From Candidatus Limnocylindria bacterium (GTDB lineage: Bacteria > Chloroflexota > Limnocylindria > QHBO01): a stretch of DNA of 64,000 nt. Every line of letters starts with the position of its first letter. Position 1 is the first letter of the stretch. The notes under the pieces are model-generated. The model was given only the letters and a program-made list of their open reading frames with translations. It had not been told where the DNA came from and did not search any database. This document shows positions 1 to 64,000 of the stretch, in pieces. The position numbers and the translations under genes were made by a program. The stretch lies in assembly GCA_050692055.1 (NCBI GenBank), contig JBOGTC010000013.1:2202-66201 (forward strand). The letters run 5' to 3'.

Positions 1-582
1 ATCATGCAGGAGCGCGGGATCGAGGGCGGCATGGGAGCCATCGTGGGCCTTTCGGACGAGCAGGTGCACGACATCGTGGAGCAGGCCCGCGAGCACGGCG
101 AGATCAGCGTTGCGAACGCCAACGCTCCGGGGCAGATCGTCCTGTCGGGCGTCATCCCGGCGCTCGTCTTCGCACTCGAGATGAGCAAGACGGTCGGCGC
201 GCGCAAGGCGGCGCGCCTCACGGTGAGCGTCGCGAGCCACTCGCCGCTCATGCGCCGGGCCCGCGACGAGTTCGGCCGCATCCTGGCCCGCGTCCCGTTC
301 CGCGATCCGGCCGTGCCGATGCTCGGCAACGTACACGCCACTGCGATCCACACCGCCGAGGGGCTGCGTGACGAGCTGACCGAGCATCTCGTCCATGGCG
401 TGCAGTGGACGGCGAGCGTGCGCCACATGGTCGCCGGCGGGGTCACCGACTTCGTCGAGGTGGGACCGGGTCGCGTCCTCTCCGGCCTCATCAAGCGCAT
501 CAGCCCGGACGCTCGCACCCACGCCGTCGACGGCGGCGAGGACGCCTTCTGGTTCTTGAGCCCGTCCGAGGAGCCCGCGTGA
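1..582 (+). CDS. fabD: Malonyl CoA-ACP transacylase, C-terminal part (5' end cut by the window edge)
   Basis: Frame continues from base 1. The translation ...ANANAPGQIVLSG...VSVASHSPLM...GVQWTASV...FVEVGPGRVLSGLIKR is typical of the FabD C-terminal half. Its stop overlaps the GTG of the next gene. Confidence 0.85.
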   Translation: MMQERGIEGGMGAIVGLSDEQVHDIVEQAREHGEISVANANAPGQIVLSGVIPALVFALEMSKTVGARKAARLTVSVASHSPLMRRARDEFGRILARVPFRDPAVPMLGNVHATAIHTAEGLRDELTEHLVHGVQWTASVRHMVAGGVTDFVEVGPGRVLSGLIKRISPDARTHAVDGGEDAFWFLSPSEEPA

Positions 583-1865
583 GCGATCGGCGCGTGGTCG
601 TCACCGGCCTGGGCGTCGTCTCCCCGGTCGGCATCGGCGCCGATGCCTCGTGGGACGCTCTCGTCAGCGGTCGATCCGGCATCGCCGACATCACGCTCTT
701 CGACGCGTCGCCGTTCGAGATCCGCGTCGCGGGCGAGGTCAAGGACTTCGACGTCACGCAGTTCATGGACGCCAAGGACGCGCGGCGCCACGATCGGAAC
801 ACGCACTTCGCCGTGGCCGCCTCCGGGGAGGCGCTGCGCCACGCCGGCCTGCTGAACGACGGCGGCCAGGTGAACGGCGACGTGAACCCCGACCGCTTCG
901 GAATGGTGTTCGGGACCGGGATCGGCGGCATCGGCATCCTGCTGGACGGCCAGAAGACACTCGACGAGCGCGGCCCGCGTCGTGTCTCGCCGTTCATGCT
1001 GCCGCACATGCTCCCCGACTCGGCATCGGGCCAGGTCGCCATCCAGTTCGGGCTGCGCGGCCCGAACATGGCCGTCGTGAGCGCCTGCGCCACGGGGGGC
1101 CACGCCATCGGCGAGGCGATGGAGGCAATCGTTCGCGGCCAGGCAGACCTGATGCTCGGCGCCGGGACCGAGGCGCCGCTGGTGCCGCTCGCGTTCGCCG
1201 GCTTCGGCCAGATGCGCGCCCTCGGCACGCCGAGGGACCCCGACACCGGCGAGTACAACCCCGCCATGGCATCGCGGCCGTTCGACGCCACCCGCGACGG
1301 CTTCGTGGTTTCCGAGGGATCGGCGGTCCTCGTGCTGGAGGAGCTGGAGCATGCGCTTGCCCGTGGAGCACGGCCGATCGCCGAGGTCATCGGCTACGGA
1401 TCATCCGCCGATGCGTTCGATATGGCGGCACCGGCCGAGCGGGGCGAGGGCAACCAGCGCGCCATGCGCGCCGCCCTGACGCGCGCCGGCATCGGTCCTG
1501 AGCAGGTCGACTACATCAACGCCCACGGCACGAGCACGCCCCTGAATGACCGATACGAGACGATGGCCATCCGTGACGTCTTCGGCGACCAGGCCGAGCG
1601 CCTGGCAGTGAGCAGCACGAAGTCGATGATCGGGCACGCCATGGGCGCGGCAGGAGCGATCGAGGCCTTCGTGTGTGCCAAGGTCGTCGAGACCGGCTGC
1701 ATCCCGCCCACCATCAACTATCGGCATCCCGACCCCGAACTGACGCTCGACTACGTGCCGAACGAGGCGCGCAGCGCCGACGTGCGGGTGGCGCTGAGCA
1801 ACTCGATGGGCCTGGGCGGCCACAACTCGACCGTCCTGGTGCGCCGATACGAGGACAACGCGTGA
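579..1865 (+). CDS. fabF: 3-oxoacyl-ACP synthase II (KAS II)
   Basis: GTG at 579 overlaps the fabD stop (GTGA). Starts VSDRRVVVTGLGVVSPVG. Active-site Cys in VVSACATGGHAIG, plus HGTSTPLND and IGHAMGAAG His motifs and a C-terminal NSMGLGGHN. Confidence 0.9.
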   Translation: MSDRRVVVTGLGVVSPVGIGADASWDALVSGRSGIADITLFDASPFEIRVAGEVKDFDVTQFMDAKDARRHDRNTHFAVAASGEALRHAGLLNDGGQVNGDVNPDRFGMVFGTGIGGIGILLDGQKTLDERGPRRVSPFMLPHMLPDSASGQVAIQFGLRGPNMAVVSACATGGHAIGEAMEAIVRGQADLMLGAGTEAPLVPLAFAGFGQMRALGTPRDPDTGEYNPAMASRPFDATRDGFVVSEGSAVLVLEELEHALARGARPIAEVIGYGSSADAFDMAAPAERGEGNQRAMRAALTRAGIGPEQVDYINAHGTSTPLNDRYETMAIRDVFGDQAERLAVSSTKSMIGHAMGAAGAIEAFVCAKVVETGCIPPTINYRHPDPELTLDYVPNEARSADVRVALSNSMGLGGHNSTVLVRRYEDNA

Positions 1866-3130
1866 CACGCCCGCCACCGGCGCGGGATCCGGCGCGTCGC
1901 GCCGTCGTCACCGGGCTCGGCGCGGTCACGCCCATCGGCAACGACGCCGACACCTTCTGGCGCAACCTGACCGCCGGCGTCAGCGGCATCGACCGGATCC
2001 GCTCCTTCGACCCCGAGGGCCTCGAGGTGCAGATCGCTGCCGAGGTCAAGGACTTCGACCCGCGGGCCTACATCGACTTCAAGGCCGCGCGACGCATGGC
2101 GCGCTTCAGCCACCTGGCGGTCGCTGCCGCGTCGCAGGCGATCGAGTCATCCGGCCTCGAGATCGGCGATGGGAACCGTGACGACATCGCGGTCGTGGTC
2201 AATACCGGCGGCGGAGGCATGGAGGAGGTTGCGGTCGAGCAGACGACGTTCGACCAGCGCGGGGGGTCGCGGGTCAGCCCCTTCATGGTGCCGATGATGT
2301 CGCCCTCGATGGGCGCCTGCCAGGTCAGCATGAAGTACGGCACCCGCGGCCCGGTGATCACCTCGGTCGCCGCCTGCGCATCCGGCGTGCAGGCGTTCGT
2401 GGAGGCCCAACGACTCATCGAGCACGGCGACGTCGACGTGGCGATCACCGGCGGCAGCGAGAGCGCCATCATGCCGCTCTCGTTCGCGACCCTGGCGAAT
2501 ATGGGCGCCCTGTCGAAGCGCAACGGCGATCCCGCCGCTGCCTCTCGCCCCTTCGACGCGGAGCGCGACGGCTTCGTGTTCGGCGAGGCCGGCGGCATCG
2601 TGGTCATCGAGGCCGCGGAGCACGCCGAGGCGCGCGGCGCCACGATCCTGGCCGAGGTGGCCGGGGGAGCCCTGACCGGCGACGCCTTCCACATCAGCGC
2701 TCCGGAGCCGTCCGGCTACGGCGCCAGCCTCGCGATGCAGCGCGCCGTCCGCGACGCTCATCTCGAGCTGGAGCAGGTCGACTATGTCGTGGCCCACGGG
2801 ACGAGCACCCCGCTGAACGACGCCACCGAGACGAAGGCCATCCGCGCCGCGTTCGGCGCCCATGCCGACCGGCTGGCGATCAGCAGCAACAAGAGCATGA
2901 TCGGCCACACGCTGGGAGCAGCGGGAGCCATGAGCGCGCTGGCTGCGGTCCTCGCCATCCGCGACGGCGTCATCCCGCCCACCATCAACCAGGAGCACTC
3001 CGATCCCGCCTGTGACCTGGACTACGTGCCCAACGAGGCGCGGCACGCCACGCTGAACGTGGCAATCGTCAACGGCTTCGGGTTCGGCGGTCAGAACGCC
3101 GTCGCGGTCTTCTCGCGCTACGCGGGCTGA
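1862..3130 (+). CDS. Second KAS II-type 3-oxoacyl-ACP synthase, tandem paralog
   Basis: GTG at 1862 overlaps the upstream stop (GTGA). Has RRAVVTGLGAVTPIGN, the catalytic triad context VAACASGVQAF / HGTSTPLND / IGHTLGAAG, and a C-terminal NGFGFGGQN. Confidence 0.85.
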   Translation: MTRPPPARDPARRAVVTGLGAVTPIGNDADTFWRNLTAGVSGIDRIRSFDPEGLEVQIAAEVKDFDPRAYIDFKAARRMARFSHLAVAAASQAIESSGLEIGDGNRDDIAVVVNTGGGGMEEVAVEQTTFDQRGGSRVSPFMVPMMSPSMGACQVSMKYGTRGPVITSVAACASGVQAFVEAQRLIEHGDVDVAITGGSESAIMPLSFATLANMGALSKRNGDPAAASRPFDAERDGFVFGEAGGIVVIEAAEHAEARGATILAEVAGGALTGDAFHISAPEPSGYGASLAMQRAVRDAHLELEQVDYVVAHGTSTPLNDATETKAIRAAFGAHADRLAISSNKSMIGHTLGAAGAMSALAAVLAIRDGVIPPTINQEHSDPACDLDYVPNEARHATLNVAIVNGFGFGGQNAVAVFSRYAG

Positions 3131-3269
3131 AGGAGGCCGGCCGGCGGGGCCGCGACAGGGCGGACGCCGGCGGTACCGGGTCCCCATGGCCCATCGGTCC
3201 ACTCCGCGAGGGCGACCGCGAACCCTAGCATGCGCTCGTGGTTCGCGACGCTCGTGCCCGCGCCCGGCC

Positions 3270-3749
3270 ATGACCGAGGTGAACGGGCTCCACCTGGCCT
3301 ACCGCGGCTTCATCGCCGGGCTGGTCGGCGGCTACGTGTGGGTGGCGATCGCGATGCTGCTGGCCTGGCCGTTCGGTCATCCGCTCGATCCGCTGCAGCT
3401 GCTGGCGTCCATCGGCCCGGAGGGCATGAGCGCCTCGCCCCAGGAGGCTTTCGTGCTGGGGCTCGGGCTGGTGCAGGGGGCCTGCGGCGCCATCGGCATT
3501 GGGTTCGCGTACTTCTTCGCGCGCTTCTTCACGGTTCGCGCCACGCTGGCGATCGCCGGACCCTGCGTCGCCCTCCTGTCCTGGGCAGTGCTGAGCGAGC
3601 GGCTGGCCGCCGCCATCGGTCTTGCGGGCTGGCAGGTCGGAGCTCCGCTGGCGCTCCTCGTGGCGACGATCTGCTACGGGCTGGTCCTTGGCTCGGCGGT
3701 CCCGCTGCGCGGCCAGGTCATGCGCTCCACGGCCGCGCCCGCCGGCTGA
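3270..3749 (+). CDS. Hypothetical multi-pass membrane protein
   Basis: ATG at 3270. Hydrophobic segments (GLVGGYVWVAIAMLLAWPF, FVLGLGLVQGACGAIGIGFAYFF, LAIAGPCVALLSWAVL, LALLVATICYGLVLG). No recognisable family, and the start is uncertain. Confidence 0.45.
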   Translation: MTEVNGLHLAYRGFIAGLVGGYVWVAIAMLLAWPFGHPLDPLQLLASIGPEGMSASPQEAFVLGLGLVQGACGAIGIGFAYFFARFFTVRATLAIAGPCVALLSWAVLSERLAAAIGLAGWQVGAPLALLVATICYGLVLGSAVPLRGQVMRSTAAPAG

Positions 3750-5043
3750 CAGACACGGCCAACGACCGGAGCGCGACCACCACCGCGCCGAGCACGACCA
3801 ACGTCGCGCCCACCAACGGCCACGGCGACCCGCGATCGGGCGCCATGGCCGCGTCAGGGAAGCGCTGCGGGAACTGGTCGGAGATCGCCGCCGCCAGGCT
3901 GGCGCTCAGCTCGGCCGTGTGCACGTAGGCGTCGCGCGCGATCTCGAATGCGAGCTCGTAGTCGCCAGCCGCATAGGCGTCGGCCTGCGTGATGAGATGG
4001 TCGGTGTGGGTGGCGATCAGTGCCTCGAGCACCTCGGCCGGCACGAACGGGTTGGCATCGGCCACGAAGGCGCTGAAGTCCGTCTGGTACTCGCCGAGGT
4101 CCTCCACCGCGCCCTCGGAGACGGCGTCGTCATCGGTCGCAAGACCTGTGACGTACGCGAAGTACGAGTCGACATGGCTCTCCCACAGCGCCCCGAACGC
4201 CTCGCCCGCCTCGGCGCCGTAGACCTCCGCGATCGTGTCCTGCAGCTCGGCCGAGTTCTCGGCGAGCGCATTCGCGGCACTCTCCGCGTCGGGCGCATCG
4301 GTGAGCGCAGCACGCATGGCGAGCGCCGCGAGATAGGTGTGCTCGCCGAAGAGCCTGTCCAGCGTGATGCGCAGGTCGGTGGCGGGGCTGAACGCCGCCT
4401 CCTGGCCCTCGAACCGCTCCGGGAATAGGCTGACGATGCCCACCGCCAGCCCGTCTCCGACGGTGAACATGTGCCGATACGTGTCGCGGATGGCGGGGTA
4501 TGCGTCGCCGAACGCCGACAGCTCGAACTCGGATACGTGCTCGAGCTGCTGGACGTGCTCCTCGATGAGCCCCTCCACCGCCTCCTGGGGCAGGGCCGGG
4601 ATGGCCTCCGCCAGGAAGCCGCTGAAGTCCGCGACGTAGCGGTCGAGCTGTTCGGACGCGAGCTGCGCGGCATCGGCATCGCCGTCGACCAGCGCGCGAG
4701 CGTAGTCCACCAGGAAGCCGATGTGATTCCGCCAATGCTCGCCGAACGCCTCGGCCGCCTCGGCCCCGTAGACGCTCTCGATGGCCGCCACGATCTCGGT
4801 CGTGTTGTCCTCGAGCACGGCTGCGGCCGCGGTGAAGTCGGGATTGCCCGCGATGCCGCTGCGAACCACCTCCAGCGACAGGAACGCATGCTCGGCCAGC
4901 AGTCGGTCGAGGCTGACGCGGAGCGCGGTCGCCGGAGCATCGGGCGGGGTCTCATCCTGGGCGATCGCGGGGCCGGCGAGCAGCCCGACCAGCGAGACGG
5001 AGAGCAGCAGAGTCGGCAGCGGGTGGCGGGGGCGAAGGCTCAT
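3718..5043 (-). CDS. Secreted protein with an internally duplicated ~190-aa helical domain and a C-terminal TM anchor
   Basis: ATG at 5043 gives the signal-like N-terminus MSLRPRHPLPTLLLSVSLVGLLAGPAIAQD. Two homologous halves (LDRLLAEHAFL...VSLFPERF and LDRLFGEHTYL...ISDQFPQRF). C-terminal hydrophobic WPLVGATLVVLGAVVVAL followed by basic residues. Confidence 0.6.
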   Translation of the reverse strand: MSLRPRHPLPTLLLSVSLVGLLAGPAIAQDETPPDAPATALRVSLDRLLAEHAFLSLEVVRSGIAGNPDFTAAAAVLEDNTTEIVAAIESVYGAEAAEAFGEHWRNHIGFLVDYARALVDGDADAAQLASEQLDRYVADFSGFLAEAIPALPQEAVEGLIEEHVQQLEHVSEFELSAFGDAYPAIRDTYRHMFTVGDGLAVGIVSLFPERFEGQEAAFSPATDLRITLDRLFGEHTYLAALAMRAALTDAPDAESAANALAENSAELQDTIAEVYGAEAGEAFGALWESHVDSYFAYVTGLATDDDAVSEGAVEDLGEYQTDFSAFVADANPFVPAEVLEALIATHTDHLITQADAYAAGDYELAFEIARDAYVHTAELSASLAAAISDQFPQRFPDAAMAPDRGSPWPLVGATLVVLGAVVVALRSLAVSVSRRARPWSA

Positions 5044-5083
5044 GGGTTCATCTCCGGTGGTTCGAGCGGTGAGCACGGGCGAC

Positions 5084-6787
5084 TCATTGTCCGACCCGCA
5101 GGTTGTCAACGAACAGGTGCGTATCGAGCGCCGCCTGGGAGGCCCGCACGCAGACCTCGTCCCGGGAGTCGAAGGCGGCCGCATCGTCGGCGGCGAGGGT
5201 CGTGGCCAGGGCCTGGGCGCCGCTGTCGCGTCCGTTGACCTCGAGCTGCGCCGATCGCTCCCCGTCCCAGGCGAGGTCGAGCCGATACCAGGCATCCGGC
5301 GTCAGATCACCGAGCTGGGCGAGCCCGCGGCTGAAGCCGATGGGCGCGGCGCCGACGGTCGCGAAGCTGACGCCGAGCGCGCCGTTCGGATCGAGCTCGC
5401 CGATGCGCAGGTCGAATGACATCGACGCACCGCCCTCGGCAAGCTCGGACGCATCCAGGCACAGGCCGGAGTCGGCGCCCTCCAGGCGCAACGACCGGTC
5501 GAACGGCGACGGCAACGGGACAACCTCGGGGGCGCCGATGACGCGTGTGACGGACTCGGTGTTCGCCTCCAGCACGCCGATGGGATGCAGGTCGAAGGCG
5601 ACGCTCCCGTCGACGGCCGGAGCCGCCGCGGTGGCAGGCGGCGTTCCGTCGTCAGTCGGGCGAGGCCCGCCGGTGTTCGTCCCGTCGCCGATCACGCCGG
5701 CGGGCGTGGCGAGGCCGTCCCTGTCAGAGGTCGGGCCGAATCCACCGAACGGGCGAATCGCGCCGGCCACGACGCCCACCGCCACCAGCAGCAGCCCACC
5801 CACCAGCAGCCCGGCGACGAGGTGGCGACGGCGGGGCGCCGGAGCCGGTGCCGGCTCCGATGAAGTGACGACTGCTGCGGGCCGTGGCTCAGCCTCGGGC
5901 TTTGGCTCGGGTTCCGATGGCGCCTCGCGCGCCGGAGCCGGTGTCGCGACCGCCACCACCTCCACCTGCGCCGGAGCCGGTGCGGTCGTGACCGCGGCGG
6001 GCGCAGCATCGGTACCTGGCGCGGCCTGCCCAGCTCCATCCGTCGGCGGCTCCGCAGCCGAGTCGCGGGATCGCGTCTCCTCCGCCAGGTCCGGCGGCGG
6101 CTCCGCAACAGCGGGCACGGGCGGCCGCGCCGCCTCGCGGTCGGGGCCGGGAGGCATGATGGGGATGGCGGCGATCGCAGCCGGCGCGAGCGGCTTCTCG
6201 ACTTCTGCACGTGGGCTGCGCCTCGCGATCTGGCGGCCCACGTTGACGAGCCGCCGCGCCACCGAACGCCAGCGGGCCTCGTAGCTGGTGAGGAGCGGGC
6301 GCATCTCGGCCCTCAGCTCGCGAGCCGGCTCCTCGGCCGCCGGCCAGACATGCTCCAGCCGGCTGGCCGCCGCGTCACGACAGCTCTCCACGCGGGACAT
6401 GAGCGCGCCGGCCGCCAGCCACGCGTCCTCCCACGCGTTGAGCGCCTCCTCGCGATCGCCTGCGGCCTCGATCCCCTCCTCGAGCTCTGCGAGCGCGGCG
6501 ATGGCCGCATCCAGCTCGCGGATGGCGCTCCGCGCCGCGTTCAGGTCCGGCGCCGGCGGCTCGGGCGTGTCAACCAATGGCCTCGACGCGGCGCATCGCA
6601 CGCAGGCCACGGCAACGGCATCCCAGCAGCAGCTGCGGCCGACGAACATGCCGCAGCCGGCGCACCATCGGAACACATTTTCGATACGTCGAAATTGGAG
6701 GTCACCTGATCCCGGCTCGGGGATAAGCAGGTCGTAGTGACGGGCACACTGCTCGCAGGATCCGGTGACCGGCCGCTCATCGAGCAC
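5084..6787 (-). CDS. Single-pass membrane protein: N-terminal Cys-rich zinc-ribbon-like region, helical region, Pro/Ala-rich linker, TM segment, extracytoplasmic LamG/concanavalin-like domain
   Basis: GTG start at 6787. Cys clusters CEQCARHY...CAGCGMFVGRSCCWDAVAVACVRCA. Low-complexity PAPA/EPEP stretch. TM LVAGLLVGGLLLVAVGVVAGAI. The C-terminal ~190 aa ends ...THLFVDNLRVGQ, resembling the C-terminus of the 20117-22129 protein (...QMLFDNVRIQ). Confidence 0.6.
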   Translation of the reverse strand: MLDERPVTGSCEQCARHYDLLIPEPGSGDLQFRRIENVFRWCAGCGMFVGRSCCWDAVAVACVRCAASRPLVDTPEPPAPDLNAARSAIRELDAAIAALAELEEGIEAAGDREEALNAWEDAWLAAGALMSRVESCRDAAASRLEHVWPAAEEPARELRAEMRPLLTSYEARWRSVARRLVNVGRQIARRSPRAEVEKPLAPAAIAAIPIMPPGPDREAARPPVPAVAEPPPDLAEETRSRDSAAEPPTDGAGQAAPGTDAAPAAVTTAPAPAQVEVVAVATPAPAREAPSEPEPKPEAEPRPAAVVTSSEPAPAPAPRRRHLVAGLLVGGLLLVAVGVVAGAIRPFGGFGPTSDRDGLATPAGVIGDGTNTGGPRPTDDGTPPATAAAPAVDGSVAFDLHPIGVLEANTESVTRVIGAPEVVPLPSPFDRSLRLEGADSGLCLDASELAEGGASMSFDLRIGELDPNGALGVSFATVGAAPIGFSRGLAQLGDLTPDAWYRLDLAWDGERSAQLEVNGRDSGAQALATTLAADDAAAFDSRDEVCVRASQAALDTHLFVDNLRVGQ

Positions 6788-6859
6788 GGATCAGGCCACC
6801 TGCGTCCAGGCCGCCTAGCGTAGTCCTCCCGCTGGAGTTCGTCACGCGGGCGCGTCTGA

Positions 6860-6899
6860 GTCAAGGTAAGTCGTGGTGCGTAGTCGCACCACCCTTGAC
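6860..6899 (-). terminator. Candidate stem-loop between the NUDIX gene stop and the next gene
   Basis: Nested inverted repeats gtcaagg...ccttgac (7 bp) and gtggtgcg-tagt-cgcaccac (8 bp stem, 4 nt loop). No clear U-tract on the minus strand. Confidence 0.3.
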
Positions 6900-6922
6900 C
6901 GACCGCCCGTCCCCGCGCTGCC

Positions 6923-7543
6923 TCAGCCCGTCGCCCCCGGGGGGCGATCCTTCTCGTCCGCATCACCAACGACGTACAGCTCAGGCTCGAAACGCGGGCC
7001 GCGGCCGGGCAGCGACGCAACCCAATCGCGCAGCGCGGACTCCACGGTCGAGAAGGCGAGCTCGCCCCACGGGATCTCATCAGGCCCGAAGGCGCGCACC
7101 TCGCTCGTCTCCGCCCCCGGCAGCGCCTCGCCGCCGACCACGGTCGCCTCGTACACCAGGGTCACGGAGGCGACGTGCGGCCGCGAGTAGGCGCCGAGCA
7201 GCCGACCGATCTCGACGAGCAGCCGGGTCTCCTCCTCGGTCTCGCGACGGGCACCTTCCTGGGCCGACTCCCCGACCTCCAGGTATCCACCTGGATACGT
7301 CCAGCGCCCGGCCCCCGGCTCGATCGTCCGGCGTGCCAGGTGGACGCGACCTTCGAGCAGCGGCAGCGTGCCAACCACGATGCGTGGATTCCGCCATGTG
7401 ACATGGCCTTCCGGGCACACCAGCCGCGGCCGGTGATCCTCCTCGAGCACGCGCGGCTCCACGGGCCGGCCGCAGGCCGGGCAGAAGCTCGGCTCCTCGC
7501 CCAGGGTGAGCGGGAAGGCGTCGGAGGCGTCTCGGTGTGGCAT
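6923..7543 (-). CDS. NUDIX hydrolase with an N-terminal zinc-ribbon
   Basis: ATG at 7543. CPACG...CPEGH ribbon. Nudix box GGYLEVGESAQEGARRETEEETRL (GX5EX7REUXEEXGU pattern). Confidence 0.8.
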   Translation of the reverse strand: MPHRDASDAFPLTLGEEPSFCPACGRPVEPRVLEEDHRPRLVCPEGHVTWRNPRIVVGTLPLLEGRVHLARRTIEPGAGRWTYPGGYLEVGESAQEGARRETEEETRLLVEIGRLLGAYSRPHVASVTLVYEATVVGGEALPGAETSEVRAFGPDEIPWGELAFSTVESALRDWVASLPGRGPRFEPELYVVGDADEKDRPPGATG

Positions 7544-7581
7544 CGGTCCATGGTAGAGGTCGCCGCTCGCCCGACGCGGAG

Positions 7582-8742
7582 CTACGAAGTCCGGCCACCG
7601 GCCTCGAGCTCGCCAAGGAGGCGCCCCGCCTCCCGACGGAAGAACGCGTCCATGAGCCGCAGTTGTACGCCCTTCTGGATCCGCTTCCGCTTGAGCGCCT
7701 GGCCACTGCGTGCCTTTAGCCAAGCCCACCGCTCGAGCACGACCAGCATCTCGTAGAGCTGCACGCTGCGCAGCGGCGTGGCGCCTGTCGCAAAGTAGCC
7801 CTCGAGGAAGCTCCGCTCGTACTCCTCCAGGCGTTCGCGGCTGTAGGCCATCCCCATGGTCGCCACCTGGGGCCCAACGGAGCGGAGGCCCACGGTGAAG
7901 CGAGCCAGGTCCCGGTAGATCGGCACCCTCCAGCGCGGGAGAGCGTCGAACGCCGTGACCCGATATCCCGCGCCGACGAAGACGTTGCGTGGCAAGAAGT
8001 CGGCGTGTGTCAGGCCCAGCGGCAGCCGCTCCGGAAGGTCGTGGAGCGCATGCCGATCGAGGCGATCCGTCAACCCGCTGAAGAATGATTCATCGTTCGA
8101 GACCGTCGCGAGGTAGCGGGCGTAGAGCGCCATCGTCTCCAGGAGCTCCGCCCTGGTCGCGCCGCGAGTGGCGATCGCCTGCGCCGGCACGAGCTGGTGG
8201 TATTTCCGCAGCCAGGCGCCGGTGTTGCCGAACGCTTGCGCGACGTCGCCCGAGCGACGGATGGCGAGGCGGCTCCCCTTCTGCATCGCCTCCCGGAGCG
8301 TCGGTTCGTCCACGTGCTCCATGATCACGGCGCGCCGCTCCGGCAGGTAATCGAGTGGACGCACGCTGCCGAACCGGGGATCCCCGAGTGATGAAAAGTG
8401 CTCGTGGATCAGCCTCAGGCCCTCGTATCGGAGCTGAGGCAGCTCGGCCTCATCGAGCTCGCTCGACGCGGGGGGGATGGCGCCGAACAGCAGCCTCGCC
8501 GCTTCGTGGGCCGAGGCATGCCGCCGCGGAGGGTCGCTCACCTTCACGATCACGTCGCGCCTCAGCGAGGCCGCGGCCAGGGAGAACCGATACAGACAGG
8601 AGCGCGGTCGCTCGCTTCGGGTGATCAGGTTGACCGTCAGGGGCGCCGAGCCGAGCTCGGGGAAGTACATGCTCCCGTGCTCTCGGATGTGGTGCAGGAA
8701 TGCTGGCCCGTCTGCCTGGGCGATGGCAGGGGTCGATGTCAT
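7582..8742 (-). CDS. Aminoglycoside-phosphotransferase-fold (APH/choline-kinase-like) kinase, unknown substrate
   Basis: ATG at 8742. Catalytic-loop-like LTHADFLPRNVFV followed by TAFDAL (a variant of the HxDxxxxN ... D motif). Confidence 0.65.
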   Translation of the reverse strand: MTSTPAIAQADGPAFLHHIREHGSMYFPELGSAPLTVNLITRSERPRSCLYRFSLAAASLRRDVIVKVSDPPRRHASAHEAARLLFGAIPPASSELDEAELPQLRYEGLRLIHEHFSSLGDPRFGSVRPLDYLPERRAVIMEHVDEPTLREAMQKGSRLAIRRSGDVAQAFGNTGAWLRKYHQLVPAQAIATRGATRAELLETMALYARYLATVSNDESFFSGLTDRLDRHALHDLPERLPLGLTHADFLPRNVFVGAGYRVTAFDALPRWRVPIYRDLARFTVGLRSVGPQVATMGMAYSRERLEEYERSFLEGYFATGATPLRSVQLYEMLVVLERWAWLKARSGQALKRKRIQKGVQLRLMDAFFRREAGRLLGELEAGGRTS

Positions 8743-8866
8743 GGCTGGGCTGCGCGGAAACGCGGCTCGGATCCCCTCCCGCTGCTGCGATCGGCCTGAC
8801 GAGACTATACGCGAGCGGCGCCGGGTGTCCAGCCGCGAGGCCACTGGTCTCGCGAGCCCTGCACGA

Positions 8867-9000
8867 GTTTGCACCCGGAGTAGGCAACTGGAGGAGGAGC
8901 GGTCGATATCGGGCTCTGCCTCCCGGCTTTACGACTCCGGGTGCAAGAAACCACCAAGCAGGAGCCCGAAGTCCTCCAGTTGGCGACTCCGGGTGCAAAC
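8867..9000 (+). promoter_or_regulatory. Long-range 29-nt inverted repeat with a competing third copy in the divergent intergenic region upstream of cysS
   Basis: 8867-8895 gtttgcacccggagtaggcaactggagga versus the reverse complement of 8972-9000 (2 mismatches in 29). A 14-nt direct copy, gactccgggtgcaa, lies at about 8934-8947 and could pair with the same 5' arm. Confidence 0.4.
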
Positions 9001-9069
9001 CCGCGGATGGGGCGGCCCAGAGGCCCACGAACCAACACCCGCGAACACGCTCGGTACAATCGCAGGGTC

Positions 9070-10488
9070 ATGACGGACCCTCTTCCGCAGGTGCGCCTGC
9101 ACAACTCGCTGACGCGCAGGACCGAGGCTCTCGAGCCGATCACGCCAGGGCGCGTCACGATCTACACCTGCGGACCGACCGTCTACCGCTACGCCCACAT
9201 CGGCAACCTGCGCTCGTTCCTCTTCGCCGACCTGCTGCGCCGCGCGCTCCAGTACCTCGGCTACGAGGTGCGCCACGTCAAGAACATCACCGATGTCGGC
9301 CACATGCGCGACGACACGTTCGACGCCGGTGAGGATCGCATCGAGGCCTCCGCCGCCGAGGAGGGCAAGTCGCCGGCTGAGCTGGCCCAGTTCTACACCG
9401 ATGCGTGGCTCGAGGACGAGGCGGCGATCAACATCCTGCCGGTCGACGTCTACCCCAGGGCGACCGACCACGTGCCCGAGATGATCGACATCACCCGGCG
9501 GCTGGTCCAGCGCGGCCTGGCGTACGAGGTCGACGGCACGGTCTACTTCGACGTCTCCGAGTTCCCTGGCTACGGCAAGCTCTCGGGTCAGCGCCTGGAC
9601 TACATGCACGCCGGGCACCGGGTCGAGGTGGAATCCGACAAGCGCGACCCGGAGGACTTCGCGCTCTGGAAGCGGGCGGGCCCGAATCGGCTCATGAAGT
9701 GGCCGTCACCCTGGGGGGATGGCTTCCCCGGCTGGCACATCGAGTGCTCGGCGATGAGCCTCAAGCACCTCGGCGAGCGCCTGGACATCCACACCGGCGG
9801 GATCGACAACAAGTTCCCGCACCACGAGGACGAGATTGCCCAGTCGGAGGGGGCGCTCGGCCATCCGGTCGTCAGCATCTGGATGCACGGCGAGTTCCTG
9901 ACGCTCGGCGACGCCAAGATGGCGAAGAGCGCCGACAACATCATCCGCGTCACCGACCTGCCGGCGAAGGGCTTCGAGCCGCTCGTCTTCCGCTACCTGG
10001 CGCTCACTGCCCACTATCGGTCCAAGCTCGACTTCACCGCCGACGCCATGCACGCCGCAGCCTCCGGGATGGCTCGCCTTCGGCGGGCTGCAACAGCCGG
10101 AACCGATGATGACGGCGCGGGCCTCGATCCCGCCGCTGAGCCGATGGCGCGCTACCGCGCGCGCTTCGCCGAAGCGATCGCCGACGACCTCGCCACGCCG
10201 CGGGCGCTTGCGATAGCGCACGAGGTCGAGAAGGCGGCGGATCTCACGGCCGCGCAGCGCCGCGCCCTGCTGCTCGAGTTCGACCGCGTGCTGGGGCTCG
10301 ATCTCGGCGCTGCCCCGTTGCCGGCAGGCGAGCTGCCGGAGGGAGCATCCGAGCTGCTCGAGCAGCGCGTCGCGGCCCGGGCCAGCCGCGACTTCGCCGC
10401 CTCCGATGCGCTGCGCGACGAGCTGGCGGCCATGGGCGTCGAGGTGCGAGACACAGCAGACGGACAGGTGGCGACCTTCCGGCGCTGA
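9070..10488 (+). CDS. cysS: Cysteine--tRNA ligase
   Basis: ATG at 9070. Has CGPTVYRYAHIGNLRSF (HIGH-type motif), WHIECSAM, and KMAKSADN (KMSKS motif). Confidence 0.95.
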   Translation: MTDPLPQVRLHNSLTRRTEALEPITPGRVTIYTCGPTVYRYAHIGNLRSFLFADLLRRALQYLGYEVRHVKNITDVGHMRDDTFDAGEDRIEASAAEEGKSPAELAQFYTDAWLEDEAAINILPVDVYPRATDHVPEMIDITRRLVQRGLAYEVDGTVYFDVSEFPGYGKLSGQRLDYMHAGHRVEVESDKRDPEDFALWKRAGPNRLMKWPSPWGDGFPGWHIECSAMSLKHLGERLDIHTGGIDNKFPHHEDEIAQSEGALGHPVVSIWMHGEFLTLGDAKMAKSADNIIRVTDLPAKGFEPLVFRYLALTAHYRSKLDFTADAMHAAASGMARLRRAATAGTDDDGAGLDPAAEPMARYRARFAEAIADDLATPRALAIAHEVEKAADLTAAQRRALLLEFDRVLGLDLGAAPLPAGELPEGASELLEQRVAARASRDFAASDALRDELAAMGVEVRDTADGQVATFRR

Positions 10489-10507
10489 CTCGAGTGCCCC
10501 TGATTGG

Positions 10508-11014
10508 TCAGCCGACCGCCAGGGCCAGGAAGACCCCTGCGGCCACGGCAGTCCCGACGACCAGCACGGAACCCCATATGCGCGCCGAGGGCGGCGGCAT
10601 GATCGCAACCCAGCTCGCCAGGCGTTCGCCCTCGGCCCGAAGCCACCCCAGCATTCGCATGCGGGCAGAGGGCGGCGGCATCGCTGCGCTCCAGCTCTTC
10701 AGCCCTCTGGCTGCGGTGCGCAGCACTGCCACGATCCGCGCGATGACCGCGGCGCGGAGGGCTCCCCAGTCCCTACCCGGCACCGCCGGGGGACGCGGCA
10801 CCCTCTGGCGAAGCGGAAGCGGCATCACCGGGTCTCCCCGCCTCACCGAGCGGACGGCCTGGGCCAGCGCGGCTGGCGCCGCGCCACAGGCGGTGCACCG
10901 GACCCCCGACGCGGTTCCCGGAGCGATCCCCAACGGCCCGCCACAGCGCCGGCAGAAGCGGGCACGCTCGCCCGTCTTTGGACGCCGGAGACGCCCGTAC
11001 TGCAGCGCTCGCAT
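10508..11014 (-). CDS. Hypothetical zinc-ribbon protein with a C-terminal TM segment and an internal short repeat
   Basis: CRRCGGPL...VRCTACG ribbon. Strong G/C preference at third codon positions in this frame, whereas the overlapping + strand ORF reads as Arg/Pro/Ser noise. Repeat AMPPPSARM / IMPPPSARI. TM VLVVGTAVAAGVFLALAV. Confidence 0.5.
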   Translation of the reverse strand: MRALQYGRLRRPKTGERARFCRRCGGPLGIAPGTASGVRCTACGAAPAALAQAVRSVRRGDPVMPLPLRQRVPRPPAVPGRDWGALRAAVIARIVAVLRTAARGLKSWSAAMPPPSARMRMLGWLRAEGERLASWVAIMPPPSARIWGSVLVVGTAVAAGVFLALAVG

Positions 11015-11265
11015 CGATCACGCCCCCCGAGCTGAATCCAAACACCATCACGGCTCCAGGCGGCGCCCGGCGTCGTGGAGCCGGAGTATTGCAGCCGCGG
11101 ATCACGCTGAATACCGGAGCGGTGACTGGCTGCACCGGATTAGTACCGTCGTACTGGCCGCCGTGGTTCGGACGGCCTATGATGCCGCGACGTGCCGTGA
11201 CCGAGCCCTGACGGCAAACTGCACTACGCCACCCATCCACGTTGCACGCTAAAGGGGGAGCTGGG

Positions 11266-13443
11266 GTGTCCTACTCTTGGATCTCAATGCCGCGCGCCCG
11301 CGCGCGCGCGATCGCAGCCGGCCTGATCACCGCCCTCGCGCTGCTGCCGATGCTGCTGATCACGCCCATCGCCGGGGTAGAGGTCGATGCAGGCTACAAG
11401 GACCATTCGTTCGGCCCGGCTGGCACGCCCACCGGCGACAAGCCACAGTCCCAGGTCTGGTTCGCCGACGGGTCCTGGTGGGGCGGCCTCTTCGTCTCGG
11501 GTTCAGACGACTATCGCATCCACAAGCTCGACACGGACATGCAGGCATGGAGCGCCACGGACGCGATCGTGGACGAGCGCAACGACACGCACGGCGACTA
11601 CCTGTGGGACGAGGCGAGCGACACGCTGTACGTCGCGTCGGTGCATGCCGACAGCAACGATGCTGCCATCAAGTTCTTCAGGTTCAGCTACAGCGCCGGC
11701 ACCTATACCTCCGCCTTCCCGGACGGCATCGACGCCGCATTCGGCCCATCCGAGACGGTCACGATCGCCAAGGACAGCCAGGGCCAGCTGTGGATCAACT
11801 ATACGAATCCGAACGGCCCGTACTGCGAGCAGGACGATTCGTGTGAGAGCGTGGAGCCACCGCCCTCAGGGCCGCCGCTGAACGAGGTCAACCGCAACGT
11901 TATGGTCGCCACCTCCGACGATGACGGTGCGACCTGGGACTCCTTTGTCCTCCCCAACTCGAGCGAGATCAGCTCCGATGACATCTCGGCCATCACCGCC
12001 TTCGGTGGCAATTCGGTCGGCATCATGTGGAGCAACGGCCTCGACAGCGAGACAAGCACGTCATTCAACTGGTCGAGCCACGCGGACGGTGCCGATGTCG
12101 ACGCCCCCGAGGCGTGGTCTGCCGAGGCAGAGGTGAGCTCTGGCGCGACAACCTATGCAGAGGATCACATCAACCTCAAGCTGACCGCCACGGCTTCGGG
12201 CACGGTCCTGGCCGCGGTCAAGACCAACGGACCAGACTCGGACGCCGATATCATGCTGCTCCGGCGCGACGGTCCGGCCACCTGGACCGAGCACGCCGTC
12301 GTGCATGGCGGCGGACCCACCCGACCACAGGTGGTGGTCGACCAGACGAACGCTGACGTCTACGTCCTCTACACCTTGCCGGAGAGCCCGCCCGACCAGG
12401 CCATCTACTACAAGAGCTCGCCGCTCAGCACGCTCGACTTCGACCCGGGCACGCCGGGGACGCCGTTCATCCAGAGCAACGATGACCCGGAGATCAACAA
12501 CGTCTCGACCGCCAAGCACACGGTGACGGCAGCGTCGGGGCTGCTGGCGACGGCCAGCGACGAGAGCACGGAGTTCTATTTCCACGGCTTCCTGGAGCTC
12601 GAGGGCACACCTGAACCCCCCCCGCCCGCCGCGCCGACCAACCTGAGCGCCACGGCCGGTGACGGCGAGGTGGCCCTGAGCTGGACGGCCTCCACGGGCG
12701 CCACGAGCTACAACGTCAAGCGTGGCACCACCGACGGCGGGCCCTACAGCACCATCGCGAGCCCGACCACGACGAGCCACACCGATACCACCGTCACCAA
12801 CGGCACCACCTACTACTACGTGGTCAGCGCCGAGAACGCCGATGGCGAGAGCAATGACTCGAGTCAGGTCAGCGCCACGCCGAGCGCCGAGCCCCCGCCG
12901 CCGCCTCCACCTCCGCCGCCGGACGAGGACCATCCGTTCACCGACATCGACGGCCACCAGTTCGAGGCGGACATCGTCTGGCTCTACAACGCCGGCATCA
13001 CGTCGGGCTGCAGCTCGACCCGCTTCTGCCCCGACAACGCCGTCAACCGCGAGCAGATGGCCAGCTTCCTGGTCCGCGCGCTGGACCTGCCGGCCTCGAG
13101 CACCAACTACTTCGGCGACGACGATGGCAGCATCCATCACGCCGATATCAACGCCCTGCGCGCGTCGGGCATCACCGGTGGCTGCGGCGGCACCAACTAC
13201 TGCCCCAAGCAGGTTGTCAACCGCGAGCAGATGGCCAGCTTCCTGACCAGGGCGCTGGACCTGGCTCCGTCGAGCGACAACGAGTTCACCGATGACGATG
13301 CGAGCATCCACCACGCCGATATCAACGCCCTGGCCGCCTCGGGCATCACCGGTGGCTGCGGCGGCAACAACTACTGTCCGCTGGGCGCGGTGACCCGCGG
13401 CCAGATGGCGGCCTTCCTGCATCGGGCATCGCCGAGGTTCTGA
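11266..13443 (+). CDS. Secreted cell-wall-anchored protein P1: BNR/sialidase-like N-terminal domain, FN3 domain, poly-Pro linker, 3 SLH-like repeats
   Basis: GTG at 11266 lies 5 nt after GGGGGAG (alternative ATG at 11287). Signal-like AIAAGLITALALLPMLLITPIAG. Family motif PTGDKPQSQVWFADGSWWG...YRIHKL. Canonical Asp-box SDDDGATW (11914-11937). FN3-like APTNLSATAGDGEVALSWT...YYYVVSAEN. Three repeats of the type F(T/G)DD...H..DI..L...GIT.GC....(F/Y)CP...V.R.QMA.FL.RAL. Confidence 0.8.
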   Translation: MSYSWISMPRARARAIAAGLITALALLPMLLITPIAGVEVDAGYKDHSFGPAGTPTGDKPQSQVWFADGSWWGGLFVSGSDDYRIHKLDTDMQAWSATDAIVDERNDTHGDYLWDEASDTLYVASVHADSNDAAIKFFRFSYSAGTYTSAFPDGIDAAFGPSETVTIAKDSQGQLWINYTNPNGPYCEQDDSCESVEPPPSGPPLNEVNRNVMVATSDDDGATWDSFVLPNSSEISSDDISAITAFGGNSVGIMWSNGLDSETSTSFNWSSHADGADVDAPEAWSAEAEVSSGATTYAEDHINLKLTATASGTVLAAVKTNGPDSDADIMLLRRDGPATWTEHAVVHGGGPTRPQVVVDQTNADVYVLYTLPESPPDQAIYYKSSPLSTLDFDPGTPGTPFIQSNDDPEINNVSTAKHTVTAASGLLATASDESTEFYFHGFLELEGTPEPPPPAAPTNLSATAGDGEVALSWTASTGATSYNVKRGTTDGGPYSTIASPTTTSHTDTTVTNGTTYYYVVSAENADGESNDSSQVSATPSAEPPPPPPPPPPDEDHPFTDIDGHQFEADIVWLYNAGITSGCSSTRFCPDNAVNREQMASFLVRALDLPASSTNYFGDDDGSIHHADINALRASGITGGCGGTNYCPKQVVNREQMASFLTRALDLAPSSDNEFTDDDASIHHADINALAASGITGGCGGNNYCPLGAVTRGQMAAFLHRASPRF
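12922..13440 (+). repeat. Three tandem SLH-like repeat units (coding) at the C-terminus of P1
   Basis: Three ~57-aa units, each with GIT(S/G)GC...(F/Y)CP and REQMASFL / RGQMAAFL. The first and last units are near-identical at DNA level to the corresponding units of P2. Confidence 0.7.
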
Positions 13444-13467
13444 GGGACGCCAGGCGACGTATCCACT

Positions 13468-13497
13468 GATCGGGGCGGCAGCAATGCCGCCCCGATC
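13468..13497 (+). terminator. Candidate intrinsic terminator hairpin after P1
   Basis: Perfect 13-bp stem gatcggggcggca / tgccgccccgatc with loop gcaa, 25 nt after the stop. No obvious T-tract. Confidence 0.45.
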
Positions 13498-13556
13498 ACT
13501 ATCCTGCGGTGGGACTCGAGCTGGAGGATCAATGTGCGCGGACGCTCCCGCGGCTG

Positions 13557-15497
13557 ATGTCAGGAACCTTTGGCGCTGCCTCGCGTCCAGCCATCTCGGC
13601 GGCACTCTCGATCGGGCTGCTTGCCGCGGCGCTCCTCGTTTCGGCCGTTCTCTCCCCGGCCCGCGCGGCGGTAGGCGATATCGGCCATGAGGGACCATCC
13701 TTCGCAGGCTCCGTCTCGGCGCCAACCGGCGAGAAGCCGGAGAGCAAGCTGTGGTGGAACGACGGTCAGTGGTGGGGATCGCTCTTCGCGCCAGGCGCTG
13801 GGGAGTACCGCATCCATCGGCTCAACGTCGCGACCCAGACGTGGGTCGACACAGGCGTGCCGCTGGATGACCGGCCGGGCTCGAAGGCCGACACGCTCTG
13901 GGACCCAGGCGTCCAGAAGCTGTACGTGGCCTCGCACATCTTCTCGAGCGGGGCGAACGACGCCGGTTTCCCGGCGCGGCTGTATCGGTACAGCTACAAC
14001 GCGTCAACCGATGCCTACTCGCTCGACGCTGCCTTCCCCACGCAGATCAACAATGTCAAGAGCGAGACGCTCGTCATCGACAAGGACTCGAGCGGCCAGC
14101 TATGGACCACGTGGGAGCAGGGTGGAAAGGTCCATCTGAACCGCACACTGTGCACGGCCTGCACCCTTGCCGACGACGACAACTGGGGCACGCCGTTCCT
14201 TCACCCTGCCCCCGGGGCACAGAACGCGACCAGCGACGACATCTCGTCCATCGTGGCCTTCGACGGCGACAAGGTCGGCGTCATGTGGAGCAACCAGAAC
14301 GACGACCGCATGTATTTCTCGGTCCACCTGGACGCGAGCGACGACTCCACGTGGGAGACGGCGAGCGTGGCGTTCGGCGGGAACAACAACGCGGACGACC
14401 ATATCAACCTGAAGGCGCTCCAGACTGATCCGAACAGTGGTCGGGTCTTTGCGGCCATCAAGACCTCCCGCTCGGGAGGCAGCGATCCGCTCGTCGTCCT
14501 CGTGGTGTATGACCGGGATGCCCTGCGCTGGTCAACGGCCACGTTCGGGACGGTCGCGAACGACCATACCCGGCCGATCCTGATGCTGGATAGCAGCAAT
14601 CGACTGGTGCACATGTTCGCGATGGCCGGCGGCACGATCTACTGCAAGACCGCGGACATGGATGCGGCAACCCCCACGTTCCCGACCGGCCTGGGGCAGG
14701 CCGTCATGCACGACGCGAGCCGCGCGAGCATCAACGACCCCACCTCGTCGAAGCAGACGGTCAGCAGAACGACCGGCATGACCATCCTCGCCGGCAACGG
14801 TCGGACGGGGCGCTACTGGCATCACTACAACGCCCTGACGACGCCAGGCTGCAACCCCTCCAGCGGCGGCAGCTCCCCGACACCTTCACCATCCCCCACC
14901 CCGACGCCGACGCCGAGCCCCAGCCCGAGCCCGAGTCCGAGCCCGAGCCCGCCACCACCGCCTCCGCCACCGCCGGACGAGGACCATCCGTTCACCGATA
15001 TCGACGGCCACCAGTTCGAGGCGGACATCGTGTGGCTCTACAACGCCGGCATCACCTCGGGCTGCAGCTCGACCCGCTTCTGCCCCGACGACGCCGTCAA
15101 CCGCGAGCAGATGGCCAGCTTCCTGGTGCGCGCGCTGGACCTGGCGGCCACCAGCACCGACTTCTTCAGCGATGACAACAGCTCGATCCACGAGGACGAC
15201 ATCAACCGCGTGGCGGCAGCCGGCATCACCGGTGGCTGCGGCGGCACGAGCTACTGCCCTGAGCAGGTTGTCAATCGCGAGCAGATGGCCAGCTTCCTGG
15301 TGCGCGCCCTGGACCTGGCGGCCACCAGCACCGACTTCTTCACTGATGACAACAGCTCGATCCACGAGGACGACATCAACGCCCTGGCCGCCTCGGGCAT
15401 CACCGGTGGCTGCGGCGGCAACAACTACTGTCCGCTGGGCGCGGTGACCCGCGGCCAGATGGCGGCCCTCCTGCATCGGGCCTCCGCACGCTCCTGA
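13557..15497 (+). CDS. Secreted cell-wall-anchored protein P2: BNR/sialidase-like N-terminal domain, Ser/Thr/Pro linker, 3 SLH-like repeats
   Basis: ATG at 13557 gives MSGTFGAASRPAISAALSIGLLAAALLVSAVLSPARA. Family motif PTGEKPESKLWWNDGQWWG...EYRIHRL...LYVAS...DDISSIVAFDGDKVGVMWSNQ. Linker PSPSPTPTPTPSPSPSPSPSPSPPPPPPPPP followed by three SLH-like repeats. Confidence 0.8.
   Translation: MSGTFGAASRPAISAALSIGLLAAALLVSAVLSPARAAVGDIGHEGPSFAGSVSAPTGEKPESKLWWNDGQWWGSLFAPGAGEYRIHRLNVATQTWVDTGVPLDDRPGSKADTLWDPGVQKLYVASHIFSSGANDAGFPARLYRYSYNASTDAYSLDAAFPTQINNVKSETLVIDKDSSGQLWTTWEQGGKVHLNRTLCTACTLADDDNWGTPFLHPAPGAQNATSDDISSIVAFDGDKVGVMWSNQNDDRMYFSVHLDASDDSTWETASVAFGGNNNADDHINLKALQTDPNSGRVFAAIKTSRSGGSDPLVVLVVYDRDALRWSTATFGTVANDHTRPILMLDSSNRLVHMFAMAGGTIYCKTADMDAATPTFPTGLGQAVMHDASRASINDPTSSKQTVSRTTGMTILAGNGRTGRYWHHYNALTTPGCNPSSGGSSPTPSPSPTPTPTPSPSPSPSPSPSPPPPPPPPPDEDHPFTDIDGHQFEADIVWLYNAGITSGCSSTRFCPDDAVNREQMASFLVRALDLAATSTDFFSDDNSSIHEDDINRVAAAGITGGCGGTSYCPEQVVNREQMASFLVRALDLAATSTDFFTDDNSSIHEDDINALAASGITGGCGGNNYCPLGAVTRGQMAALLHRASARS
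14976..15494 (+). repeat. Three tandem SLH-like repeat units (coding) at the C-terminus of P2
   Basis: Same architecture as 12922-13440. 15375-15467 is a 93-nt perfect match to 13321-13413. About 165 nt from 14976 differ from 12922 onward at only about 6 positions. Confidence 0.7.
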
Positions 15498-15859
15498 GGA
15501 TGCCCGGCGACTCCACCGCGGGCTCGAGCGAGCGCGAGTTTGCAGAGGAGCCACGCGTGGTCACCCGGCCCTGATGTACCCTGCGCCGAATGTACGGGGA
15601 GGGTCATGACGACCGCTGACTCCCCAGTTGTTGACGACCCGCACCACTTACAGCGCTTAGGTGTGGTTAAGGCGGGATCAGAGGATTGTAAAGACCCCTT
15701 CACCCCCATTAGACTTGCCAGTACCTTCGACCCATGGTCTCAGCCATCGTGCCCAACATGGCTGGTACCCGTGGTCAATGCATTCAGCCGTACGGCACCA
15801 GCCACATAGGCGGCCGGTCCGCCCAACCGATGCGGGGGAACTCCCATGGATCTCACTCG

Positions 15860-17320
15860 ATGAACATCACCGTCATTGGCCAAGGTTACGTTGGCCTGGT
15901 GACCGCGGCCTGCTTTGCCGAGTGGGACCACCACGTTACCGGGATCGACGCCAATCCGCAGCGGATCTCCGCGCTCAAGGCTGGGCGCATCCCCTTCCAC
16001 GAGCCGGGCCTTGACGAGCTCGTCAAGAGCAACGTCGCAGCGGGACGCCTGCGCTTCACCGAGAGCTCGGCGGGCGTGCTGCGCGACAGCGACGTGGTGT
16101 TCGTTGCCGTCGGCACGCATGACGGCAACGGCGGGTGGCAGACGGCCACCATCCTCACCTGCCTGGGCGAGATTGTGCCCGAGCTTCCCGACAGGGCCGT
16201 CCTGGTGATCCGCTCGACGCTGCCGCCGGAGTTCGTGCGCCAGCTGGGCAACGTGGTCGACACGCTGCGCGAGCAGGCGGGCAAGCATTCCATTGCGGTG
16301 CTGCTGAATCCCGAGTTCACGCGCGAGGGAGCGGCCATCCTGGACTTCACCCAGCCGGAGCGAATCGTCTTCGGCGTATCGAGCGATCAAGATGAACGCG
16401 GTGTGGCCGCGATGCGCCAGCTCTACGCGCCGGCCAATGCACCCATGCTGGTGATGCCGGCCATCGACGCGGCGTTCTCGAAGCTGGGCGCCAACCTCTT
16501 CCTGGCCACCAAGATCAGCTTCGTCAATGAGCTCGCCTCGCTGTGCGACAGCTTCGGCGCGACCATCGATAACGTGGTCGGAGCCATGTCGTACGACGAG
16601 CGCATCGGTGGCCGCTTCCTGCATGCCGGCGTCGGCTTCGGCGGCTCGTGCCTGCCGCACCAGGTGAGCATGACGGTACGCACCGCGGGTATCGCCGGCG
16701 TGCCGGCTCCGCTGCTCACCGCCGTCGACGACATCAACCACCGCCGACGCACGGAGATGGTGGATCGCCTGATCGAGCTCCTCGATCGGCCCGTGGATGG
16801 CGCGCTCGTCGCGATCCTGGGACTGACCTTCAAGCCGCACACCGACGATCTGCGTGACGCTCCATCGCTGGCAATTGCGAAGCAGCTCCTCGAGCGAGGA
16901 GCAACCGTGGTCGCCTACGATCCGATGGAGACGGCGCGGACGCTGGCTGCAACGTTCGTGGATGGCCTGGTCACCGTTGCGTCGCCCGAGGAGGCGCTGC
17001 GAGGCGCCGACGCGGCCGCGGTGGTGACCGAGTGGCCGGACATTCGGCACCTCGACTGGGCGCACGTGCGCGGCCTGATGCGTGGTCACGTTGTCTTCGA
17101 CGGCCGGAATGCCCTCGATCCCTCCGCGGTGACAGCTGCAGGGTACCGATATGCAGCCTTCGGACGCGGGGAGCACGAGGCACCTGCCTTCGCGATGTCC
17201 CAGGAGCACCTCGGTCGGGGCATTGGCGCCGTAACGGTCGACGCCAGCCAGCTCGAGCCGGTCGCCGTGCCTGCCAGAACGCAGGCCAGCGACCGGGAGC
17301 GGGCAGGGAGAGGCGCATGA
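15860..17320 (+). CDS. ugd: UDP-glucose 6-dehydrogenase
   Basis: ATG at 15860. Has MNITVIGQGYVGLVTAACFA (Rossmann GxGxxG), NPEFTREGAA, catalytic Cys context GFGGSCLPHQ, and LGLTFKPHTDDLRDAP. Confidence 0.9.
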   Translation: MNITVIGQGYVGLVTAACFAEWDHHVTGIDANPQRISALKAGRIPFHEPGLDELVKSNVAAGRLRFTESSAGVLRDSDVVFVAVGTHDGNGGWQTATILTCLGEIVPELPDRAVLVIRSTLPPEFVRQLGNVVDTLREQAGKHSIAVLLNPEFTREGAAILDFTQPERIVFGVSSDQDERGVAAMRQLYAPANAPMLVMPAIDAAFSKLGANLFLATKISFVNELASLCDSFGATIDNVVGAMSYDERIGGRFLHAGVGFGGSCLPHQVSMTVRTAGIAGVPAPLLTAVDDINHRRRTEMVDRLIELLDRPVDGALVAILGLTFKPHTDDLRDAPSLAIAKQLLERGATVVAYDPMETARTLAATFVDGLVTVASPEEALRGADAAAVVTEWPDIRHLDWAHVRGLMRGHVVFDGRNALDPSAVTAAGYRYAAFGRGEHEAPAFAMSQEHLGRGIGAVTVDASQLEPVAVPARTQASDRERAGRGA

Positions 17321-17853
17321 TCGGGGCCGGGAGTCTGCGTGCCGCCATGGCCTTCGTCCGCGGGGCGACGCGACGCTGGACGACGAGCGATCGCAAGTCG
17401 CGGCGCCAGTCGCTGCAGGACCTGCAGCTCGAGCTTCGGCGCGAACTGCACCGAAGCCGCCGCTACAACCGAAGCTTCGTGATGATCCGAGGCTCGCTGC
17501 GTGGACCTTCGATCGGCAAAACCGAGCGGGAGGCGATGCTGCGAGCCGTCCGTGGAAGGCTGCGGGCCACCGACCACCTGTGCGTCGCGGATCGTCACGT
17601 GTACCTGCTGCTGCCCGAGTCAGAGCGAACCAGCGGCGACCTTCTCCTAGCCCGCTTGCGAGCGGAGGTGGCCGATCGAATCCCAGAGGGCGGCCTGACG
17701 CTGGCTGCCTTCCCCGAGGATGGATTGACCATTGGCTCGCTGCTGGCCGCCCTGCGGAAGCAGGATGCGGAGGCGCGTGACCGAATGGGTCGGATTCCTC
17801 GGGACACGACCGGCCGGATCCCGGATCTGGCGCAAGACCGCAGGGCGGGCTAG
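17317..17853 (+). CDS. Small degenerate GGDEF-like protein (GGDEF motif lost, RxxD I-site-like motif kept)
   Basis: ATG at 17317 overlaps the ugd stop (ATGA). The layout RSRRYNRSFVMIRG ... RLRATD-HLCVA-DRHVY-LLLPES ... LTLAAFPEDG...LLAALR mimics the GGDEF domain order. RATD sits 5 residues before the position of GG(D/E)EF. Confidence 0.5.
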   Translation: MIGAGSLRAAMAFVRGATRRWTTSDRKSRRQSLQDLQLELRRELHRSRRYNRSFVMIRGSLRGPSIGKTEREAMLRAVRGRLRATDHLCVADRHVYLLLPESERTSGDLLLARLRAEVADRIPEGGLTLAAFPEDGLTIGSLLAALRKQDAEARDRMGRIPRDTTGRIPDLAQDRRAG

Positions 17854-17859
17854 CGGGCC

Positions 17860-18471
17860 ATGCGCGACGAACGGTGGCTCTATCTGGGACTCAAGCGCGT
17901 GATTGACCTGCTCGTCGCGGTCACGCTGCTGCCAGTGATCATCCTGGTCCTGGCAGCCTGCGCGCTCGCGGTACGCCTGGACTCCCCCGGACCGATCCTC
18001 TTCACGCAGCTGCGCACCGGCCGCCACGGCAGCCGCTTCCGCATGTACAAGTTCCGCACCATGGTTCAGAACGCGGAAGAGCTCAAGGCGAGCCTTGCCC
18101 ACCTCAGCATCGTGCCGCCGCCTGACTTCAAGGTCATCGACGACCCACGCATCACGCCGGTCGGCCGCTTCCTGCGCAAGACCAGCCTCGATGAGCTGCC
18201 GCAGATCATCAATGTGCTGCGTGCCGAGATGAGCCTGGTCGGTCCTCGACCGACATCGTTCGAGCCATCCACCTACGAGCTGTGGCATACCCAGCGCCTC
18301 GAAGTGCCGCCGGGCATCACGGGCCTGTGGCAGGTGAAGGGCCGGAACGAGTCGACCTTCGACGAGCGGTTGCGCCTCGACATCGAGTATCTCAACCGGA
18401 TGTCGGTGGGGCTCGACATGCGCATCCTCTTCCTCACCGTGGCCTCGGTCGTTCGCCGCTCCGGGGCCTGA
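17860..18471 (+). CDS. Priming phosphoglycosyl transferase (small bacterial sugar transferase, WbaP/PglC type)
   Basis: Has [10 protein letters not shown]...[27 protein letters not shown]...[38 protein letters not shown]...PGITGLWQV. Confidence 0.9.
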
Positions 18472-19128
18472 CTACCGATCCGCTTCGCCGGCAGCGACCT
18501 TCGTTCTTCTCGGCACAAGCCGACTCCCGGCAAGCGCGGTGGTGAACAGGCTGGCGAGGGCGCCCAGCCGAATCACCACGATCGGCGGCAGCTCGATCGC
18601 ATGCTCCTCGTTCCATGGCATCGCTGATCCGGCCAAGACGTCAAGGAGGAGATGGACCGCTAGGAACCCGATGCCGTCGATGAGCGCGGCGGCCGCGATC
18701 CAGGGTGCCGCCTGACGAACGGCAACGAGCAGGAGCGCGAGCTGAGGCACGGCGATCACCGCGAGCATCGCGGAACCTATAGGCCACTGATCCAGCGCGA
18801 TTCCGGCCAGGACGAGATGGAAGAACGCGCTCGCCACCAGCGAAGCGACCAGAGCCTGTGACGGCCAGCGAACGGTGCCTACCGAGGCGGCAACGACCAG
18901 GCCCGCGGACGAGATCCAGCCAATTGCCACGACCCCGACGGTCTCGACCGGTATCGGAATGAGGTCGACCGAGCGGACCAGGACGATGAACGCCGCCACG
19001 AGGCCGATCGCCAGCCCCGCCAGCAGCTGCACGCGCAGTCGCGGCTCGCCATCGCTACGGAGGGCCACCAGGATGAGCGCGGTGGCGACGCCCGCGACGA
19101 GCAGCCACAGCACGATGACCTGGATCAC
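18472..19128 (-). CDS. Hypothetical polytopic membrane protein
   Basis: About 6 hydrophobic segments. Lies 41 nt downstream of the epimerase gene on the same strand. Its stop codon directly abuts the stop of the convergent PGT gene. Confidence 0.5.
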   Translation of the reverse strand: MIQVIVLWLLVAGVATALILVALRSDGEPRLRVQLLAGLAIGLVAAFIVLVRSVDLIPIPVETVGVVAIGWISSAGLVVAASVGTVRWPSQALVASLVASAFFHLVLAGIALDQWPIGSAMLAVIAVPQLALLLVAVRQAAPWIAAAALIDGIGFLAVHLLLDVLAGSAMPWNEEHAIELPPIVVIRLGALASLFTTALAGSRLVPRRTKVAAGEADR

Positions 19129-19169
19129 CTAGCCGCTCTCAGCTCCTGGCTCGGCCGGCTCGGGGGCGG

Positions 19170-20117
19170 TCAGCGACCATCGCGGCCGGACCGCGGCTGA
19201 GCCTGCCACTCCACCTGGCTGCGGAGACCTTCGCCCGGCAGCACCAGCGGCCGATAGCCGAAGGCGGACTCCGCCTTGCTCGTATCGGCCCATGTCCGGC
19301 GCTGATCGCCGGGGCGCGGTGGCGCATGCGAGACGACCGGCTCCTCGCCGCACGCCGCGGCGATGAGCTCGAGCGCGTCGCAGAGGGTGATCTCCTGGCC
19401 GCCGCCGATGTTGTAGATCCCCCCCACCTCGGCGCCTTCGAGCGCGTCGATCGTGCCGCGGACGCAGTCCGACACGTAGGTGTTGGACCGTGACTGCCGT
19501 CCATCCCCAAAGATCACGATGGGCTGCTGATCGAGCAGCGCCTCGATGAAGATGTGGAACGCCATGTCCGGGCGCTGCCGCGGGCCGTAGATCGAGAAGT
19601 AGCGCAGGACTGCCGCGGGGAATCCAAAGGCCTGGACGTGCGCCAGGACCAGGTGCTCGGCCGCCAGCTTGCTGATGCCATACGGCGACACGGGGACGAG
19701 CGGCTGTGCTTCATCGCCCACGGCGTTCTCGCCGTATACCGACGAGGTGGACGCCTGGATGAAGCGGCGGACGCCCGCGCGGCGCGCGGCGTCGATCAGG
19801 CGCTGCAGGCCGAGGACGTTGCAGCCAACATACCCGTCCAGATCCGTCCAGCTGCGCATCAGCCCGGCCATGGCCGCCTCGTTGATGACGGCCTCGACGC
19901 CGTCGAGGGCCTCGTCCAGCGGATCGGAGCGCAGATCGACCTCCGCGAACTCGAAGCGTGGATCTCCGCGCAGCTCGGCCAGGTTCTGCTCCTTGATCGA
20001 CCGCGGATAGTAGTCGACGAAGGAATCGATACCGCGGACGTCGTGTCCCTCGGCCAGCAGACCCTGGCACAGGTGCGAGCCCACGAAGCCCGCCGCGCCG
20101 GTGACCAGGATTCGCAT
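19170..20117 (-). CDS. NAD-dependent nucleotide-sugar epimerase/dehydratase (UDP-glucuronate / UDP-hexose 4-epimerase-like SDR)
   Basis: Has MRILVTGAAGFVGSHL, STSSVYG, and YGISKLAAE (YxxxK). Its start overlaps the stop of P3 by 1 nt. Confidence 0.85.
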   Translation of the reverse strand: MRILVTGAAGFVGSHLCQGLLAEGHDVRGIDSFVDYYPRSIKEQNLAELRGDPRFEFAEVDLRSDPLDEALDGVEAVINEAAMAGLMRSWTDLDGYVGCNVLGLQRLIDAARRAGVRRFIQASTSSVYGENAVGDEAQPLVPVSPYGISKLAAEHLVLAHVQAFGFPAAVLRYFSIYGPRQRPDMAFHIFIEALLDQQPIVIFGDGRQSRSNTYVSDCVRGTIDALEGAEVGGIYNIGGGQEITLCDALELIAAACGEEPVVSHAPPRPGDQRRTWADTSKAESAFGYRPLVLPGEGLRSQVEWQAQPRSGRDGR

Positions 20118-22129
20118 CAGCCGGACTGCCGCTGAATGCGGACATTGTCGAACAGCATCTGCACGCTGGCCCCCTCAGGCGTGCGGAGGCAGACGCGATC
20201 CACCTCGTGCGGCCCAGGATCGCGCCACTGCGCGCCGGCGACGCTGAAGATCAGGTCGCCGGTGTCCAGCCGGACGACGTCCCAGGCGTAGGTGCCGGTC
20301 GCAAAGTCGACGGTGGCCGTTGAGCGATACCAGACTCCGGCCTGGTACAGCGTCCCGCTGTTCACCTCGCGCGAGCCATCCATGTACATGAGCGTCCCGC
20401 GGTCGCTGAGCTCGACGTTCGCGGTCTCCGCCCTCACGTCGCGGACCGAGGTGATCGTGGCCTCATCGGTCCCAAGGCCGGTCATGAGCACGTCGACCTG
20501 CACGACCAACGTGCCGGCCGAGACCGGCGGAATCCTCCGGCAGGCCTCGACGCGCTGGCCGGCCGCGCCGGAGATCGCGTAGCCGACCATGCCCGATCCG
20601 TCGGCGGCGACCGTCACGCCGGCCGTGCCCTGCGCCTCCAGGGCGTTGTGCGACCACCCGTCCGGAAGGCCCGCGGCGACGGACCACGGATCGAACGTCT
20701 CGTGGACCAGGTCGGTCGACACTCCATCAGCCGCGTCGAACTTCGCCCCGTCGCCGCGCGACGTGCCCGGTGGTACGCCGTCGAGCGACAGAGCCGCGTG
20801 GAGGTACCGCCCGGTGCTGCCATCCGCGGCCAGCACGACGAGCCCGGTGTCGCTGTTGACGTTCTGCTTGGTCGCCGTGGCGTTGTTGATGAGCGGGTCG
20901 ATGGCACTGTCGATGAGGGGCGTTCCATGGCCCGCGGGGAAGCTGATCCGATCCAGCGAGGTCACCTTGTAGTTGATGGTGCCGCCGCCGCCGGGCTGGG
21001 TGGCGAAGATGTAGAGATCGCGGTGCTCCTCGTCGATGACCACCACGGGCCGCGTGTGCTGATCACCGACGCGTCCGTACAGATACTTGCGCCATGTCCC
21101 ATCCGGCTCCAGCACCAGGAGCATGATCTGCGGGTCATCGTGCCTCTTCACCTCGAGCGCTTCCAGCGAGGTCTTGACGGCCACGAACAGGCGACCGCTC
21201 TCGTCACCCTCGAGGGCCCTGACGCTCAGGTGGTCGTCCGCGTTCTTGAGGCCCTGGACGACGGTGCTGGTCGCGTTCCAGGCGTCGTCGGGGGCATCGT
21301 CGGGATGGGTCGCGAAGTAGACGGCATCCTCGTTCTGGTTGGTCCACACGACCCCGACCCGGCTGGCGTAGCTGATGATGGCGGACTCGTCCGCGGCGAC
21401 CATGGTGCCGTCGACCGGGGGAATGAACGGCTCCCCCCAGTGATAGTGGTCGTGCAGCGACCGATTGACGAAGACCCGGTTCTGGGCGATGTAGCTGACC
21501 CACAGCTGCTCGGTCGTGTCCTTCGCGATCGTCACCGCCACGACGCCCCCATCGCTGATGGTCACCGGAAAATCGGGATCGAGGCTGTAGCGGCCGCTCT
21601 CGGGGTCGTAGCTGAAGCGAAGGATGCGCGCGGCATGCGATGTCCGCTCTTCCTTGGGGCCTGCACTGGCCACGTAGAGGTGAGAGCCGTCCCAGAGGGC
21701 GTCGGCGTGCACCTCGGGCCGTTCGTCGATGACGACGCCGGTGTCGTGCCACTCCTGCGTCGCCCAGTCGAGACGGTGGATCCGGTACTCGCGGCCGGTG
21801 ACGTCGAGCATCGCGGCCCACCAGGCCCCATCGTTGAACCACAGCTTGCTCTGCGGCTTGTCCATGGTCGGCTCATCGACTTCGGTGGTGTCGTACCGCG
21901 GCCCGCGGTACGTCGTCGGCGTGGCTGCCGCGGGTCCCACCTCGTCCAGCGAGCGCTGACTCGCTTCCGCCTGGCCGGGAGGGCTGATCGCCGGTGACGG
22001 AGCGTCAGCGCCCGCGATGCGGCCATCGCCCAGCGTGCGGACGACCATGAAGGAGGCGACCGCGATGGCGAGGACGATGGCTACTCGGGTGAAGACTTTC
22101 AAGGCACTTACGGCAGGATGTCGGGACAC
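20117..22129 (-). CDS. Secreted/anchored protein P3: BNR/sialidase-like N-terminal domain plus a C-terminal LamG-like jelly roll
   Basis: N-terminal TM/signal VAIVLAIAVASFMVV. Family motif TMDKPQSKLWFNDGAWWA...EYRIHRL...LYVAS...DESAIISYASRVGVVWTNQNED. The C-terminal ~190 aa ends MLFDNVRIQRQSG. Confidence 0.8.
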   Translation of the reverse strand: MSRHPAVSALKVFTRVAIVLAIAVASFMVVRTLGDGRIAGADAPSPAISPPGQAEASQRSLDEVGPAAATPTTYRGPRYDTTEVDEPTMDKPQSKLWFNDGAWWAAMLDVTGREYRIHRLDWATQEWHDTGVVIDERPEVHADALWDGSHLYVASAGPKEERTSHAARILRFSYDPESGRYSLDPDFPVTISDGGVVAVTIAKDTTEQLWVSYIAQNRVFVNRSLHDHYHWGEPFIPPVDGTMVAADESAIISYASRVGVVWTNQNEDAVYFATHPDDAPDDAWNATSTVVQGLKNADDHLSVRALEGDESGRLFVAVKTSLEALEVKRHDDPQIMLLVLEPDGTWRKYLYGRVGDQHTRPVVVIDEEHRDLYIFATQPGGGGTINYKVTSLDRISFPAGHGTPLIDSAIDPLINNATATKQNVNSDTGLVVLAADGSTGRYLHAALSLDGVPPGTSRGDGAKFDAADGVSTDLVHETFDPWSVAAGLPDGWSHNALEAQGTAGVTVAADGSGMVGYAISGAAGQRVEACRRIPPVSAGTLVVQVDVLMTGLGTDEATITSVRDVRAETANVELSDRGTLMYMDGSREVNSGTLYQAGVWYRSTATVDFATGTYAWDVVRLDTGDLIFSVAGAQWRDPGPHEVDRVCLRTPEGASVQMLFDNVRIQRQSG

Positions 22130-22207
22130 AGGAACCCCCCACCGTGGAGCCTCTTGATCCCTCCAGCCCGCAGTATAGGTGCAGAACGCATCTTGGGTGC
22201 AGGCGGA

Positions 22208-23185
22208 CTATCGAGTTGCCTCACCCCAGATTGAAAGGTCCAGCCCCGTGAGCTGTGCGAGCCTTCGGTTGTCCGGGGCAAACTCGCTGTCCAGGCGGGC
22301 CAGGACGGCGCGTTCCTCGTCGGACCGGTCGCCGGAGCCGACTCGGAAGTTGAGAGCCGCGTACGGCGCTTTGAGCGCCCTGTGCGCGCGCTTCTTGAAC
22401 CGGCCAGCGGGGATCATGCGACCAAGGGACAGCCTGAGCCGGTGGAGGCGCGAAGAACGCGTGCGAACCGTGGGCTTCTTCCGCAGGAATGGATACGAAT
22501 CGTAGTAGCTGGGCTCGAGACCGAGATGCGTGGCAAGGTCACGCATGAACCGTCGCTCGTCCCTGATCATGTGCTCGAAGAGGAGCAGCTGGATCCGGCC
22601 AGGTGGGAAATGCTCCAGCCAACGCTCGAGGTAGTCCACGTAGCGGCTCTGCGTGATCGCCCATCTCGTCAGATCAGTGAGCCGGCCCTGGTCCTCGCGA
22701 GCCGCAAGCTCAACGAACTGCGCGAACGTGATCGAGCGGTCGAGCGTTGCCAGGTTGTTGCGAGCGTACTCGTAGAACGAGTAGACCCGTTCGGACGGCT
22801 TGCGCAGCAGGAAGATCACCCGCGGCTTGGACTCGAGCTGCGCGAGCATCTCGCGCGCGGTCTCCTGGTAGATGTAGCCCGGAGTGCCCTCGAGAATCAC
22901 CCTGCTGGAACTGACATCGCAGTGCTCGAAGTAGGACGCATAGGCGCCGAGGCCATGATCCGCATAGTTGCTCCGCGCGTTGAAGGTCGGCCACTCCCGA
23001 TCCATGAAGAAGTACGTCTCCTTGACGCTCGACGCGCAGACGTCAGGGTGGTCGGCGAGCCAGGCGAACACGGACGTCGTCCCGCACTTTGGCGCTCCGG
23101 CGATCACGACGTTCGGCAGCAGTAGCCGAGCTGCCTTCCGGGCGATCAGTGCATCAGCGCGGATCACAGGCATGCGCGCATCCAC
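22208..23185 (-). CDS. Sulfotransferase (PAPS-dependent family) 1
   Basis: 5'-PSB motif VVIAGAPKCGTTSVFAWL. LLRKPSERVYSFYEY is a 3'-PB-like region. Alternative start at 23173. Confidence 0.8.
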   Translation of the reverse strand: MDARMPVIRADALIARKAARLLLPNVVIAGAPKCGTTSVFAWLADHPDVCASSVKETYFFMDREWPTFNARSNYADHGLGAYASYFEHCDVSSSRVILEGTPGYIYQETAREMLAQLESKPRVIFLLRKPSERVYSFYEYARNNLATLDRSITFAQFVELAAREDQGRLTDLTRWAITQSRYVDYLERWLEHFPPGRIQLLLFEHMIRDERRFMRDLATHLGLEPSYYDSYPFLRKKPTVRTRSSRLHRLRLSLGRMIPAGRFKKRAHRALKAPYAALNFRVGSGDRSDEERAVLARLDSEFAPDNRRLAQLTGLDLSIWGEATR

Positions 23186-23297
23186 ACGACGATCTCCATC
23201 CGCCCGATGAGCGAGAAATGCTTCAAGGGATCCTCGGAGTCAATAACATGACTCGGCCACCAATCTCACGCTGGTCATTGTGGGAGTCCCACAGGGT

Positions 23298-24149
23298 ATG
23301 CGCAGGACACTTCTTCGCTCGATTCGCCGTGCGGCGAAGGAGGCGATCGACACGGCAGGTGCCCTTACGAGTCGGGCGCGGACGGATCCTGACTTCATCA
23401 TCATTGGCGCTCAGAAGGCCGGCACGACGTCGCTCTACCGCTACCTGTGCAGCCATCCTCGAATCAAGTCCGCGCGGCGAAAGGAGATCCACTACTTCGA
23501 CTGGAACTATGGTAGAGGCAGGGCCTGGTACCGAGGTCATTTTCCATGGTCCTGGGGGTCGACGGTCGGCAGGGGTCGCGAGTGGCTGACGGGCGAAGCG
23601 TCTCCATACTATCTCCATCACCCCCTGGTCCCTGGACGCGTGGCGCACGATCTCCCAGGGGCCAAGCTCATCGTCCTTCTCCGCAATCCCGTGGATCGGG
23701 CCTTTTCGCATTACCAGCACGAGAGGGTTCGCGGACACGAGCCGCTTTCCTTCGAGGACGCGATCGCGGCGGAAGCCGATCGCCTGGCGACGGAGTTCGG
23801 AAGGTTGAGCACCGATCCTTCCTACCGGAGCCGCAACGACGAGAGGCACTCGTATCTCGCTCGAGGCGTGTACGCCGATCAGCTCACTCGATGGTGGTCC
23901 GAGATCCACCGAGATCGCTTCATCATCCTTCGGACCGAGGACCTGGCAGGCGACCCCCGCGCCACGCTGAACAGAGTCCTGGGATTCCTGGGCCTGGAGG
24001 CAGTCGACCGCGCGCGCTTTCCGCGCTTCCTTGAGGGAAGATACGGGGCAGCGATGGAGCCGCGCACGAGAGCAAGGCTGGTCGAATACTTCCATCCGCA
24101 CAACGAGCGCCTCGAAACTCTCCTGGGTACGCGTCAAGACTGGGATTGA
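23298..24149 (+). CDS. Sulfotransferase (PAPS-dependent family) 2
   Basis: Has FIIIGAQKAGTTSLYRYL and LLRNPVDRAFSHYQH. ATG at 23298 chosen (the ORF opens at 23280). Confidence 0.8.
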   Translation: MRRTLLRSIRRAAKEAIDTAGALTSRARTDPDFIIIGAQKAGTTSLYRYLCSHPRIKSARRKEIHYFDWNYGRGRAWYRGHFPWSWGSTVGRGREWLTGEASPYYLHHPLVPGRVAHDLPGAKLIVLLRNPVDRAFSHYQHERVRGHEPLSFEDAIAAEADRLATEFGRLSTDPSYRSRNDERHSYLARGVYADQLTRWWSEIHRDRFIILRTEDLAGDPRATLNRVLGFLGLEAVDRARFPRFLEGRYGAAMEPRTRARLVEYFHPHNERLETLLGTRQDWD

Positions 24150-24166
24150 CTCTCGGTGCTGGAATC

Positions 24167-25282
24167 TCAATGGTGCGACGCGAGCAAGTCCGCATAGACC
24201 CGTTCGGTCGCCTCGATGAAGGCTGCCATCGAATAACGCTCCGCGACCAGTCGGCGGCCGCGCTCACCCATGGCGGCTGTGACGCGCGGCTGCCCCAAGA
24301 GGTGCTTGATTGCATCCGCCAGGCGCTCGCTGTCGGCGGGCGGGACGAGCAGGCCGTGCTCGCCCGTCGTCACGATCTCCGGAATCCCGCCAACGCTGCT
24401 GGCCACCACCGGGCGACCATGCACGAGTGACTCGAGCAGGACGATGCCGAACTCCTCCTGCAATGACGGCAAGACGGTGAATTGGCAGAGCGCGATGAGA
24501 TCGGAGACGTCATTCCTCGCTCCCAGGAACTTGACGTGCCCTGACAGTCCGAGCTGCCGGGTTCGCTCCTCAAGCTCGGCCCGATCCTCGCCATCCCCGA
24601 TGAGCAGGAGGCAGACGTCAGGGTGGGTGCTCGTGACCGAAGCCAGGGCCTCGAGGAGATACCGCTGGCCCTTTCTCTTCCGCAGGCGGGCGACACACCC
24701 GATGAGCGGCGTCTCGGAGCCGATCCCGAGCTCGTCGAGCAACGCCCTGCGCTGTACCGCGGTGAGCTCAACAGGCATCTCCATCCCCATGGGGATCACT
24801 CGTATCCGCCCCGGATCGACGCCGTACCTCTCAATGGCATGTCGCTCGACGGCCTGGCTGAGCACGATGAGGCGCTCGCCCATGCCTGCCGCAGTGAGTC
24901 GACGCTGATCGTTGCGGATCTCATGGATCGTGGATACCAGGCGCGTCCCGGTCAGCCGCGCCACCAGCCTGCCGATGAGTGCCGCGTAGCGGTGGTGCGA
25001 GTTGATGAGCTGGATGCGCTCCCGACGCACCAGCCGGGCCAGCCGAATGGATGTCGGCACCAGATCCACGACGTTCGGAGTGGAGCGCGACGGCCCGAGG
25101 TAGGGTGAGAGGCGGAAGTCGGTACGCTGCTCCGCGACATCGTGGATCCTTGCATCCCACGCACCGCCGCCGCTGACCACCATCACGCGATGACCGCGCT
25201 CCACCAGCCCCTGGCTCAGGCGGACGATGTACTCAGTCGCTCCACCCACCGGCAGGGATGGGCGAATCTGCAGGATGTTCAT
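24167..25282 (-). CDS. Glycosyltransferase family 4 (GT-B)
   Basis: Has MNILQIRPSLPVGGATEY... and the C-terminal EEFGIVLLESLVHGRPVVASSVGGIPEIV (E-x7-E region). Confidence 0.85.
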   Translation of the reverse strand: MNILQIRPSLPVGGATEYIVRLSQGLVERGHRVMVVSGGGAWDARIHDVAEQRTDFRLSPYLGPSRSTPNVVDLVPTSIRLARLVRRERIQLINSHHRYAALIGRLVARLTGTRLVSTIHEIRNDQRRLTAAGMGERLIVLSQAVERHAIERYGVDPGRIRVIPMGMEMPVELTAVQRRALLDELGIGSETPLIGCVARLRKRKGQRYLLEALASVTSTHPDVCLLLIGDGEDRAELEERTRQLGLSGHVKFLGARNDVSDLIALCQFTVLPSLQEEFGIVLLESLVHGRPVVASSVGGIPEIVTTGEHGLLVPPADSERLADAIKHLLGQPRVTAAMGERGRRLVAERYSMAAFIEATERVYADLLASHH

Positions 25283-25360
25283 TGCGTCCTTCGCAGGATC
25301 GTCCCGGCGGCGCTGGCAGGTACGGTCGCCGTCACTGGCGACCGCGGACAGCTTGCCGGG

Positions 25361-26299
25361 TTATGCCCAGGCGGACAGGTCCAGACCCGTCTGCTCCGCG
25401 AGCCGCCGATTGAGCGGTGCGAACTCCGCGTCCAGCTCCTTCAGCACCCGGACATCATCGTCTGACCTGGCTTGCTGCCCGCGTCGTACGTTCATCGCAG
25501 TGTATGGCCGGGTCAGTGCCTTGCGAAGGGCACGCTTCAGTGAGCTCCTCGGCAAGAGCCGCCCCATCCTCAGTCTGGTTCGCTGCAGCATCTGGAGGCG
25601 GACGTTGTAGGTCTGCTTCTTTCGGGGGAAGTGGTAATCCGCGTAGTACCCCTGGTCGATGCCAAGCGCCGCAGCCACGCTGCGCATGAAAGCCGACTGA
25701 TCTGCCTGCAGAGCCTCGAAGAGGAAGAGATGCAGGTTCTGCGGCGGAAACCTGGACAGCCAGTCGCCCAGGTAGTCACTGTACCGACTGAACTGGATCC
25801 CGTACTCGGACCACGCCTCGCGTTCCACTCGCTCCACCCCGCCTGGAACCGACTGAAATGAACCTGCGCCGGTCCGAAGCATCGACACGAAGTCTCGGAA
25901 TGTCGTGGCCGGGCTGATGATCGCCATGTTGTTGCGGGCGTACTGGTAGAAGGAATACGTGCGTTCCGAGGGCTTGCGAAGCACGAAGACGACCTGGGGT
26001 GCCGGGTCCAGGCTGGAGAGGACCTCCAGGGCGGTTCTACGGTACAGGTACTCGGGCGTGGCTTCGAGGATGACCTGGGCCCGGGCAGGATCGCAATGCG
26101 CGAAGAATGATTCGTAGCCGGCGAGTCCGTGATCCGCGTAGTTACACGCAGGATTGAATAGCGGTGTTCCGCGATCGACCAGGTAGTGGGTCTCCTTCAC
26201 GCTGGCGCCGCATACCTGCGGATGGTCGTTCAGCCACGCAAACAGCGAGGTCGTGCCCGACTTCGGTGCTCCAGCGATCACGACGTTTGGCAGAGTCAT
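25361..26299 (-). CDS. Sulfotransferase (PAPS-dependent family) 3, close paralog of 22208-23185
   Basis: Has MTLPNVVIAGAPKSGTTSLFAWLNDHPQVCGASVKETHY and VLRKPSERTYSFYQYARNN. Confidence 0.85.
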   Translation of the reverse strand: MTLPNVVIAGAPKSGTTSLFAWLNDHPQVCGASVKETHYLVDRGTPLFNPACNYADHGLAGYESFFAHCDPARAQVILEATPEYLYRRTALEVLSSLDPAPQVVFVLRKPSERTYSFYQYARNNMAIISPATTFRDFVSMLRTGAGSFQSVPGGVERVEREAWSEYGIQFSRYSDYLGDWLSRFPPQNLHLFLFEALQADQSAFMRSVAAALGIDQGYYADYHFPRKKQTYNVRLQMLQRTRLRMGRLLPRSSLKRALRKALTRPYTAMNVRRGQQARSDDDVRVLKELDAEFAPLNRRLAEQTGLDLSAWA

Positions 26300-26315
26300 A
26301 CGGACTGGCTGATTC

Positions 26316-28394
26316 TCACGTTCCGCCCTGGGTCACCACCAGCTGCGGCGGCTGGCTGCCCTCGCTGCTGCTGTACCACGTTGCGGGCTTGGCGGTCCCG
26401 ACCAGGACGAAGCTGTAGGTGCCGTCGGCGCCGATGCTGCTGGTCACGTCGAGCTCGACCCAGATCCCGCCGGTCGTGGCGCCGGCGCTGTCGAGCACGG
26501 CCCCGCTGCTGCCCGGGCGCGTGTTCCAGGTGATGGTGGCCTCATCCCAGTCGTTGCTGGCCGCGGCATAGAGGTCACCGCCGCCGGGGCTGGCCTGGAC
26601 CACGAACAGGCGCAGCGTGGCGCTGCTGACCGTGTCGGTCAGTCCGGCGACGCTGAACTTGAGGTAGGAGTCGGAGTTGTTGTCCGGATTGCCATCGCTG
26701 AAGGCGCGCAGGATGGTGTCGTTGCCGTAGTTGGCGTTGGGCGCGGGGCCGCGCACGGTGGCGTCGTCGGTGGGGGTGAAGATCAGCGGCTCGCCGCCAC
26801 CACTGCCGTCGGTGACGGTGATGGTGACGGTGGCGATGTTGCTGTCGTCGGTCCCGTCGTTGGCGGTGTAGGTGAAGGCGTAGTCGCCGCTGAAGCCCGG
26901 CTCGGGGGTGTAGCTGAAGGAGCCATCGGCGTTGAGCGTCACGTCGTCGCCCGGATCGCTGACCTCGGTCGCGGTCAGCGGGTCGCCGTCGGCGTCGGTG
27001 TCGTTGGCCAGCACGCCGGGAGCGGCCACGTTGAGGGTCGTGTCCTGCGGGGTGCTGTAGCTGTCGTCGGCCGCCACCGGCGCGCTGTTGGGCGGCGGCT
27101 CGCCACCTGGATCCTCCACGCCGTTGCAGCCGGCAGTCGTCAGCGCGTTGTGGTGGTGCCAGTAGCGCTCTGCACTGCCGGCCGCCATGACCACCAGCCC
27201 CGTCGTGCTGTTGACGTTCTGCTTGGCGGAGGTGGCGTTGTTCATGGTGTGGGACGCATCGCGCAGGACCGGCTCACCCAGCCCGGCGGGGAAGCTCATG
27301 CCGTTGCGCGCGGCGTCCATGTTGGTGGTCTTGCAGTAGATGGTCTGCCCCACGCTGTTCGACGTCGGCGAGGTGGCGAACAGGTGGACCAGCCGGTTCG
27401 TCGTGTCGAGCATGACGATGGGCCGGGTGTGATCGTCCTGCTCGGTCCCGAACACCGCGGCATCCCACCAGCCCTCGCTGCGGTCGTAGCGCAGCAGGAC
27501 GACGAGCGGGTCCGGGTTGTTGGAGCGGCTGGTCTTGATGGCGGCGAAGACGCGGTCGCTGTTGGGATCGGCCTGCAGCGACTTGAGGTTGATGTGGTCA
27601 TCGGCGTCACCGCCGGCGCTGCCGTAGGCGACGCTGGCCACCTCCCAGGTCGTGTCGGCGCCGGCATCGAGATGCACGGAGAAGTACATCCGGCTGTCGG
27701 GCTGGTGGCTCCACATGACGCCGATCTTGTTGCCGTCGAAGGCGACGACCGAGGCGATGTCGTCGCTGTTGAGGCCGGTCGCGCCGGTGACCGGCAGCGT
27801 GAACTCGGCGCCCCAGGTCGCATCGTCGGTGGTCGAGCGATTGACCTTGACCTCGCCGCCGGCCTCCCAGGCCGCCCACAGCTGTCCGGTCGAGTCACGG
27901 TCGATGGTCAGCGTCTCGGGGTTGGTACCGGTGATCTGGGCCAGGTGGTTCGCCGTCCCGGCGCCGGCGTCGTTGGTGTAGGTGTCGGTGTCGGCGTTGT
28001 AGCTGAAGCGGAACAGGCGGCCGCCGCCGCTGCCACGGGAGGCCACGTACAGCTTGCCCGTGGCCTGGTGCCAGAGCGTGTCGGCCCGCGAGCCCGCTCG
28101 GGTGTCGATCGGCACGCCGGTGTCGGTCCACTGCTGGGTCGTCGCATTGAGACGATGGATGCGGTGCGCTGCGCCGGCAGGGCTGTACATGACCGCCCAC
28201 CAGTGCCCGTCGTTCCACCACAGCTTGCTCTCCGGCTTCTCGCCGGTCGCGGCGCCGCCAACGCCGGTATTGGAAGGACCCTCCCAGCCGAAGTCGCCGG
28301 TGTCCGCCGCGACGGCGGCGGGCAGCATGTTGAGCGCGACGACCAGCGCCAGGACAAAGACCGGCCGGCACCGCCGGAACAGCGAAGGGCACAT
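26316..28394 (-). CDS. Secreted protein P4: BNR/sialidase-like N-terminal domain, cadherin-like/Ig-like domain, DNRLRE (CBM96-like) C-terminal domain
   Basis: ATG at 28394 gives the signal-like MCPSLFRRCRPVFVLALVVALNMLPAAVAA. Family motif ATGEKPESKLWWNDGHWWA...HRIHRL...LYVAS...DDIASVVAFDGNKIGVMWSHQ. Cadherin-like APVAADDSYST...VLANDTDADGDPL...FTYTANDG. DNRLRE-like YGNDTILRAF...SYLKFSVAGL...ATLRLFVV...WDEATITWNTRP. Confidence 0.8.
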   Translation of the reverse strand: MCPSLFRRCRPVFVLALVVALNMLPAAVAADTGDFGWEGPSNTGVGGAATGEKPESKLWWNDGHWWAVMYSPAGAAHRIHRLNATTQQWTDTGVPIDTRAGSRADTLWHQATGKLYVASRGSGGGRLFRFSYNADTDTYTNDAGAGTANHLAQITGTNPETLTIDRDSTGQLWAAWEAGGEVKVNRSTTDDATWGAEFTLPVTGATGLNSDDIASVVAFDGNKIGVMWSHQPDSRMYFSVHLDAGADTTWEVASVAYGSAGGDADDHINLKSLQADPNSDRVFAAIKTSRSNNPDPLVVLLRYDRSEGWWDAAVFGTEQDDHTRPIVMLDTTNRLVHLFATSPTSNSVGQTIYCKTTNMDAARNGMSFPAGLGEPVLRDASHTMNNATSAKQNVNSTTGLVVMAAGSAERYWHHHNALTTAGCNGVEDPGGEPPPNSAPVAADDSYSTPQDTTLNVAAPGVLANDTDADGDPLTATEVSDPGDDVTLNADGSFSYTPEPGFSGDYAFTYTANDGTDDSNIATVTITVTDGSGGGEPLIFTPTDDATVRGPAPNANYGNDTILRAFSDGNPDNNSDSYLKFSVAGLTDTVSSATLRLFVVQASPGGGDLYAAASNDWDEATITWNTRPGSSGAVLDSAGATTGGIWVELDVTSSIGADGTYSFVLVGTAKPATWYSSSEGSQPPQLVVTQGGT

Positions 28395-28597
28395 TGGCGG
28401 ACATTCTCCCCTATCCTGTCTACCGAGCAAGCGGCGCCGCCCGTCAGCTGCCCGGCGATGCGTCGTGGACGCGACGCTGAGGCCCATTGTACTCGGGCGG
28501 GTCGCGGTGGCGAGGGGTGGACTACCGCGCGAGCAAGGAGCATCGGCGTGCAATGTGAACGACGGCTGAACCGATTGATGCCTTCCCAATCGCCGGC

Positions 28598-30157
28598 ATG
28601 AATCGGTCCGTCGAATCCGAGGAGTCGGCGACCCAACGCCCCAGGCCGGAGGCCAGAACGACCAGGCGGCAGATTCGCGGATCGAGCCTTCTGCTGATCG
28701 GGCGCGGCCTCTCAATGGCGGTCAATTTCGGCGTCCAGATCCTGATCGTCCGCTACTTCTCGAAGCCGGAGTTCGGCGCCTACGCCTACGCCCTCTCCGT
28801 GGTCAATGTGGCTTACACGTTCGTGACCTTCGGTCTGGACCGCGCGGTGACGCGTTTCGTGCCGATCTACGAGGAGCAGGGAGCCTACGCCAAGCTCTTC
28901 GGCACGCTCGCCCTCGCATTCGGCGCGGTCCTCTCGCTGGGAACCCTGGCGCTCATCGCCATCTATGGGCTGCGGGGCTGGATCGAGGATGCCCTCATCG
29001 GCGACCCGCTCGTCCTCAGCGTCCTGGTCGTCCTGATCCTGATGGCGCCCATACGGGCGCTGGGCGACGTCTTCCTGGGGTTGATGGCCGTCTTCGCCAG
29101 CCCGCGCGCGATCTTCTTCCGACGTCACATCCTTCCACCGCTGCTGCGGGCGGTCCTGGTGGGCGTGCTGATTGCCGGCCAGTTCGACGTCGTCTTCTTT
29201 GCCGCCGGTACCGTCGTCACGTCCATCATCGGCTCGCTGGCGTATGTCGTCGTCCTGGCCAACGTGATGCGACGGCGCGGTCTCTTCGGCCGCTTTGATC
29301 GAGCCAGCTTACGGATTCCGTTTCGCGAGGTGCTCGGCTTCACGGTTCCGCTGCTGACGAGCGACCTCGTGTTCGTCGTCATGCACGCCTCGGACGCGTT
29401 GCTGCTCGGGTATTTTCACAATGCGCAGGCGGTGGCCGAGTTCCGGGTTGTGCAGCCGGCCGCCGACCTCAACGTCCTGGTGATGGGCAGCTTCACGCTT
29501 CTCTTCACGCCAATGGCCGCGCGCCTCTTCGCTCGACACGATCACGCTGGGATCCATGAGCTGTACTGGCGTACTGCAGCGTGGATGGCCATCCTGTCCC
29601 TTCCGATCTTTCTGCTGACCTTCTCACTTGCTGGCGATGTTGTCGTGGCTCTGTACGGGGATCCGTATCAGGCGTCGGGTGTGTACCTCACGCTGCTGGC
29701 GCTGGGCTACTACTTCAATGCCGCGCTGGGGTTCAACGGCCTGACGCTCAAGGTCTTCGGAAAAGTACGCTACGTCGTCATCATCAACCTGGCGGTGGCG
29801 GTCCTCAACGTGGCGCTCAACCTTCTCCTGATTCCGTCGTTCGGGGCGCTCGGAGCAGCCATCGGCACCCTGATCGCCATGGTGGTCCACAATTTCCTCA
29901 AGCAGGCCGGGCTTCAGCTCGTTGCCGGACTGTCCATCTTCGACCCCGAGTATGCACGCCTGTATGCGCTCATCGCCCTCAGCTCGGTTGGGCTACTCGC
30001 GATCCAGCTGCTGCTCCACCCACCCCTCTACATCGGCTTCGTGCTCGCGGCTGGCATATCGCTGGCCGTCACCGTGCTGAACCGGAAGCTGCTCGACGTG
30101 CCGCGGACATTCCCCGAGCTGCTTCGCATCCCGCTGGTGCGCAGGATCTTCGGCTGA
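28598..30157 (+). CDS. Polysaccharide flippase (Wzx, MOP/PST superfamily)
   Basis: About 12-14 hydrophobic segments. The N-terminus GSSLLLIGRGLSMAVNFGVQILIVRYFSKPEFGAYA is typical of PST flippases. Confidence 0.8.
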   Translation: MNRSVESEESATQRPRPEARTTRRQIRGSSLLLIGRGLSMAVNFGVQILIVRYFSKPEFGAYAYALSVVNVAYTFVTFGLDRAVTRFVPIYEEQGAYAKLFGTLALAFGAVLSLGTLALIAIYGLRGWIEDALIGDPLVLSVLVVLILMAPIRALGDVFLGLMAVFASPRAIFFRRHILPPLLRAVLVGVLIAGQFDVVFFAAGTVVTSIIGSLAYVVVLANVMRRRGLFGRFDRASLRIPFREVLGFTVPLLTSDLVFVVMHASDALLLGYFHNAQAVAEFRVVQPAADLNVLVMGSFTLLFTPMAARLFARHDHAGIHELYWRTAAWMAILSLPIFLLTFSLAGDVVVALYGDPYQASGVYLTLLALGYYFNAALGFNGLTLKVFGKVRYVVIINLAVAVLNVALNLLLIPSFGALGAAIGTLIAMVVHNFLKQAGLQLVAGLSIFDPEYARLYALIALSSVGLLAIQLLLHPPLYIGFVLAAGISLAVTVLNRKLLDVPRTFPELLRIPLVRRIFG

Positions 30158-30159
30158 TC

Positions 30160-31353
30160 ATGCGCATCCTGTACATCACGGACGCCTTTCCGTGGCCGCT
30201 CACCAGCGGCCACCTTCGGCACTATCACCTGATCAGGGGCTTGTCCCGGCGTCACTCGGTGAGCCTGCTGTCCATTGTTGGCGCTGACTTCGATCACCGT
30301 CGCAGCGATGCGCTGCGACCCTTCGCCGAGCGCATCCATACGTTCCCGACGACGGGACGCCGGCCGCCGACCCAGCTGCGCTCCGCCCTGCCATCTCGTG
30401 CCGTGGCGGCCGCGGAGCAGCTGGCACGCGAGGCGCTGGAGCTCACCAAGGACGGCGGCTTCGACGTCTGCCTCCTGACCGGCAGGCGCGCCTACCCGGC
30501 GCTCTCACGCCTGGCGGACATCCCGTTGGTGGCGGACGTGTGCGACGCAACCTCGAGCCGGATGCGCGGCGCGCTGAGCCACGCCGGCGGCTCCAGCAGG
30601 CCGCTGCTCTATCTGCGGTACCTCTGGGCAAGGCATGCCGAGCGTCAGGTGATCGCACGGGCAGAGCATCTCGTCTTCGCATCGCCGCGGGACCGCGATG
30701 CGCTGGTCGATCGCAGGACGCGAGGCCACGCCGCGATCGTGCCGAACGGAGTCGACGACGACTATTGGCGTCGGAGCACGACGCGGCTGGGCAGTCACGA
30801 GGTCGTCTTCACGGGCGCGATGAGCTACCCACCGAATGCGGATGCGGCCGTCTACCTGATCCGCGAGATCATGCCCCGGGTTCAACGAGAGGTGCCCGAG
30901 GCGAGCCTGTCGATCGTTGGCCGCGATCCGACACCCGAGCTGGTGGCTGCCGGCAGCCGCCATGGTGCCACCGTGACCGGCTACGTCGACGACATGCGCC
31001 CTCACCTGGAGCGCGCGGCCGTCTTCGCGGCGCCGCTGCGCTTCGGTTCAGGAATCCAGAACAAGCTCCTCGAGGCGATGGCGATGGAGGTGCCGGTGGT
31101 GGCATCACCGCTGGCGGGCGAAGGGCTCACGACCGAGGACGGGGCGTTGCCACCCATCGGCCTGGCCGAGGATGCCGGAGAGTTCGCCCGGCAGCTCGTG
31201 ACCCATCTGCGCAGCGATCAGCCCGAACCGAGCCGGCTCGGGCGCGCGTTCGTGCAGCAGCACTTCAGCTGGCCCAGCAGCGTCGAGCGGCTCGAAGCTG
31301 TTCTCAACCGCGCCGGAGCACCAACCGAGCAGCGTTCCAGCAGTCAGCGATGA
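30160..31353 (+). CDS. Glycosyltransferase family 4 (stp1-like)
   Basis: ATG at 30160. Has MRILYITDAFPWPLTSGHLRHYHLIRGL... and SGIQNKLLEAMAMEVPVVASPLAGEGL. Confidence 0.85.
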   Translation: MRILYITDAFPWPLTSGHLRHYHLIRGLSRRHSVSLLSIVGADFDHRRSDALRPFAERIHTFPTTGRRPPTQLRSALPSRAVAAAEQLAREALELTKDGGFDVCLLTGRRAYPALSRLADIPLVADVCDATSSRMRGALSHAGGSSRPLLYLRYLWARHAERQVIARAEHLVFASPRDRDALVDRRTRGHAAIVPNGVDDDYWRRSTTRLGSHEVVFTGAMSYPPNADAAVYLIREIMPRVQREVPEASLSIVGRDPTPELVAAGSRHGATVTGYVDDMRPHLERAAVFAAPLRFGSGIQNKLLEAMAMEVPVVASPLAGEGLTTEDGALPPIGLAEDAGEFARQLVTHLRSDQPEPSRLGRAFVQQHFSWPSSVERLEAVLNRAGAPTEQRSSSQR

Positions 31354-32488
31354 AGGGCACCGGATCGGCCCACGAGAAGACAGCGTCCACCTTGCGGCCG
31401 CGGATGGATCGCCACCAGCCACGGAGACTGAGCTCGCCGCGGCGCCAATGGTGCAGCGCGGCCTGGAGGTCGTGGCGCAGGTAGATCCACTTCACGGTTC
31501 CGTAGCGCTGTTTGAGACGATCCGGCAGTGGCCGCCCCGTGGCATCGCAGTACGCCGCGTACAGCAGCTCCACGCCGCCCGCCTCGGCGATGGCGGACCT
31601 GCCGGTGGGCCGGCCGACGTTGGGCTCGACGATGAAGTGCTCGCCGGTGCGAGCGTCGCGCTTCATCTCCACGTAGCCCAGCCCGCGATAGTGGCACGCG
31701 CGAAAGAGCCGAATCGTCTCGCGCAGCACGACGTCGTTGCGCACCTCCTCGCCCAGACAGCTCGTCCCCGTTTCGGGCGGCCACTGGCGAATCTTGCGTG
31801 CCACGAACGTGACGATGGGCTCCGAACGCGCGTCGAAGTAGCAGTTGCAGGAGTAGAGCTGCTCCTCCCCGCCGGCGATCCACTGCTGAGCCAGCAGGAC
31901 GTCAGTCCAGGCCGAGCAGCGGTCGTAGACCGAGAGCATCTCGGCGGCGTCGTGCACCTTGAAGGCCTTCGCTTTCGTTGCCGCCTGCCAGGCCGGCGTC
32001 TTGAGGGCAGGTTTCATGACGCCCGGGTACCGCATCTCGGCGGCGGCGGCCTCGGCATCCTGCCGGCCGCGCAGTACGAACGTCGCAGGAATGGGCAGTC
32101 CCTGCTGCTGCGCATAGGCCACGAAGCGCACCTTGTCCATCAGCACCTCGACCACCTCGGCATCGGGCAGCAGCACGTGATACCAGTCCGACAGCCGTTC
32201 CCGGCCGCGCGAGATGGTGAGCACGCTGAGATCCGTGCATGGAAAGAGAACGGCTCGCTCGCCGAGGCGTGGCCCGAGACGCTCGAGGGCGCGCAGCAAG
32301 CCCTCGCCCGAGGTTTCCGCCGCGATGATCTCCTCGCATGCCCGCGTTCGCGCGCAGAAGTGGTCGCGCCTGGCGGCGATGCCGACCACCGGGACCTTCC
32401 TGCGGGCCAGGATGCGGGCAGTCTGCAGGCCGGTGATGCAGTCGAGGCCGACGACGACCGCCGCCGGCCGCCCGCGCGTGGCGATCAC
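31304..32488 (-). CDS. ATP-grasp carboxylate-amine/thiol ligase-like protein (COG3919-type)
   Basis: Has AAVVVGLDCITGLQTARILARRKVPVVG, KVRFVAYAQQQGLPIPATF, YPGVMKP, LLAQQWIAGGEEQLYSCNCYF, and YRGLGYVEMKRDARTGEHFIVEPNVGRPTG. GTG at 32488 is preferred. The ORF extends to an ATG at 32569, which would overlap the upstream gene by 62 nt. Confidence 0.7.
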   Translation of the reverse strand: MIATRGRPAAVVVGLDCITGLQTARILARRKVPVVGIAARRDHFCARTRACEEIIAAETSGEGLLRALERLGPRLGERAVLFPCTDLSVLTISRGRERLSDWYHVLLPDAEVVEVLMDKVRFVAYAQQQGLPIPATFVLRGRQDAEAAAAEMRYPGVMKPALKTPAWQAATKAKAFKVHDAAEMLSVYDRCSAWTDVLLAQQWIAGGEEQLYSCNCYFDARSEPIVTFVARKIRQWPPETGTSCLGEEVRNDVVLRETIRLFRACHYRGLGYVEMKRDARTGEHFIVEPNVGRPTGRSAIAEAGGVELLYAAYCDATGRPLPDRLKQRYGTVKWIYLRHDLQAALHHWRRGELSLRGWWRSIRGRKVDAVFSWADPVPFIADCWNAARLVLRRG

Positions 32489-32507
32489 AGGCTGTCGAGT
32501 CGCGACG

Positions 32508-33407
32508 CTAGCGCGTCGTCGCGATCTCGTCCTCGAGGGAGATCGCCTCTGACGTGCCAACCAGATCAAAGACGTGGTTCACCGAGGCGATCGAGCCATC
32601 CACCGAGGCCGCCGTCCGTTCCCGGGCGAGCGTTGCCAGCGTCTCTTCGATCGCCTGGATGGCGGCGCGCATCGGCTGATTGGCGAGGATGACCATCTGG
32701 AAGCCCTTCTCTCGCAGCTGCTCGGCACTGAACGACGGGAAGAGCGTCGGCACGGCGACGAGGGGAGTCTTCCCGAGGCCGCCCCATTGCCCAAGGAAGC
32801 CCTCGATCTCCCCCAACGTCTTGTCGCGGGAATGGATGAGGATCGCATCGGCACCGGCATTGACATAGGCATCGGCACGCTGGCACGCGTCCTCGATGCC
32901 GTGGCCGGCGATGAGCGACTCGATGCGGGCGATGAACACGAAGTCGTCGCTCTGCTGGGCAGACTTCGCGGCTCGGATGCGGCGAGCCTGCTCCTCGACC
33001 GGGATCAGCTCACGCTTGGACTCTCCCAGGTACAGGCTGTTGCGCTTGGGGAAGAGATTGTCCTCGACGCAGATGGCCGCGATGCCGGCTCGCTCATACT
33101 CGCGGACCGTGCGGACGACGTTGGAGAATCCGCCGAACCCGTTGTCGCAGTCGGCCACCACCGGCAGATCGGTCGCGGCGTCCATGCGGACGGCAGCCTC
33201 GAGCGCCTCGCTCATGGTGATCAGGTTCAGATCCGGCATCGCGTAGGTCATGGTCGAGACGGCCAGGCCGCTCACCCACACAGCGTCGAAGCCATTAGCC
33301 TCGATCAGCTTCGCGGTCAGGGCGTCATGCGCCCCAACAGCCAGGACCGGCCTCGGTCCCTGCAGCCCGTTGCGCAGCGCCTGCCTCTTGGCGTCAGCCT
33401 TCGTCAC
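32508..33407 (-). CDS. PEP mutase-like enzyme of the isocitrate lyase/PEP mutase superfamily (motif EDN-x5-NS)
   Basis: Has AVGAHDALTAKLIEANGFDAVWVSG, VVADCDNGFGG (metal-binding Asp pair) and CVEDNLFPKRNSL. It lacks the KRCGH motif of methylisocitrate/isocitrate lyases. Confidence 0.65.
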   Translation of the reverse strand: MTKADAKRQALRNGLQGPRPVLAVGAHDALTAKLIEANGFDAVWVSGLAVSTMTYAMPDLNLITMSEALEAAVRMDAATDLPVVADCDNGFGGFSNVVRTVREYERAGIAAICVEDNLFPKRNSLYLGESKRELIPVEEQARRIRAAKSAQQSDDFVFIARIESLIAGHGIEDACQRADAYVNAGADAILIHSRDKTLGEIEGFLGQWGGLGKTPLVAVPTLFPSFSAEQLREKGFQMVILANQPMRAAIQAIEETLATLARERTAASVDGSIASVNHVFDLVGTSEAISLEDEIATTR

Positions 33408-34348
33408 TTGGCGATCCCCTCTTTCTCATTGCCTTCGAGCGCTCGGATGATGCGGACGATCTCTCGACCGATCTCGCGTTGCGAATCGATGGTGGTGGCC
33501 CCGATGTGCGGGGTCAGGATGACATTCGGCAGCGCGGCGAGCGGCGAGATCTTGCCCTCGCCCTCCTGCTCGTGCACGTCCAGGCCGGCACCGGCGAGAC
33601 GCCCCTCGGTCGTCAGCTCCCGATGAAGGGCCTCCTCGTCGACGACTCCCCCACGTGCCATGTTGACCAGGAAGGCGCCCGGCTTCATGGTGGCCAACGC
33701 TGCGGCGTCGATCAGCCGATGGCTGGACTCCTTGAGCGGCACGTGGACGCTGACGAAGTCGGCCTCCCTCAGCACGGCCGCGCAGTCCATCAGCTCGATG
33801 CCGGCGTCGGCCAGCTCCTGGGCTCGCGTCGAGCTCGGCGACTCCACGCAGCCGATGACACGCATGCCCCAGGCGGCTCCCAGGCGCGCGACCTGTCCAC
33901 CGATGTTGCCGACGCCGATGACGCCCAGGGTTTTTCCGACGAGGAGGTGGCCGATCACCTCTCCCTTGGCCCAGTGGCCCTGGCGCAGCAGGCGGTCTGC
34001 AAGCATGATCTGGCGCGCCAGCGCCAGCATCAGCCCGAAGCTGAGCTCCGCGACCGCCTGCGCTCCAGGGCCGGGAATGCGCTCCAGGCTGATGCCGCGT
34101 CGCCGAACCTCCTCGAGATCGAGGTTGTCCAGGCCGGACCCGGCCCGGATGATCGTCCTGAGCTGCGGTGCGCACCCCAGCACCGCCGCGCTGACGCGGA
34201 CGCCACTGCGAAAGACGAGGACCTGCCGATCACCGATGAGCGACTTGATGCGGTCCTCATCCGCGTTCAGGGCGAACACGACGTCGTGGCGCGAGCTCAG
34301 GTACTCGACCGCCCTGTCGTCGATCGAGCTGGCAACGAGGATCCTCAT
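33404..34348 (-). CDS. D-isomer-specific 2-hydroxyacid dehydrogenase (3-phosphoglycerate dehydrogenase-like)
   Basis: Has GSGLDNLDLEEVRRRGI, GKTLGVIGVGNIGGQVARL (NAD fold), VSVHVPL, LVNMARGGVVDE and TPHIGATT. It has 4-nt overlaps with both neighbours. Confidence 0.85.
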   Translation of the reverse strand: MRILVASSIDDRAVEYLSSRHDVVFALNADEDRIKSLIGDRQVLVFRSGVRVSAAVLGCAPQLRTIIRAGSGLDNLDLEEVRRRGISLERIPGPGAQAVAELSFGLMLALARQIMLADRLLRQGHWAKGEVIGHLLVGKTLGVIGVGNIGGQVARLGAAWGMRVIGCVESPSSTRAQELADAGIELMDCAAVLREADFVSVHVPLKESSHRLIDAAALATMKPGAFLVNMARGGVVDEEALHRELTTEGRLAGAGLDVHEQEGEGKISPLAALPNVILTPHIGATTIDSQREIGREIVRIIRALEGNEKEGIAK

Positions 34349-35067
34349 CGCTGTCTCGCCGAAGCGGCGACGGCTCGGCGGCCGCGACGACGCTGTTGGT
34401 GGAACCGCCGCACGAGCCGGGCAACGTCCCCCACCACCGCATCGAGCGGCCGATCAACGTCGACCAACGCAAAGGCAGGGGCCAGCCCGGCCGTTTCGAG
34501 ATACTCGCTCCGCCGGCGCTCGAGCGACTCGAGCGTTCCTTCGCCCTTCCGCGCGAGAAGGACCGCGGCGGGGGCATCCAGGTAGATCACCAGGTCCGGC
34601 CTCGGATACACGCGCCGCAGCAGAAGACCGTGCAGGCGATTGGCAAGAGGGCGTCCTCTCCCTGAGTTGATCACGTCGTAGGCATGGTAATCGGCGAGGA
34701 AGTGCCGATCGAAGATGACGATCTTCCCGCGCCGGCGATGGTAGGACGCCAGGGCCTGCCGGAACCATTCCTCCCCGATCCAGTTGGCCATCCGCAGCGC
34801 GGCCTTCAGCTCCCGCCGGGCGCGCGACATGGGGCCGGCCGCACCGGGATCTCGCTCCGTGTCGGAGGCGGCCACCATGTCTGATCGGCCTCCTCGCGCG
34901 CGCTTCAGGGCCAGGACCAGGCGAGTGGTAGGCAGCATCACCCCACTGGATTCAAGGTTGACGCCCATGTACAGATACTTGGCTGGAAGACCGAGCTTGC
35001 GCTCGAGCAGCCGGGCGACTGTGGTCTTGCCCGCCCCGTCGGGCCCGATGAGCGCCACCGTGAACAT
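34345..35067 (-). CDS. P-loop NTPase / small-molecule-kinase-like protein (thymidylate-kinase-fold-like)
   Basis: Walker A ALIGPDGAGKTT. IVIFDRHFLADY is Walker-B-like. PDLVIYLDAPAAVLLAR is lid-like. Paralog of 50192-51118. Confidence 0.6.
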   Translation of the reverse strand: MFTVALIGPDGAGKTTVARLLERKLGLPAKYLYMGVNLESSGVMLPTTRLVLALKRARGGRSDMVAASDTERDPGAAGPMSRARRELKAALRMANWIGEEWFRQALASYHRRRGKIVIFDRHFLADYHAYDVINSGRGRPLANRLHGLLLRRVYPRPDLVIYLDAPAAVLLARKGEGTLESLERRRSEYLETAGLAPAFALVDVDRPLDAVVGDVARLVRRFHQQRRRGRRAVAASARQR

Positions 35068-35077
35068 CGCGTTCTCC

Positions 35078-36184
35078 TCAGCTCAGGTGAGGAGCCATGG
35101 CGTCGAACAGCGCCGCCACGGGGATCGGGTAGGGGTGACGCACGATATAGCTTGGCCTTCCCTTCAGCATCCGGGCAAGCTGCTGGTGCTCGCGTTCCGT
35201 CACGTGATCAAGCAGGTCGTTTCGTCGCTCGGGGAATGCGAAGCGAAACTTCAGGTAGTAGGCCACCAGATCCAGCCGCTCATGGTGCAGCGAGAAGGCC
35301 ATTCGCGCAGCAACCTCATCCGAATCGATCGGCTCGACGGTGACCCGCTCGCTGGCGTGACTCACCACGAAGAAGATGCGCTCCGGCGTGCCGCCAGCCC
35401 TGCATGCCGCTTCACCGAAGAGCCGTTCCGGCGCAAGATGGACGAAGAGTTGGCGCTCGATCAACGGCATGGCGCGCCGCATCATGGCGCGTGGGCCGCC
35501 ACCCTGCCGTGCGCCTCGCGCGAGGCGCGTCACCGAGGCCAGACCACCGAGCCGCGCCCGATCACGCCATCCGACCCGGCTCCGATATTCCGGCACCTGT
35601 GAGAGATGCCAGTCCCACAGCTTGATCGGCTCGGGCAGCCCGACCATCCGCCTGCCCCCGTCAGCGAGGTACACCCACTCGTCACCGATGTAGCTCGCGC
35701 CGTTGCGCATGAACGCCAGGAGGGCTTCCGTCTTGCCACCCTTGGCCCATCCGGTCACCAGGGCATCCATGCCGCGGTACTGGAACGCGGAGGCGTGCAG
35801 AGCAACGGCGTCGTTGCCGAGCGCCGTCAGGTTGATGATGGGCACCAGCAGCGGAACGGCAGGCACGCCACGCTCACACACGATCTCGCACGATCGTCCA
35901 ACTCGGTCGAGCGGGATCTGCACCCGGGCACGTGCCTTGTACTTGCTGCGCAGCACGAGAAAAGCGTCGTCGGTGTAGGCAGCGTCATCCAGCCCGACCA
36001 GTCGCGGTGTCGAGCTGAGCGACAGGCGATCGACGAATCGGATCACGATGTCTGGCTCGCGATCCAGGTTGCCCTGAAGCGGCCCGAGCTGGCGGTCCAC
36101 AGCCGCCGCATCCCGCGGAGCGGCGTCGATCAGACGAATGCCAACGAGGCCGTGAAGGTCATAGTCAATGCGCTCGCTAGGCAC
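35078..36184 (-). CDS. HPr-kinase-C-terminal-domain-like (HprK-related) kinase
   Basis: LHASAFQYRGMDALVTGWAKGGKTEALLAFMRNGASYIGDEWV matches the HprK pattern HAS..v..G.GvLi.G.SG.GKSe.AL.L...G..lv.DD. GTG at 36184 overlaps the upstream epimerase stop by 8 nt. The longer ORF to 36352 would overlap it heavily. Confidence 0.6.
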   Translation of the reverse strand: MPSERIDYDLHGLVGIRLIDAAPRDAAAVDRQLGPLQGNLDREPDIVIRFVDRLSLSSTPRLVGLDDAAYTDDAFLVLRSKYKARARVQIPLDRVGRSCEIVCERGVPAVPLLVPIINLTALGNDAVALHASAFQYRGMDALVTGWAKGGKTEALLAFMRNGASYIGDEWVYLADGGRRMVGLPEPIKLWDWHLSQVPEYRSRVGWRDRARLGGLASVTRLARGARQGGGPRAMMRRAMPLIERQLFVHLAPERLFGEAACRAGGTPERIFFVVSHASERVTVEPIDSDEVAARMAFSLHHERLDLVAYYLKFRFAFPERRNDLLDHVTEREHQQLARMLKGRPSYIVRHPYPIPVAALFDAMAPHLS

Positions 36185-37163
36185 TGGCCGCTTGTGCGAG
36201 CGTCGAGGCTCGCTCCCGAACCTGCCGCTCGATCCAGCGATAGGTCGGGACCAGGCCCTCCTCCAATGAGATCTGCGGCTCCCATCCCAGCACCTCACGC
36301 AGGCGCGTGTTGTCGGAGTTTCGCCCGCGGACCCCCTGCGGACCCTCGACATGGCTGAGGGTGATGTCCTTCTTGCCGGAGATGGCGATGATGATTGCCG
36401 CCAGCTCGTTGATGCTCACCATGCGGTCGGTCCCGAGGTTGATCGGATCGCCGTGGTCTGACTGCATGATCCGGTAGATCCCCTCGACGCAATCGTCGAC
36501 GTGGCAGAAGGACCGCGTCTGTTCGCCGTCGCCCCAGATCTCGACCGTTCCCCCGGACTCGGCCGCGGCCACCTTCCTGCACAACGCCGCCGGCACCTTT
36601 TCGCGTCCGCCATCGAAGGTGCCGTTCGGGCCGTAGATGTTGTGGAAGCGTACGACGCGAGTCTCGATACCGTGCTCGCCGGTGTAGTACGTGCACAGCA
36701 GCTCCGAGATCAGCTTCTCCCAGCCATAGGCATCCTGTGGCTGGGCCGGGTATGCATCCTCCTCCTTCAGCGGCTTGACGTTGGCATCTGTCTGCAGGAA
36801 CTCTGGATAGACGCAGGCGGAGGAGCTGTACAGGTAGCGGCCCACGCCGTGCTCGCGGGCAGCCTCCAACGTATGAAAGTTCATGAGCGCGTTGTTGTAG
36901 AGGATCGTTGCGTGGTTGGCCGAGATGAAGCCCATGCCTCCCATATCCGCCGCCAGGGCATAGACCTGGTCCACCCCGCGCGTTGCCTCGACACACTCTT
37001 CCCGCAGGCGGAGGTCCCGGATCTCGAACTCATCCGCATCCACCTCGGTGAACTCCGGGTACTTGATGTCCACGCCGCGGACCCAGTAGCCCCGCTCTTT
37101 CAGGTATGTCACCAGGTGATGGCCGATGAATCCACCAGCCCCTGTCACGAGAACTCGCTGCAC
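36177..37163 (-). CDS. GDP-mannose 3,5-epimerase-like NAD-dependent SDR
   Basis: Has VLVTGAGGFIGHHL, LAADMGGMGFI, SSACVYP, YGWEKLISE (YxxxK), RFHNIYGP and GVRGRNSDN. Confidence 0.85.
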   Translation of the reverse strand: MQRVLVTGAGGFIGHHLVTYLKERGYWVRGVDIKYPEFTEVDADEFEIRDLRLREECVEATRGVDQVYALAADMGGMGFISANHATILYNNALMNFHTLEAAREHGVGRYLYSSSACVYPEFLQTDANVKPLKEEDAYPAQPQDAYGWEKLISELLCTYYTGEHGIETRVVRFHNIYGPNGTFDGGREKVPAALCRKVAAAESGGTVEIWGDGEQTRSFCHVDDCVEGIYRIMQSDHGDPINLGTDRMVSINELAAIIIAISGKKDITLSHVEGPQGVRGRNSDNTRLREVLGWEPQISLEEGLVPTYRWIERQVRERASTLAQAASA

Positions 37164-37413
37164 CGTGATGCTCCTCCCTAGGATTCGATGATCGTCCCGC
37201 GACGCGATCGCTTCGGGGACGCTGGCTATCGTGCAGCATAGGCGTCATTCGGACCAGTACCCGAGCAGTACTCCTGTTGAGCGGAGTCACCGCTTTTCGG
37301 TCCGCGTGCTTGGAGGCTGCGTGGGGCTATCATATGATGCCGCGGCCCAGGAGGGGCCGCACCACGCGTCCGGCGCGTTCGTTTGTGAGGGGGGGACAAG
37401 GCTGATCACAGGA

Positions 37414-38529
37414 ATGAGGGCGCGCCCCGTGGATGTCATGCTGGGCACTTCAAGCAGCGAGTCGGCGGTCCATCCCGTCCTGCGCCAGCTATTCGCCGCG
37501 CTCGAACAGAACCGCGTGCGCTGGTGCGTGCTGCGCGGAGAGGATCGGCTCGATGGCACGGCCGGAGACGTCGATATCCTGGTGGCCGGCGGCGATCGGG
37601 AACGGCTGCGCCGCATCGCGAGTGAGCTTGGCTTCGCTCGCATTCCGTCGTGGGGCTACGTATCGCATCTCTTCCTGCTGGCGTACGATCCGCGAAGCGA
37701 CCGCTGGCTCAAGCTCGACGTCGTCAGCGAGCTGGCGTTCGGGCCGTACTACTCGTTGCTGCTGCCAGCGGCGGACGAGTCTCTCCTGCATCGTCGGACG
37801 CAGGATGGGGTGGCGCTGCTATCCGATTCGGATGCCTACTGGGCGCTGGCGCTCCACGCCCTGCTGGACAAGCGGGAGGTCACCGACAGCCAGGCCGCGC
37901 GCCTCAAAGAGCTCGAGCCCCGAACGAGCGGCCGGGGCGCGATCGAGCGCGAGCTGACGAGGCTGGCGCCCGACGGCTGGATCGGTCGCTTCAAGCGCTC
38001 CCTGGAGCGCGGAGAATCGGTCGGCTTCGGCCAGTATGCCGACGAGCTCTCCAGAGCCTGGACGCGGCGGCAGCGCGGCGCGAGCTGGCGACGAAGGATC
38101 GCGGGCTTCATATTGCGTCGGGCCGCGGTGGTGCTTCGATTGCGCCAACCACGCGGCATGGGTGTGGTGCTGAGGCCCACCGGGCAGGCCGCCATGCTCG
38201 CGGCCGATCTTCGACGATCGTTCTACTTTCCGGTCAGGTGGCTGTCAGCCGAGGCGGCAGGCCGCGGGCCTGCCAGCCTCCTCGCCGAGATGACCCGCCG
38301 GCTGCGCTTCAGGCTCATGCGGAGCCGCGGCGCGCTGATCGTGTTGGACTGTCCCGCTCCGAGTGATGAAGATGAGTTGGTTCGTTGCGGCGGCATTGCA
38401 CCGGACGTGGTGATTGCCATCGCGCCTGGTAACGACCGCGGACAGCTACGACGCGAGGTCACCGCCGCGCTATGGCAGGCCCTCGCCGCTCAATGGAAGA
38501 AGAACGAGAGCCGAGCGAACCACCGCTAG
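37414..38529 (+). CDS. Two-domain hypothetical: nucleotidyltransferase-like N-domain (GDVDILV) plus a P-loop-kinase-like C-domain with a destroyed Walker A
   Basis: N-domain RWCVLRGEDRLDGTAGDVDILVAG...LGFARIP...YDPRSDRWLKLDVV. C-domain GVVLRPTGQAAMLAADLRRSFYFPVRWL ... RGALIVLDCPAPSD ... APDVVIAIAPGND aligns with the P-loop protein at 50192-51118. The start is uncertain (37414 or 37438). Confidence 0.5.
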   Translation: MRARPVDVMLGTSSSESAVHPVLRQLFAALEQNRVRWCVLRGEDRLDGTAGDVDILVAGGDRERLRRIASELGFARIPSWGYVSHLFLLAYDPRSDRWLKLDVVSELAFGPYYSLLLPAADESLLHRRTQDGVALLSDSDAYWALALHALLDKREVTDSQAARLKELEPRTSGRGAIERELTRLAPDGWIGRFKRSLERGESVGFGQYADELSRAWTRRQRGASWRRRIAGFILRRAAVVLRLRQPRGMGVVLRPTGQAAMLAADLRRSFYFPVRWLSAEAAGRGPASLLAEMTRRLRFRLMRSRGALIVLDCPAPSDEDELVRCGGIAPDVVIAIAPGNDRGQLRREVTAALWQALAAQWKKNESRANHR

Positions 38530-38541
38530 AAGGAGCCCAGC

Positions 38542-39741
38542 GTGCGTATCCTGGTTTGCGCCTCCGATACCCCTCTGCCACCCACCAATACCGGCTACCG
38601 CCGACAGCTCCAGGGTCTGCTGCCGGAGCTGCGCAAGCGGAACGATGTCAGCTTCATCGGCTACCGAATGCCAGATCAGGAGCCGCCACTGCAGGACCAG
38701 CCGGGCACCCGGATCATCTCTTACCAGCGTCCGGGAGCCGCGGGCAACGTGGCCGACATCGCGCTCGCCTTCCTGCAGCAACGGCCGCTGCGGGCGCACC
38801 GCTTTGCGGCGGGGCTTCGCCAGGCGCTGCACGACGAGCTTCGCGACTTCAAGCCGGATGTCATCCACGTGGGGCCGGGGAAGCTGGCCGGGCTATTGCC
38901 AGACCTCGCTGGACGGCCCTCGGTGCTGGGCGTGATGGACACCTGGCACCTCAACGTCGAGGCACGGGCGACCACAGCGGGTGGGCTGCGCGCCGCCCTG
39001 CTGCGTAGCGACGTCAGCCGCATCCGACGGTTCGAGGCCAACCGCTACCGGGGCTGGGACCGAGTGGTGCCGAGCAACGAGGATGATCTCGAGACCCTCC
39101 GCTCCCTCGATCCGACCCTGCCCCTGGCCCTGATCCCGATCGGCTTCGACGCGAGCGCCTACGCACCGGACCCCCATGCCGTGCGCGATCCCAATCGGAT
39201 CATCTTCCACGGGGCGATGGCGTACGCGCCCAATATCGTGGCGGCCGAGTTCCTCGCCCGGCAGGTCCTGCCGCGCGTTCGAGCCGTTCGGCCGCAGGCC
39301 CACCTCGCGATCGTCGGCCGCGACCCGGCGCCTCGCGTGGAGGCGCTGGGAAGCCTGCCCGGAGTGACGGTGACCGGCGGCGTGGACGACATGCGCTCAT
39401 GGCTCACCGGCAGCCAGGTTTGGGCCGGGCCCTTCCTCTCGGGCACCGGCATCAAGACCAAGCTGCTCGAGGCCATGGCAACGGATCTGCCGTGCGTCGT
39501 CACCCCGCTCGGCGGTCGCGGGCTCGACCTCTCATCCGGCAGCTTCATGGTGGGATCGACCGAGGAGGAGCTGGCCACCCTGCTGGTCAAGGTCCTGGAG
39601 GACGACGAGCACGCGCGCAGTCTCGGCCGCGCCGGTGGGGATTACGTCCGCTCGCGCTACGACTGGCCAGTGGTCGGGAGGGCCTTCGAGCGGCTGTACG
39701 AGGACGTCATCGCCGAGAAGGCGGTACGGGCTGCCGGCTGA
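38542..39741 (+). CDS. Glycosyltransferase family 4 (stp1-like), paralog of 30160-31353
   Basis: GTG start. Has RILVCASDTPLPPTNTGYRRQLQGLL and TGIKTKLLEAMATDLPCVVTPLGGRGL. Confidence 0.85.
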   Translation: MRILVCASDTPLPPTNTGYRRQLQGLLPELRKRNDVSFIGYRMPDQEPPLQDQPGTRIISYQRPGAAGNVADIALAFLQQRPLRAHRFAAGLRQALHDELRDFKPDVIHVGPGKLAGLLPDLAGRPSVLGVMDTWHLNVEARATTAGGLRAALLRSDVSRIRRFEANRYRGWDRVVPSNEDDLETLRSLDPTLPLALIPIGFDASAYAPDPHAVRDPNRIIFHGAMAYAPNIVAAEFLARQVLPRVRAVRPQAHLAIVGRDPAPRVEALGSLPGVTVTGGVDDMRSWLTGSQVWAGPFLSGTGIKTKLLEAMATDLPCVVTPLGGRGLDLSSGSFMVGSTEEELATLLVKVLEDDEHARSLGRAGGDYVRSRYDWPVVGRAFERLYEDVIAEKAVRAAG

Positions 39742-39772
39742 TGGCCCCCGCGGATTGGGCAGTGACCTGTCG

Positions 39773-41527
39773 GTGAGCGGCCCGGCGCCGGGCGCGGGTG
39801 CCACGCTAAGGCTGGCGGTCGGTCCCGACCTGGGCCCCGGCGAGAATGTTGCCGGAGACGTCAGTGGCGCGGCCTGGACCTATCTCCTGCCGCGGCGACA
39901 GGTGCGCGCCATTCTCAGCCTGGGACACCTGCCCAGCGCGACGGAGAGGACGCTGCTCGACATCGCCGAGGAGCTGATCGTCACGCCTGACTCGGGCATC
40001 GCCGAGGGCCGATCCACCGAGGGGGACGCGACCATCCGGGAGCTCGGCCCCGTCCAGGGCGCGCGGTGGCCGCTGGCCGACGCCAGCGTCGAGCTCATCG
40101 TTGCAACCGACCGGGCATGGACGCGCAGGCTGGCGGAGGAGCCCGCGCTGGCCACCGATCTCCAGAGGGTCGTGACGCCGGAGGGCTTCATCTTCGTCCA
40201 GCTCGCCGGCGAGCCCGAGCTTGCCTCCGGTGACGGTCACCTGCCGGCCGGCTTCGCCCGCCGCGACCTGCTCTGGCTGAGCACCAGCAGCGACGAGGTT
40301 CGCGCGGCAGCGCCCGCGCGCGATCGGTGCGCGATCCGGTTCCTCGTGAGCCACTCGCGGAAGAGAACCGGTGCGTGGCTTCCATCGCGCCTGCGCGATC
40401 TGACGAGGCGGCTACGGGGTCGACGAGTCCCGTCCGCCCTGCTGCAGAGCACCGGAGCAGTGCGCTGGCGGGACGGCTCACAGGGTCTGGATGCCCCGCC
40501 GCAGTACTTGATCGAGGCGGCCGCCTCGGCAGGGCTGGACATCTCACGCCATGGCTGGGCGCTCGTCGAGCCCGGCACCTATCTGACGAAGAAGCCGCTC
40601 ATCTTTCTCTTTGCGCCGGAGAGCCCCAAACCGGAGCTCGTCGTCAAGCTCGCTCGGGAGGCCCGACTCAACCATCGCGTCGAGAACGCGCTGCGGGCCC
40701 TCCAGATGCTCGACGGTCAGCCCTCCACGCTGCGTCGCGCATTCCCCCGCGCAGCATTCTCCGGCGAGCACGGTGGCCTCGCCTTTCTGGCCGAAACGGT
40801 CATCCATGGCACCCCGCTCCAGGAGCACCTCGCGCGACAGGCCTCCGATGCCCAGCTGCGAGGCATGGTCGAATGGCTGATCGATCTGGGACTGGCCACG
40901 GCCGATGCCGGCGTGGCGACAGCCACCGAGATTGCGGGCGGCCTGGACGAGATGCTGCAGCAGTTCATCGCCATCTACCGTCCGGCTGAGCGTTATCGGC
41001 GATTCCTGGCCGCACAGATCGAGCGGGTCTCGATGGCGACTGCCCCTTTCCCGCTCGTGCTTCAGCATGGCGACGCCGGCACCTGGAACGTCCTGGTCGA
41101 CGAGGACGCGCAGCCCCATCTCATCGATTGGGAGGCATCCGTGCCGCATGGCCTTCCGCTCTGGGACCTCTTCTACTTCTTTCGCAGCTTCGCCGTCAGG
41201 GAATCGAAGCTCCGAGGCTCCCGCGACACGCTCGCCGCATTCATCCGACAATTCTTGCAGGCCGGCCCGCTCCTCGCCCCGCTGTCACAGTCGTGCGCGC
41301 GCTTCTGCGCGGAATCGGGTCTCGAGCCACGCCTCGTCGAGCCGCTCTTCTACACCTGCTGGATGCACCGTGCGCTCAAGGAGGCCAGCACGCTTGCCAC
41401 CTCGAGCCTCAGGCATGGCCATTACGTCAAGCTGCTGCTCCGCTGCATCGACGCTGATCAGGCCCCCGGGCTGTCGCACCTGTTCGGCGGCGCCATGGGC
41501 CGTTCGGTTGGGAGCGACCGGTCGTAG
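39773..41527 (+). CDS. Two-domain protein: Rossmann/methyltransferase-like N-region plus an APH-fold kinase C-domain
   Basis: GTG at 39773 is the first start after the upstream stop (the ORF opens at 39635 inside the GT4 gene). The kinase loop is LVLQHGDAGTWNVLVDEDAQPHLIDWEAS. The N-region has ILSLGHL...ADASVELIVATD...PEGFIFVQL. Confidence 0.6.
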   Translation: MSGPAPGAGATLRLAVGPDLGPGENVAGDVSGAAWTYLLPRRQVRAILSLGHLPSATERTLLDIAEELIVTPDSGIAEGRSTEGDATIRELGPVQGARWPLADASVELIVATDRAWTRRLAEEPALATDLQRVVTPEGFIFVQLAGEPELASGDGHLPAGFARRDLLWLSTSSDEVRAAAPARDRCAIRFLVSHSRKRTGAWLPSRLRDLTRRLRGRRVPSALLQSTGAVRWRDGSQGLDAPPQYLIEAAASAGLDISRHGWALVEPGTYLTKKPLIFLFAPESPKPELVVKLAREARLNHRVENALRALQMLDGQPSTLRRAFPRAAFSGEHGGLAFLAETVIHGTPLQEHLARQASDAQLRGMVEWLIDLGLATADAGVATATEIAGGLDEMLQQFIAIYRPAERYRRFLAAQIERVSMATAPFPLVLQHGDAGTWNVLVDEDAQPHLIDWEASVPHGLPLWDLFYFFRSFAVRESKLRGSRDTLAAFIRQFLQAGPLLAPLSQSCARFCAESGLEPRLVEPLFYTCWMHRALKEASTLATSSLRHGHYVKLLLRCIDADQAPGLSHLFGGAMGRSVGSDRS

Positions 41528-41530
41528 GAG

Positions 41531-43129
41531 TCAGGGCCGGTGCGTCACGCCCGCCGCCGGGGCGCCCGCCAGGCTCGGCAACGCACCCGATCCGGTGACC
41601 GGTGAGCGTTCGGGTGCTGGTTCGGCGGCCTCGGCCCGTTCCCGTTCCTTTGCAAGGATCCAGACGGTGACGTTGGCAAGCGCCACCAGCAGCCAGAGGT
41701 AGCGGGCATAGGAAAGGTGCAGGAAGATGCCGGACATGAGGTATGCGGCCAGGCTGAGCTGGAAAGCTGACGCCCAATTCGCATACTCGGCACGCCGTGA
41801 CCGCCAGTAGGCTCGCGTGCGGCTCAGACCGACCCACGTCACCACAATGATCGCGAGGAACAGAGAGAGCCCCAGCAAGCCCAGGTCAGCCGCCATCTCG
41901 GCGTACAGGTTGTGTCCCCGCCGGCTGGTCCCGAAGTGTCTCATTCCGAGGTCATTCGCGACGTCCTGGGAGTACTCGACGAAGTACCGACCCGGCCCGA
42001 CTCCCACGATCGGGTTCTCGAAGAAGGTGACGAGGGCGGCGACGTTCGAGGTCGCTCGGCCGAGGATTGCCCCATCGGGGTCCTCTCCGGAGTCCGACAC
42101 GAGGCCGGCGACTCCGGTGAGCGTTTCGAGGCGCTCGACGAACTCGGGCGCGACGAGGGGAACCGAGATCGCTGCAACGAGCGTCAGCGCGAGCGCGTGC
42201 TTGAGCCTGATGTGGCGCATCAGCACGGCGAGGCCCACGACACCAACGAACGCGACGGCGGCGCCGCGCGAGAAGGTGAGGAGCATACCGGTCAGGATCA
42301 GGAAGCCGGCCACGACGGTCGCCGCACGCAGCCACCGCGAGCGCGTACTCAGGAACGCGAACGCCGCCAGCGGTAGCAGCACGATCATGATCTGGGCGTA
42401 GCGGTTCTTCGAGCCGATCGGCCCGCCGAGCCGCGGGCGCAACCCCTCCTCCACGACCTCCTCATCGGACGCCTCGCCACTCTGCGCAAAACCCCCGTAG
42501 TAGTTCTCGTAGGTTCCCGTCACCTCCTGGAAGAGCGACAGGCCGCCCATGAGCGTGCCCGCCAAGAGCAGCACGGCGATCGCCCAACGCACCATCTCCG
42601 GCGTCCGGATCGCGTTGACGACGAGTATGAAGAGGAGCATGCCTTCGGCGACATAGATGCCCATCCAAGCGGCCGAGGCGCGGACATCCGCCGAGAGGAG
42701 CGATGAGAGCATCTGCGCTCCCAGGAAGGCGATCATCAGGGGGAAGACCCTGGTCAGAACGACCTCCTGGCGGCGGATCAGGACATACCCCACGGCGGGC
42801 AGGCCGATCAGGACCGGTGACATGGCCGCCACCACGGTGGGCACCCCGTGGAAGTGCATCGCGACCACCGGCACGTTCGTATAGAAGATGAACAGGAAGA
42901 GGAGGATCGAGAGCCGCGGGTTGGCGATGAGCACGCCACCGGCGAACAGGAGCACGGATCCGAGCAAGAACGGCAGCGGGCTCTCGGCGAAGGCGATCGC
43001 GCCTCCCAGGACGGCAGCCATGGCGAGGCAGGCAACGGCGAGGAGAAGGCGGCCCCCGCGCCTGCGCTGCGTCGGGCTGACGGCGGGCAGCGGCAGGGCG
43101 GCGGGCAGCGACGGGGCGCCGGCGCTCAC
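41531..43129 (-). CDS. O-antigen polymerase/ligase family membrane protein (Wzy-like)
   Basis: About 11-12 TM segments. LLTFSRGAAVAFVGVVGL is a typical Wzy_C region. Followed by a large loop and terminal TMs. Its start overlaps the GT2 stop (ATGA). Confidence 0.75.
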   Translation of the reverse strand: MSAGAPSLPAALPLPAVSPTQRRRGGRLLLAVACLAMAAVLGGAIAFAESPLPFLLGSVLLFAGGVLIANPRLSILLFLFIFYTNVPVVAMHFHGVPTVVAAMSPVLIGLPAVGYVLIRRQEVVLTRVFPLMIAFLGAQMLSSLLSADVRASAAWMGIYVAEGMLLFILVVNAIRTPEMVRWAIAVLLLAGTLMGGLSLFQEVTGTYENYYGGFAQSGEASDEEVVEEGLRPRLGGPIGSKNRYAQIMIVLLPLAAFAFLSTRSRWLRAATVVAGFLILTGMLLTFSRGAAVAFVGVVGLAVLMRHIRLKHALALTLVAAISVPLVAPEFVERLETLTGVAGLVSDSGEDPDGAILGRATSNVAALVTFFENPIVGVGPGRYFVEYSQDVANDLGMRHFGTSRRGHNLYAEMAADLGLLGLSLFLAIIVVTWVGLSRTRAYWRSRRAEYANWASAFQLSLAAYLMSGIFLHLSYARYLWLLVALANVTVWILAKERERAEAAEPAPERSPVTGSGALPSLAGAPAAGVTHRP

Positions 43130-45174
43130 TTCGCGGTCCTCTCCGTGTCACGCGCCACATAGTCGTACCGGCCGGGGGGATCTCGGACCTCCCTGAGCGT
43201 GTGTTGGGCGGCGTCGCTCCGGACAGGCAGGGTCCGCACGTTGTAGCGCAGCCGATAGCGCAGGTAGCGCAACAGCTTCACCCAGCCGCCGCGGAACATG
43301 CGACCGGAGGTGAGCACGGTCATCTCCCGTGATCCGGAATACGCGATCTGGGCGCGTATCGCACGCATCGCAGGCCCCACATTCAGATCATCGGCCAGTA
43401 CCCCACGATCGTACAGCTCCAGCATGAGGCTGCGCTGCACGCCATAGTTGCTGCCGCGAGTGGTCGGGATGCGAAGGATCACGCGCTTGACCCAGCGTGC
43501 AAGGTGGTGAGCCCAGATCCTGGCGCGAACCGACCACTTCGGCAGGAAGTCGACGTAGTCGACGCGGGAGTAGGCCAAACCGGCGCCGGCATCAAACCGT
43601 GCCACGTACCAGTCCAGCAGGGCTGTGGGATCCGGAATCCGGCAATCTGCATCAAACAGGATGATGCGCTCACCGCGCGCCGCGCGCACGCCTGGCAGCC
43701 GTGCCGCCAGGCAGATCGCCTCCCCGGTTCGCCGCTCCAGCACGGGAATGGCAAGCACGGTTGCACCGAGCGACCTGAGCTCCTCGATCTCGTTCGGCGG
43801 CTCGCCGGGCGGATAGTTGTTCACCACCAGCACGATCTCGAACGCGTGCCGCCCCCGGTAGCGGCCAAGGTCAGCCAGCAGGCGAAGGACGTTCTCGAGG
43901 TCGCCGCGCGCGTTCACGGGCACCACGATGGAGGCGTCCACAGCCCCGCCGGCCCGGCCGCGGAGGCGCCCCATCGCTGTCTGCAGATCCAGCGGCTGCT
44001 CCTCCGGCGCGTCGCTCCGCGGCGGCGCGGCTCTGCTCGACCGATTCGTCTCCCAGCGATCGACCTGACGGCCGAGCACGAGGTTCAGGGCGGCGCGCAG
44101 CGCGGCCGCGTTGACGAGGATGAAGAACGCGGGAAGGGCCAGCAGGCGGCTGCGCCCCAGCCGTCCTCTGCCGGCCGCGAGGCCCGCCACGCCCAGCACG
44201 TAGAACGCAACCTGCCCGATCGTCATGGCACGGTAGATGATGCCCCTTCTCCACAAGATTGGCGAGGCCACGGCCAGAAGGACCAGCGGCACGGCCACCA
44301 GGCGCCGCAGCAGCTTGTGAGAGGCGAGCTGGACGGCATAAAAGCCGTAGCGGAGCGGATCGAGCAAGCTGCGGCGGACCAGGATGCCGCGGAGCCCGCG
44401 GGTCATGACCCGCACCTTGCGGTCGAACTCGTGCTGGCTGCTGGGCGCCACCGCTTCGTAGGCAACGGCGTCGTGAGCGAAGACCAGGCGATATCCCTGG
44501 GCCACCACTGCCGTGGAGGTGGCAAAGTCGTCGGTGACACCGCTGGGAACCGGTGAGAAGGCCGAACGGCGGATGGCGTAGATGGCGCCGGTGGCGGAGA
44601 TTGCACTCCCGGCCCGGCTCTCCGCTCTCTTCAGCAGCCTGTCGAAGCTCCAGTAGCTGCGCTCGCCCTCCCCGTAGGCCGACGGGCCGTCGGCTCGGTA
44701 AACCTGATCGCCGGCGACGCCGCCCACGCTCGGATCCGCCAGCGGTCGGGTGAGGGCGCGGAGCGCATGGGGCGCGAAGATGCTGTTTGCGTCCGAGAAG
44801 ACGAGGATCTCGCCGCGGGCCACGTCGACCGCGGCATTCAGTGCCGCCGCCTTGCCCACTCGTGGCATCGCCACCAGGCGCACGCCCTCTGGCTCGAAGC
44901 GCCGCACAACGGTCTCCGTCTCATCGTCCGATCCATCGGAGGCGACCACGATCTCGAGGCAGTCGCGCGGGTAGTCCAGCGCGAGCAGGTTCGTCAGCTT
45001 CGCGCCGATGCTGGCCTCCTCGTTGTGCGCGGCCACGATCACGGTGATCGATGGCGTGATCGGGGCGGATCGGTACGGCCTGGGCCGCAGCAGGGCGCGG
45101 GCAAAGACCACAACCGGGAAGATGAGGTAGGTGTAGACGATGGTCGCCAGCGCCGACCAGAACAGCGCCCGCAT
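43126..45174 (-). CDS. Fused double family-2 glycosyltransferase with internal TM segments
   Basis: N-terminal GT2: ITVIVAAHNEEASIGAKL...VVASDGSDDET...VFSDANS...GAIYAIRR. Then 3-4 TM helices. Second GT2-like: ASIVVPVNARGDLENVLRLL...IVLVVNNYP...ILFDADC. Confidence 0.8.
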   Translation of the reverse strand: MRALFWSALATIVYTYLIFPVVVFARALLRPRPYRSAPITPSITVIVAAHNEEASIGAKLTNLLALDYPRDCLEIVVASDGSDDETETVVRRFEPEGVRLVAMPRVGKAAALNAAVDVARGEILVFSDANSIFAPHALRALTRPLADPSVGGVAGDQVYRADGPSAYGEGERSYWSFDRLLKRAESRAGSAISATGAIYAIRRSAFSPVPSGVTDDFATSTAVVAQGYRLVFAHDAVAYEAVAPSSQHEFDRKVRVMTRGLRGILVRRSLLDPLRYGFYAVQLASHKLLRRLVAVPLVLLAVASPILWRRGIIYRAMTIGQVAFYVLGVAGLAAGRGRLGRSRLLALPAFFILVNAAALRAALNLVLGRQVDRWETNRSSRAAPPRSDAPEEQPLDLQTAMGRLRGRAGGAVDASIVVPVNARGDLENVLRLLADLGRYRGRHAFEIVLVVNNYPPGEPPNEIEELRSLGATVLAIPVLERRTGEAICLAARLPGVRAARGERIILFDADCRIPDPTALLDWYVARFDAGAGLAYSRVDYVDFLPKWSVRARIWAHHLARWVKRVILRIPTTRGSNYGVQRSLMLELYDRGVLADDLNVGPAMRAIRAQIAYSGSREMTVLTSGRMFRGGWVKLLRYLRYRLRYNVRTLPVRSDAAQHTLREVRDPPGRYDYVARDTERTAK

Positions 45175-46448
45175 CAGGCGGCCTCCACGCGGGTGAACCG
45201 CCGGGCAAGCGCGGCGGCGTTGGTGGCCACGTCAAACTCGCGCCGCACCTTCTCGCGTCCGGCGCTGCCCAGCCGCTGGCCGAGCTGCGGCTCGTCGTGA
45301 AGGCGTCGGAGGGCCGAGGCCAGCCCGGTTGCGTCGCGTGGAGGCACGAGCAGCCCGCTGACGCCGTCCTCGACCAGCTCCGGGATCCCTGACAGCTCGC
45401 TGGCAACCACCGGGATGCCGCTGCTCATCGCCTCCATGAGCACGACGGGAATGCCCTCCCGCTTTCCACCGGCCGTCGGCACGCTGGGCGTCACGAGCAC
45501 GTCGGACTGTCGGAGCGCCTCGGCGATCTCGCCGCGCGTGCGCTGGCCCTCGAAGCGGATCCGGTCCCCCACGCCGGCGTCCCGTGCCTGACGCACCAGC
45601 GCCGCGCGGTCGGCGCCGTCGCCGATGAGCCGGCAGACGAAGTCGATCCCCGCCTCGGCGAGCTGCCGGCAGGCTTCAACCAGGAAGGTCTGGCCCTTCA
45701 CCTCGTGCAGGGTTCCCACCGAGATGATGGTGAAGGCTTGATTGCGTGGTCGTTCGGCAGGCCGGAACATCGACGTCTCCACCCCGCAGTGAATGACGAC
45801 GAGCTTGTCCCGCCACTGCTCGCCGCACTCCGTCAGGATGAGCTGCCGGTTGTAATCAGAGATCGGCACCACGAAGGCCGCCTCCGCAACCTTCTCGCAC
45901 AGCATGTGACGGTCGACGTGGAGATCGGACCCGTGCGCCGTGAAGCTGTAGGTGATGCCGGTGAGCCGCTGGATGATGAAGCCGGCGGCGGCGGGATGGC
46001 TGGCGAAATGACAGTGAACGTGCGTGATTCGATCCTCAGCCATGAGGCGGGCGGCGTGGGCGACCTTCGGAAAGATCCCCAGCGCTCCACCCAGGAAGTT
46101 CAGGCTGCCCCACGTACCGCGGATCACGTCGCGCAGGGCGCGCAGGTAGGCGCGCGGCCGCCGCCTCAGGAAGTGCAGCTGGCTTCGGAGGATCGCCATC
46201 GATATGAACGGCAGGTAGTGTGCGCGCTCCACCAGCGCCACGGCCTCGGGCTGCACGATGGCCTCCCGTTCGCGCAACAGCGGGTAGAGCTCGACCCGGA
46301 CGCCAGATCCCTCCATCGCCAGGATCTCGTACAGGATGAACGTCTCGGTCAGCTTGGGGAAGCGCGACATGATGTAGGCGACCCGGGGATGCCCGTCGTC
46401 AAGCGGCGTGCCCGATCGGCTGTCCTCAGCGCGGTCGCCTCGGCTCAT
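45174..46448 (-). CDS. Glycosyltransferase family 4 (WcaL-like)
   Basis: ATG at 46448 overlaps the galE stop (ATGA). Has VAYIMSRFPKLTETFILYEI and EGIPVVLMEAMSSGIPVVASELSGIPELV. Confidence 0.8.
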   Translation of the reverse strand: MSRGDRAEDSRSGTPLDDGHPRVAYIMSRFPKLTETFILYEILAMEGSGVRVELYPLLREREAIVQPEAVALVERAHYLPFISMAILRSQLHFLRRRPRAYLRALRDVIRGTWGSLNFLGGALGIFPKVAHAARLMAEDRITHVHCHFASHPAAAGFIIQRLTGITYSFTAHGSDLHVDRHMLCEKVAEAAFVVPISDYNRQLILTECGEQWRDKLVVIHCGVETSMFRPAERPRNQAFTIISVGTLHEVKGQTFLVEACRQLAEAGIDFVCRLIGDGADRAALVRQARDAGVGDRIRFEGQRTRGEIAEALRQSDVLVTPSVPTAGGKREGIPVVLMEAMSSGIPVVASELSGIPELVEDGVSGLLVPPRDATGLASALRRLHDEPQLGQRLGSAGREKVRREFDVATNAAALARRFTRVEAA

Positions 46449-47467
46449 TGCGCCGACCGCTGTACCAGGTTCCGGGCGATCGCCACGTCGTCGAAGCCGT
46501 TCGGGTGCGTGGAGTGCCACCGCCATGCCGACTCGATGATCTCCTCCAGCCCGAAGCGGGGCGACCAGCCGAGCTCTGACCGTGCGCGCCCGTTGTCGGC
46601 CCAGATCGCGGCCGGATCGCCCGGCCGGCGCTCCGCGTCCTGGACCACGATCCGGCGCCCGCTTACGCGCTCGGTCATGGCAATCACCTCGCGGACTGAC
46701 GCACCGCGGCCTGTCCCGAGATTGAGCGTCGTCGAGGTGCCGTCGGCTGCGAGATGGTCGAGCGCGAGGGCATGCGCATCGGCGAGGTCAACGACGTGGA
46801 TGTAGTCCCTGATGGCCGAGCCATCGGCCGTCGGATAGTCTGAGCCGAAGACCTGGACGCTCGGCGCGACACCCATGGCCGCCTTCATCACGACCGGCAC
46901 GAGGTTCGCGGCATTGGCCCAGTTCTCACCGATCGACCCATCCAGGGCAGCGCCGGCGGCATTGAAGTACCGCAGGCTGACGTGGCGGAGACCGCGACAG
47001 GCATCGAGCCAATGCAGCATCCGCTCGATGAGCAGCTTGCTCTCGCCGTAGGGATTCTCCGGCCGCAGCTCACTCTCCTCGTCGACCGGCTGGCGGTCGG
47101 GCGTTCCATAGACCGCGCATGACGACGAGAAGACGAGCATCCGAACGTCAGCTCGCAGCATCGCGTCCAAGAGCACGAGAGTCTTGCTGACGTTGTTCTC
47201 GAAGTAGCGCACCGGCTCCCGGAGCGACTCATCCACCGCCTTGTTCCCGGCGAAGTGGACGACGGCGTCTATCCGCTCGGATTGAAACAGTCGATCCAAT
47301 CGCTCTCGGTCGCCCATGTCAGCGACCACCAGGGGGGTTTCGCCGATGGAGGCCGGGTGGCCGTGCTCGAGCGAGTCCAGGACGATGACCGCGTCGCCTC
47401 GACTCTCCAGGCACCGAACGGTATGCGATCCGATGTAGCCGGCTCCGCCGGTGACGAGCACGCGCAT
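46445..47467 (-). CDS. galE: UDP-glucose 4-epimerase
   Basis: ATG at 47467. Has MRVLVTGGAGYIGSHTV, FSSSCAVYG, YGESKLLIE and LRYFNAAGA. Confidence 0.9.
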   Translation of the reverse strand: MRVLVTGGAGYIGSHTVRCLESRGDAVIVLDSLEHGHPASIGETPLVVADMGDRERLDRLFQSERIDAVVHFAGNKAVDESLREPVRYFENNVSKTLVLLDAMLRADVRMLVFSSSCAVYGTPDRQPVDEESELRPENPYGESKLLIERMLHWLDACRGLRHVSLRYFNAAGAALDGSIGENWANAANLVPVVMKAAMGVAPSVQVFGSDYPTADGSAIRDYIHVVDLADAHALALDHLAADGTSTTLNLGTGRGASVREVIAMTERVSGRRIVVQDAERRPGDPAAIWADNGRARSELGWSPRFGLEEIIESAWRWHSTHPNGFDDVAIARNLVQRSAQ

Positions 47468-47477
47468 ACCCGTGCCG

Positions 47478-48956
47478 TTACTCAGCCGGACGGTTGTCCG
47501 GAAGGCGGCCGCCCGACACGGCGTCACGGCGCTGTTCGTCGATGCCGCGCCCGCTCGCTGCGGCCGACCGTGTCGCGCTCGCCGCCTGCCTCACGGCCAC
47601 CGGCGCCCCGAGGTCCGGCCTCATTTGCGCGCCGGCCGGCCGTCTCGAACCAGCGCGTGCGTCGCTCTTGCGGAGCGCCTGCCGACCGTCCTGCAGGATC
47701 GTGCCAACGAGATTGGCCCCCACCAGCCGCAGGCTGTCGACGGCATACACGACGTTGTGTCGCTTCGACTCGCCTCGGTGGGCGGTGAGGACCGTGCTGT
47801 CCACAATGCCCGCCCACATCAGCGTGCTTGCCGAAAGGTGGATGGGAGCCGAGTTCACGATGATGAGGTCCGCACGCGCGGCGACCAGGTCGAGGATCTG
47901 GCGCGCGTGTCCCGCATCGACCAGGTCAGCATGCCTGCTCAGTCCGTACGGCAGCACGACGACATCCGGCGCCTGGTGGTGCAACGCGTCGTCCAGCACG
48001 TCGGGGCCTCCCGCGAGCAGATCGGTGAGGCCAACGCGACCGTCGAGGCGCAGGAGCCTGGTGATCTCTCGCCGTTCTGCATTCGCATCCACCAGCGCGA
48101 CGCGCTTTCCGCTGCGAGCGAAGGCCGCGGCGAGGTTGGCCGCAACCTCACCGCTGCCGTCGTGGGTCTGTGCCCCGACGACGAGCAGACGTTCCTTCGA
48201 ATGGTCACCGGCCGCGAAGGCGAGCTTCGTGGTGATCAACCGATAGGCGATAGCGGCACGCGAGTCGGGTGCCGCCTCGACGATGAGCGGGTTGGCGGAC
48301 CGCAGGCGTCGGGGGCGGGACAGGTCGGCAGTGCCGAGCAGGGGCACCGGCGCCGCCTGCGCCAGGTCGTACGACTCCATGACCGCATCGCTGAAGTACT
48401 CGATGAGCAGCAGCAGCACGATGGCGCCCAACAGGCCCGCGAAGACCGCCAGCCCGACGATGAGCGAGATCTGCGGCGCAACCGGCGAGCTGGGGACCTC
48501 GGCCGGCTCGAGCAACAGCGGCGCACCGTCCGGGCGGCTGAGGCTCTGAGATGTGATGAGCTCGAGCTGGTCGAAGAGCGCGTTCGCGATCGCGGCCGCG
48601 AGCTCGGGATCGCCGTGCTCGGCGGTGATGGTCAGGAGTCGGGTCGTGGTGTCGGCCGTGGCGCGCACCGTCGGCCGCAGCTGGCGCGGCTCGATGGAGA
48701 GCCCCAGCTGCTCGATCGTGCCCTCCAGCAGCGGTTGGCTGGCGATCAGCTCGCCGTAGGTCTGCACGTGAAGCGACGCGGCCCGCAGCGTCTCGGCATC
48801 AGCGTTGATCGGTCCGATGAGAACGCGCGAGCGGGACTCGTATGTCGGCGGTATCTGCGACGCCACAAAGTAACCGGCAAGCCCCGCCACCCATCCCGCG
48901 ATGATCAGCGTCCACAGCCATCGCCTCGCCATGGCGACATAGCGCGTCAGTTCCAA
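47478..48956 (-). CDS. Polysaccharide co-polymerase (Wzz domain) fused to a BY-kinase-like domain with degenerate Walker motifs
   Basis: TTG start at 48956 lies 5 nt after GGAGGAG. The Wzz-like N-terminus has 2 TMs. The C-domain has VVGAQTHDGSGEVAANLA where GxxGxGK[ST] is expected, VALVDAN (Walker A'), and LIIVNSAP where D is expected. The C-terminal tail has no Tyr cluster. Confidence 0.75.
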   Translation of the reverse strand: MELTRYVAMARRWLWTLIIAGWVAGLAGYFVASQIPPTYESRSRVLIGPINADAETLRAASLHVQTYGELIASQPLLEGTIEQLGLSIEPRQLRPTVRATADTTTRLLTITAEHGDPELAAAIANALFDQLELITSQSLSRPDGAPLLLEPAEVPSSPVAPQISLIVGLAVFAGLLGAIVLLLLIEYFSDAVMESYDLAQAAPVPLLGTADLSRPRRLRSANPLIVEAAPDSRAAIAYRLITTKLAFAAGDHSKERLLVVGAQTHDGSGEVAANLAAAFARSGKRVALVDANAERREITRLLRLDGRVGLTDLLAGGPDVLDDALHHQAPDVVVLPYGLSRHADLVDAGHARQILDLVAARADLIIVNSAPIHLSASTLMWAGIVDSTVLTAHRGESKRHNVVYAVDSLRLVGANLVGTILQDGRQALRKSDARAGSRRPAGAQMRPDLGAPVAVRQAASATRSAAASGRGIDEQRRDAVSGGRLPDNRPAE

Positions 48957-49044
48957 GTGACTCCTCCCCGGGCCAATACCAACCGTCTGTGCCTAGAGCA
49001 TAGGCGGCGCGGACCGAGTTGGGAAGCCGCGGTGGTGCCTACGC

Positions 49045-50085
49045 TCAACGACCTATGTTTGCGCGGCGCCCCAATCGAGCCGACCAGGCCAGCGCACCGA
49101 GCTGCAGGCGCAGCACGGGCAGAGCAGAGCGGCCTCCCACATTGATCCGCCGCATGCGCAGCCAGTCGGGTCGCGAGACGTCGTTGCTGCCCCGCTGGGT
49201 GGTGAAGGCGATCTGGAAGCCGGACCTTCGGACCGCAGCAACCGCCGTGGCATCCGCGCCACCTGCAGGATACGCGAAGACCGGGCTGGTGGGACCGAGC
49301 TCTCGCTCGAGATCAGCCAGCGACCCGCCGATCTCGTCTTCCAGGGCTCCGGGCGGCAGGCGATCCAATCGGGCATGCGTGCGTGAGTGCGGCAGCACCG
49401 CCAGGCCCTGCGCCGCGAGATCCCGCAGCTGCGCCCACGTCAGTACGGCGTTCGACGATGCTGCGGCACCGAGCTCGGCGATCCATCGGTCCGCCAGCGC
49501 CATGGCTTCCTCGTGCGGGAGTCGATGGAGCTTCGTCCGAAGCGTCCGATAGGCGATCAGCCTGTCATCGTGACTCCGAAGCCCGAGCGCTGCCGCGCCG
49601 CCGTCGCGAAGGGTGGGCCGGCGCGTCGTCATGAGGGCGTGATAGAGCCTGTCCCACCAGAAGCCTCGGACCGCTGCACCGGGATAGGCGGTCGGAACGA
49701 ACACCGCTGCCGGCACGCCATGGCGACGGAGCGTCGGCCAGGCGTGCTCTGCCAGGTCGCGGTACGCATCATCGATCGTGAGCAGCAGGCTCCTGCGCGG
49801 CGGGCGACCCCGGCCCTGTCGTACATCAAGGAGATCGCTGATCGAGATGATCTCGTAGTGCTGCTTCAGGAAGGTGATCTGGGCATCGAACTGGTCCGGC
49901 GTCGCGCTGATCAGCCCGGGGTACAGCTCGGGCCGATGATCGGGCTCGTCGACTCGGTGATAGGTGAGCACCGAGACGATGTCTCGAGATGGCGGCGCGA
50001 CTCTCTCGAGCGTCGCGGCCAGCCATGCCACCGCCTGGTGGTCAGACACGCGCGAAACCAGTCCCTTGATCACGTCTCCGTCCAT
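49045..50085 (-). CDS. Polysaccharide deacetylase (NodB homology domain)
   Basis: ATG at 50085. Has LTYHRVDEP, LLLTIDDAYRD, VPAAVFV and LPHSRTHARL. Confidence 0.75.
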   Translation of the reverse strand: MDGDVIKGLVSRVSDHQAVAWLAATLERVAPPSRDIVSVLTYHRVDEPDHRPELYPGLISATPDQFDAQITFLKQHYEIISISDLLDVRQGRGRPPRRSLLLTIDDAYRDLAEHAWPTLRRHGVPAAVFVPTAYPGAAVRGFWWDRLYHALMTTRRPTLRDGGAAALGLRSHDDRLIAYRTLRTKLHRLPHEEAMALADRWIAELGAAASSNAVLTWAQLRDLAAQGLAVLPHSRTHARLDRLPPGALEDEIGGSLADLERELGPTSPVFAYPAGGADATAVAAVRRSGFQIAFTTQRGSNDVSRPDWLRMRRINVGGRSALPVLRLQLGALAWSARLGRRANIGR

Positions 50086-50191
50086 AACAAGCAGCAGCCG
50101 TGAGCGGCTGCCGGTAAGGGGTCGCGATAACTCCGTGGCTGAGCGTAAGCATATACTCCGCGGCATCGAACGCCCGTACGCATCCTGAGCT

Positions 50192-51118
50192 GTGCCCGTG
50201 AATCCGCCCGCTTCCCTGCATCCGGTGCTCCTGGCCGCGGCCTCTGCCGTGGCGAGCAGCATCGGACGGCGCGCGCCGGTCGAGTACGACCACAGCGAGA
50301 CCGGCTCCGGCGAGGCGGTGGTCATCACCGTGGCGGCTGCTCGCTCAGACAACGGCATCGGACGGAGGCTGGCCGAGATGGGTTTCGCGCAGGTGGGAGG
50401 CATGCCGCAAGTCCGCCGCTACGTGGGCTACGACCCAGCCACCGATCGCTGGCTGACGCTCGAGCTGCGTCCGCAGCCAACCATGCATGCGTCACGCCCG
50501 TCGCGGGCTCGGCGCAGAATCGGTTCCGTGGTGGACTGGATCCTCGCGCGTCGACCAGGCATCACGGTCGCCGTCGTGGGGCCGGATGGCGCCGGAAAGT
50601 CGACGCTCATCTCAGGCCTGGCGCGGTCCTTCGCCCTCCCGGTGCGCACCTTCTATGCCGGCCTCTATCCCCAGGGCGAGACGCGTCGCAACGCCCTGGT
50701 GGGACTCGGCACGCTGCAGCAGCTCGTGCGCCTGTGGCGCATCCGCGCCCTGGCCTCATACCATCGCCGGCGCGGTCGCCTCGTCATTTTCGATCGCTAT
50801 CCCTATGACGCCCTGCTGCCGCTGCCACCGCGAGCCCGCCGACGCTCCAGCTGGCGCAGAGCCCTCCTGGCGCGGGCATGCGCCGCCCCGGACCTGCTGA
50901 TCGCGCTGGATGCGCCATCCGAGGTCCTTCGTCAACGACGCGACGAACATCCGGTCGAGCGCATCGAGGCTCATCGGCTTCACTATGCCGAGCTGGCCCG
51001 CACGCTGCCCAACGGCGAGCTGGTCGACGCATCGCAGGGAATCGAAGCCGTCCGCCGACGAGCGACGGACCTCGTCTGGCGACGCTACGCGAGTTCCCTG
51101 AGAGGCGCTGGTCGCTGA
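50192..51118 (+). CDS. Two-domain protein: N-domain related to 37414-38529 plus an intact P-loop kinase-like domain
   Basis: GTG start. N-domain ...LAEMGFAQV...YDPATDRWLTLELR. Walker A VAVVGPDGAGKST. Also LVIFDRYPYDA and APDLLIALDAPSEVL. Confidence 0.6.
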   Translation: MPVNPPASLHPVLLAAASAVASSIGRRAPVEYDHSETGSGEAVVITVAAARSDNGIGRRLAEMGFAQVGGMPQVRRYVGYDPATDRWLTLELRPQPTMHASRPSRARRRIGSVVDWILARRPGITVAVVGPDGAGKSTLISGLARSFALPVRTFYAGLYPQGETRRNALVGLGTLQQLVRLWRIRALASYHRRRGRLVIFDRYPYDALLPLPPRARRRSSWRRALLARACAAPDLLIALDAPSEVLRQRRDEHPVERIEAHRLHYAELARTLPNGELVDASQGIEAVRRRATDLVWRRYASSLRGAGR

Positions 51119-51122
51119 TATC

Positions 51123-52337
51123 TTGCTGCTACGAGACCTCGCCTATCCGCTCATGCCGCTGGAGGTCAGCCGAGGGACGGTGGTCGAAGGCGAGGCTTGG
51201 TCGGTTGACCCCTCGTCCCTTCCGGAGGGGTACGACGTCATCGTCTGGGGCAGGCTGCCGGACGCCGCGGCCGGACCGCGTGAGGCGCTTCTCGCCGCCG
51301 CGAGTCGTGAGGTCACGCTCAGCACCATCCACCGGCGCGCGCCAGCGCCCCTCCGCGTCGCCGCCGTCCACCGGCTCCCGGCCCGCCAGCTCGATCACGG
51401 CCCTCGAGGACGGCTCCGGTCGTTCGTTCGTGGGGGCGCCATGGTCGAGTTCAGCTCCCCCTCATCGGGAAGACGCATCCTCGATGAAGTCATGGCGGCT
51501 GCAGGGGGGCGACCCGCATCGTCGCAGCTGTACGCCGGGTCGGGTGGCGCACTCCTGCGCTCATTGGCTGTCGGCGCTGACCAGCGGGCATTCCTGCGCG
51601 TTGCCAGGGCCGGTGGGTCCGGAGACCCGAGCCACCTTTCCACCACGCTGCGCCAGGTCGCGGCGGCACGCATCCCTCTGGCTCCCAGGCTGCTGGGGCA
51701 GGGCGAAACGGCTGGGGCCTCGTGGATTCTCGAGACCGCCCTTTCCGGCCGGCGCCCACGGCGCCTGACCCTGGACCTGGCGAGGCAGGCGGCGGATCTC
51801 GTCTCGTCGTTTCCGCGGACCGGTGGCCGTCCGACGACGCTCGAGCGCGACCTTCGAGGTATCGCGTTCGCGCTGCCACGGTTTGCAGACCCCCTGGAAC
51901 GCTTGAATGCGGAGCTTCGGCCGATGCTTCAGGAGGTCCCGGCGGTCATGCGACACGGCGATCTGTGGACGGGCAATCTCCTCGTCAGCCGCGGCCGACT
52001 CTGCGGGGTCATCGACTGGGATGCGTCGGACCCGGCGGCCGTGCCAGGCAGTGATCTCCTGCAGCTCGTGGCTGGCGAGATCCGGCGGCGAGCCCGCGCA
52101 TCGCTTGGAACCGCCTTTCTGATGCAGCCATGGCGCACGGACCTGTTCACGAAGGTCGCAGCGCCGTACTGGTCCGAGATCGAGCTCGAGCCCACGCCCC
52201 AGCTGCTCGACCTCGTCGGCATTGCCTGGTGGGCGACGGAGGCCCACGGAACGCTGGCCCGCCTCCCGCACAGGGCGGCAGATCGCGGTTGGGTGGAGTC
52301 AAACGTGGAGGCCGTTCTCTCCGCCCTCGCACCGTAG
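51123..52337 (+). CDS. APH-fold kinase, unknown substrate
   Basis: TTG start 4 nt after the upstream stop. Catalytic loop VMRHGDLWTGNLLVSRGRLCGVIDWDAS. Confidence 0.6.
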   Translation: MLLRDLAYPLMPLEVSRGTVVEGEAWSVDPSSLPEGYDVIVWGRLPDAAAGPREALLAAASREVTLSTIHRRAPAPLRVAAVHRLPARQLDHGPRGRLRSFVRGGAMVEFSSPSSGRRILDEVMAAAGGRPASSQLYAGSGGALLRSLAVGADQRAFLRVARAGGSGDPSHLSTTLRQVAAARIPLAPRLLGQGETAGASWILETALSGRRPRRLTLDLARQAADLVSSFPRTGGRPTTLERDLRGIAFALPRFADPLERLNAELRPMLQEVPAVMRHGDLWTGNLLVSRGRLCGVIDWDASDPAAVPGSDLLQLVAGEIRRRARASLGTAFLMQPWRTDLFTKVAAPYWSEIELEPTPQLLDLVGIAWWATEAHGTLARLPHRAADRGWVESNVEAVLSALAP

Positions 52338-52385
52338 CCCAGGCGCTCCCCATCTCGCTACATCGCCCAGCTTCAGCGGCATCGC

Positions 52386-52411
52386 GGAGAGGCCACAGGC
52401 CGTGGCCCTCC
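52386..52411. terminator. Candidate bidirectional hairpin between convergent genes
   Basis: ggagaggccac-aggcc-gtggccctcc forms a ~10 bp stem with one bulged A. It lies between the stops at 52337 (+) and 52447 (-). Confidence 0.35.
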
Positions 52412-52446
52412 GCAGTACCGCATCCACGGTGTGACGAGCTAGGGCC

Positions 52447-53976
52447 TCAGTTGGCCACCACGAAGTCAACGTACTGCAGCCCGGTCAGACGCTTTCCACC
52501 GTCAACCGCATCGACCCGCAGCACCAGCGTGTGGAGGCCGTTGGCCATGGTCGTCGTGTCGATCCGCAGCGACCCGCGGAACTCGCTGTTCCACTGGCCG
52601 AGCACGATTCCACCGCCGTCCGAGTCCTCATCGTTGTGATGGAAGTCGGGACCGATGTAGGCCGCGCTGAAGGTCGTCTGCCCACCGCCAGAACCGGCAT
52701 CGAGCCGGACCTGCGGCTGCCACACGCCGCTGACCGTCTGGCCCGGCAACACGCCCGTGAGGGACTGCAGCACCGGATTCTGGTAGCCGTTATCGGTATA
52801 CCAGCCGCGACCCACGATGCCGCCGATGCCGTCGCGCTGGCCACCGTCCGAATTGCCGTTCTCCGTCCTGATCGGCCAGCCGGAGCTGGTGAGCATGACC
52901 TCGCCGTTGGACAGCTCGACGCGCGGCTTGAACCTCAGCTCGTGCCACCCGTCGTTGGCCTTGGTGGTATCGACACGGGTACGGACCCAGTACTCGCACG
53001 TTCGGCCAGTGCCACACGTCTCGTCCATGCCGACCGCGTGCAGGTTCCCTTGCCCCGCGTGATTCGTGAACAGCGCGGTCTCATAGCGGAACAGGTGGCC
53101 GGGGTTGTCGTGCAGGGTGATGAGCGTGTCGAAGGTGACCACGCCCGAAACGGTCTGTCCCAGCGGCACGCACGACGCGGCGTGCAGGTGCGCGATCTGG
53201 CCCTCCGCCAACGGGTCGCCCTCCCACCACGTGTGAATCTGTAGGAAGGTCCTCGGCTCGGGGTAGCCGGTGCACGTCACCGGGTTGCCCGACCCGGCCG
53301 CGTGTCCGGGCTGCTGAGCGGTCGCGCTTTCCTCGTGCTGCTCCGGGGTCGGCTGCGCAGTCGGCTCGCCAGTGGTCACCACCGGGGCCGGGGCCGGGGC
53401 AGCCACCGTCGTCGGCGCCGGTGTCGGCTCTTCACTCGGCAGCTGGGGCGCCGGAACGGTCAGCTCTGGTCCGCCGCCCAGGTCGGTTGTCGTCGGATCT
53501 GCCAGCACGGGCGTCGGGTCCGGCTCGACAGCGACCGGCAGCTCCAGCACGCGCACGGTAACGGTCGCCTCACGCGGTTCGCCCGAATCGCTCGAATGCT
53601 CGACCGCCGTCAGCTCATACGAACCCTCCTCAGCGTCGGCCGGCACGGTCACGACCGTCTCGAATCTGCCTGCGCTATCGGCGATCACGACGGCCATGCC
53701 CTGCGACGAGCCATTCCAGCGCAGCTCGATGTGAGCGTTCGGAGCGAAGCCCTCACCCGCTGCGACCACCGCCCCACCGGGGACGGCCGCCATGATGACG
53801 GAGAGCTCCGGGCTCGCCGCCTCGACCCGGGTGCTCGCGAATGCCATGACGCACAGGACGAGCGCGATCGGGATCGTCCGGAGCGGTCCGGGTAATCGAC
53901 TGGGGCGTTTCGGTTCGGTGAGGTTGAATGACAGCTGGCGGGGTCGCTGGCTCGAGACCAGGGATGGGGCACGCAT
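52447..53976 (-). CDS. Secreted hypothetical protein: Ig-like N-domain, Pro/Thr-rich linker, ~300-aa Cys-containing domain of unknown function
   Basis: Signal-like IPIALVLCVMAFASTRVEA. Linker PTPVLADPTTTD...PTPAPTTVAAPAPAPVVTTGEPTAQPTPE. I recognised no motif in the C-domain. Confidence 0.6.
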   Translation of the reverse strand: MRAPSLVSSQRPRQLSFNLTEPKRPSRLPGPLRTIPIALVLCVMAFASTRVEAASPELSVIMAAVPGGAVVAAGEGFAPNAHIELRWNGSSQGMAVVIADSAGRFETVVTVPADAEEGSYELTAVEHSSDSGEPREATVTVRVLELPVAVEPDPTPVLADPTTTDLGGGPELTVPAPQLPSEEPTPAPTTVAAPAPAPVVTTGEPTAQPTPEQHEESATAQQPGHAAGSGNPVTCTGYPEPRTFLQIHTWWEGDPLAEGQIAHLHAASCVPLGQTVSGVVTFDTLITLHDNPGHLFRYETALFTNHAGQGNLHAVGMDETCGTGRTCEYWVRTRVDTTKANDGWHELRFKPRVELSNGEVMLTSSGWPIRTENGNSDGGQRDGIGGIVGRGWYTDNGYQNPVLQSLTGVLPGQTVSGVWQPQVRLDAGSGGGQTTFSAAYIGPDFHHNDEDSDGGGIVLGQWNSEFRGSLRIDTTTMANGLHTLVLRVDAVDGGKRLTGLQYVDFVVAN

Positions 53977-54230
53977 GCTGGGACCTTCCTCGGGTGCGGG
54001 TGCCGACTCTCATCGGCCTCGACGCGGCCCGTCAGCTCGCCCGTTCGTCCCGAGGAAGGCGCGAAATGGCGATTTGCGAGCCTCCTCGCGCAGGGCGGCA
54101 CGCGAGTTCAGGGAAGCATACAGCACCGCTCCAAGCCCGCGTGCGCCAGATCGGTACCTACGCCTACTCGAACGCGAGCGTCGTAGCTCTCCGGTCCTGG
54201 TCGGCTCCGATTGGCTCGGGTCGGCGGAGC

Positions 54231-54860
54231 CTAGGCCGGCGGCAGGTACCCGAGCTCCTCGAGCCTCGCGACCACCCTGGCGGCGCTCTCATCAGGTGTC
54301 TCGCGGCCGTCCGAGTAGCAGGTCACCTCGGCGTTCAGCGGCGCCTCGTACGGGTCGCTGACGCCGGTGAAGTTGGCGAGCTCTCCGGCCAGCGCCTTCT
54401 TGTAGAGGCCCTTGACGTCGCGCTCGGCGAGCACGTCGATGGGCGCCTCGACGTACACCTCCACGAAGCGTCCGATGTTGGCGCGCACCTCGTCGCGGAT
54501 CTCGCGATACGGGCTGATGGCGGCGGCGATGGCGACGGTCTCGTTGCGCGTGAGGAGCTCGCATACCCATCCGATGCGCCGGATGTTGGTATCGCGATCC
54601 TCCTTGCTGAAGCCGAGCCCCTTCGAGAGGTGCGTGCGCACGACGTCGCCGTCGAGCACCTCCACTCGAAGGCCGCGGGCGCGCAGCTCACGCTCCACGA
54701 TCTCGCTGATGGTGCTCTTGCCGGCCCCGGACAGGCCGGTGAACCAGATGGTGAAGCCGATGCTGGCATCGGCCGCGCGCGGCGTGCCGGCGTCGCCATG
54801 CGTGGAGGCGGCCGGGGCCTGCCCCATGGCGGCGGTCGTGTCGGGCGTATCGGTGGTCAT
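54231..54860 (-). CDS. cysC: Adenylylsulfate (APS) kinase
   Basis: ATG at 54860. Has [15 protein letters not shown] (P-loop), [21 protein letters not shown], and [23 protein letters not shown]. Confidence 0.9.
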
Positions 54861-54886
54861 CGGTCCGTTCGTCGTTGCTCCTGTGC

Positions 54887-56062
54887 TCACTGCGGTACCG
54901 GGCTGCGGTTGGCGTCGATCAGAATCTGGGCCACCTCCGGCCGGCTGAACTCCGGCGGCGGCATCTCGCCGCTCGACAGCAGCTCTCGCACCTTCGTGCC
55001 CGACAGGATGAGATGAGCCTCGTCGCCGTGCGGGCAGGTCTTGTACGACGCCATGCCCTCGCAGGCGTGACACCAGAACGTGTGCTCGAAGAAGAGCGGC
55101 GTGATCCCGAGCTCGTCCGGCCCGAACTCGTCGAAGATGTGGTGCGCGTCGTAGGTGCCGTAGTAGCTGCCGACCCCGGCATGATCGCGGCCGACGATGA
55201 AGTGGGTGCAGCCATAGTTCTTGCGCGCGATGGCGTGGAAGATCGCCTCGCGCGGGCCGCCGTAGCGCATGGCGGCGGGGTAAACGGAGAGCAGGGTGCG
55301 GTCGGCCGGATAGTAGGCGGCGAGGAGCGTCTCGTAGGCGCGCATGCGCACGTCGGCCGGAGTATCGTCCGACTTCGTGTCGCCGACCAGTGGGTGGACC
55401 ATCAGGCCGTCGACCACTTCCAGCGCGACCTTGGTGAGGTACTCATGAGCGCGGTGGATCGGGTTTCGCGTCTGGAACCCTACCACGCGTCGCCAGCCCC
55501 GCTCGGCGAAGATGGCACGGGTCTGCGCGGGGGCCCGACGGTGCTCCGCGAACGGAGGATCCTGGGGTTCTTCGAGCACCCAGACCTCGCCGCCGAGGTA
55601 GACGTCACCGGCCGCCTGGATGCGCGCGACGCCGGGGTGCGCCTCCTCCGTCGTACGGAAGACGCTCCGGGCCTCGTGCTCCTTGTCGTAGGCGTACTTC
55701 TCCGATAGCTCGAGGATGCCGACCGCCCTCCCGGCGTCGTCCACCAGCGAGATCTCCGAGCCGATCTCGAGCCGGTCGGCATGGTCGCGAGGCACGGCCA
55801 GGGCCACCGGGATGGTCCAGGGCAGTCCGTTGGCCAGGCGCATCAGGTCCACGACGCTGCGGTAGTCCGCCTCGCCCATGAACCCGGTCAGCGGGCTGAA
55901 GGCGCCGTTGCCGATCAGCTCGAGGTCCGAGATGCCGACTGAGCTGAGCGTGACGGCAGGAAGGCTGCTCGACCGCTCCCGCGCGGCCTCGCGCGCGGAG
56001 TCGGTGAGCTGGCGATCGACGAGGGTCCCTCCGTGAGGGGCGATCTGAACGGAATTGGACAC
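54887..56062 (-). CDS. sat: Sulfate adenylyltransferase (ATP sulfurylase)
   Basis: Has [26 protein letters not shown], and [12 protein letters not shown]. Confidence 0.95.
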
Positions 56063-56161
56063 GAACGGCGGATCCTCCGGTGATGTGACGGGGCCATCGG
56101 AATACCGGTGGCGGCGGGCGGCGGCCTCCTATGGTAGCGCGTCCGCCGATCTGCCCCGTCC

Positions 56162-57931
56162 TCAGAAGGGAAAGGCGAGCGGGATCAGGACGGTCGCCAG
56201 CACGATGGTCATGAGGTTCAACGGCAGGCCCACTCGCGTGAAGTCGGAGAACCGGTACCCACCGAGCCCGTAGACGAGCAGGTTCGTCTGGTATCCGATG
56301 GGCGTCAGGAACGAAAGGCTGGCGCCCAGCGCCACGGCGATGACGAACGGGCGCGGATCGCTGCCCGTGGCGGCAGCGGTCGCCAGCGCGACCGGAAACG
56401 CGATGACCGCCGCTGCGTTGTTCGAGATGAGCTCGGTGAGCAGCATGGTCGTGATCAGCACGGCCGCCAGGACGCCGAGCGGCCCGAACGGCTCCATGAC
56501 GCCGACTAGGAGCCCCGCGATCGCCTCGCCGAGGCCGCTCTTCTCCACCGCCGAGCCCAGGCCGAACGCCGCAGCGATGAGGATGACGATGTTGAGATCC
56601 ACCGCGTCGCGTGCCTGGCGGACGGTGAGCACCCGCGTGGCGACGATTGCCAGCGCCGCACCCAGCGAGGCATGGAGAATCGGCACGATCCCGAGGCCGG
56701 TCAGCGCCACCAGCGCGAAGCCGATGATGCCCACCAGTCCGGCCTTGCGCGGCTGCGTGGGCGGGATTCCTCCCAGGGAGGCGACGACCAGGAAGTCGAG
56801 CCTGTCGCGCCAGCGGTCGCGAAACGCGCGATCGCCGAGCACCAGGAGCGTGTCGCCGAGGCGCAACGGCACCTCGCCCAGCTTGGCGTCGATCCGTTGG
56901 CCGGCGCGGTGGATGGCAAGCACCGCGGCGTCATACCGCGCCCGGAATCCGATCTCCTTCAGCGTGTGGCCCACGAGGTCGCCGCCCGCCCCGACGACGA
57001 CCTCGTAGAAGCGGTGGCCGCCGGTGGCGAGCTCGTCGATGTGCCGGCTCTCGGCTGACTCCAGGCCGCGCATGCGCTGGAGGTCCACGATCTGGTCGAC
57101 GCGCCCGACGAAGGTCAGCAGGTCGCCACCGGCCAGCGGCTCATGCGGCGCCACTGGCACGATGCGCCGTCCCCCCCGCTCGATCTCGACCAGGAAGACC
57201 CCCTGGAGCTGCCGCAGGCCGGCCGTCTCGACCGTGGAGCCATCGACGGGACCAGCGGCTGCCACCCGCATCGTCACCGTGAAGTCCCGGCCGCCGGCGG
57301 CGATCGCCTCGCGCGAGGAGTCGCGCGCCGGCAGCAGGCGACCTGCGACCAGCACCATGAGCAGGCAACCCACGATCGCGATTGGCAGGCCCACCGGAGT
57401 GAGCTCGAACAGATCGAGCGGGGGCATGCCCGACTCGACCAGCAGACCTGAGACGGTGAGATTCGTCGACGTGCCGATTGCGGTGATCACGCCGCCCAGG
57501 ACCGCCGCATAGCTGAGCGGGATGAGGAAGCGCGAGGGAGGGAGCCCCCGTCGCTGCGAGAGCTCGAGCACGGCGGGCACCGTCATCGCCACCAGCGTGG
57601 TGTTGTTGAGAAAGCCGGACATCCCGGCGATCGGGAACAGCAGGCGCGCGAGCAGCACCCGCCCCTGCCGCGCGGATCCGAACAGCCCGGCCACCACGGG
57701 CTGCATCACGCCCGCCACGTCAACCGCCCGAGCGAGAATCAGTAGCGCGCCGACCACGATGGGCGCCTCGCTGCTGAATCCGCGAAACGCCTCGTCGGGC
57801 TCGACGAGTCCGATGAGCAGCAGGACGATGGTGGCGGCCAGGACCGCCAGCGCAGGCTGAACCATGTCGCGCGCCAGCACGACCACGAGCGCCACGATGA
57901 CGCCCAACGTGAGCCAGGCTTCGAGTCCCAT
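56162..57931 (-). CDS. SLC13/DASS-family anion permease with two central TrkA-C (RCK_C) domains, putative sulfate transporter
   Basis: ATG at 57931 (MGLEAWLTLGVIVALVVVLARD). The longer ORF to 58369 overlaps nrnA and reads as low-complexity. Two RCK_C-like segments (GSTVETAGLRQLQGVFLVEIERGG..., LVGHTLKEIGFRARYDAAVLAIHRAG...) are flanked by TM bundles. Confidence 0.8.
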   Translation of the reverse strand: MGLEAWLTLGVIVALVVVLARDMVQPALAVLAATIVLLLIGLVEPDEAFRGFSSEAPIVVGALLILARAVDVAGVMQPVVAGLFGSARQGRVLLARLLFPIAGMSGFLNNTTLVAMTVPAVLELSQRRGLPPSRFLIPLSYAAVLGGVITAIGTSTNLTVSGLLVESGMPPLDLFELTPVGLPIAIVGCLLMVLVAGRLLPARDSSREAIAAGGRDFTVTMRVAAAGPVDGSTVETAGLRQLQGVFLVEIERGGRRIVPVAPHEPLAGGDLLTFVGRVDQIVDLQRMRGLESAESRHIDELATGGHRFYEVVVGAGGDLVGHTLKEIGFRARYDAAVLAIHRAGQRIDAKLGEVPLRLGDTLLVLGDRAFRDRWRDRLDFLVVASLGGIPPTQPRKAGLVGIIGFALVALTGLGIVPILHASLGAALAIVATRVLTVRQARDAVDLNIVILIAAAFGLGSAVEKSGLGEAIAGLLVGVMEPFGPLGVLAAVLITTMLLTELISNNAAAVIAFPVALATAAATGSDPRPFVIAVALGASLSFLTPIGYQTNLLVYGLGGYRFSDFTRVGLPLNLMTIVLATVLIPLAFPF

Positions 57932-58025
57932 GCAGTGCGCCGTCCTGGAAGTAGAATCTGCCGGACGCCCCGGCCTGCCCGCAGTAAGCGGTGACGAGTC
58001 CGTCGGGCAGGGAGGATACCTGTTG

Positions 58026-59030
58026 ATGACACCGGCCGAAGGGCCGACGGACGACCTTCCCGTCGTTGCGGCGCTGCTCGCCGCGCGACGGGTGACCGCC
58101 ATCTGCCATGAGAACCCCGATGCGGACACCATCGGCGCCGCCATCGCGGTGGCGATCATCGCCGAGCAGCTCGGCAAGGAGGCGGAGATCGTGAGCGTCG
58201 ATCCTCCCGCACCCGCGTTCGGGTTCCTGCCGCGCTTCGACCAGATCATTCGGTCGCCGCGCCTCGAGCCGGACGTCGCGGTGGTGTGCGATGCGGCGTC
58301 GCTGGCACGCGTGGGCAGCATCACGTCGGACGCGGCCGAGTGGCTGTCGCGCGCCACGCTGATCAACATCGATCACCACGTGACGAACGACAGGTTCGGC
58401 GACGTCAACCACGTCGACGCTGACGCGGCCGCGACCTGCCAGGTCATCGCGGAGCTCCTGCCGCGTCTCGGCGTGCGACCGGACGCGGACGTGGCCACCG
58501 CCCTCCTCGCGGGAATCGTCCGCGACAGCCACGGCTTCTCCGACCCGGGAACCTCCGCGCGGACGCTGCGCTCGGCAGCGGACCTGGTGGAGGCCGGGGG
58601 TGACCTCGCCGCAGCCCATCGCATGCTCGTGGAGCTGCCGACCGCGACCATGGCGCTGTGGGGAAAGCTGCTCGATGCGATGGTCCCCGCGTTCGACGGC
58701 CGCATCATCTACACCATCCTCACCAAGGCGATGCTCGACGAGACCGACACGCGCCAGCACGACGCGGATGGGCTCGTCGAGTTCATGGCCAATGCGAAGG
58801 GCGTGGACGTGGCGCTGCTGCTGCGCGAGGTTGGGCCGACGACGACGCGGGTCAGCATCCGCACCAATGACCGGGTGGATGCGACGCGCATCGCGGCGGC
58901 CTTCGGAGGCGGCGGCCATGCGAGCCGAGCAGGCTGCACGATGACGGCCGCGTGCATGGACGGGCTCGATCTGCTGCTCCCGGCATGTGAGCGCGAGCTG
59001 GCGGGACTCGACGCGCGGCGGGGCACCTAG
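58026..59030 (+). CDS. nrnA: DHH/DHHA1 phosphoesterase, NrnA-type (oligoribonuclease / pAp phosphatase)
   Basis: ATG at 58026 after GGGAGGA. Has ICHENPDADTIGA (DHH motif I/II region), INIDHHVTN (DHH) and GGGGHASRAG (DHHA1 GGGH). Confidence 0.8.
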   Translation: MTPAEGPTDDLPVVAALLAARRVTAICHENPDADTIGAAIAVAIIAEQLGKEAEIVSVDPPAPAFGFLPRFDQIIRSPRLEPDVAVVCDAASLARVGSITSDAAEWLSRATLINIDHHVTNDRFGDVNHVDADAAATCQVIAELLPRLGVRPDADVATALLAGIVRDSHGFSDPGTSARTLRSAADLVEAGGDLAAAHRMLVELPTATMALWGKLLDAMVPAFDGRIIYTILTKAMLDETDTRQHDADGLVEFMANAKGVDVALLLREVGPTTTRVSIRTNDRVDATRIAAAFGGGGHASRAGCTMTAACMDGLDLLLPACERELAGLDARRGT

Positions 59031-59057
59031 TTGGCCATTGGGCCCGACGCCGCGCGC

Positions 59058-59483
59058 ATGGCATCCGGCCGCATCGTGGTGATCGCCGTCTTCTACGGGC
59101 TTCTCGGTGGCACCGCGCTGCTGATCGGGCTCGGCCCGCTGCTCCAGCCTGCCGGCCCATGGATCCGCCTGGCCGGGTTCGTGGCGATTGCAACGGGAGT
59201 GACGCTCATCGCCGCCGCGGCCGGGCTGCTGTGGCGCGGCCGCCTCGGAAGGGCGCTCGGCATCGCGGGCGGCATCGCGGCGCTCGTCCTTGGAGTCATG
59301 GTGGTCGGTCTGTCATTGGCCAGCCTGGAGAGCTGCCCCGGGCTCGACGACGCAGCGCAGCCGTGCTTCGTCCTGGTCGGGGGCATCGGCTTCATCGGGC
59401 TGCTGATCACTTTCGCCGGGCTGGGCGCCATTGCGGTCATCCGACGGACCCGCAGGAGCTTCTTCCGGCCACGACGCCCGTAG
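59058..59483 (+). CDS. Hypothetical 4-TM membrane protein
   Basis: Hydrophobic segments with a basic C-terminal tail. The start is either TTG at 59031 or ATG at 59058. Confidence 0.45.
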   Translation: MASGRIVVIAVFYGLLGGTALLIGLGPLLQPAGPWIRLAGFVAIATGVTLIAAAAGLLWRGRLGRALGIAGGIAALVLGVMVVGLSLASLESCPGLDDAAQPCFVLVGGIGFIGLLITFAGLGAIAVIRRTRRSFFRPRRP

Positions 59484-59510
59484 GCTCCTCGAGAAGCGCG
59501 GCGGGGGCCG

Positions 59511-59852
59511 TCACGCCGGCCCGCGGACGAGGGCAGGAAGCTCTCTCACGAGCCTGGAGCGCGCCCACATCGGGCCGAGACCATGACGCTTCGCGTCCGC
59601 GTGCGCCTGGAGGTCGGTATGAGGGCCGAACAACACGAGCCTTGTGCCCGGTGCCGATGATCGCCACGTCCGCAGCGCATCTTCCCAGCCAGCTGCTCGC
59701 TCGTTCCAGTCGACGAGCACCACGTCCGCCTGCGCCGGGGGCGGCAGCTGCTGCGGGGAGTCGACGCGGCTCAGCTCGGCACCGGCCTGGCGCGCCGCGG
59801 CCTCGATTCTGCTGAACAGCATGAGGTCGCGCACCACGGCGACCACCTTCAC
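59511..59852 (-). CDS. Small hypothetical protein with receiver-like (CheY-like) topology
   Basis: MKVVAVVRDLMLFSRIE...ADVVLVDWN...TRLVLFGPH resembles a beta-alpha receiver layout, but the acidic pocket is not clearly conserved. 4-nt overlap with the upstream gene. Confidence 0.4.
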   Translation of the reverse strand: MKVVAVVRDLMLFSRIEAAARQAGAELSRVDSPQQLPPPAQADVVLVDWNERAAGWEDALRTWRSSAPGTRLVLFGPHTDLQAHADAKRHGLGPMWARSRLVRELPALVRGPA

Positions 59853-60253
59853 GCCTGCAGCTGCTCCTCGTCCCGGTCGACCGGCTGCGGTGGCACCGGC
59901 TGCGGCCCTTCCTCGCTGCCACCTGCGGCCAGGGGCGCGTGATAACCGTTGCCGTTCATCGTCTGCTCCATCACATAGCGCGCGATGTGCATCGGGTACA
60001 CGCCGACGATCACCGGCGCTCGCACCTCGACCGACAGCTCGATGCCGATCTCGTCACGCTCCCACAGGTCCTGGACCTTGAGCGCCTCCCGCTCGGGCAG
60101 GCCGACGAAGGCGCTGGTGCCGTTGCGCGCGATGTTGCTCATCGCCTCCGGATCGAGGTTGAAGCGCCTGCGAAGGTCCGTGATGGCGACGTATGGGCGG
60201 GATGTGAGGTATCGGCGGAGACTGGAGGTGCTCGGCCGTTTGCTGGCAGACAT
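59849..60253 (-). CDS. Hypothetical protein
   Basis: ORF with high-GC3 codon usage, 28 nt downstream of the proline dehydrogenase gene on the same strand. No motif recognised. Confidence 0.45.
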   Translation of the reverse strand: MSASKRPSTSSLRRYLTSRPYVAITDLRRRFNLDPEAMSNIARNGTSAFVGLPEREALKVQDLWERDEIGIELSVEVRAPVIVGVYPMHIARYVMEQTMNGNGYHAPLAAGGSEEGPQPVPPQPVDRDEEQLQA

Positions 60254-60280
60254 CAGTCGTTCCCGTCAGTCTACCCCTGT

Positions 60281-61210
60281 TCAGGATCGCTCGCCGAAGA
60301 CACTCCGCAGGACGAACCACACGTTGGCCGGTCGCTCGGCCAGGCGCCGCATGAAGTACGGGTACCACTCCGTGCCGTATGGCACGTAGATGCGCAGGCG
60401 ATAGCCCTGCTCGATCAGCCGGCGCTGGAGGTCACGTCGGATGCCATAGAGCATCTGGAACTCGAACTGATGCGCCGTGATCCCGCGCTCGCGCGCGTGC
60501 GCCCTGACGCGCTCGATCATGGCCGGGTCGTGCGTGGCGATCCCGGGGTAGGCGTCGGCATCCAGGAGGCGACGGCTGAGCTCGACGAACGAGTCGCCGA
60601 TGGCCTGGCGTTCCTGCATCGCCACCTCCGGCGGCTCCGCGTACGCGCCCTTGCAGATGCGCGTCCGCACGCGATCCACGGCGAGCGCCTCGACGTCCCG
60701 GCGGGACCGATGCAGGTAGGACTGGATCACCGGTCCCACGTCGCAGCCATCGGCCCGCAGACGGCGCACGACCTCCAGGGTCCGGTCGGTGTAGGCCGAT
60801 GACTCCATGTCGATGCGCACGAAGATGCCGCGCCGGTGCCCCGCCTCGACGACGGGCCGGATCACTTCGAGGCACTCATCGACCCCGAGGTCGAGCCCCA
60901 TCTGCGTCAGCTTGAGACTGACGTTGGCGTCGAGGCCCTCGGCCGCGATGCGCTCGATGGCCTCCACGTACTGTGCCGCTGCCCGATCGGCCGAGGCGCG
61001 GTCGATCACGCTCTCGCCGAGCACGTCGAGCGTGGCCGTGGCGCCGGTTGCATTCAGCGCGCGAACGGCGCGGGCCGCCTGGTCCAGCGTGGTGCCGGCC
61101 ACGAAGCGCAGCGGCATGCGGCGCAGGAGCGGCGTTGCCAGCGCCACCCGCGCGATCCAGCGGCGGTCGCTGAGCCACAGGAAGAACCCGCGCAGCGCGG
61201 CGCTGAGCAT
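60281..61210 (-). CDS. Proline dehydrogenase
   Basis: Has RFVAGTTLDQAARAVRALNATGATATLDVLGESV, VSLKLTQMGL, IDMESSAYTDRTL, ICKGAY, and QMLYGIRRDLQ. Confidence 0.85.
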   Translation of the reverse strand: MLSAALRGFFLWLSDRRWIARVALATPLLRRMPLRFVAGTTLDQAARAVRALNATGATATLDVLGESVIDRASADRAAAQYVEAIERIAAEGLDANVSLKLTQMGLDLGVDECLEVIRPVVEAGHRRGIFVRIDMESSAYTDRTLEVVRRLRADGCDVGPVIQSYLHRSRRDVEALAVDRVRTRICKGAYAEPPEVAMQERQAIGDSFVELSRRLLDADAYPGIATHDPAMIERVRAHARERGITAHQFEFQMLYGIRRDLQRRLIEQGYRLRIYVPYGTEWYPYFMRRLAERPANVWFVLRSVFGERS

Positions 61211-61527
61211 CAGCGGCGGCCGTGGCTCCAGCCACGCGCACGCTCCACGGCGTTGCGAATCAGCGCCTTGCTCGGCACGTTGGAGCCATGTCCGTAGTCG
61301 CGCTGGCGCAGAGCCACGGAGCGCGCCGACGGCGGATCGATGTCGCTCCCGTCGATGCGGATGGTGGGCGAGCCGCGGAAGCCGAGGAGCTCGGCATCGT
61401 CCTCGGAGGCGACCGCGATCATCTGGATCGGCGTCTCGAACGCGTCCTCGGTCAGCACCTCAACGAGGTTCTGGCGAGCCTGCATGTAGCCGGGGTCGTC
61501 CTCGATGTAGAGCAGCTCGACGCGCAC
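61210..61527 (-). CDS. Thioredoxin-fold-like small protein lacking the usual Cys motif
   Basis: MRVELLYIEDDPGYMQARQNLVEVL...LGFRGSPTIRIDGSDI resembles small Trx-like proteins, but EDDPGY occupies the usual (G/D)CP position. Assignment is from memory of the family and is weak. Confidence 0.45.
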   Translation of the reverse strand: MRVELLYIEDDPGYMQARQNLVEVLTEDAFETPIQMIAVASEDDAELLGFRGSPTIRIDGSDIDPPSARSVALRQRDYGHGSNVPSKALIRNAVERARGWSHGRR

Positions 61528-61530
61528 GGC

Positions 61531-61800
61531 TCAGCTGGTTGCGAAAAAGGCGACCAGCGCCACGACGGCGAAGGCGCCGAGGGCGGCACCGGCGTACATC
61601 CGGCGACGCTCCTCGCCGGTCATTCCCTCGCGCGTCGAGGCGCGAGGCCCACGGGATGCACGCCCGCGCCATGCGAGGTAGCGCTCCGCGTTCGTGTCGC
61701 GCGTATCGCGCGCCCGATAGGCCCGCCAGGCCGGCCACGCCACGAGGTAGGCGGCCACGCCGGCGGGGACGGCCGCCAGCAGCCAGAGGATCGCGGACAT
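61531..61800 (-). CDS. Small 2-TM membrane protein
   Basis: The hydrophobic N-terminus (ILWLLAAVPAGVAAYLVAW) and C-terminus (YAGAALGAFAVVALVAFFA) flank an Arg-rich loop. Confidence 0.4.
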   Translation of the reverse strand: MSAILWLLAAVPAGVAAYLVAWPAWRAYRARDTRDTNAERYLAWRGRASRGPRASTREGMTGEERRRMYAGAALGAFAVVALVAFFATS

Positions 61801-61821
61801 GCGCTCAGGCTACCGGATCGC

Positions 61822-62562
61822 TCACGCCGCCTCGCCCGCCGCGGCTGCATCCACGATCCACTCGAGCGAGCCCGATGCGGGACGCACCCGTGCCGCGGGC
61901 GGATCCGAGCTGCCATCGCGAATGGTGGCCAGCGCGGGCGCCTTGTCCGCGCCGCTGAGCACGAAGATCACCGCCCGCGCCGCATTGAGCACCGGGTAGG
62001 TCAGGGTCATGCGCCACGCCTCGGGCCCCGGCGCCCAGTTGCCGATCGCCCATCGTTGCCCTTCGTCCAGGCCCTCGCTGTCGGGGAAGAGGCTCGCCGT
62101 GTGACCGTCCGGTCCCATCCCCAGCCAGACGAGGTCGAAGGCCGGTGGCTCGTCGCCGCGAGCACCGAACGCGAGCCGCAGCTCGGCTTCGTAGGCGAGG
62201 GCTGCAGCGTCGAGGTCCGAGGCCTCGGCAGGCATGCGATGGACGCTGTTGGGACGCACGTTTGGCAGCTGCGCGATGAGCATCTGGTAGGCAACGCCGA
62301 AGTTGGACTCGGGATGGTCCGGCGGCACCGTTCGCTCATCGCCCCAGAAGAACTCCACGCGGGACCAGTCGACGCGGTCACGGCGAGGGGCGCCGCTGAG
62401 GAGCGGATAGACGGCCTTGGGCGTCGAGCCCCCGGACAGGGCCACGCGGAAGGCGCCCCGCTTCTCGATCGCCTCCCGTGCCGCCTCCACGAACCGGTCG
62501 GCCGCGGCAGCGGCCACGGCGTCGGGGTTGGGAAGGACCGTGAAGCGGCCGTCAGCCGTCAC
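61822..62562 (-). CDS. pgl: 6-phosphogluconolactonase
   Basis: GTG at 62562 overlaps the opcA stop (GTGA). Has ALSGGSTPKAVY, FFWGDERTVPPDHPESN, and LGMGPDGHTASLFP. The 444-aa ORF extension upstream is out of context. Confidence 0.9.
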   Translation of the reverse strand: MTADGRFTVLPNPDAVAAAAADRFVEAAREAIEKRGAFRVALSGGSTPKAVYPLLSGAPRRDRVDWSRVEFFWGDERTVPPDHPESNFGVAYQMLIAQLPNVRPNSVHRMPAEASDLDAAALAYEAELRLAFGARGDEPPAFDLVWLGMGPDGHTASLFPDSEGLDEGQRWAIGNWAPGPEAWRMTLTYPVLNAARAVIFVLSGADKAPALATIRDGSSDPPAARVRPASGSLEWIVDAAAAGEAA

Positions 62563-63827
62563 GCCGCCGCCTCGCGAGCCGAGGCCAGGATGATGGCCGC
62601 CGCGCGCAGCGCGTCCTCGTACACGGGGTTGATGACGTCCATCGCCAGCTGCGTGCTCAGGAGCTCTGCCTCGGAGGCGGGCTCCATGCGGACGCGGCGC
62701 AGGAGGGCGGTCATCCCGTCCGCGTTCGTCGCCACCGTGGCCTCGTCGCCCGCGCGGTCGATGATGAACTCGGCCGCGCCCGCCTCGCCCAGCGAGGCCA
62801 GGCGGACGGAGGTCAGGTCGCCGCGGCGAACCGCATCGGCCTCGACCGGCTCGATGATCAGCTCGACCATCTCGTAGCGGCCCTCGAGCACCAGGCGCAG
62901 GCGGCCCTCCTCGAGGGTCTCGACGGTCCGATGCCGCCGCCAGCCGAGCCGGGTGGCGATCCAGCCGGCATAGAGCAGCGCCTGCGCCATGGGCGCGGCG
63001 ACGCCCGGCGTGACCTCGTGCGACTCGGCGGGCGTCCCGGGCTGTCCGACGGCATAGCGGACGTGCAGGCGGCTCAGGTTTGGCAGGTAGCGCCGGAAGC
63101 GCGTCGTGTCGAAGAACTGCGCGGTCAGCTCCTGCCACCACGCCAGCCGCGCCCACGCCAGGTCACCGACGCCGCTGCGCCGGCGCACGCTGCCGAGCCG
63201 GCGCAGGCCGGCGAGCAGGTCGTCGAAGTCTGCGGTGTCGACGATGAGCCGATCGGCCAGGTCGACCAGCTGCTCGAACACCGAGTGCTCGAACGGCGGC
63301 GTGCCCGGCCACCACACGTGCGTCGGCAGGTCGTGGATGAGCAGCGGGGCGACGACGCCGGACAGGTGCTCGGCCGCCTCGCCACGCACCGTGAGCACGA
63401 TCTCCTCGTAGCAGATGCGGTCGGAGCCGCTCACCGGATCGTGGCAGTGCGTGCTGATACGTGCATCGAGCGGCGCGCCGGCGTTCGCATGCTCCGGCAC
63501 GAGGATGATCGCTCGCGACGGATGGCGAACGCCGAGATCCATCATCGTCTGCACCACGCGGTCGGCCGCGTCGGTGTCCACCACGGTCGCGATCAGATTG
63601 AGGACCGAGGCCCGCGCATGCGGCAGCCCCTTCTCGCCGATGCGGCGCGCCCTCTGGTCGTCGGCAGCGGCGCTGGCATCCCATAGGCTGGCGAGGTGGG
63701 CCCCGATGGCGCGGACGCTGGTATCGCGCTCCTCCCACAACGGCGTGGCGAGGCTCTCCGCCTCGCCGAAGCGCATGAGGCGCCGATGCACCGCCCGCTC
63801 CCGAGCGGCGGCGCGCGCGGGACTCAC
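62559..63827 (-). CDS. opcA: Glucose-6-phosphate dehydrogenase assembly protein OpcA
   Basis: GTG at 63827 overlaps the zwf stop (GTGA). The alternative start is ATG at 63776. Has RASVLNLIATVVDTD...VRHPSRAIILVPE...PLLIHDLPTHVWWPG. Confidence 0.85.
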   Translation of the reverse strand: MSPARAAARERAVHRRLMRFGEAESLATPLWEERDTSVRAIGAHLASLWDASAAADDQRARRIGEKGLPHARASVLNLIATVVDTDAADRVVQTMMDLGVRHPSRAIILVPEHANAGAPLDARISTHCHDPVSGSDRICYEEIVLTVRGEAAEHLSGVVAPLLIHDLPTHVWWPGTPPFEHSVFEQLVDLADRLIVDTADFDDLLAGLRRLGSVRRRSGVGDLAWARLAWWQELTAQFFDTTRFRRYLPNLSRLHVRYAVGQPGTPAESHEVTPGVAAPMAQALLYAGWIATRLGWRRHRTVETLEEGRLRLVLEGRYEMVELIIEPVEADAVRRGDLTSVRLASLGEAGAAEFIIDRAGDEATVATNADGMTALLRRVRMEPASEAELLSTQLAMDVINPVYEDALRAAAIILASAREAAA

Positions 63828-64000
63828 GGCCGTCGCCAGGCGCGCGCGTCGCGCTCGATGAGCTCGTCGGCGGCAGTCGGACCCCAGGTACCGGCCTCGT
63901 AGGGATGCAGTGGACCCCCTTCCCCGCTCACCCAGGCGTCGAGGATCGGCTGCAGGATCTCCCACGCGCGCTCCACCTCGTCGTCGCGCGTGAACAGGCT
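63824..64000 (-). CDS. zwf: Glucose-6-phosphate dehydrogenase, C-terminal 58 codons (5' part outside the window)
   Basis: Reverse-strand translation SLFTRDDEVERAWEILQPILDAWVSGEGGPLHPYEAGTWGPTAADELIERD... is the conserved G6PD C-terminus. Confidence 0.85.
   Translation of the reverse strand, partial: SLFTRDDEVERAWEILQPILDAWVSGEGGPLHPYEAGTWGPTAADELIERDARAWRRP

Follow-up and report, generated by a model that had tools for sequence, protein, structure and literature searches.

Sequence comparison points to an Asn-lid branch of the PEP mutase family that motif-filtered phosphonate surveys discard

Sequence comparison indicates that an Asn residue in the lid motif of a PEP mutase (PepM)-like protein is the fixed signature of a widespread branch of the PepM family, which motif-filtered phosphonate surveys discard. 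The gene lies in the window, the whole stretch of 64,000 nucleotides from Candidatus Limnocylindria bacterium (GCA_050692055.1 JBOGTC010000013.1:2202-66201) that was analysed. We consider it reasonably probable that the gene encodes a working PEP mutase of a distinct Asn lineage, which would be pulled by a reductase and would feed a phosphonolactate-type decoration of a glycan.

Inventories of phosphonate producers keep only those PF13714 proteins that carry the exact EDK-x5-NS motif (PMC6697681, PMC8942020, PMC12723261), and the statement in the original prediction that this motif has been used as the discriminator of PEP mutases is borne out by the same three papers. A marine study kept near-misses of the motif only if Ppd or MpnS was adjacent (bioRxiv 10.1101/2020.11.04.368217). 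The clade described here carries neither the Lys nor a Ppd and is therefore invisible to the published inventories, and the NCBI equivalog model also rejects it. No EDN variant of PepM was found described in the literature searched. PepM itself is an enzyme of a known kind; what is new is a lineage of the PepM family with an altered signature and a distinct cassette.

The Asn lid in the protein, the clade and the family

The PEP-mutase-like gene and the two ends of its lid are encoded at the following positions.

32508-33407, minus strand: PEP-mutase-like gene, 299 aa, GTG start, with Pfam, profile and structure matches
33036-33065, minus strand: lid motif E115-D-N117-L-F-P-K121-R-N123-S124, with the Asn codon AAT at 33057-33059
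33012-33014, minus strand: codon CGT of Arg132 at the far end of the lid, invariant in the clade, equivalent to Gln130 of Mytilus PepM and co-varying with residue 117

The minus strand of 33036-33065 reads GAG GAC AAT CTC TTC CCC AAG CGC AAC AGC, exactly the lid described by the original prediction. The query protein carries EDN-x5-NS and not the full EDK-x5-NS filter motif. The sequence VADCDNGFGG, containing D86 and D88, is located upstream of the lid, as had been claimed. The catalytic loop K(K/R)CGH of the isocitrate lyase (ICL) and methylisocitrate lyases, predicted to be absent as KRCGH, does not occur in the open reading frame 32508-33407 (minus strand), where the loop is PKRNSL. The predicted retention of K121 and of N123-S124 extends to every one of the 122 members of the clade.

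The protein matches the Pfam family PF13714 (PEP_mutase) with an E value of 3.4e-55 and 187.7 bits over profile positions 4-238 of 240. In a sequence search of the PDB, the closest solved structures were PepMs (5unc, 3e-65; 1m1b, 1e-59), and the second-best solved relative was the phosphonopyruvate hydrolase (PPH) 2dua (1.9e-60). The best NCBIfam model was TIGR02320 for PepM, at 273.2 bits and under the curated cut-off of 319.55. The scores for PPH (TIGR02321, 220.4 bits vs a cut-off of 374.4), methylisocitrate lyase (TIGR02317, 180 bits vs 354) and carboxy-PEP mutase (TIGR02319, 109.6 bits vs 420) were also under the respective cut-offs.

The motif EDN-x-FPKRNS was present in 121 of 121 sequences, counting the query together with the 120 best-matching database homologues (71-100% identical), indicating that it is no chance feature. 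An alignment of close homologues, which the original prediction had proposed as a check, revealed that Asn117 is conserved across a whole clade, in 122 of 122 members (about 67-100% identical). One of these (P0003), 99% identical to the query and listed on a different contig, keeps the Asn. Both Asn codons are used across 14 homologous loci taken from named genomes and from the organism's own taxonomic family, AAC in 11 of them and AAT in 3. The amino acid thus stays constant while the third codon base varies, and with the Asn invariant across the clade a base-call error is excluded. In addition, 88 of the 299 positions are invariant in the 122-member alignment, which covers Actinomycetota and Chloroflexota, indicating strong purifying selection.

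The residues W44, G47, D59, D86, D88, E115, N117, K121, N123, S124, R161, and H192 are invariant in 122 of 122 members, and residue 46 is Ser in 121 of 122. In Mytilus PepM, for which the numbering was taken directly from the PDB alignment, the counterparts are W44, S46, G47, D58, D85, D87, E114, K120, N122, S123, R159, and H190. We take D58, D85, D87, and E114 of the Mytilus enzyme to be the acids of the Mg2+ site, and K120, N122, S123, R159, and H190 to be its phosphoryl-binding and lid residues. On this assignment, the Mg2+-site acids D59, D86, D88, and E115 are all present in the query and invariant in the clade, as are the phosphoryl-binding and lid residues K121, N123, S124, R161, and H192. 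Other positions that are conserved among the EDK sequences are fixed differently in the clade, including K117N, Q132R, F140Q, and T89N (K116N, Q130R, F138Q, and T88N in the Mytilus numbering).

Among all 299 positions, position 132 tracks residue 117 best. For the representatives of 50%-identity clusters, Lys117 pairs with Gln, His or Asn at position 132 in 85 of 88 sequences, and Asn117 pairs with Arg or Lys in 23 of 30. The lyases have Gln at the 117 position and Lys or Arg at the 132 position, and the PepMs 5UNC and 1M1B and the hydrolase 2DUA all have Lys with Gln. Three Asn forms that are nested among EDK sequences have a basic residue at position 132. One of them (L026; Asn, Arg) is sister to P0142 (Lys, Gln) with a support of 100/89, and another (P0176; Asn, Lys) is sister to P0201 (Lys, Gln) with a support of 99/70; a further one is P0215 (Asn, Arg). 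An exception to the pairing is L023, which has Asn together with Leu at position 132. In an independent-pairs test, five pairs were obtained on the careful tree described below, none of them contrary, with a p value of 0.125 that makes the test under-powered because of the few independent events. On the quick tree, three pairs were obtained, and every informative one was in the same direction. These pairings suggest that either end of the gating lid can supply a positive charge at the lid base, as a relocated charge, and residues 117 and 132, judged from their positions at opposite lid ends, would be near each other in space. A literature search on the roles of the lid residues returned nothing relevant; the paired change at 117 and 132 offers a concrete mutagenesis hypothesis for the role of the Lys.

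In a search of 1.84 billion cluster representatives, one for each 50%-identity cluster, the query clade was represented by a single full-length sequence (P0122, 68% identical), beyond which no match exceeds 51% identity and the scores go down from 429 bits to 279. The pattern EDK..K.NS was seen in 89 of the best 150 representatives, and the remaining ones include EDN..NS, EDN..CS, EDN..HS, and EDQ..NS lineages; as the best matches to an EDN query, these 150 over-sample the EDN types.

Four EDQ...KRCG lyases served as the root of a careful maximum-likelihood tree with 105 sequences, in which both the lyase clade and the PepM-like ingroup had a support of 100/99. All 42 of the sampled EDK-x5-NS sequences fell within one clade of 53 rows (support 90/87). 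Outside this EDK-containing clade, among weakly supported basal lineages of the EDN type, lay the query clade with its 11 rows (support 100/100). The quick tree agreed, with a corresponding EDK-containing clade of 55 rows (SH-aLRT 98). Given the position of the query clade outside the EDK clade, and an identity to EDK proteins that never exceeds 51%, the Asn of this clade does not represent a recent Lys-to-Asn point change. The original prediction had presented the lid as a single-nucleotide difference from EDK-x5-NS. This framing is misleading, given the distance to the EDK proteins and the additional changes Q132R, F140Q, and T89N. From its placement, the query lineage probably never had Lys at position 117. 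That the Asn is ancestral is suggested by a tree in which the backbone among the EDN lineages is weak and the sample EDN-biased.

The gene cassette and other EDN genes

The PepM-like gene is part of a minus-strand row of genes within a glycan locus, with the following neighbours.

33404-34348, minus strand: D-2-hydroxyacid dehydrogenase, short and phosphoglycerate-dehydrogenase (PGDH)-like, 314 aa (Pfam PF02826/PF00389)
34345-35067, minus strand: P-loop kinase, 240 aa, weakly dTMP-kinase-like
35078-36184, minus strand: P-loop protein of about 368 aa with the Walker A motif GWAKGGKTE, PEP-carboxykinase/HPr-kinase fold
31304-32569, minus strand: ATP-grasp ligase, longest open reading frame 421 aa, weak ATP-grasp matches, directly downstream of the PepM-like gene
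36177-37163, minus strand: SDR sugar-nucleotide epimerase/reductase, GDP-fucose-synthase-like (Pfam/NCBIfam), heading the minus-strand gene row
28598-31353, plus strand: Wzx-type flippase (28598-30157) and group-1 glycosyltransferase (within 29581-31353), convergent, giving the glycan context
26316-28715, minus strand: large protein with cadherin-like/Big_9 and CBM96 domains, with relatives beside the PepM-like gene in two related loci (L009 and L011)

The stop codon of the dehydrogenase gene overlaps the start codon of the PepM-like gene in the sequence GTGA. In the PDB, the short phosphoglycerate dehydrogenase 1wwk (1e-70) is nearest to this dehydrogenase, which scored 249.7 bits against TIGR01327, under the cut-off of 454. 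We propose that it acts as a phosphonopyruvate reductase. Reduction by a 2-hydroxyacid dehydrogenase is a published way of pulling phosphonopyruvate (PMC8942020; bioRxiv 10.64898/2026.01.15.699783).

For the 368-aa P-loop protein, no match was found in Pfam, NCBIfam or the PDB sequence search. Its AlphaFold model has a pLDDT of 86.9, and a fold search with this model retrieved ATP-dependent PEP carboxykinase (PEPCK; E 1.5e-6, TM about 0.5) and HprK/P (1e-5). The true start of the ATP-grasp gene may be a GTG near 32487.

The neighbours were mapped by tblastn with the window proteins in 12 related loci, in which the PepM-like gene is 67-72% identical. These loci come from Geodermatophilaceae, Blastococcus, Geodermatophilus, Marmoricola, Acidimicrobiia/Acidimicrobiales, unclassified Actinomycetota, Chloroflexia, and Anaerolineales. 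The PGDH-like dehydrogenase was found in all 12 and is directly upstream of the PepM-like gene in 10. The ATP-grasp gene occurs in 9 of the 12, directly downstream in 8 and nearby in the ninth. Homologues of the dTMP-kinase-like P-loop kinase and of the 368-aa P-loop protein occur in 9 and 6 of the 12 loci, respectively, and Wzx flippases, group-1 glycosyltransferases and CBM96 proteins recur close by. Seven Streptomyces loci (L016-L022), 34-35% identical and with no neighbours in common with the window, were set aside.

The genome, which is 89.75% complete, yielded no Ppd and no PhnJ, so that the proposed reductase is the only visible pulling enzyme. The only other matches to PF13714 in this genome were a lyase of the EDQ...KRCGH type (L002) and PanB. 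Among 120 other genomes searched from the taxonomic family of the organism, the PepM-like gene was present in only two, at 73% identity, which indicates that the cassette is accessory and probably a mobile trait.

EDN proteins in other genomic settings were retrieved by a metagenome scan seeded with P0158, a fusion of an EDN-PFPKQNS protein with an NTP transferase; the scan gave three informative loci (L023, L024, and L025). For L023, P0158 is followed by a TPP enzyme whose best family match is Ppd (190 bits, under the cut-off). The same locus contains, convergently oriented, an Fe-alcohol dehydrogenase and a 453-aa cupin that matches the methylphosphonate synthase 6B9S (6e-81) and HEPD 6B9R (2e-65). 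For L025, a stand-alone EDN-PFPKQNS gene shares a same-strand row with a Ppd (TIGR03297, 428 bits vs a cut-off of 312.5), an aspartate-type aminotransferase, an NTP transferase, and a B12/radical-SAM enzyme whose best match is a P-methyltransferase family. For L024, the lid EDNVFPKRNS...KREL has the query's signature, and the genes for a split TPP enzyme, an NTP transferase, and an Fe-alcohol dehydrogenase run divergently from the EDN gene. No second gene of the PepM family was seen among the open reading frames scanned in the three loci.

The substrates of Ppd and of methylphosphonate synthase/HEPD are only phosphonates derived from phosphonopyruvate (PMC8942020; bioRxiv 10.64898/2026.01.15.699783). 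The gene context thus provides strong evidence that EDN-x5-NS proteins can be PEP mutases, and the occurrence of such genes within phosphonate clusters suggests that mutase activity probably does not depend on the Lys of EDK-x5-NS. The Ppd-linked EDN proteins also score under the TIGR02320 cut-off of 319.55, at 300.7 and 272.1 bits, and the query's score of 273.2 is therefore no evidence against function. The EDN proteins of the three loci are only 43-46% identical to the query, and their position in the tree relative to it is weakly supported, so that their function need not transfer to it.

Proposed function and alternatives

From the sequence, conservation, tree position and synteny of the gene, and from the occurrence of other EDN genes alongside Ppd and a homologue of methylphosphonate synthase, we infer a pathway that begins with the conversion of PEP to phosphonopyruvate by the EDN mutase. 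The Lys of EDK-x5-NS would be non-catalytic, and the basic Arg132 at the other end of the lid would be used instead, as in the lyases, which combine Gln with Lys. The PGDH-like reductase would then convert phosphonopyruvate to phosphonolactate, pulling the unfavourable equilibrium of the mutase. As a guess, the two P-loop kinases and the ATP-grasp enzyme may phosphorylate and/or ligate phosphonolactate or a derivative of it. It may likewise be guessed that the three-carbon phosphonate is placed on the surface glycan of the surrounding locus and exported by the neighbouring Wzx machinery. The product is likely a phosphonolactate-type glycan decoration.

A broader proposal, which we hold tentatively and in which more is doubtful than secure, combines the lid with the cassette. 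EDN with Arg132 would be the ancestral lid of enzymes that form C-P bonds, shared with the lyases, and EDK with Gln would have arisen later in one crown group. On this view, the formation of C-P bonds would be both more ancient and far more widespread than motif-filtered surveys show. In soil Actinomycetota and Chloroflexota, the query clade would serve a new kind of surface-glycan decoration derived from phosphonolactate, and its activation would rely on an ATP-grasp enzyme together with two kinases and not on nucleotidyl transfer, which prevails in the phosphonate tailoring known so far.

If the clade consists of true mutases, the phosphonate biosynthetic potential of soil Actinomycetota and Chloroflexota has been under-counted, and the "diagnostic" Lys is a marker of lineage and not a functional requirement. 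Surface glycans of a new, phosphonate-bearing type would also be expected and could be sought in cultured Geodermatophilaceae, among which Geodermatophilaceae bacterium URHB0062 (L004) and Geodermatophilus sp. LHW52908 (L010) carry the cassette.

The original prediction offered three readings of the altered lid: a functional variant mutase, a neofunctionalised enzyme, or a base-call error. The variant mutase emerges as the best supported, by the retained catalytic residues, the overlap with the reductase gene and the EDN genes beside Ppd; the error does not stand.

A neofunctionalised enzyme, in which the PepM scaffold serves a different reaction, on a 2-oxo or enol acid resembling PEP or phosphonopyruvate, for a non-phosphonate decoration, is in our judgement unlikely, although it deserves serious consideration. 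Its substrate would perhaps be a phospho-acid of three carbons on which the PGDH-like and PEPCK-fold neighbours also act. The placement outside the clade of all sampled EDK-x5-NS sequences, the identity of 51% or less, the TIGR02320 score under the cut-off and the fixed changes K117N, Q132R, F140Q, and T89N at conserved positions are consistent with such a shift, and so are neighbours that are unusual for phosphonate clusters, namely two kinases in a cassette without Ppd, an aminotransferase or a nucleotidyltransferase. Moreover, minor changes at the active site are considered enough for a switch of function within the family, and a single one is thought to separate PEP mutase from phosphonopyruvate hydrolase (PMC3266647). 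However, the clade shows no variation at any of the residues to which metal or phosphoryl binding is assigned in PepM, including N123-S124, R161 and H192. Clusters with Ppd and a homologue of methylphosphonate synthase require a mutase, and other EDN-x5-NS proteins are found in them; a PGDH-like reductase beside PepM follows a known phosphonate logic (PMC8942020).

A catabolic, C-P-cleaving enzyme resembling PPH is improbable. The rank of 2dua as the second-best solved relative would fit it, as would the PPH active site, which barely differs from that of PepM (PMC3266647). PPH, however, has Thr (EDK...TS) where the query retains Asn123 (EDN...NS), and the TIGR02321 score is far under the cut-off. 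The adjacent genes that were scanned include no phosphonoalanine transaminase, phosphonate transporter or LysR regulator, and the setting is one of glycan biosynthesis.

A C-C lyase or decarboxylase of the ICL branch, similar to methylisocitrate lyase or oxaloacetate decarboxylase, is more improbable still. The combination of Asn or Gln at position 117 with a basic residue at 132 is a lyase-type arrangement, but the Cys-Gly-His of K(K/R)CGH is replaced by the PepM-type Asn-Ser, the lyases form a separate clade with a support of 100/99, the TIGR02317 score is about half of its cut-off, and the genome has its own EDQ...KRCGH lyase elsewhere.

Finally, a base-call or assembly error hiding a true AAA or AAG codon, or a decaying gene with an inactive protein, is effectively refuted by the Asn in 122 of 122 relatives, the use of both Asn codons across the 14 loci and the invariant positions, even though AAT is one base from AAA and ends in A/T while 86% of the third positions of the gene are GC.

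Comparison with known systems

Compared with canonical PepM (PepM/Ppm/AepX, EC 5.4.2.9; Mytilus edulis 1M1B/1PYM, 5UNC; TIGR02320), the query clade has the same PF13714 fold, the same metal- and phosphoryl-binding residues and the same lid core, FPK-x-NS. It differs from canonical PepM in the replacement of Lys116 by Asn, Gln130 by Arg, and Phe138 by Gln (Mytilus numbering), in an identity of at most 51%, and in a score under the TIGR02320 cut-off.

The isocitrate and 2-methylisocitrate lyases (EDQ...K(K/R)CGH) share with the query an amide residue (Gln or Asn) after Glu-Asp, as well as a basic residue located two positions ahead of the conserved Leu/Val at the lid's end. In contrast, the catalytic Cys-Gly-His of these lyases is lacking in the query, and they form a separate, well-supported clade. 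Phosphonopyruvate hydrolase (PalA, 2DUA; TIGR02321) is close in structure (1.9e-60), metal site and lid architecture, whereas it has EDK...TS and a catabolic operon in place of the EDN...NS and the biosynthetic context of the query.

The EDN proteins of L023, L024, and L025 resemble the query in the EDN-x-FPK-x-NS lid and in scoring under the TIGR02320 cut-off, and those of L024 and L025 also in the Arg at the position of R132. Their partners are Ppd, an Fe-alcohol dehydrogenase, and either a methylphosphonate-synthase homologue or enzymes similar to radical-SAM methyltransferases, and two of them are fused to an NTP transferase, whereas the partners of the query are the dehydrogenase, the kinases and the ATP-grasp enzyme.

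The early branch of the valinophos pathway, in which the PepM VlpA and the dehydrogenase VlpB lead to phosphonolactate (PMC8942020), also has a PepM gene beside a PF02826 dehydrogenase, without Ppd, and an ATP-grasp ligase in the same cassette; the likeness to VlpA and VlpB is by description. Homologues of the later-step Vlp proteins, on the way to dihydroxypropylphosphonate, were not seen in the cassette, in which Pfam and NCBIfam gave only kinases of other folds and the ATP-grasp enzyme. Unlike the valinophos system, the query cassette has two P-loop kinases and an EDN mutase, and it is embedded in a glycan locus with a Wzx flippase and a glycosyltransferase instead of a small-molecule cluster.

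Proteins of and beside the cassette

One protein of the cassette and two large neighbouring reading frames were considered in the window.

35078-36184 (-), 368-aa P-loop protein with no family match and a predicted PEPCK/HPr kinase-like fold
37231-38529 (+), 432-aa ORF adjoining the cassette
39635-41527 (+), 630-aa ORF adjoining the cassette

The predicted fold of the 368-aa protein resembles a shortened ATP-dependent PEP carboxykinase/HPr kinase. With a putative PEP-using mutase encoded nearby, PEP supply or product phosphorylation could be its role. The 432-aa and 630-aa ORFs gave no match in the NCBIfam search, and a relative of the 630-aa protein was found at the edge of the related locus L011.

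In two related loci, L009 and L011, which come from one Anaerolineales MAG and one unclassified bacterial MAG, the dehydrogenase and PepM-like genes are separated by repeated CBM96-type modules that occupy the whole gap and are kin to the large protein at 26316-28715 (-) of the window.

L009 4857-9894, repeated CBM96-type modules
L011 3269-9882, repeated CBM96-type modules

Other superfamily members and phosphonate loci

The only ICL/PEPM-superfamily enzyme in the genome besides the window's PepM-like protein is a lyase, which served as the outgroup.

Contig C111 (L002 1351-2544), lyase of ~390 aa, EDQVLPKRCGH

In the metagenome locus L025, a gene pair lies ahead of the EDN PepM-Ppd operon.

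L025 5488-8414, two tandem type-I phosphodiesterase/nucleotide-pyrophosphatase-family genes

One phosphodiesterase-family gene and one sulfatase-family gene were observed in the matching relative position in L024.

Lid variants and fusion proteins

The PepM-like domain of P0156/P0279 (Nannocystis sp. SCPEA4 and N. radixulma, 801 aa) carries the lid EDN-Q-HPKRNS, and that of P0185 has the same lid with EDH for EDN. P0156 combines this domain with an AMP-binding adenylation domain in a single fusion protein, an architecture that is not known from phosphonate pathways.

A group of ~550-aa database proteins (P0123, P0126, P0135, P0139 and similar) exhibits the lid EDN-x-FPKRCS, in which Asn occupies the position of the PepM Lys and Cys that of the PepM Asn. 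These proteins share K-R-C with the lyases, and each carries a fused MobA-like NTP transferase, an architecture identical to that of the published Ppm-PntC fusions.

Follow-up and report, generated by a model that had tools for sequence, protein, structure and literature searches.

A Four-Gene Cassette beside a Glycan Island

In the window, by which we mean the whole 64,000-nucleotide stretch of DNA that was analysed, three minus-strand genes form an operon that is transcribed divergently from a fourth gene on the plus strand. The first gene of the operon (56162–57931) encodes an SLC13/DASS-type anion permease with two TrkA_C (RCK_C) domains; it is followed by sat (54887–56062), for a homo-oligomeric ATP sulfurylase (sulfate + ATP → APS + PPi), and by the last gene, cysC (54231–54860), for an APS kinase (APS + ATP → PAPS). 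The plus-strand gene (58026–59030) encodes a protein with a DHH and a DHHA1 domain, referred to here as DHH-S, a sulfation-linked paralogue of NrnA and a putative pAp 3'-phosphatase. An earlier note on this DNA had named the same four genes, and profile matches bore it out for all of them, coordinates included. CysC matched PF01583 (E 3e-60) and scored above the cut-offs of NF002059 (275.4 bits, cut-off 244) and TIGR00455 (216.7 bits, cut-off 138.7); an alternative start of its gene is the ATG at 54827. Sat consists of PUA_2 and ATP-sulfurylase domains, scored 562.5 bits against NF003166 (cut-off 387) and 437.6 bits against TIGR00339 (cut-off 323), and has orthologues of 78–80% identity in relatives. 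The sat gene starts with GTG and the DHH-S gene with ATG, each preceded by a plausible ribosome-binding site (GGAGGA and GGGAGG, respectively).

The permease operon and the DHH-S gene are separated by 94 bp (57932–58025), presumably a shared control region, in which TAGAAT can be read directly at 57952–57957. A sigma-70 consensus scan of the interval of 53.8–59.9 kb did not find a promoter, and the terminator-like hairpins in the same interval were either weak or located within coding sequence. As the search of the window with Rfam at gathering thresholds did not find any RNA families, a riboswitch is not evident.

The position of the four genes at the edge of an island, as proposed previously, was confirmed: they lie between a glycan island (~11–54 kb) and a conserved core flank consisting of orf134, ProDH, pgl and opcA. 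The left boundary of the cassette is marked by orf509 (52447–53976, minus strand), and the right one by orf150 (59031–59483, plus strand), which encodes a small protein; its C-terminal, anchor-like match (Loki-CTERM-like, E 0.008) is weak. G001, a relative without sulfation genes, has its homologues of orf509 and orf150 (the latter of 45% identity) side by side, next to orf134–ProDH, indicating that the four genes are a cassette that is either present or absent. A repeat search around the cassette gave only chance-level matches, and flanking direct repeats or signs of mobile elements were not found there.

Sulfotransferases of the Glycan Island

The neighbouring island (11242–52337), delimited by Pfam scans, is of the Wzx/Wzy type. 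It encodes Wzx (28598–30157), Wzy (41531–43129) and a Wzz-like protein (47478–48956), and, additionally, glycosyltransferases, epimerases, a deacetylase and a PEP-mutase cassette. The three sulfotransferases that the earlier note had placed at 22–26 kb proved real in searches with the PF00685 and PF13469 profiles. All are of the PAPS type, and one of them is on the plus strand: the first is encoded at 22208–23185 (minus strand), the second at 23280–24149 (plus strand) and the third at 25361–26299 (minus strand), and the block that they form (22208–26299) also contains the gene of a GT4 glycosyltransferase (24167–25282, minus strand). In the whole genome, sulfotransferase matches were limited to these three, all of them in the window and inside the island. 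The search with the PF03567 (Sulfotransfer_2) profile was uninformative, as this profile matched none of the control genomes. Thus, sat, cysC, the three sulfotransferase genes, the genes of Wzx, Wzy and the Wzz-like protein and several glycosyltransferase genes are all found within 11–59 kb. We presume that the sulfotransferase block is the consumer of PAPS, and, judging by its gene content, the product of the island is presumably a sulfated glycan.

The Permease

The permease matched the CitMHS profile with 249 bits (residues 20–536), the Na_sulph_symp profile with 53 bits (residues 420–583) and the TrkA_C profile twice. Its hydrophobic segments span residues 1–204 and 395–589, with the cytoplasmic TrkA_C loop between the two membrane halves, and its homologues could be aligned from residue 1. 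Residues 537–553 are what we take to be an exact match to the Na+/sulfate symporter signature. The score against the DASS subfamily model TIGR00785 was 109.5 bits, below the cut-off of 198.6; by its sequence, the permease is related to the SLC13/DASS family without being covered by this curated model of a subfamily. Its orthologues were found in 4/41 related genomes only, each of them a carrier of the module, and its substrate is probably sulfate. The lack of an SLC13 orthologue in 2/6 module carriers indicates that the permease is optional. The earlier note took the two RCK_C domains as a hint that sulfate uptake may be gated by a ligand. The architecture itself is not unusual, as the SLC13 proteins of the SAC1 type in algae, and bacterial homologues of these, likewise carry TrkA_C twice in their central loop (PMC8780407). 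In a comparison of architecture and signature, the permease resembles the Na+/sulfate transporters SAC1/SLT of Chlamydomonas and their bacterial SLC13 homologues in its SLC13 core, central-loop TrkA_C domains and Na+/sulfate signature (PMC8780407).

Sulfate Activation and the Lack of Detectable Sulfate Reduction

The genome analysed is a MAG of an uncultured soil bacterium of the Limnocylindria (Chloroflexota). It is 89.75% complete, and for that reason absences are reported here as "not found". It holds one sat and one cysC gene; a genome-wide search for a second pair or another sulfate-activation locus found none. The earlier note had seen no assimilatory reductase in the window, and the same held for the genome as a whole, in which neither the CysH/CysD family (PF01507), nor NIR_SIR sulfite reductase (PF01077), nor AprA was found. 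A dissimilatory role of Sat was considered and rejected: the match to AprA was weak and far under the cut-off, and a DsrAB-type NIR_SIR gene was not found.

Sat, CysC and a sulfate permease are also the first steps of sulfate assimilation in many bacteria. Thus, Sat and CysC could feed PAPS or APS reductase and sulfite reductase encoded elsewhere for the synthesis of cysteine, with the proximity of the glycan island being incidental, and the incompleteness of the genome leaves some room for such genes. We consider this extremely unlikely, since not only were the three reductase families not found in this genome, but sulfite reductase (PF01077) was found in 0/41 related genomes (29 of them with a completeness of 90% or more). 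PF01507 exceeded the cut-off in only four relatives, in three strongly and in one weakly, exactly at the cut-off, and in the sole module carrier among them the match is CysD, encoded beside CysN and separated from the DHH paralogue by about 4 kb. Moreover, 35/41 relatives lack Sat and CysC, and both proteins track sulfotransferases exactly: strong matches to cysC, an ATP sulfurylase, sulfotransferases and a second DHH gene were found in the same 6/41 genomes and in no others, although these genomes, like those of the linkage survey described below, are related and are not independent samples. The pattern did not change when G015, an unpublished genome among the six carriers, was left out. As enzymes that reduce PAPS, APS or sulfite were not found in this lineage, the cassette appears to serve sulfation and not sulfur assimilation. 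These results support the view of the earlier note that the locus is a dedicated source of sulfuryl donor; both of the findings by which a genome could speak against it were looked for, and neither turned up.

DHH-S Is a Sulfation-Linked Paralogue of NrnA

DHH-S (334 residues) matched PF01368 (E 3e-14, residues 23–164) and PF02272 (E 2e-9, residues 232–308), which fits the plan of NrnA proteins, in which DHH is followed by DHHA1 in about 310–340 residues. In a PDB sequence search it matched solved NrnA proteins, including Rv2837c/CnpB, with E 1.6e-35. Its best NCBIfam match was NrnA (NF053633), with a score of 89.9 bits (cut-off 350). The housekeeping nrnA of this genome, located on another contig (C150) between infB and truB, encodes a protein that scored 72.2 bits and thus also failed this cut-off, suggesting that NF053633 is too narrow for this phylum. 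DHH-S is about 48–50% identical to this infB–truB-linked copy, and its own gene lies outside that position, adjoining the permease operon.

To survey the linkage of such genes, 80 DHH loci were collected from species-representative genomes with tblastn. In 57/80 the gene is next to infB, truB or both (both in 53), whereas in 23/80 it is not located between these two genes. Of these 23 loci, 21 have the gene beside SLC13, sat, cysC or cysDN, and the remaining two are on short contigs with uninformative flanks. A sulfotransferase gene is located up to about 1 kb downstream of the DHH gene in 13/23 loci, and further along the locus in five more. In the window, a remnant of such a sulfotransferase gene was sought in 58.9–60.3 kb, and the one marginal match (E 6e-4) was not accepted. 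The phylogenetic tree consists of two clades, each with 100% support, and recovers the groups set by genomic context: the DHH-S clade is sister to the housekeeping clade and evolves faster, and each of its members with readable flanks is beside genes of the PAPS pathway. This link persists despite the replacement of Sat with CysDN in four loci and despite changes in gene order. The linked loci probably share an ancestral arrangement next to ProDH, and part of the synteny may thus reflect inheritance and not selection. DHH-S is a sulfation-linked paralogue and not the housekeeping NrnA.

The catalytic motifs of DHH-S are intact. Residues D32, D34, D89, D116-H117-H118, D167 and G294-H298 are kept in at least 90% of the sequences of both clades, and the metal ligands (motifs I–IV) and the GGGH substrate motif, whose roles have been described along with those of the other DHH motifs (PMC5593865), align with those of Rv2837c. 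The two clades also share the strand R275-x-S277-x-R279, which differs from R-x-R-x-R, the pattern with which Bacillus-type NrnA, e.g., that of B. subtilis, binds the 5'-phosphate of pAp (PMC5593865); in this it resembles the mycobacterial type, from which two of the arginines are missing. The changes fixed specifically in the DHH-S clade cluster at two places: in the motif IV loop, with R166 beside the metal-binding D167, and within the conserved substrate motif GGGH-x-x-ASG, with R301.

Possible Substrates of DHH-S

From the genomic context and the conservation of the active site, we infer that DHH-S hydrolyses pAp. Other proteins of this genome could also remove pAp, namely the housekeeping NrnA-like protein and an IMPase-family protein. 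The latter is encoded by the sole Inositol_P gene of the genome (contig C99), which scored 110 bits with the CysQ model (cut-off 229), is ambiguous among SuhB, HisN and CysQ, and is present in 40/41 relatives. DHH-S itself was ruled out as a CysQ, because it has the DHH fold rather than the Inositol_P fold.

Belonging to the NrnA family is in itself no guarantee of activity towards pAp, as the NrnA of D. radiodurans lacks it (PMC11229311); that of M. smegmatis is very slow on pAp (PMC11229311, PMC8268124). Moreover, the closest solved relatives of DHH-S (Rv2837c/CnpB, M. smegmatis NrnA and TmPDE) prefer dinucleotides (PMC5593865), and DHH-S has R-x-S-x-R where the B. subtilis enzyme uses R-x-R-x-R to hold the 5'-phosphate of pAp. 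Thus, the cassette could supply PAPS while DHH-S acts as a second nanoRNase or a phosphodiesterase of dinucleotides (pApA, pGpG, c-di-AMP) that was merely inherited at this site, leaving the clearance of pAp to the housekeeping NrnA-like enzyme or to the IMPase-family protein, whose gene is at hand. We regard this as unlikely. DHH-S is confined to genomes with both PAPS synthesis and sulfotransferases, and its adjacency to the PAPS genes survives both the exchange of the sulfurylase and the reshuffling of genes, whereas the IMPase gene occurs irrespective of sulfation. There is also no evident reason for a second nanoRNase to track sulfation.

Alternatively, the target of DHH-S might be on the donor side of the pathway rather than on that of the by-product. 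CysQ-type enzymes accept PAPS as well as pAp. Similarly, PyapApase was proposed to degrade "pAp and pApS" (PMC8268124). By dephosphorylating PAPS to APS, or by hydrolysing APS, DHH-S would act as a futile-cycle valve on the PAPS pool, and its transcription divergent from the operon would suit such a regulatory counter-activity. Hydrolysis of the donor would, however, waste two ATP per cycle, and the same 3'-phosphatase chemistry would hit pAp, so that this activity would add to pAp hydrolysis more than replace it; we consider it very unlikely as the main role of DHH-S.

Returning to pAp as the substrate of DHH-S, a more specific proposal, to which we give about even chances, is that DHH-S is neofunctionalised: at the base of Limnocylindria, a duplicate of the housekeeping nanoRNase would have been re-tuned to a pAp phosphatase of high specificity. 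This re-tuning would rest on the added arginines, R166 by the metal site and R301 in GGGH-x-x-ASG.

Proposed Function of the Cassette

Taken together, these results suggest that the four genes are probably an accessory cassette from which the neighbouring Wzx/Wzy glycan island receives its sulfate donor. In the proposed pathway, sulfate would be imported by the SLC13 permease and converted to APS by Sat and then to PAPS by CysC, as expected from the families to which these two enzymes belong. The three sulfotransferases of the island would transfer the sulfuryl group to a sugar polymer with the release of pAp, and DHH-S, as a specialised duplicate of the nanoRNase NrnA, would split pAp to AMP and phosphate, preventing product inhibition of the sulfotransferases.

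To our knowledge, there are few records of sulfated polysaccharides from bacteria other than cyanobacteria and marine species. Among the abundant Limnocylindria of soil and freshwater, the cassette marks the probable producers of such polysaccharides. If DHH-S was indeed neofunctionalised as proposed above, it would also follow that widespread soil Chloroflexota that are apparently unable to assimilate sulfate import it solely for the sulfation of their surface polymers. As the cassette shows, the presence of sat and cysC in metagenomes need not mean sulfate assimilation. Additionally, the paralogue pair offers matched material on the choice of NrnA-type enzymes between short RNA and pAp, and, if neofunctionalisation did take place, two paralogues in one cell would be a natural pair for finding the determinants of this choice. 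A specific and compact pAp phosphatase could also help enzymatic sulfation cascades, in which inhibition by pAp is a known limit.

Comparison with Known Systems

Our search of the literature did not find a description of a sulfation-linked NrnA paralogue in Chloroflexota, and a recent paper on Limnocylindria genomics does not mention sulfur. DHH-S shares its fold, size, catalytic motifs and GGGH motif with NrnA (B. subtilis YtqI and M. tuberculosis Rv2837c/CnpB), several members of which are documented to hydrolyse pAp as a side activity. It differs from NrnA in being a second, faster-evolving copy off the infB–truB position, with R166 and R301 fixed, in its restriction to sulfating genomes and in its score far below the NrnA cut-off.

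DHH-type pAp phosphatases adjoin the genes for an ATP sulfurylase and an APS kinase in archaea (PMC10322725, PMC8268124). Specific activity on pAp was measured for two of them, MtPAPP of Methanothermococcus thermolithotrophicus (PMC10322725) and PyapApase of Pyrococcus yayanosii (PMC8268124), which, like DHH-S, are DHH/DHHA1 proteins encoded in a sulfate-activation cluster; the gene of DHH-S likewise shares its locus with those for an ATP sulfurylase and an APS kinase. However, MtPAPP cannot be aligned with NrnA beyond the DHH motif, whereas DHH-S is a clear relative of NrnA. In support of that, the PDB matches of DHH-S at E ≤ 1e-5 were bacterial NrnA, CnpB, TmPDE, GdpP and pyrophosphatase chains, and no chain labelled as the PAP phosphatase of M. 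thermolithotrophicus was found among them. The archaeal clusters further include genes for a CopG regulator and a pyrophosphatase-like protein, both of which the cassette lacks.

Among bacteria, the cluster for the sulfated capsular polysaccharide of Cobetia marina KMM 1449 contains cysN/cysC (cysNC), cysD, cysQ and a sulfate permease gene (PMC11766843), and a similar cluster is present in Vibrio sp. KMM 8419 (PMC11641403). As in these clusters, a permease, an ATP sulfurylase, an APS kinase and a pAp phosphatase, here a putative one, are grouped at a polysaccharide cluster that bears sulfotransferases. In contrast to Cobetia, the sulfurylase in the window is Sat and not CysDN, although CysDN occurs in some relatives, the permease belongs to SLC13 and bears a pair of TrkA_C domains, and the putative phosphatase is a DHH-fold duplicate of NrnA and not an IMPase-fold CysQ. 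Moreover, a second, assimilatory copy of the pathway was not found in the host, and its sulfated product is presumed from the genes. Thus, the logic of the module is already known from other bacteria and archaea, and the Limnocylindria cassette is a variant of it.

Organization of the Cassette and the Adjacent Glycan Island

The window lies within C13, one of the 169 contigs of a metagenome-assembled genome of 2.69 Mb that is 89.75% complete. The taxon names of close homologues assign this genome to the Chloroflexota, class Limnocylindria. At ~11-54 kb it carries a Wzx/Wzy glycan island, which contains a flippase, a polymerase, a Wzz-like protein, several glycosyltransferases, epimerases, a deacetylase, and a PEP-mutase cassette; at 32508-34348 a PEP-mutase-family gene adjoins a 2-hydroxyacid dehydrogenase gene. 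Three sulfotransferase genes of the island (22208-23185, minus strand; 23280-24149, plus strand; 25361-26299, minus strand) account for all Sulfotransfer_1 and Sulfotransfer_3 matches of the genome. The G+C content of this block (22001-26000) is 0.63-0.65, as compared with 0.65-0.72, mostly at least 0.68, elsewhere in the window, which would fit a separate acquisition.

The layout described in the earlier note, permease-sat-cysC on the minus strand and a divergent DHH gene, was found in full. Both cysC (54231-54860, minus strand) and sat (54887-56062, minus strand) scored above the NCBI curated cut-offs. The SLC13 permease (56162-57931, minus strand) has a CitMHS/Na_sulph_symp core with two TrkA_C domains, which form a loop between its membrane halves (residues ~1-204 and 395-589). 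Its residues 537-553 match exactly the Na+/sulfate symporter signature, which we take to indicate the family and not sulfate specificity. The DHH/DHHA1 gene (58026-59030, plus strand), separated from the permease gene by 94 bp, had NrnA as its best model (89.9 bits versus a cut-off of 350). To the right of the cassette are the core genes orf134, proline dehydrogenase (ProDH), pgl, and opcA.

Sulfate Activation Without Detectable Reductive Genes

A sole sulfate activation locus could also serve ordinary assimilation, in which PAPS is reduced for cysteine synthesis. The whole genome contains one sat and one cysC, with no second set elsewhere. Searches for the PAPS_reduct family (CysH or CysD), the NIR_SIR sulfite reductase and AprA gave nothing above noise in this 89.75% complete genome, and were positive in control genomes. 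None of 41 genomes (our own and 40 related Limnocylindria; 29 of them at least 90% complete) yielded an NIR_SIR match. PAPS_reduct exceeded the cut-off in only four relatives, in one of them exactly at the cut-off. The sole match in a genome carrying the module is CysD; as CysN is encoded alongside, ~4 kb from the DHH paralogue of that genome, this match represents a sulfurylase and not a reductase. Strong PAPS_reduct-family genes (E ~1e-40) are present in two relatives (G006:C170:977-1648 and G024:C17:28115-28786), both of which lack cysC, sulfotransferase genes and the DHH paralogue. A CysH-type reductase was found neither in our genome nor in the module carriers. As no reductase, sulfite reductase or AprA was found, and the one PAPS_reduct match in a carrier is CysD, ordinary assimilation is very unlikely to account for the cassette, although these absences mean 'not found' in incomplete genomes. 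Limnocylindria may rely on reduced sulfur sources.

Sulfotransferases occurred in 6 of the 41 genomes (G000, which is our own, G002, G010, G015, G019, and G021), and the identical six had strong cysC matches, a second DHH gene, and an ATP sulfurylase, which is CysDN in G002 and Sat in the other five. The carrier G015 and the non-carrier G004 are unpublished genomes; without G015 the pattern is the same (5/40). Since related genomes are not independent samples, this co-occurrence is to be read as a pattern and not as a statistic. The permease had an orthologue in only four of the six carriers and is thus an optional part.

The DHH Gene Is a Module-Linked Paralogue

Besides the window gene, our genome has two DHH genes, one for RecJ and an NrnA-like one located between infB and truB on contig C150. 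The NrnA-like copy and the window gene are ~48-50% identical. The earlier designation of the window gene as NrnA-type holds for its best model and its catalytic motifs, but the gene is a paralogue distinct from the infB-truB housekeeping copy. We surveyed 80 DHH loci of species-representative genomes, classed by neighbour genes. A total of 57 adjoin infB, truB or both (both in 53). Among the other 23, 21 are divergent from SLC13, sat, cysC or cysDN, and the contigs of the remaining 2 are too short for neighbour genes to be seen. A sulfotransferase gene is located within ~1 kb downstream of the DHH paralogue in 13/23 loci, usually followed by orf134 and ProDH, and farther along the locus in another 5. 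CysDN takes the place of Sat in four loci (L025:5167-7334, L030, L080, and L082), with cysC and the DHH paralogue retained; the linkage also persists through gene-order changes. In 13 related loci the sulfotransferase gene stands directly after the DHH paralogue and before orf134-ProDH (e.g., L031:9172-9840, L044:9269-9895, and L065:9247-9933). The window has no such gene at 59031-59849 but orf150 instead, with one marginal match resembling a sulfotransferase remnant (~59440-59631, E 6e-4).

In a maximum-likelihood DHH tree, constructed without reference to genomic context, the two context groups formed sister clades (100% SH-aLRT support each), and the pair was set apart from the remaining Chloroflexota copies with a support of 86. 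This topology is most simply read as the result of a duplication close to the base of the class. Between the seven genomes having both copies, the mean identity was 55.7% for the sulfation-linked copy versus 70.1% for the housekeeping copy, and was lower for the former in 20/21 genome pairs. Across these paralogue pairs (e.g., L031/L067 and L082/L068) the linked-copy identities do not track the housekeeping ones; in one genome pair they are 48% and 76%, respectively. This uncoupling hints at old sub-lineages or within-class exchange of the cassette.

In a relative lacking sulfation genes (G001), the homologues of the boundary genes orf509 (52447-53976) and orf150 (59031-59483) are adjacent, beside orf134-ProDH. 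This empty site (L114, G001:C22:39000-58999) corresponds to window 52447-59483. The four genes are therefore present or absent together, at one fixed position. Another relative, G005, lacks the cassette and has homologues of Wzy and GT2 after the matching flank. In other carriers a homologue of a glycan-island gene is located just past cysC or the permease gene. No repeats or mobile-element signs were found flanking the cassette.

Putative Role of the DHH Paralogue in pAp Removal

Both DHH clades share the metal ligands D32, D34, D89, D116-H117-H118 and D167, the R-x-S-x-R strand, and GGGH. They differ at 15 fixed positions, 6 of them in the loop straight after the motif IV aspartate. R166 of the sulfation-linked clade corresponds to Gln in the housekeeping clade. 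R301, within the GGGH-x-x-ASG motif, corresponds to Ala there and in other Chloroflexota. In Bacillus subtilis NrnA this motif and the arginine strand make up the pAp and nanoRNA binding face (PMC5593865). Judging from the alignment, two added positive charges at the catalytic cleft would suit a small two-phosphate substrate. NrnA-family membership itself does not guarantee pAp activity, as Deinococcus radiodurans NrnA has none (PMC11229311).

In the PAPS supply-and-recycling scheme proposed earlier, the permease would take up sulfate, Sat and CysC would produce PAPS, the glycan-island sulfotransferases would consume it to yield a presumably sulfated product, and the DHH paralogue would remove pAp. 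An IMPase-family protein or the housekeeping NrnA-like copy might be additional pAp removers. The only IMPase-family gene of our genome (C99:7327-8274, L006:1366-2316) scored below the SuhB, HisN and CysQ model cut-offs alike, and the family was found in 40/41 genomes.

Comparison with Known Systems

The functional design of the window cassette equals that of the PAPS region in the sulfated-capsule cluster of Cobetia marina, which comprises cysN/cysC, cysD, cysQ and a gene for a sulfate permease (PMC11766843). The design also agrees with the 'hallmark' described for Vibrio sp. KMM 8419 (PMC11641403). The permease, with its two TrkA_C domains, has the SLC13 architecture seen in algal sulfate-related proteins of the SAC1 type and in the bacterial homologues of these; related SLT transporters have other numbers of these domains (PMC8780407). 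Archaea provide established examples of dedicated DHH-fold pAp phosphatases whose genes adjoin those of ATPS and APSK (PMC10322725, PMC8268124), although of a lineage other than that of the window protein. What is different here is the probable recruitment of an NrnA duplicate instead of CysQ, in a host lineage that appears to have no assimilatory route.
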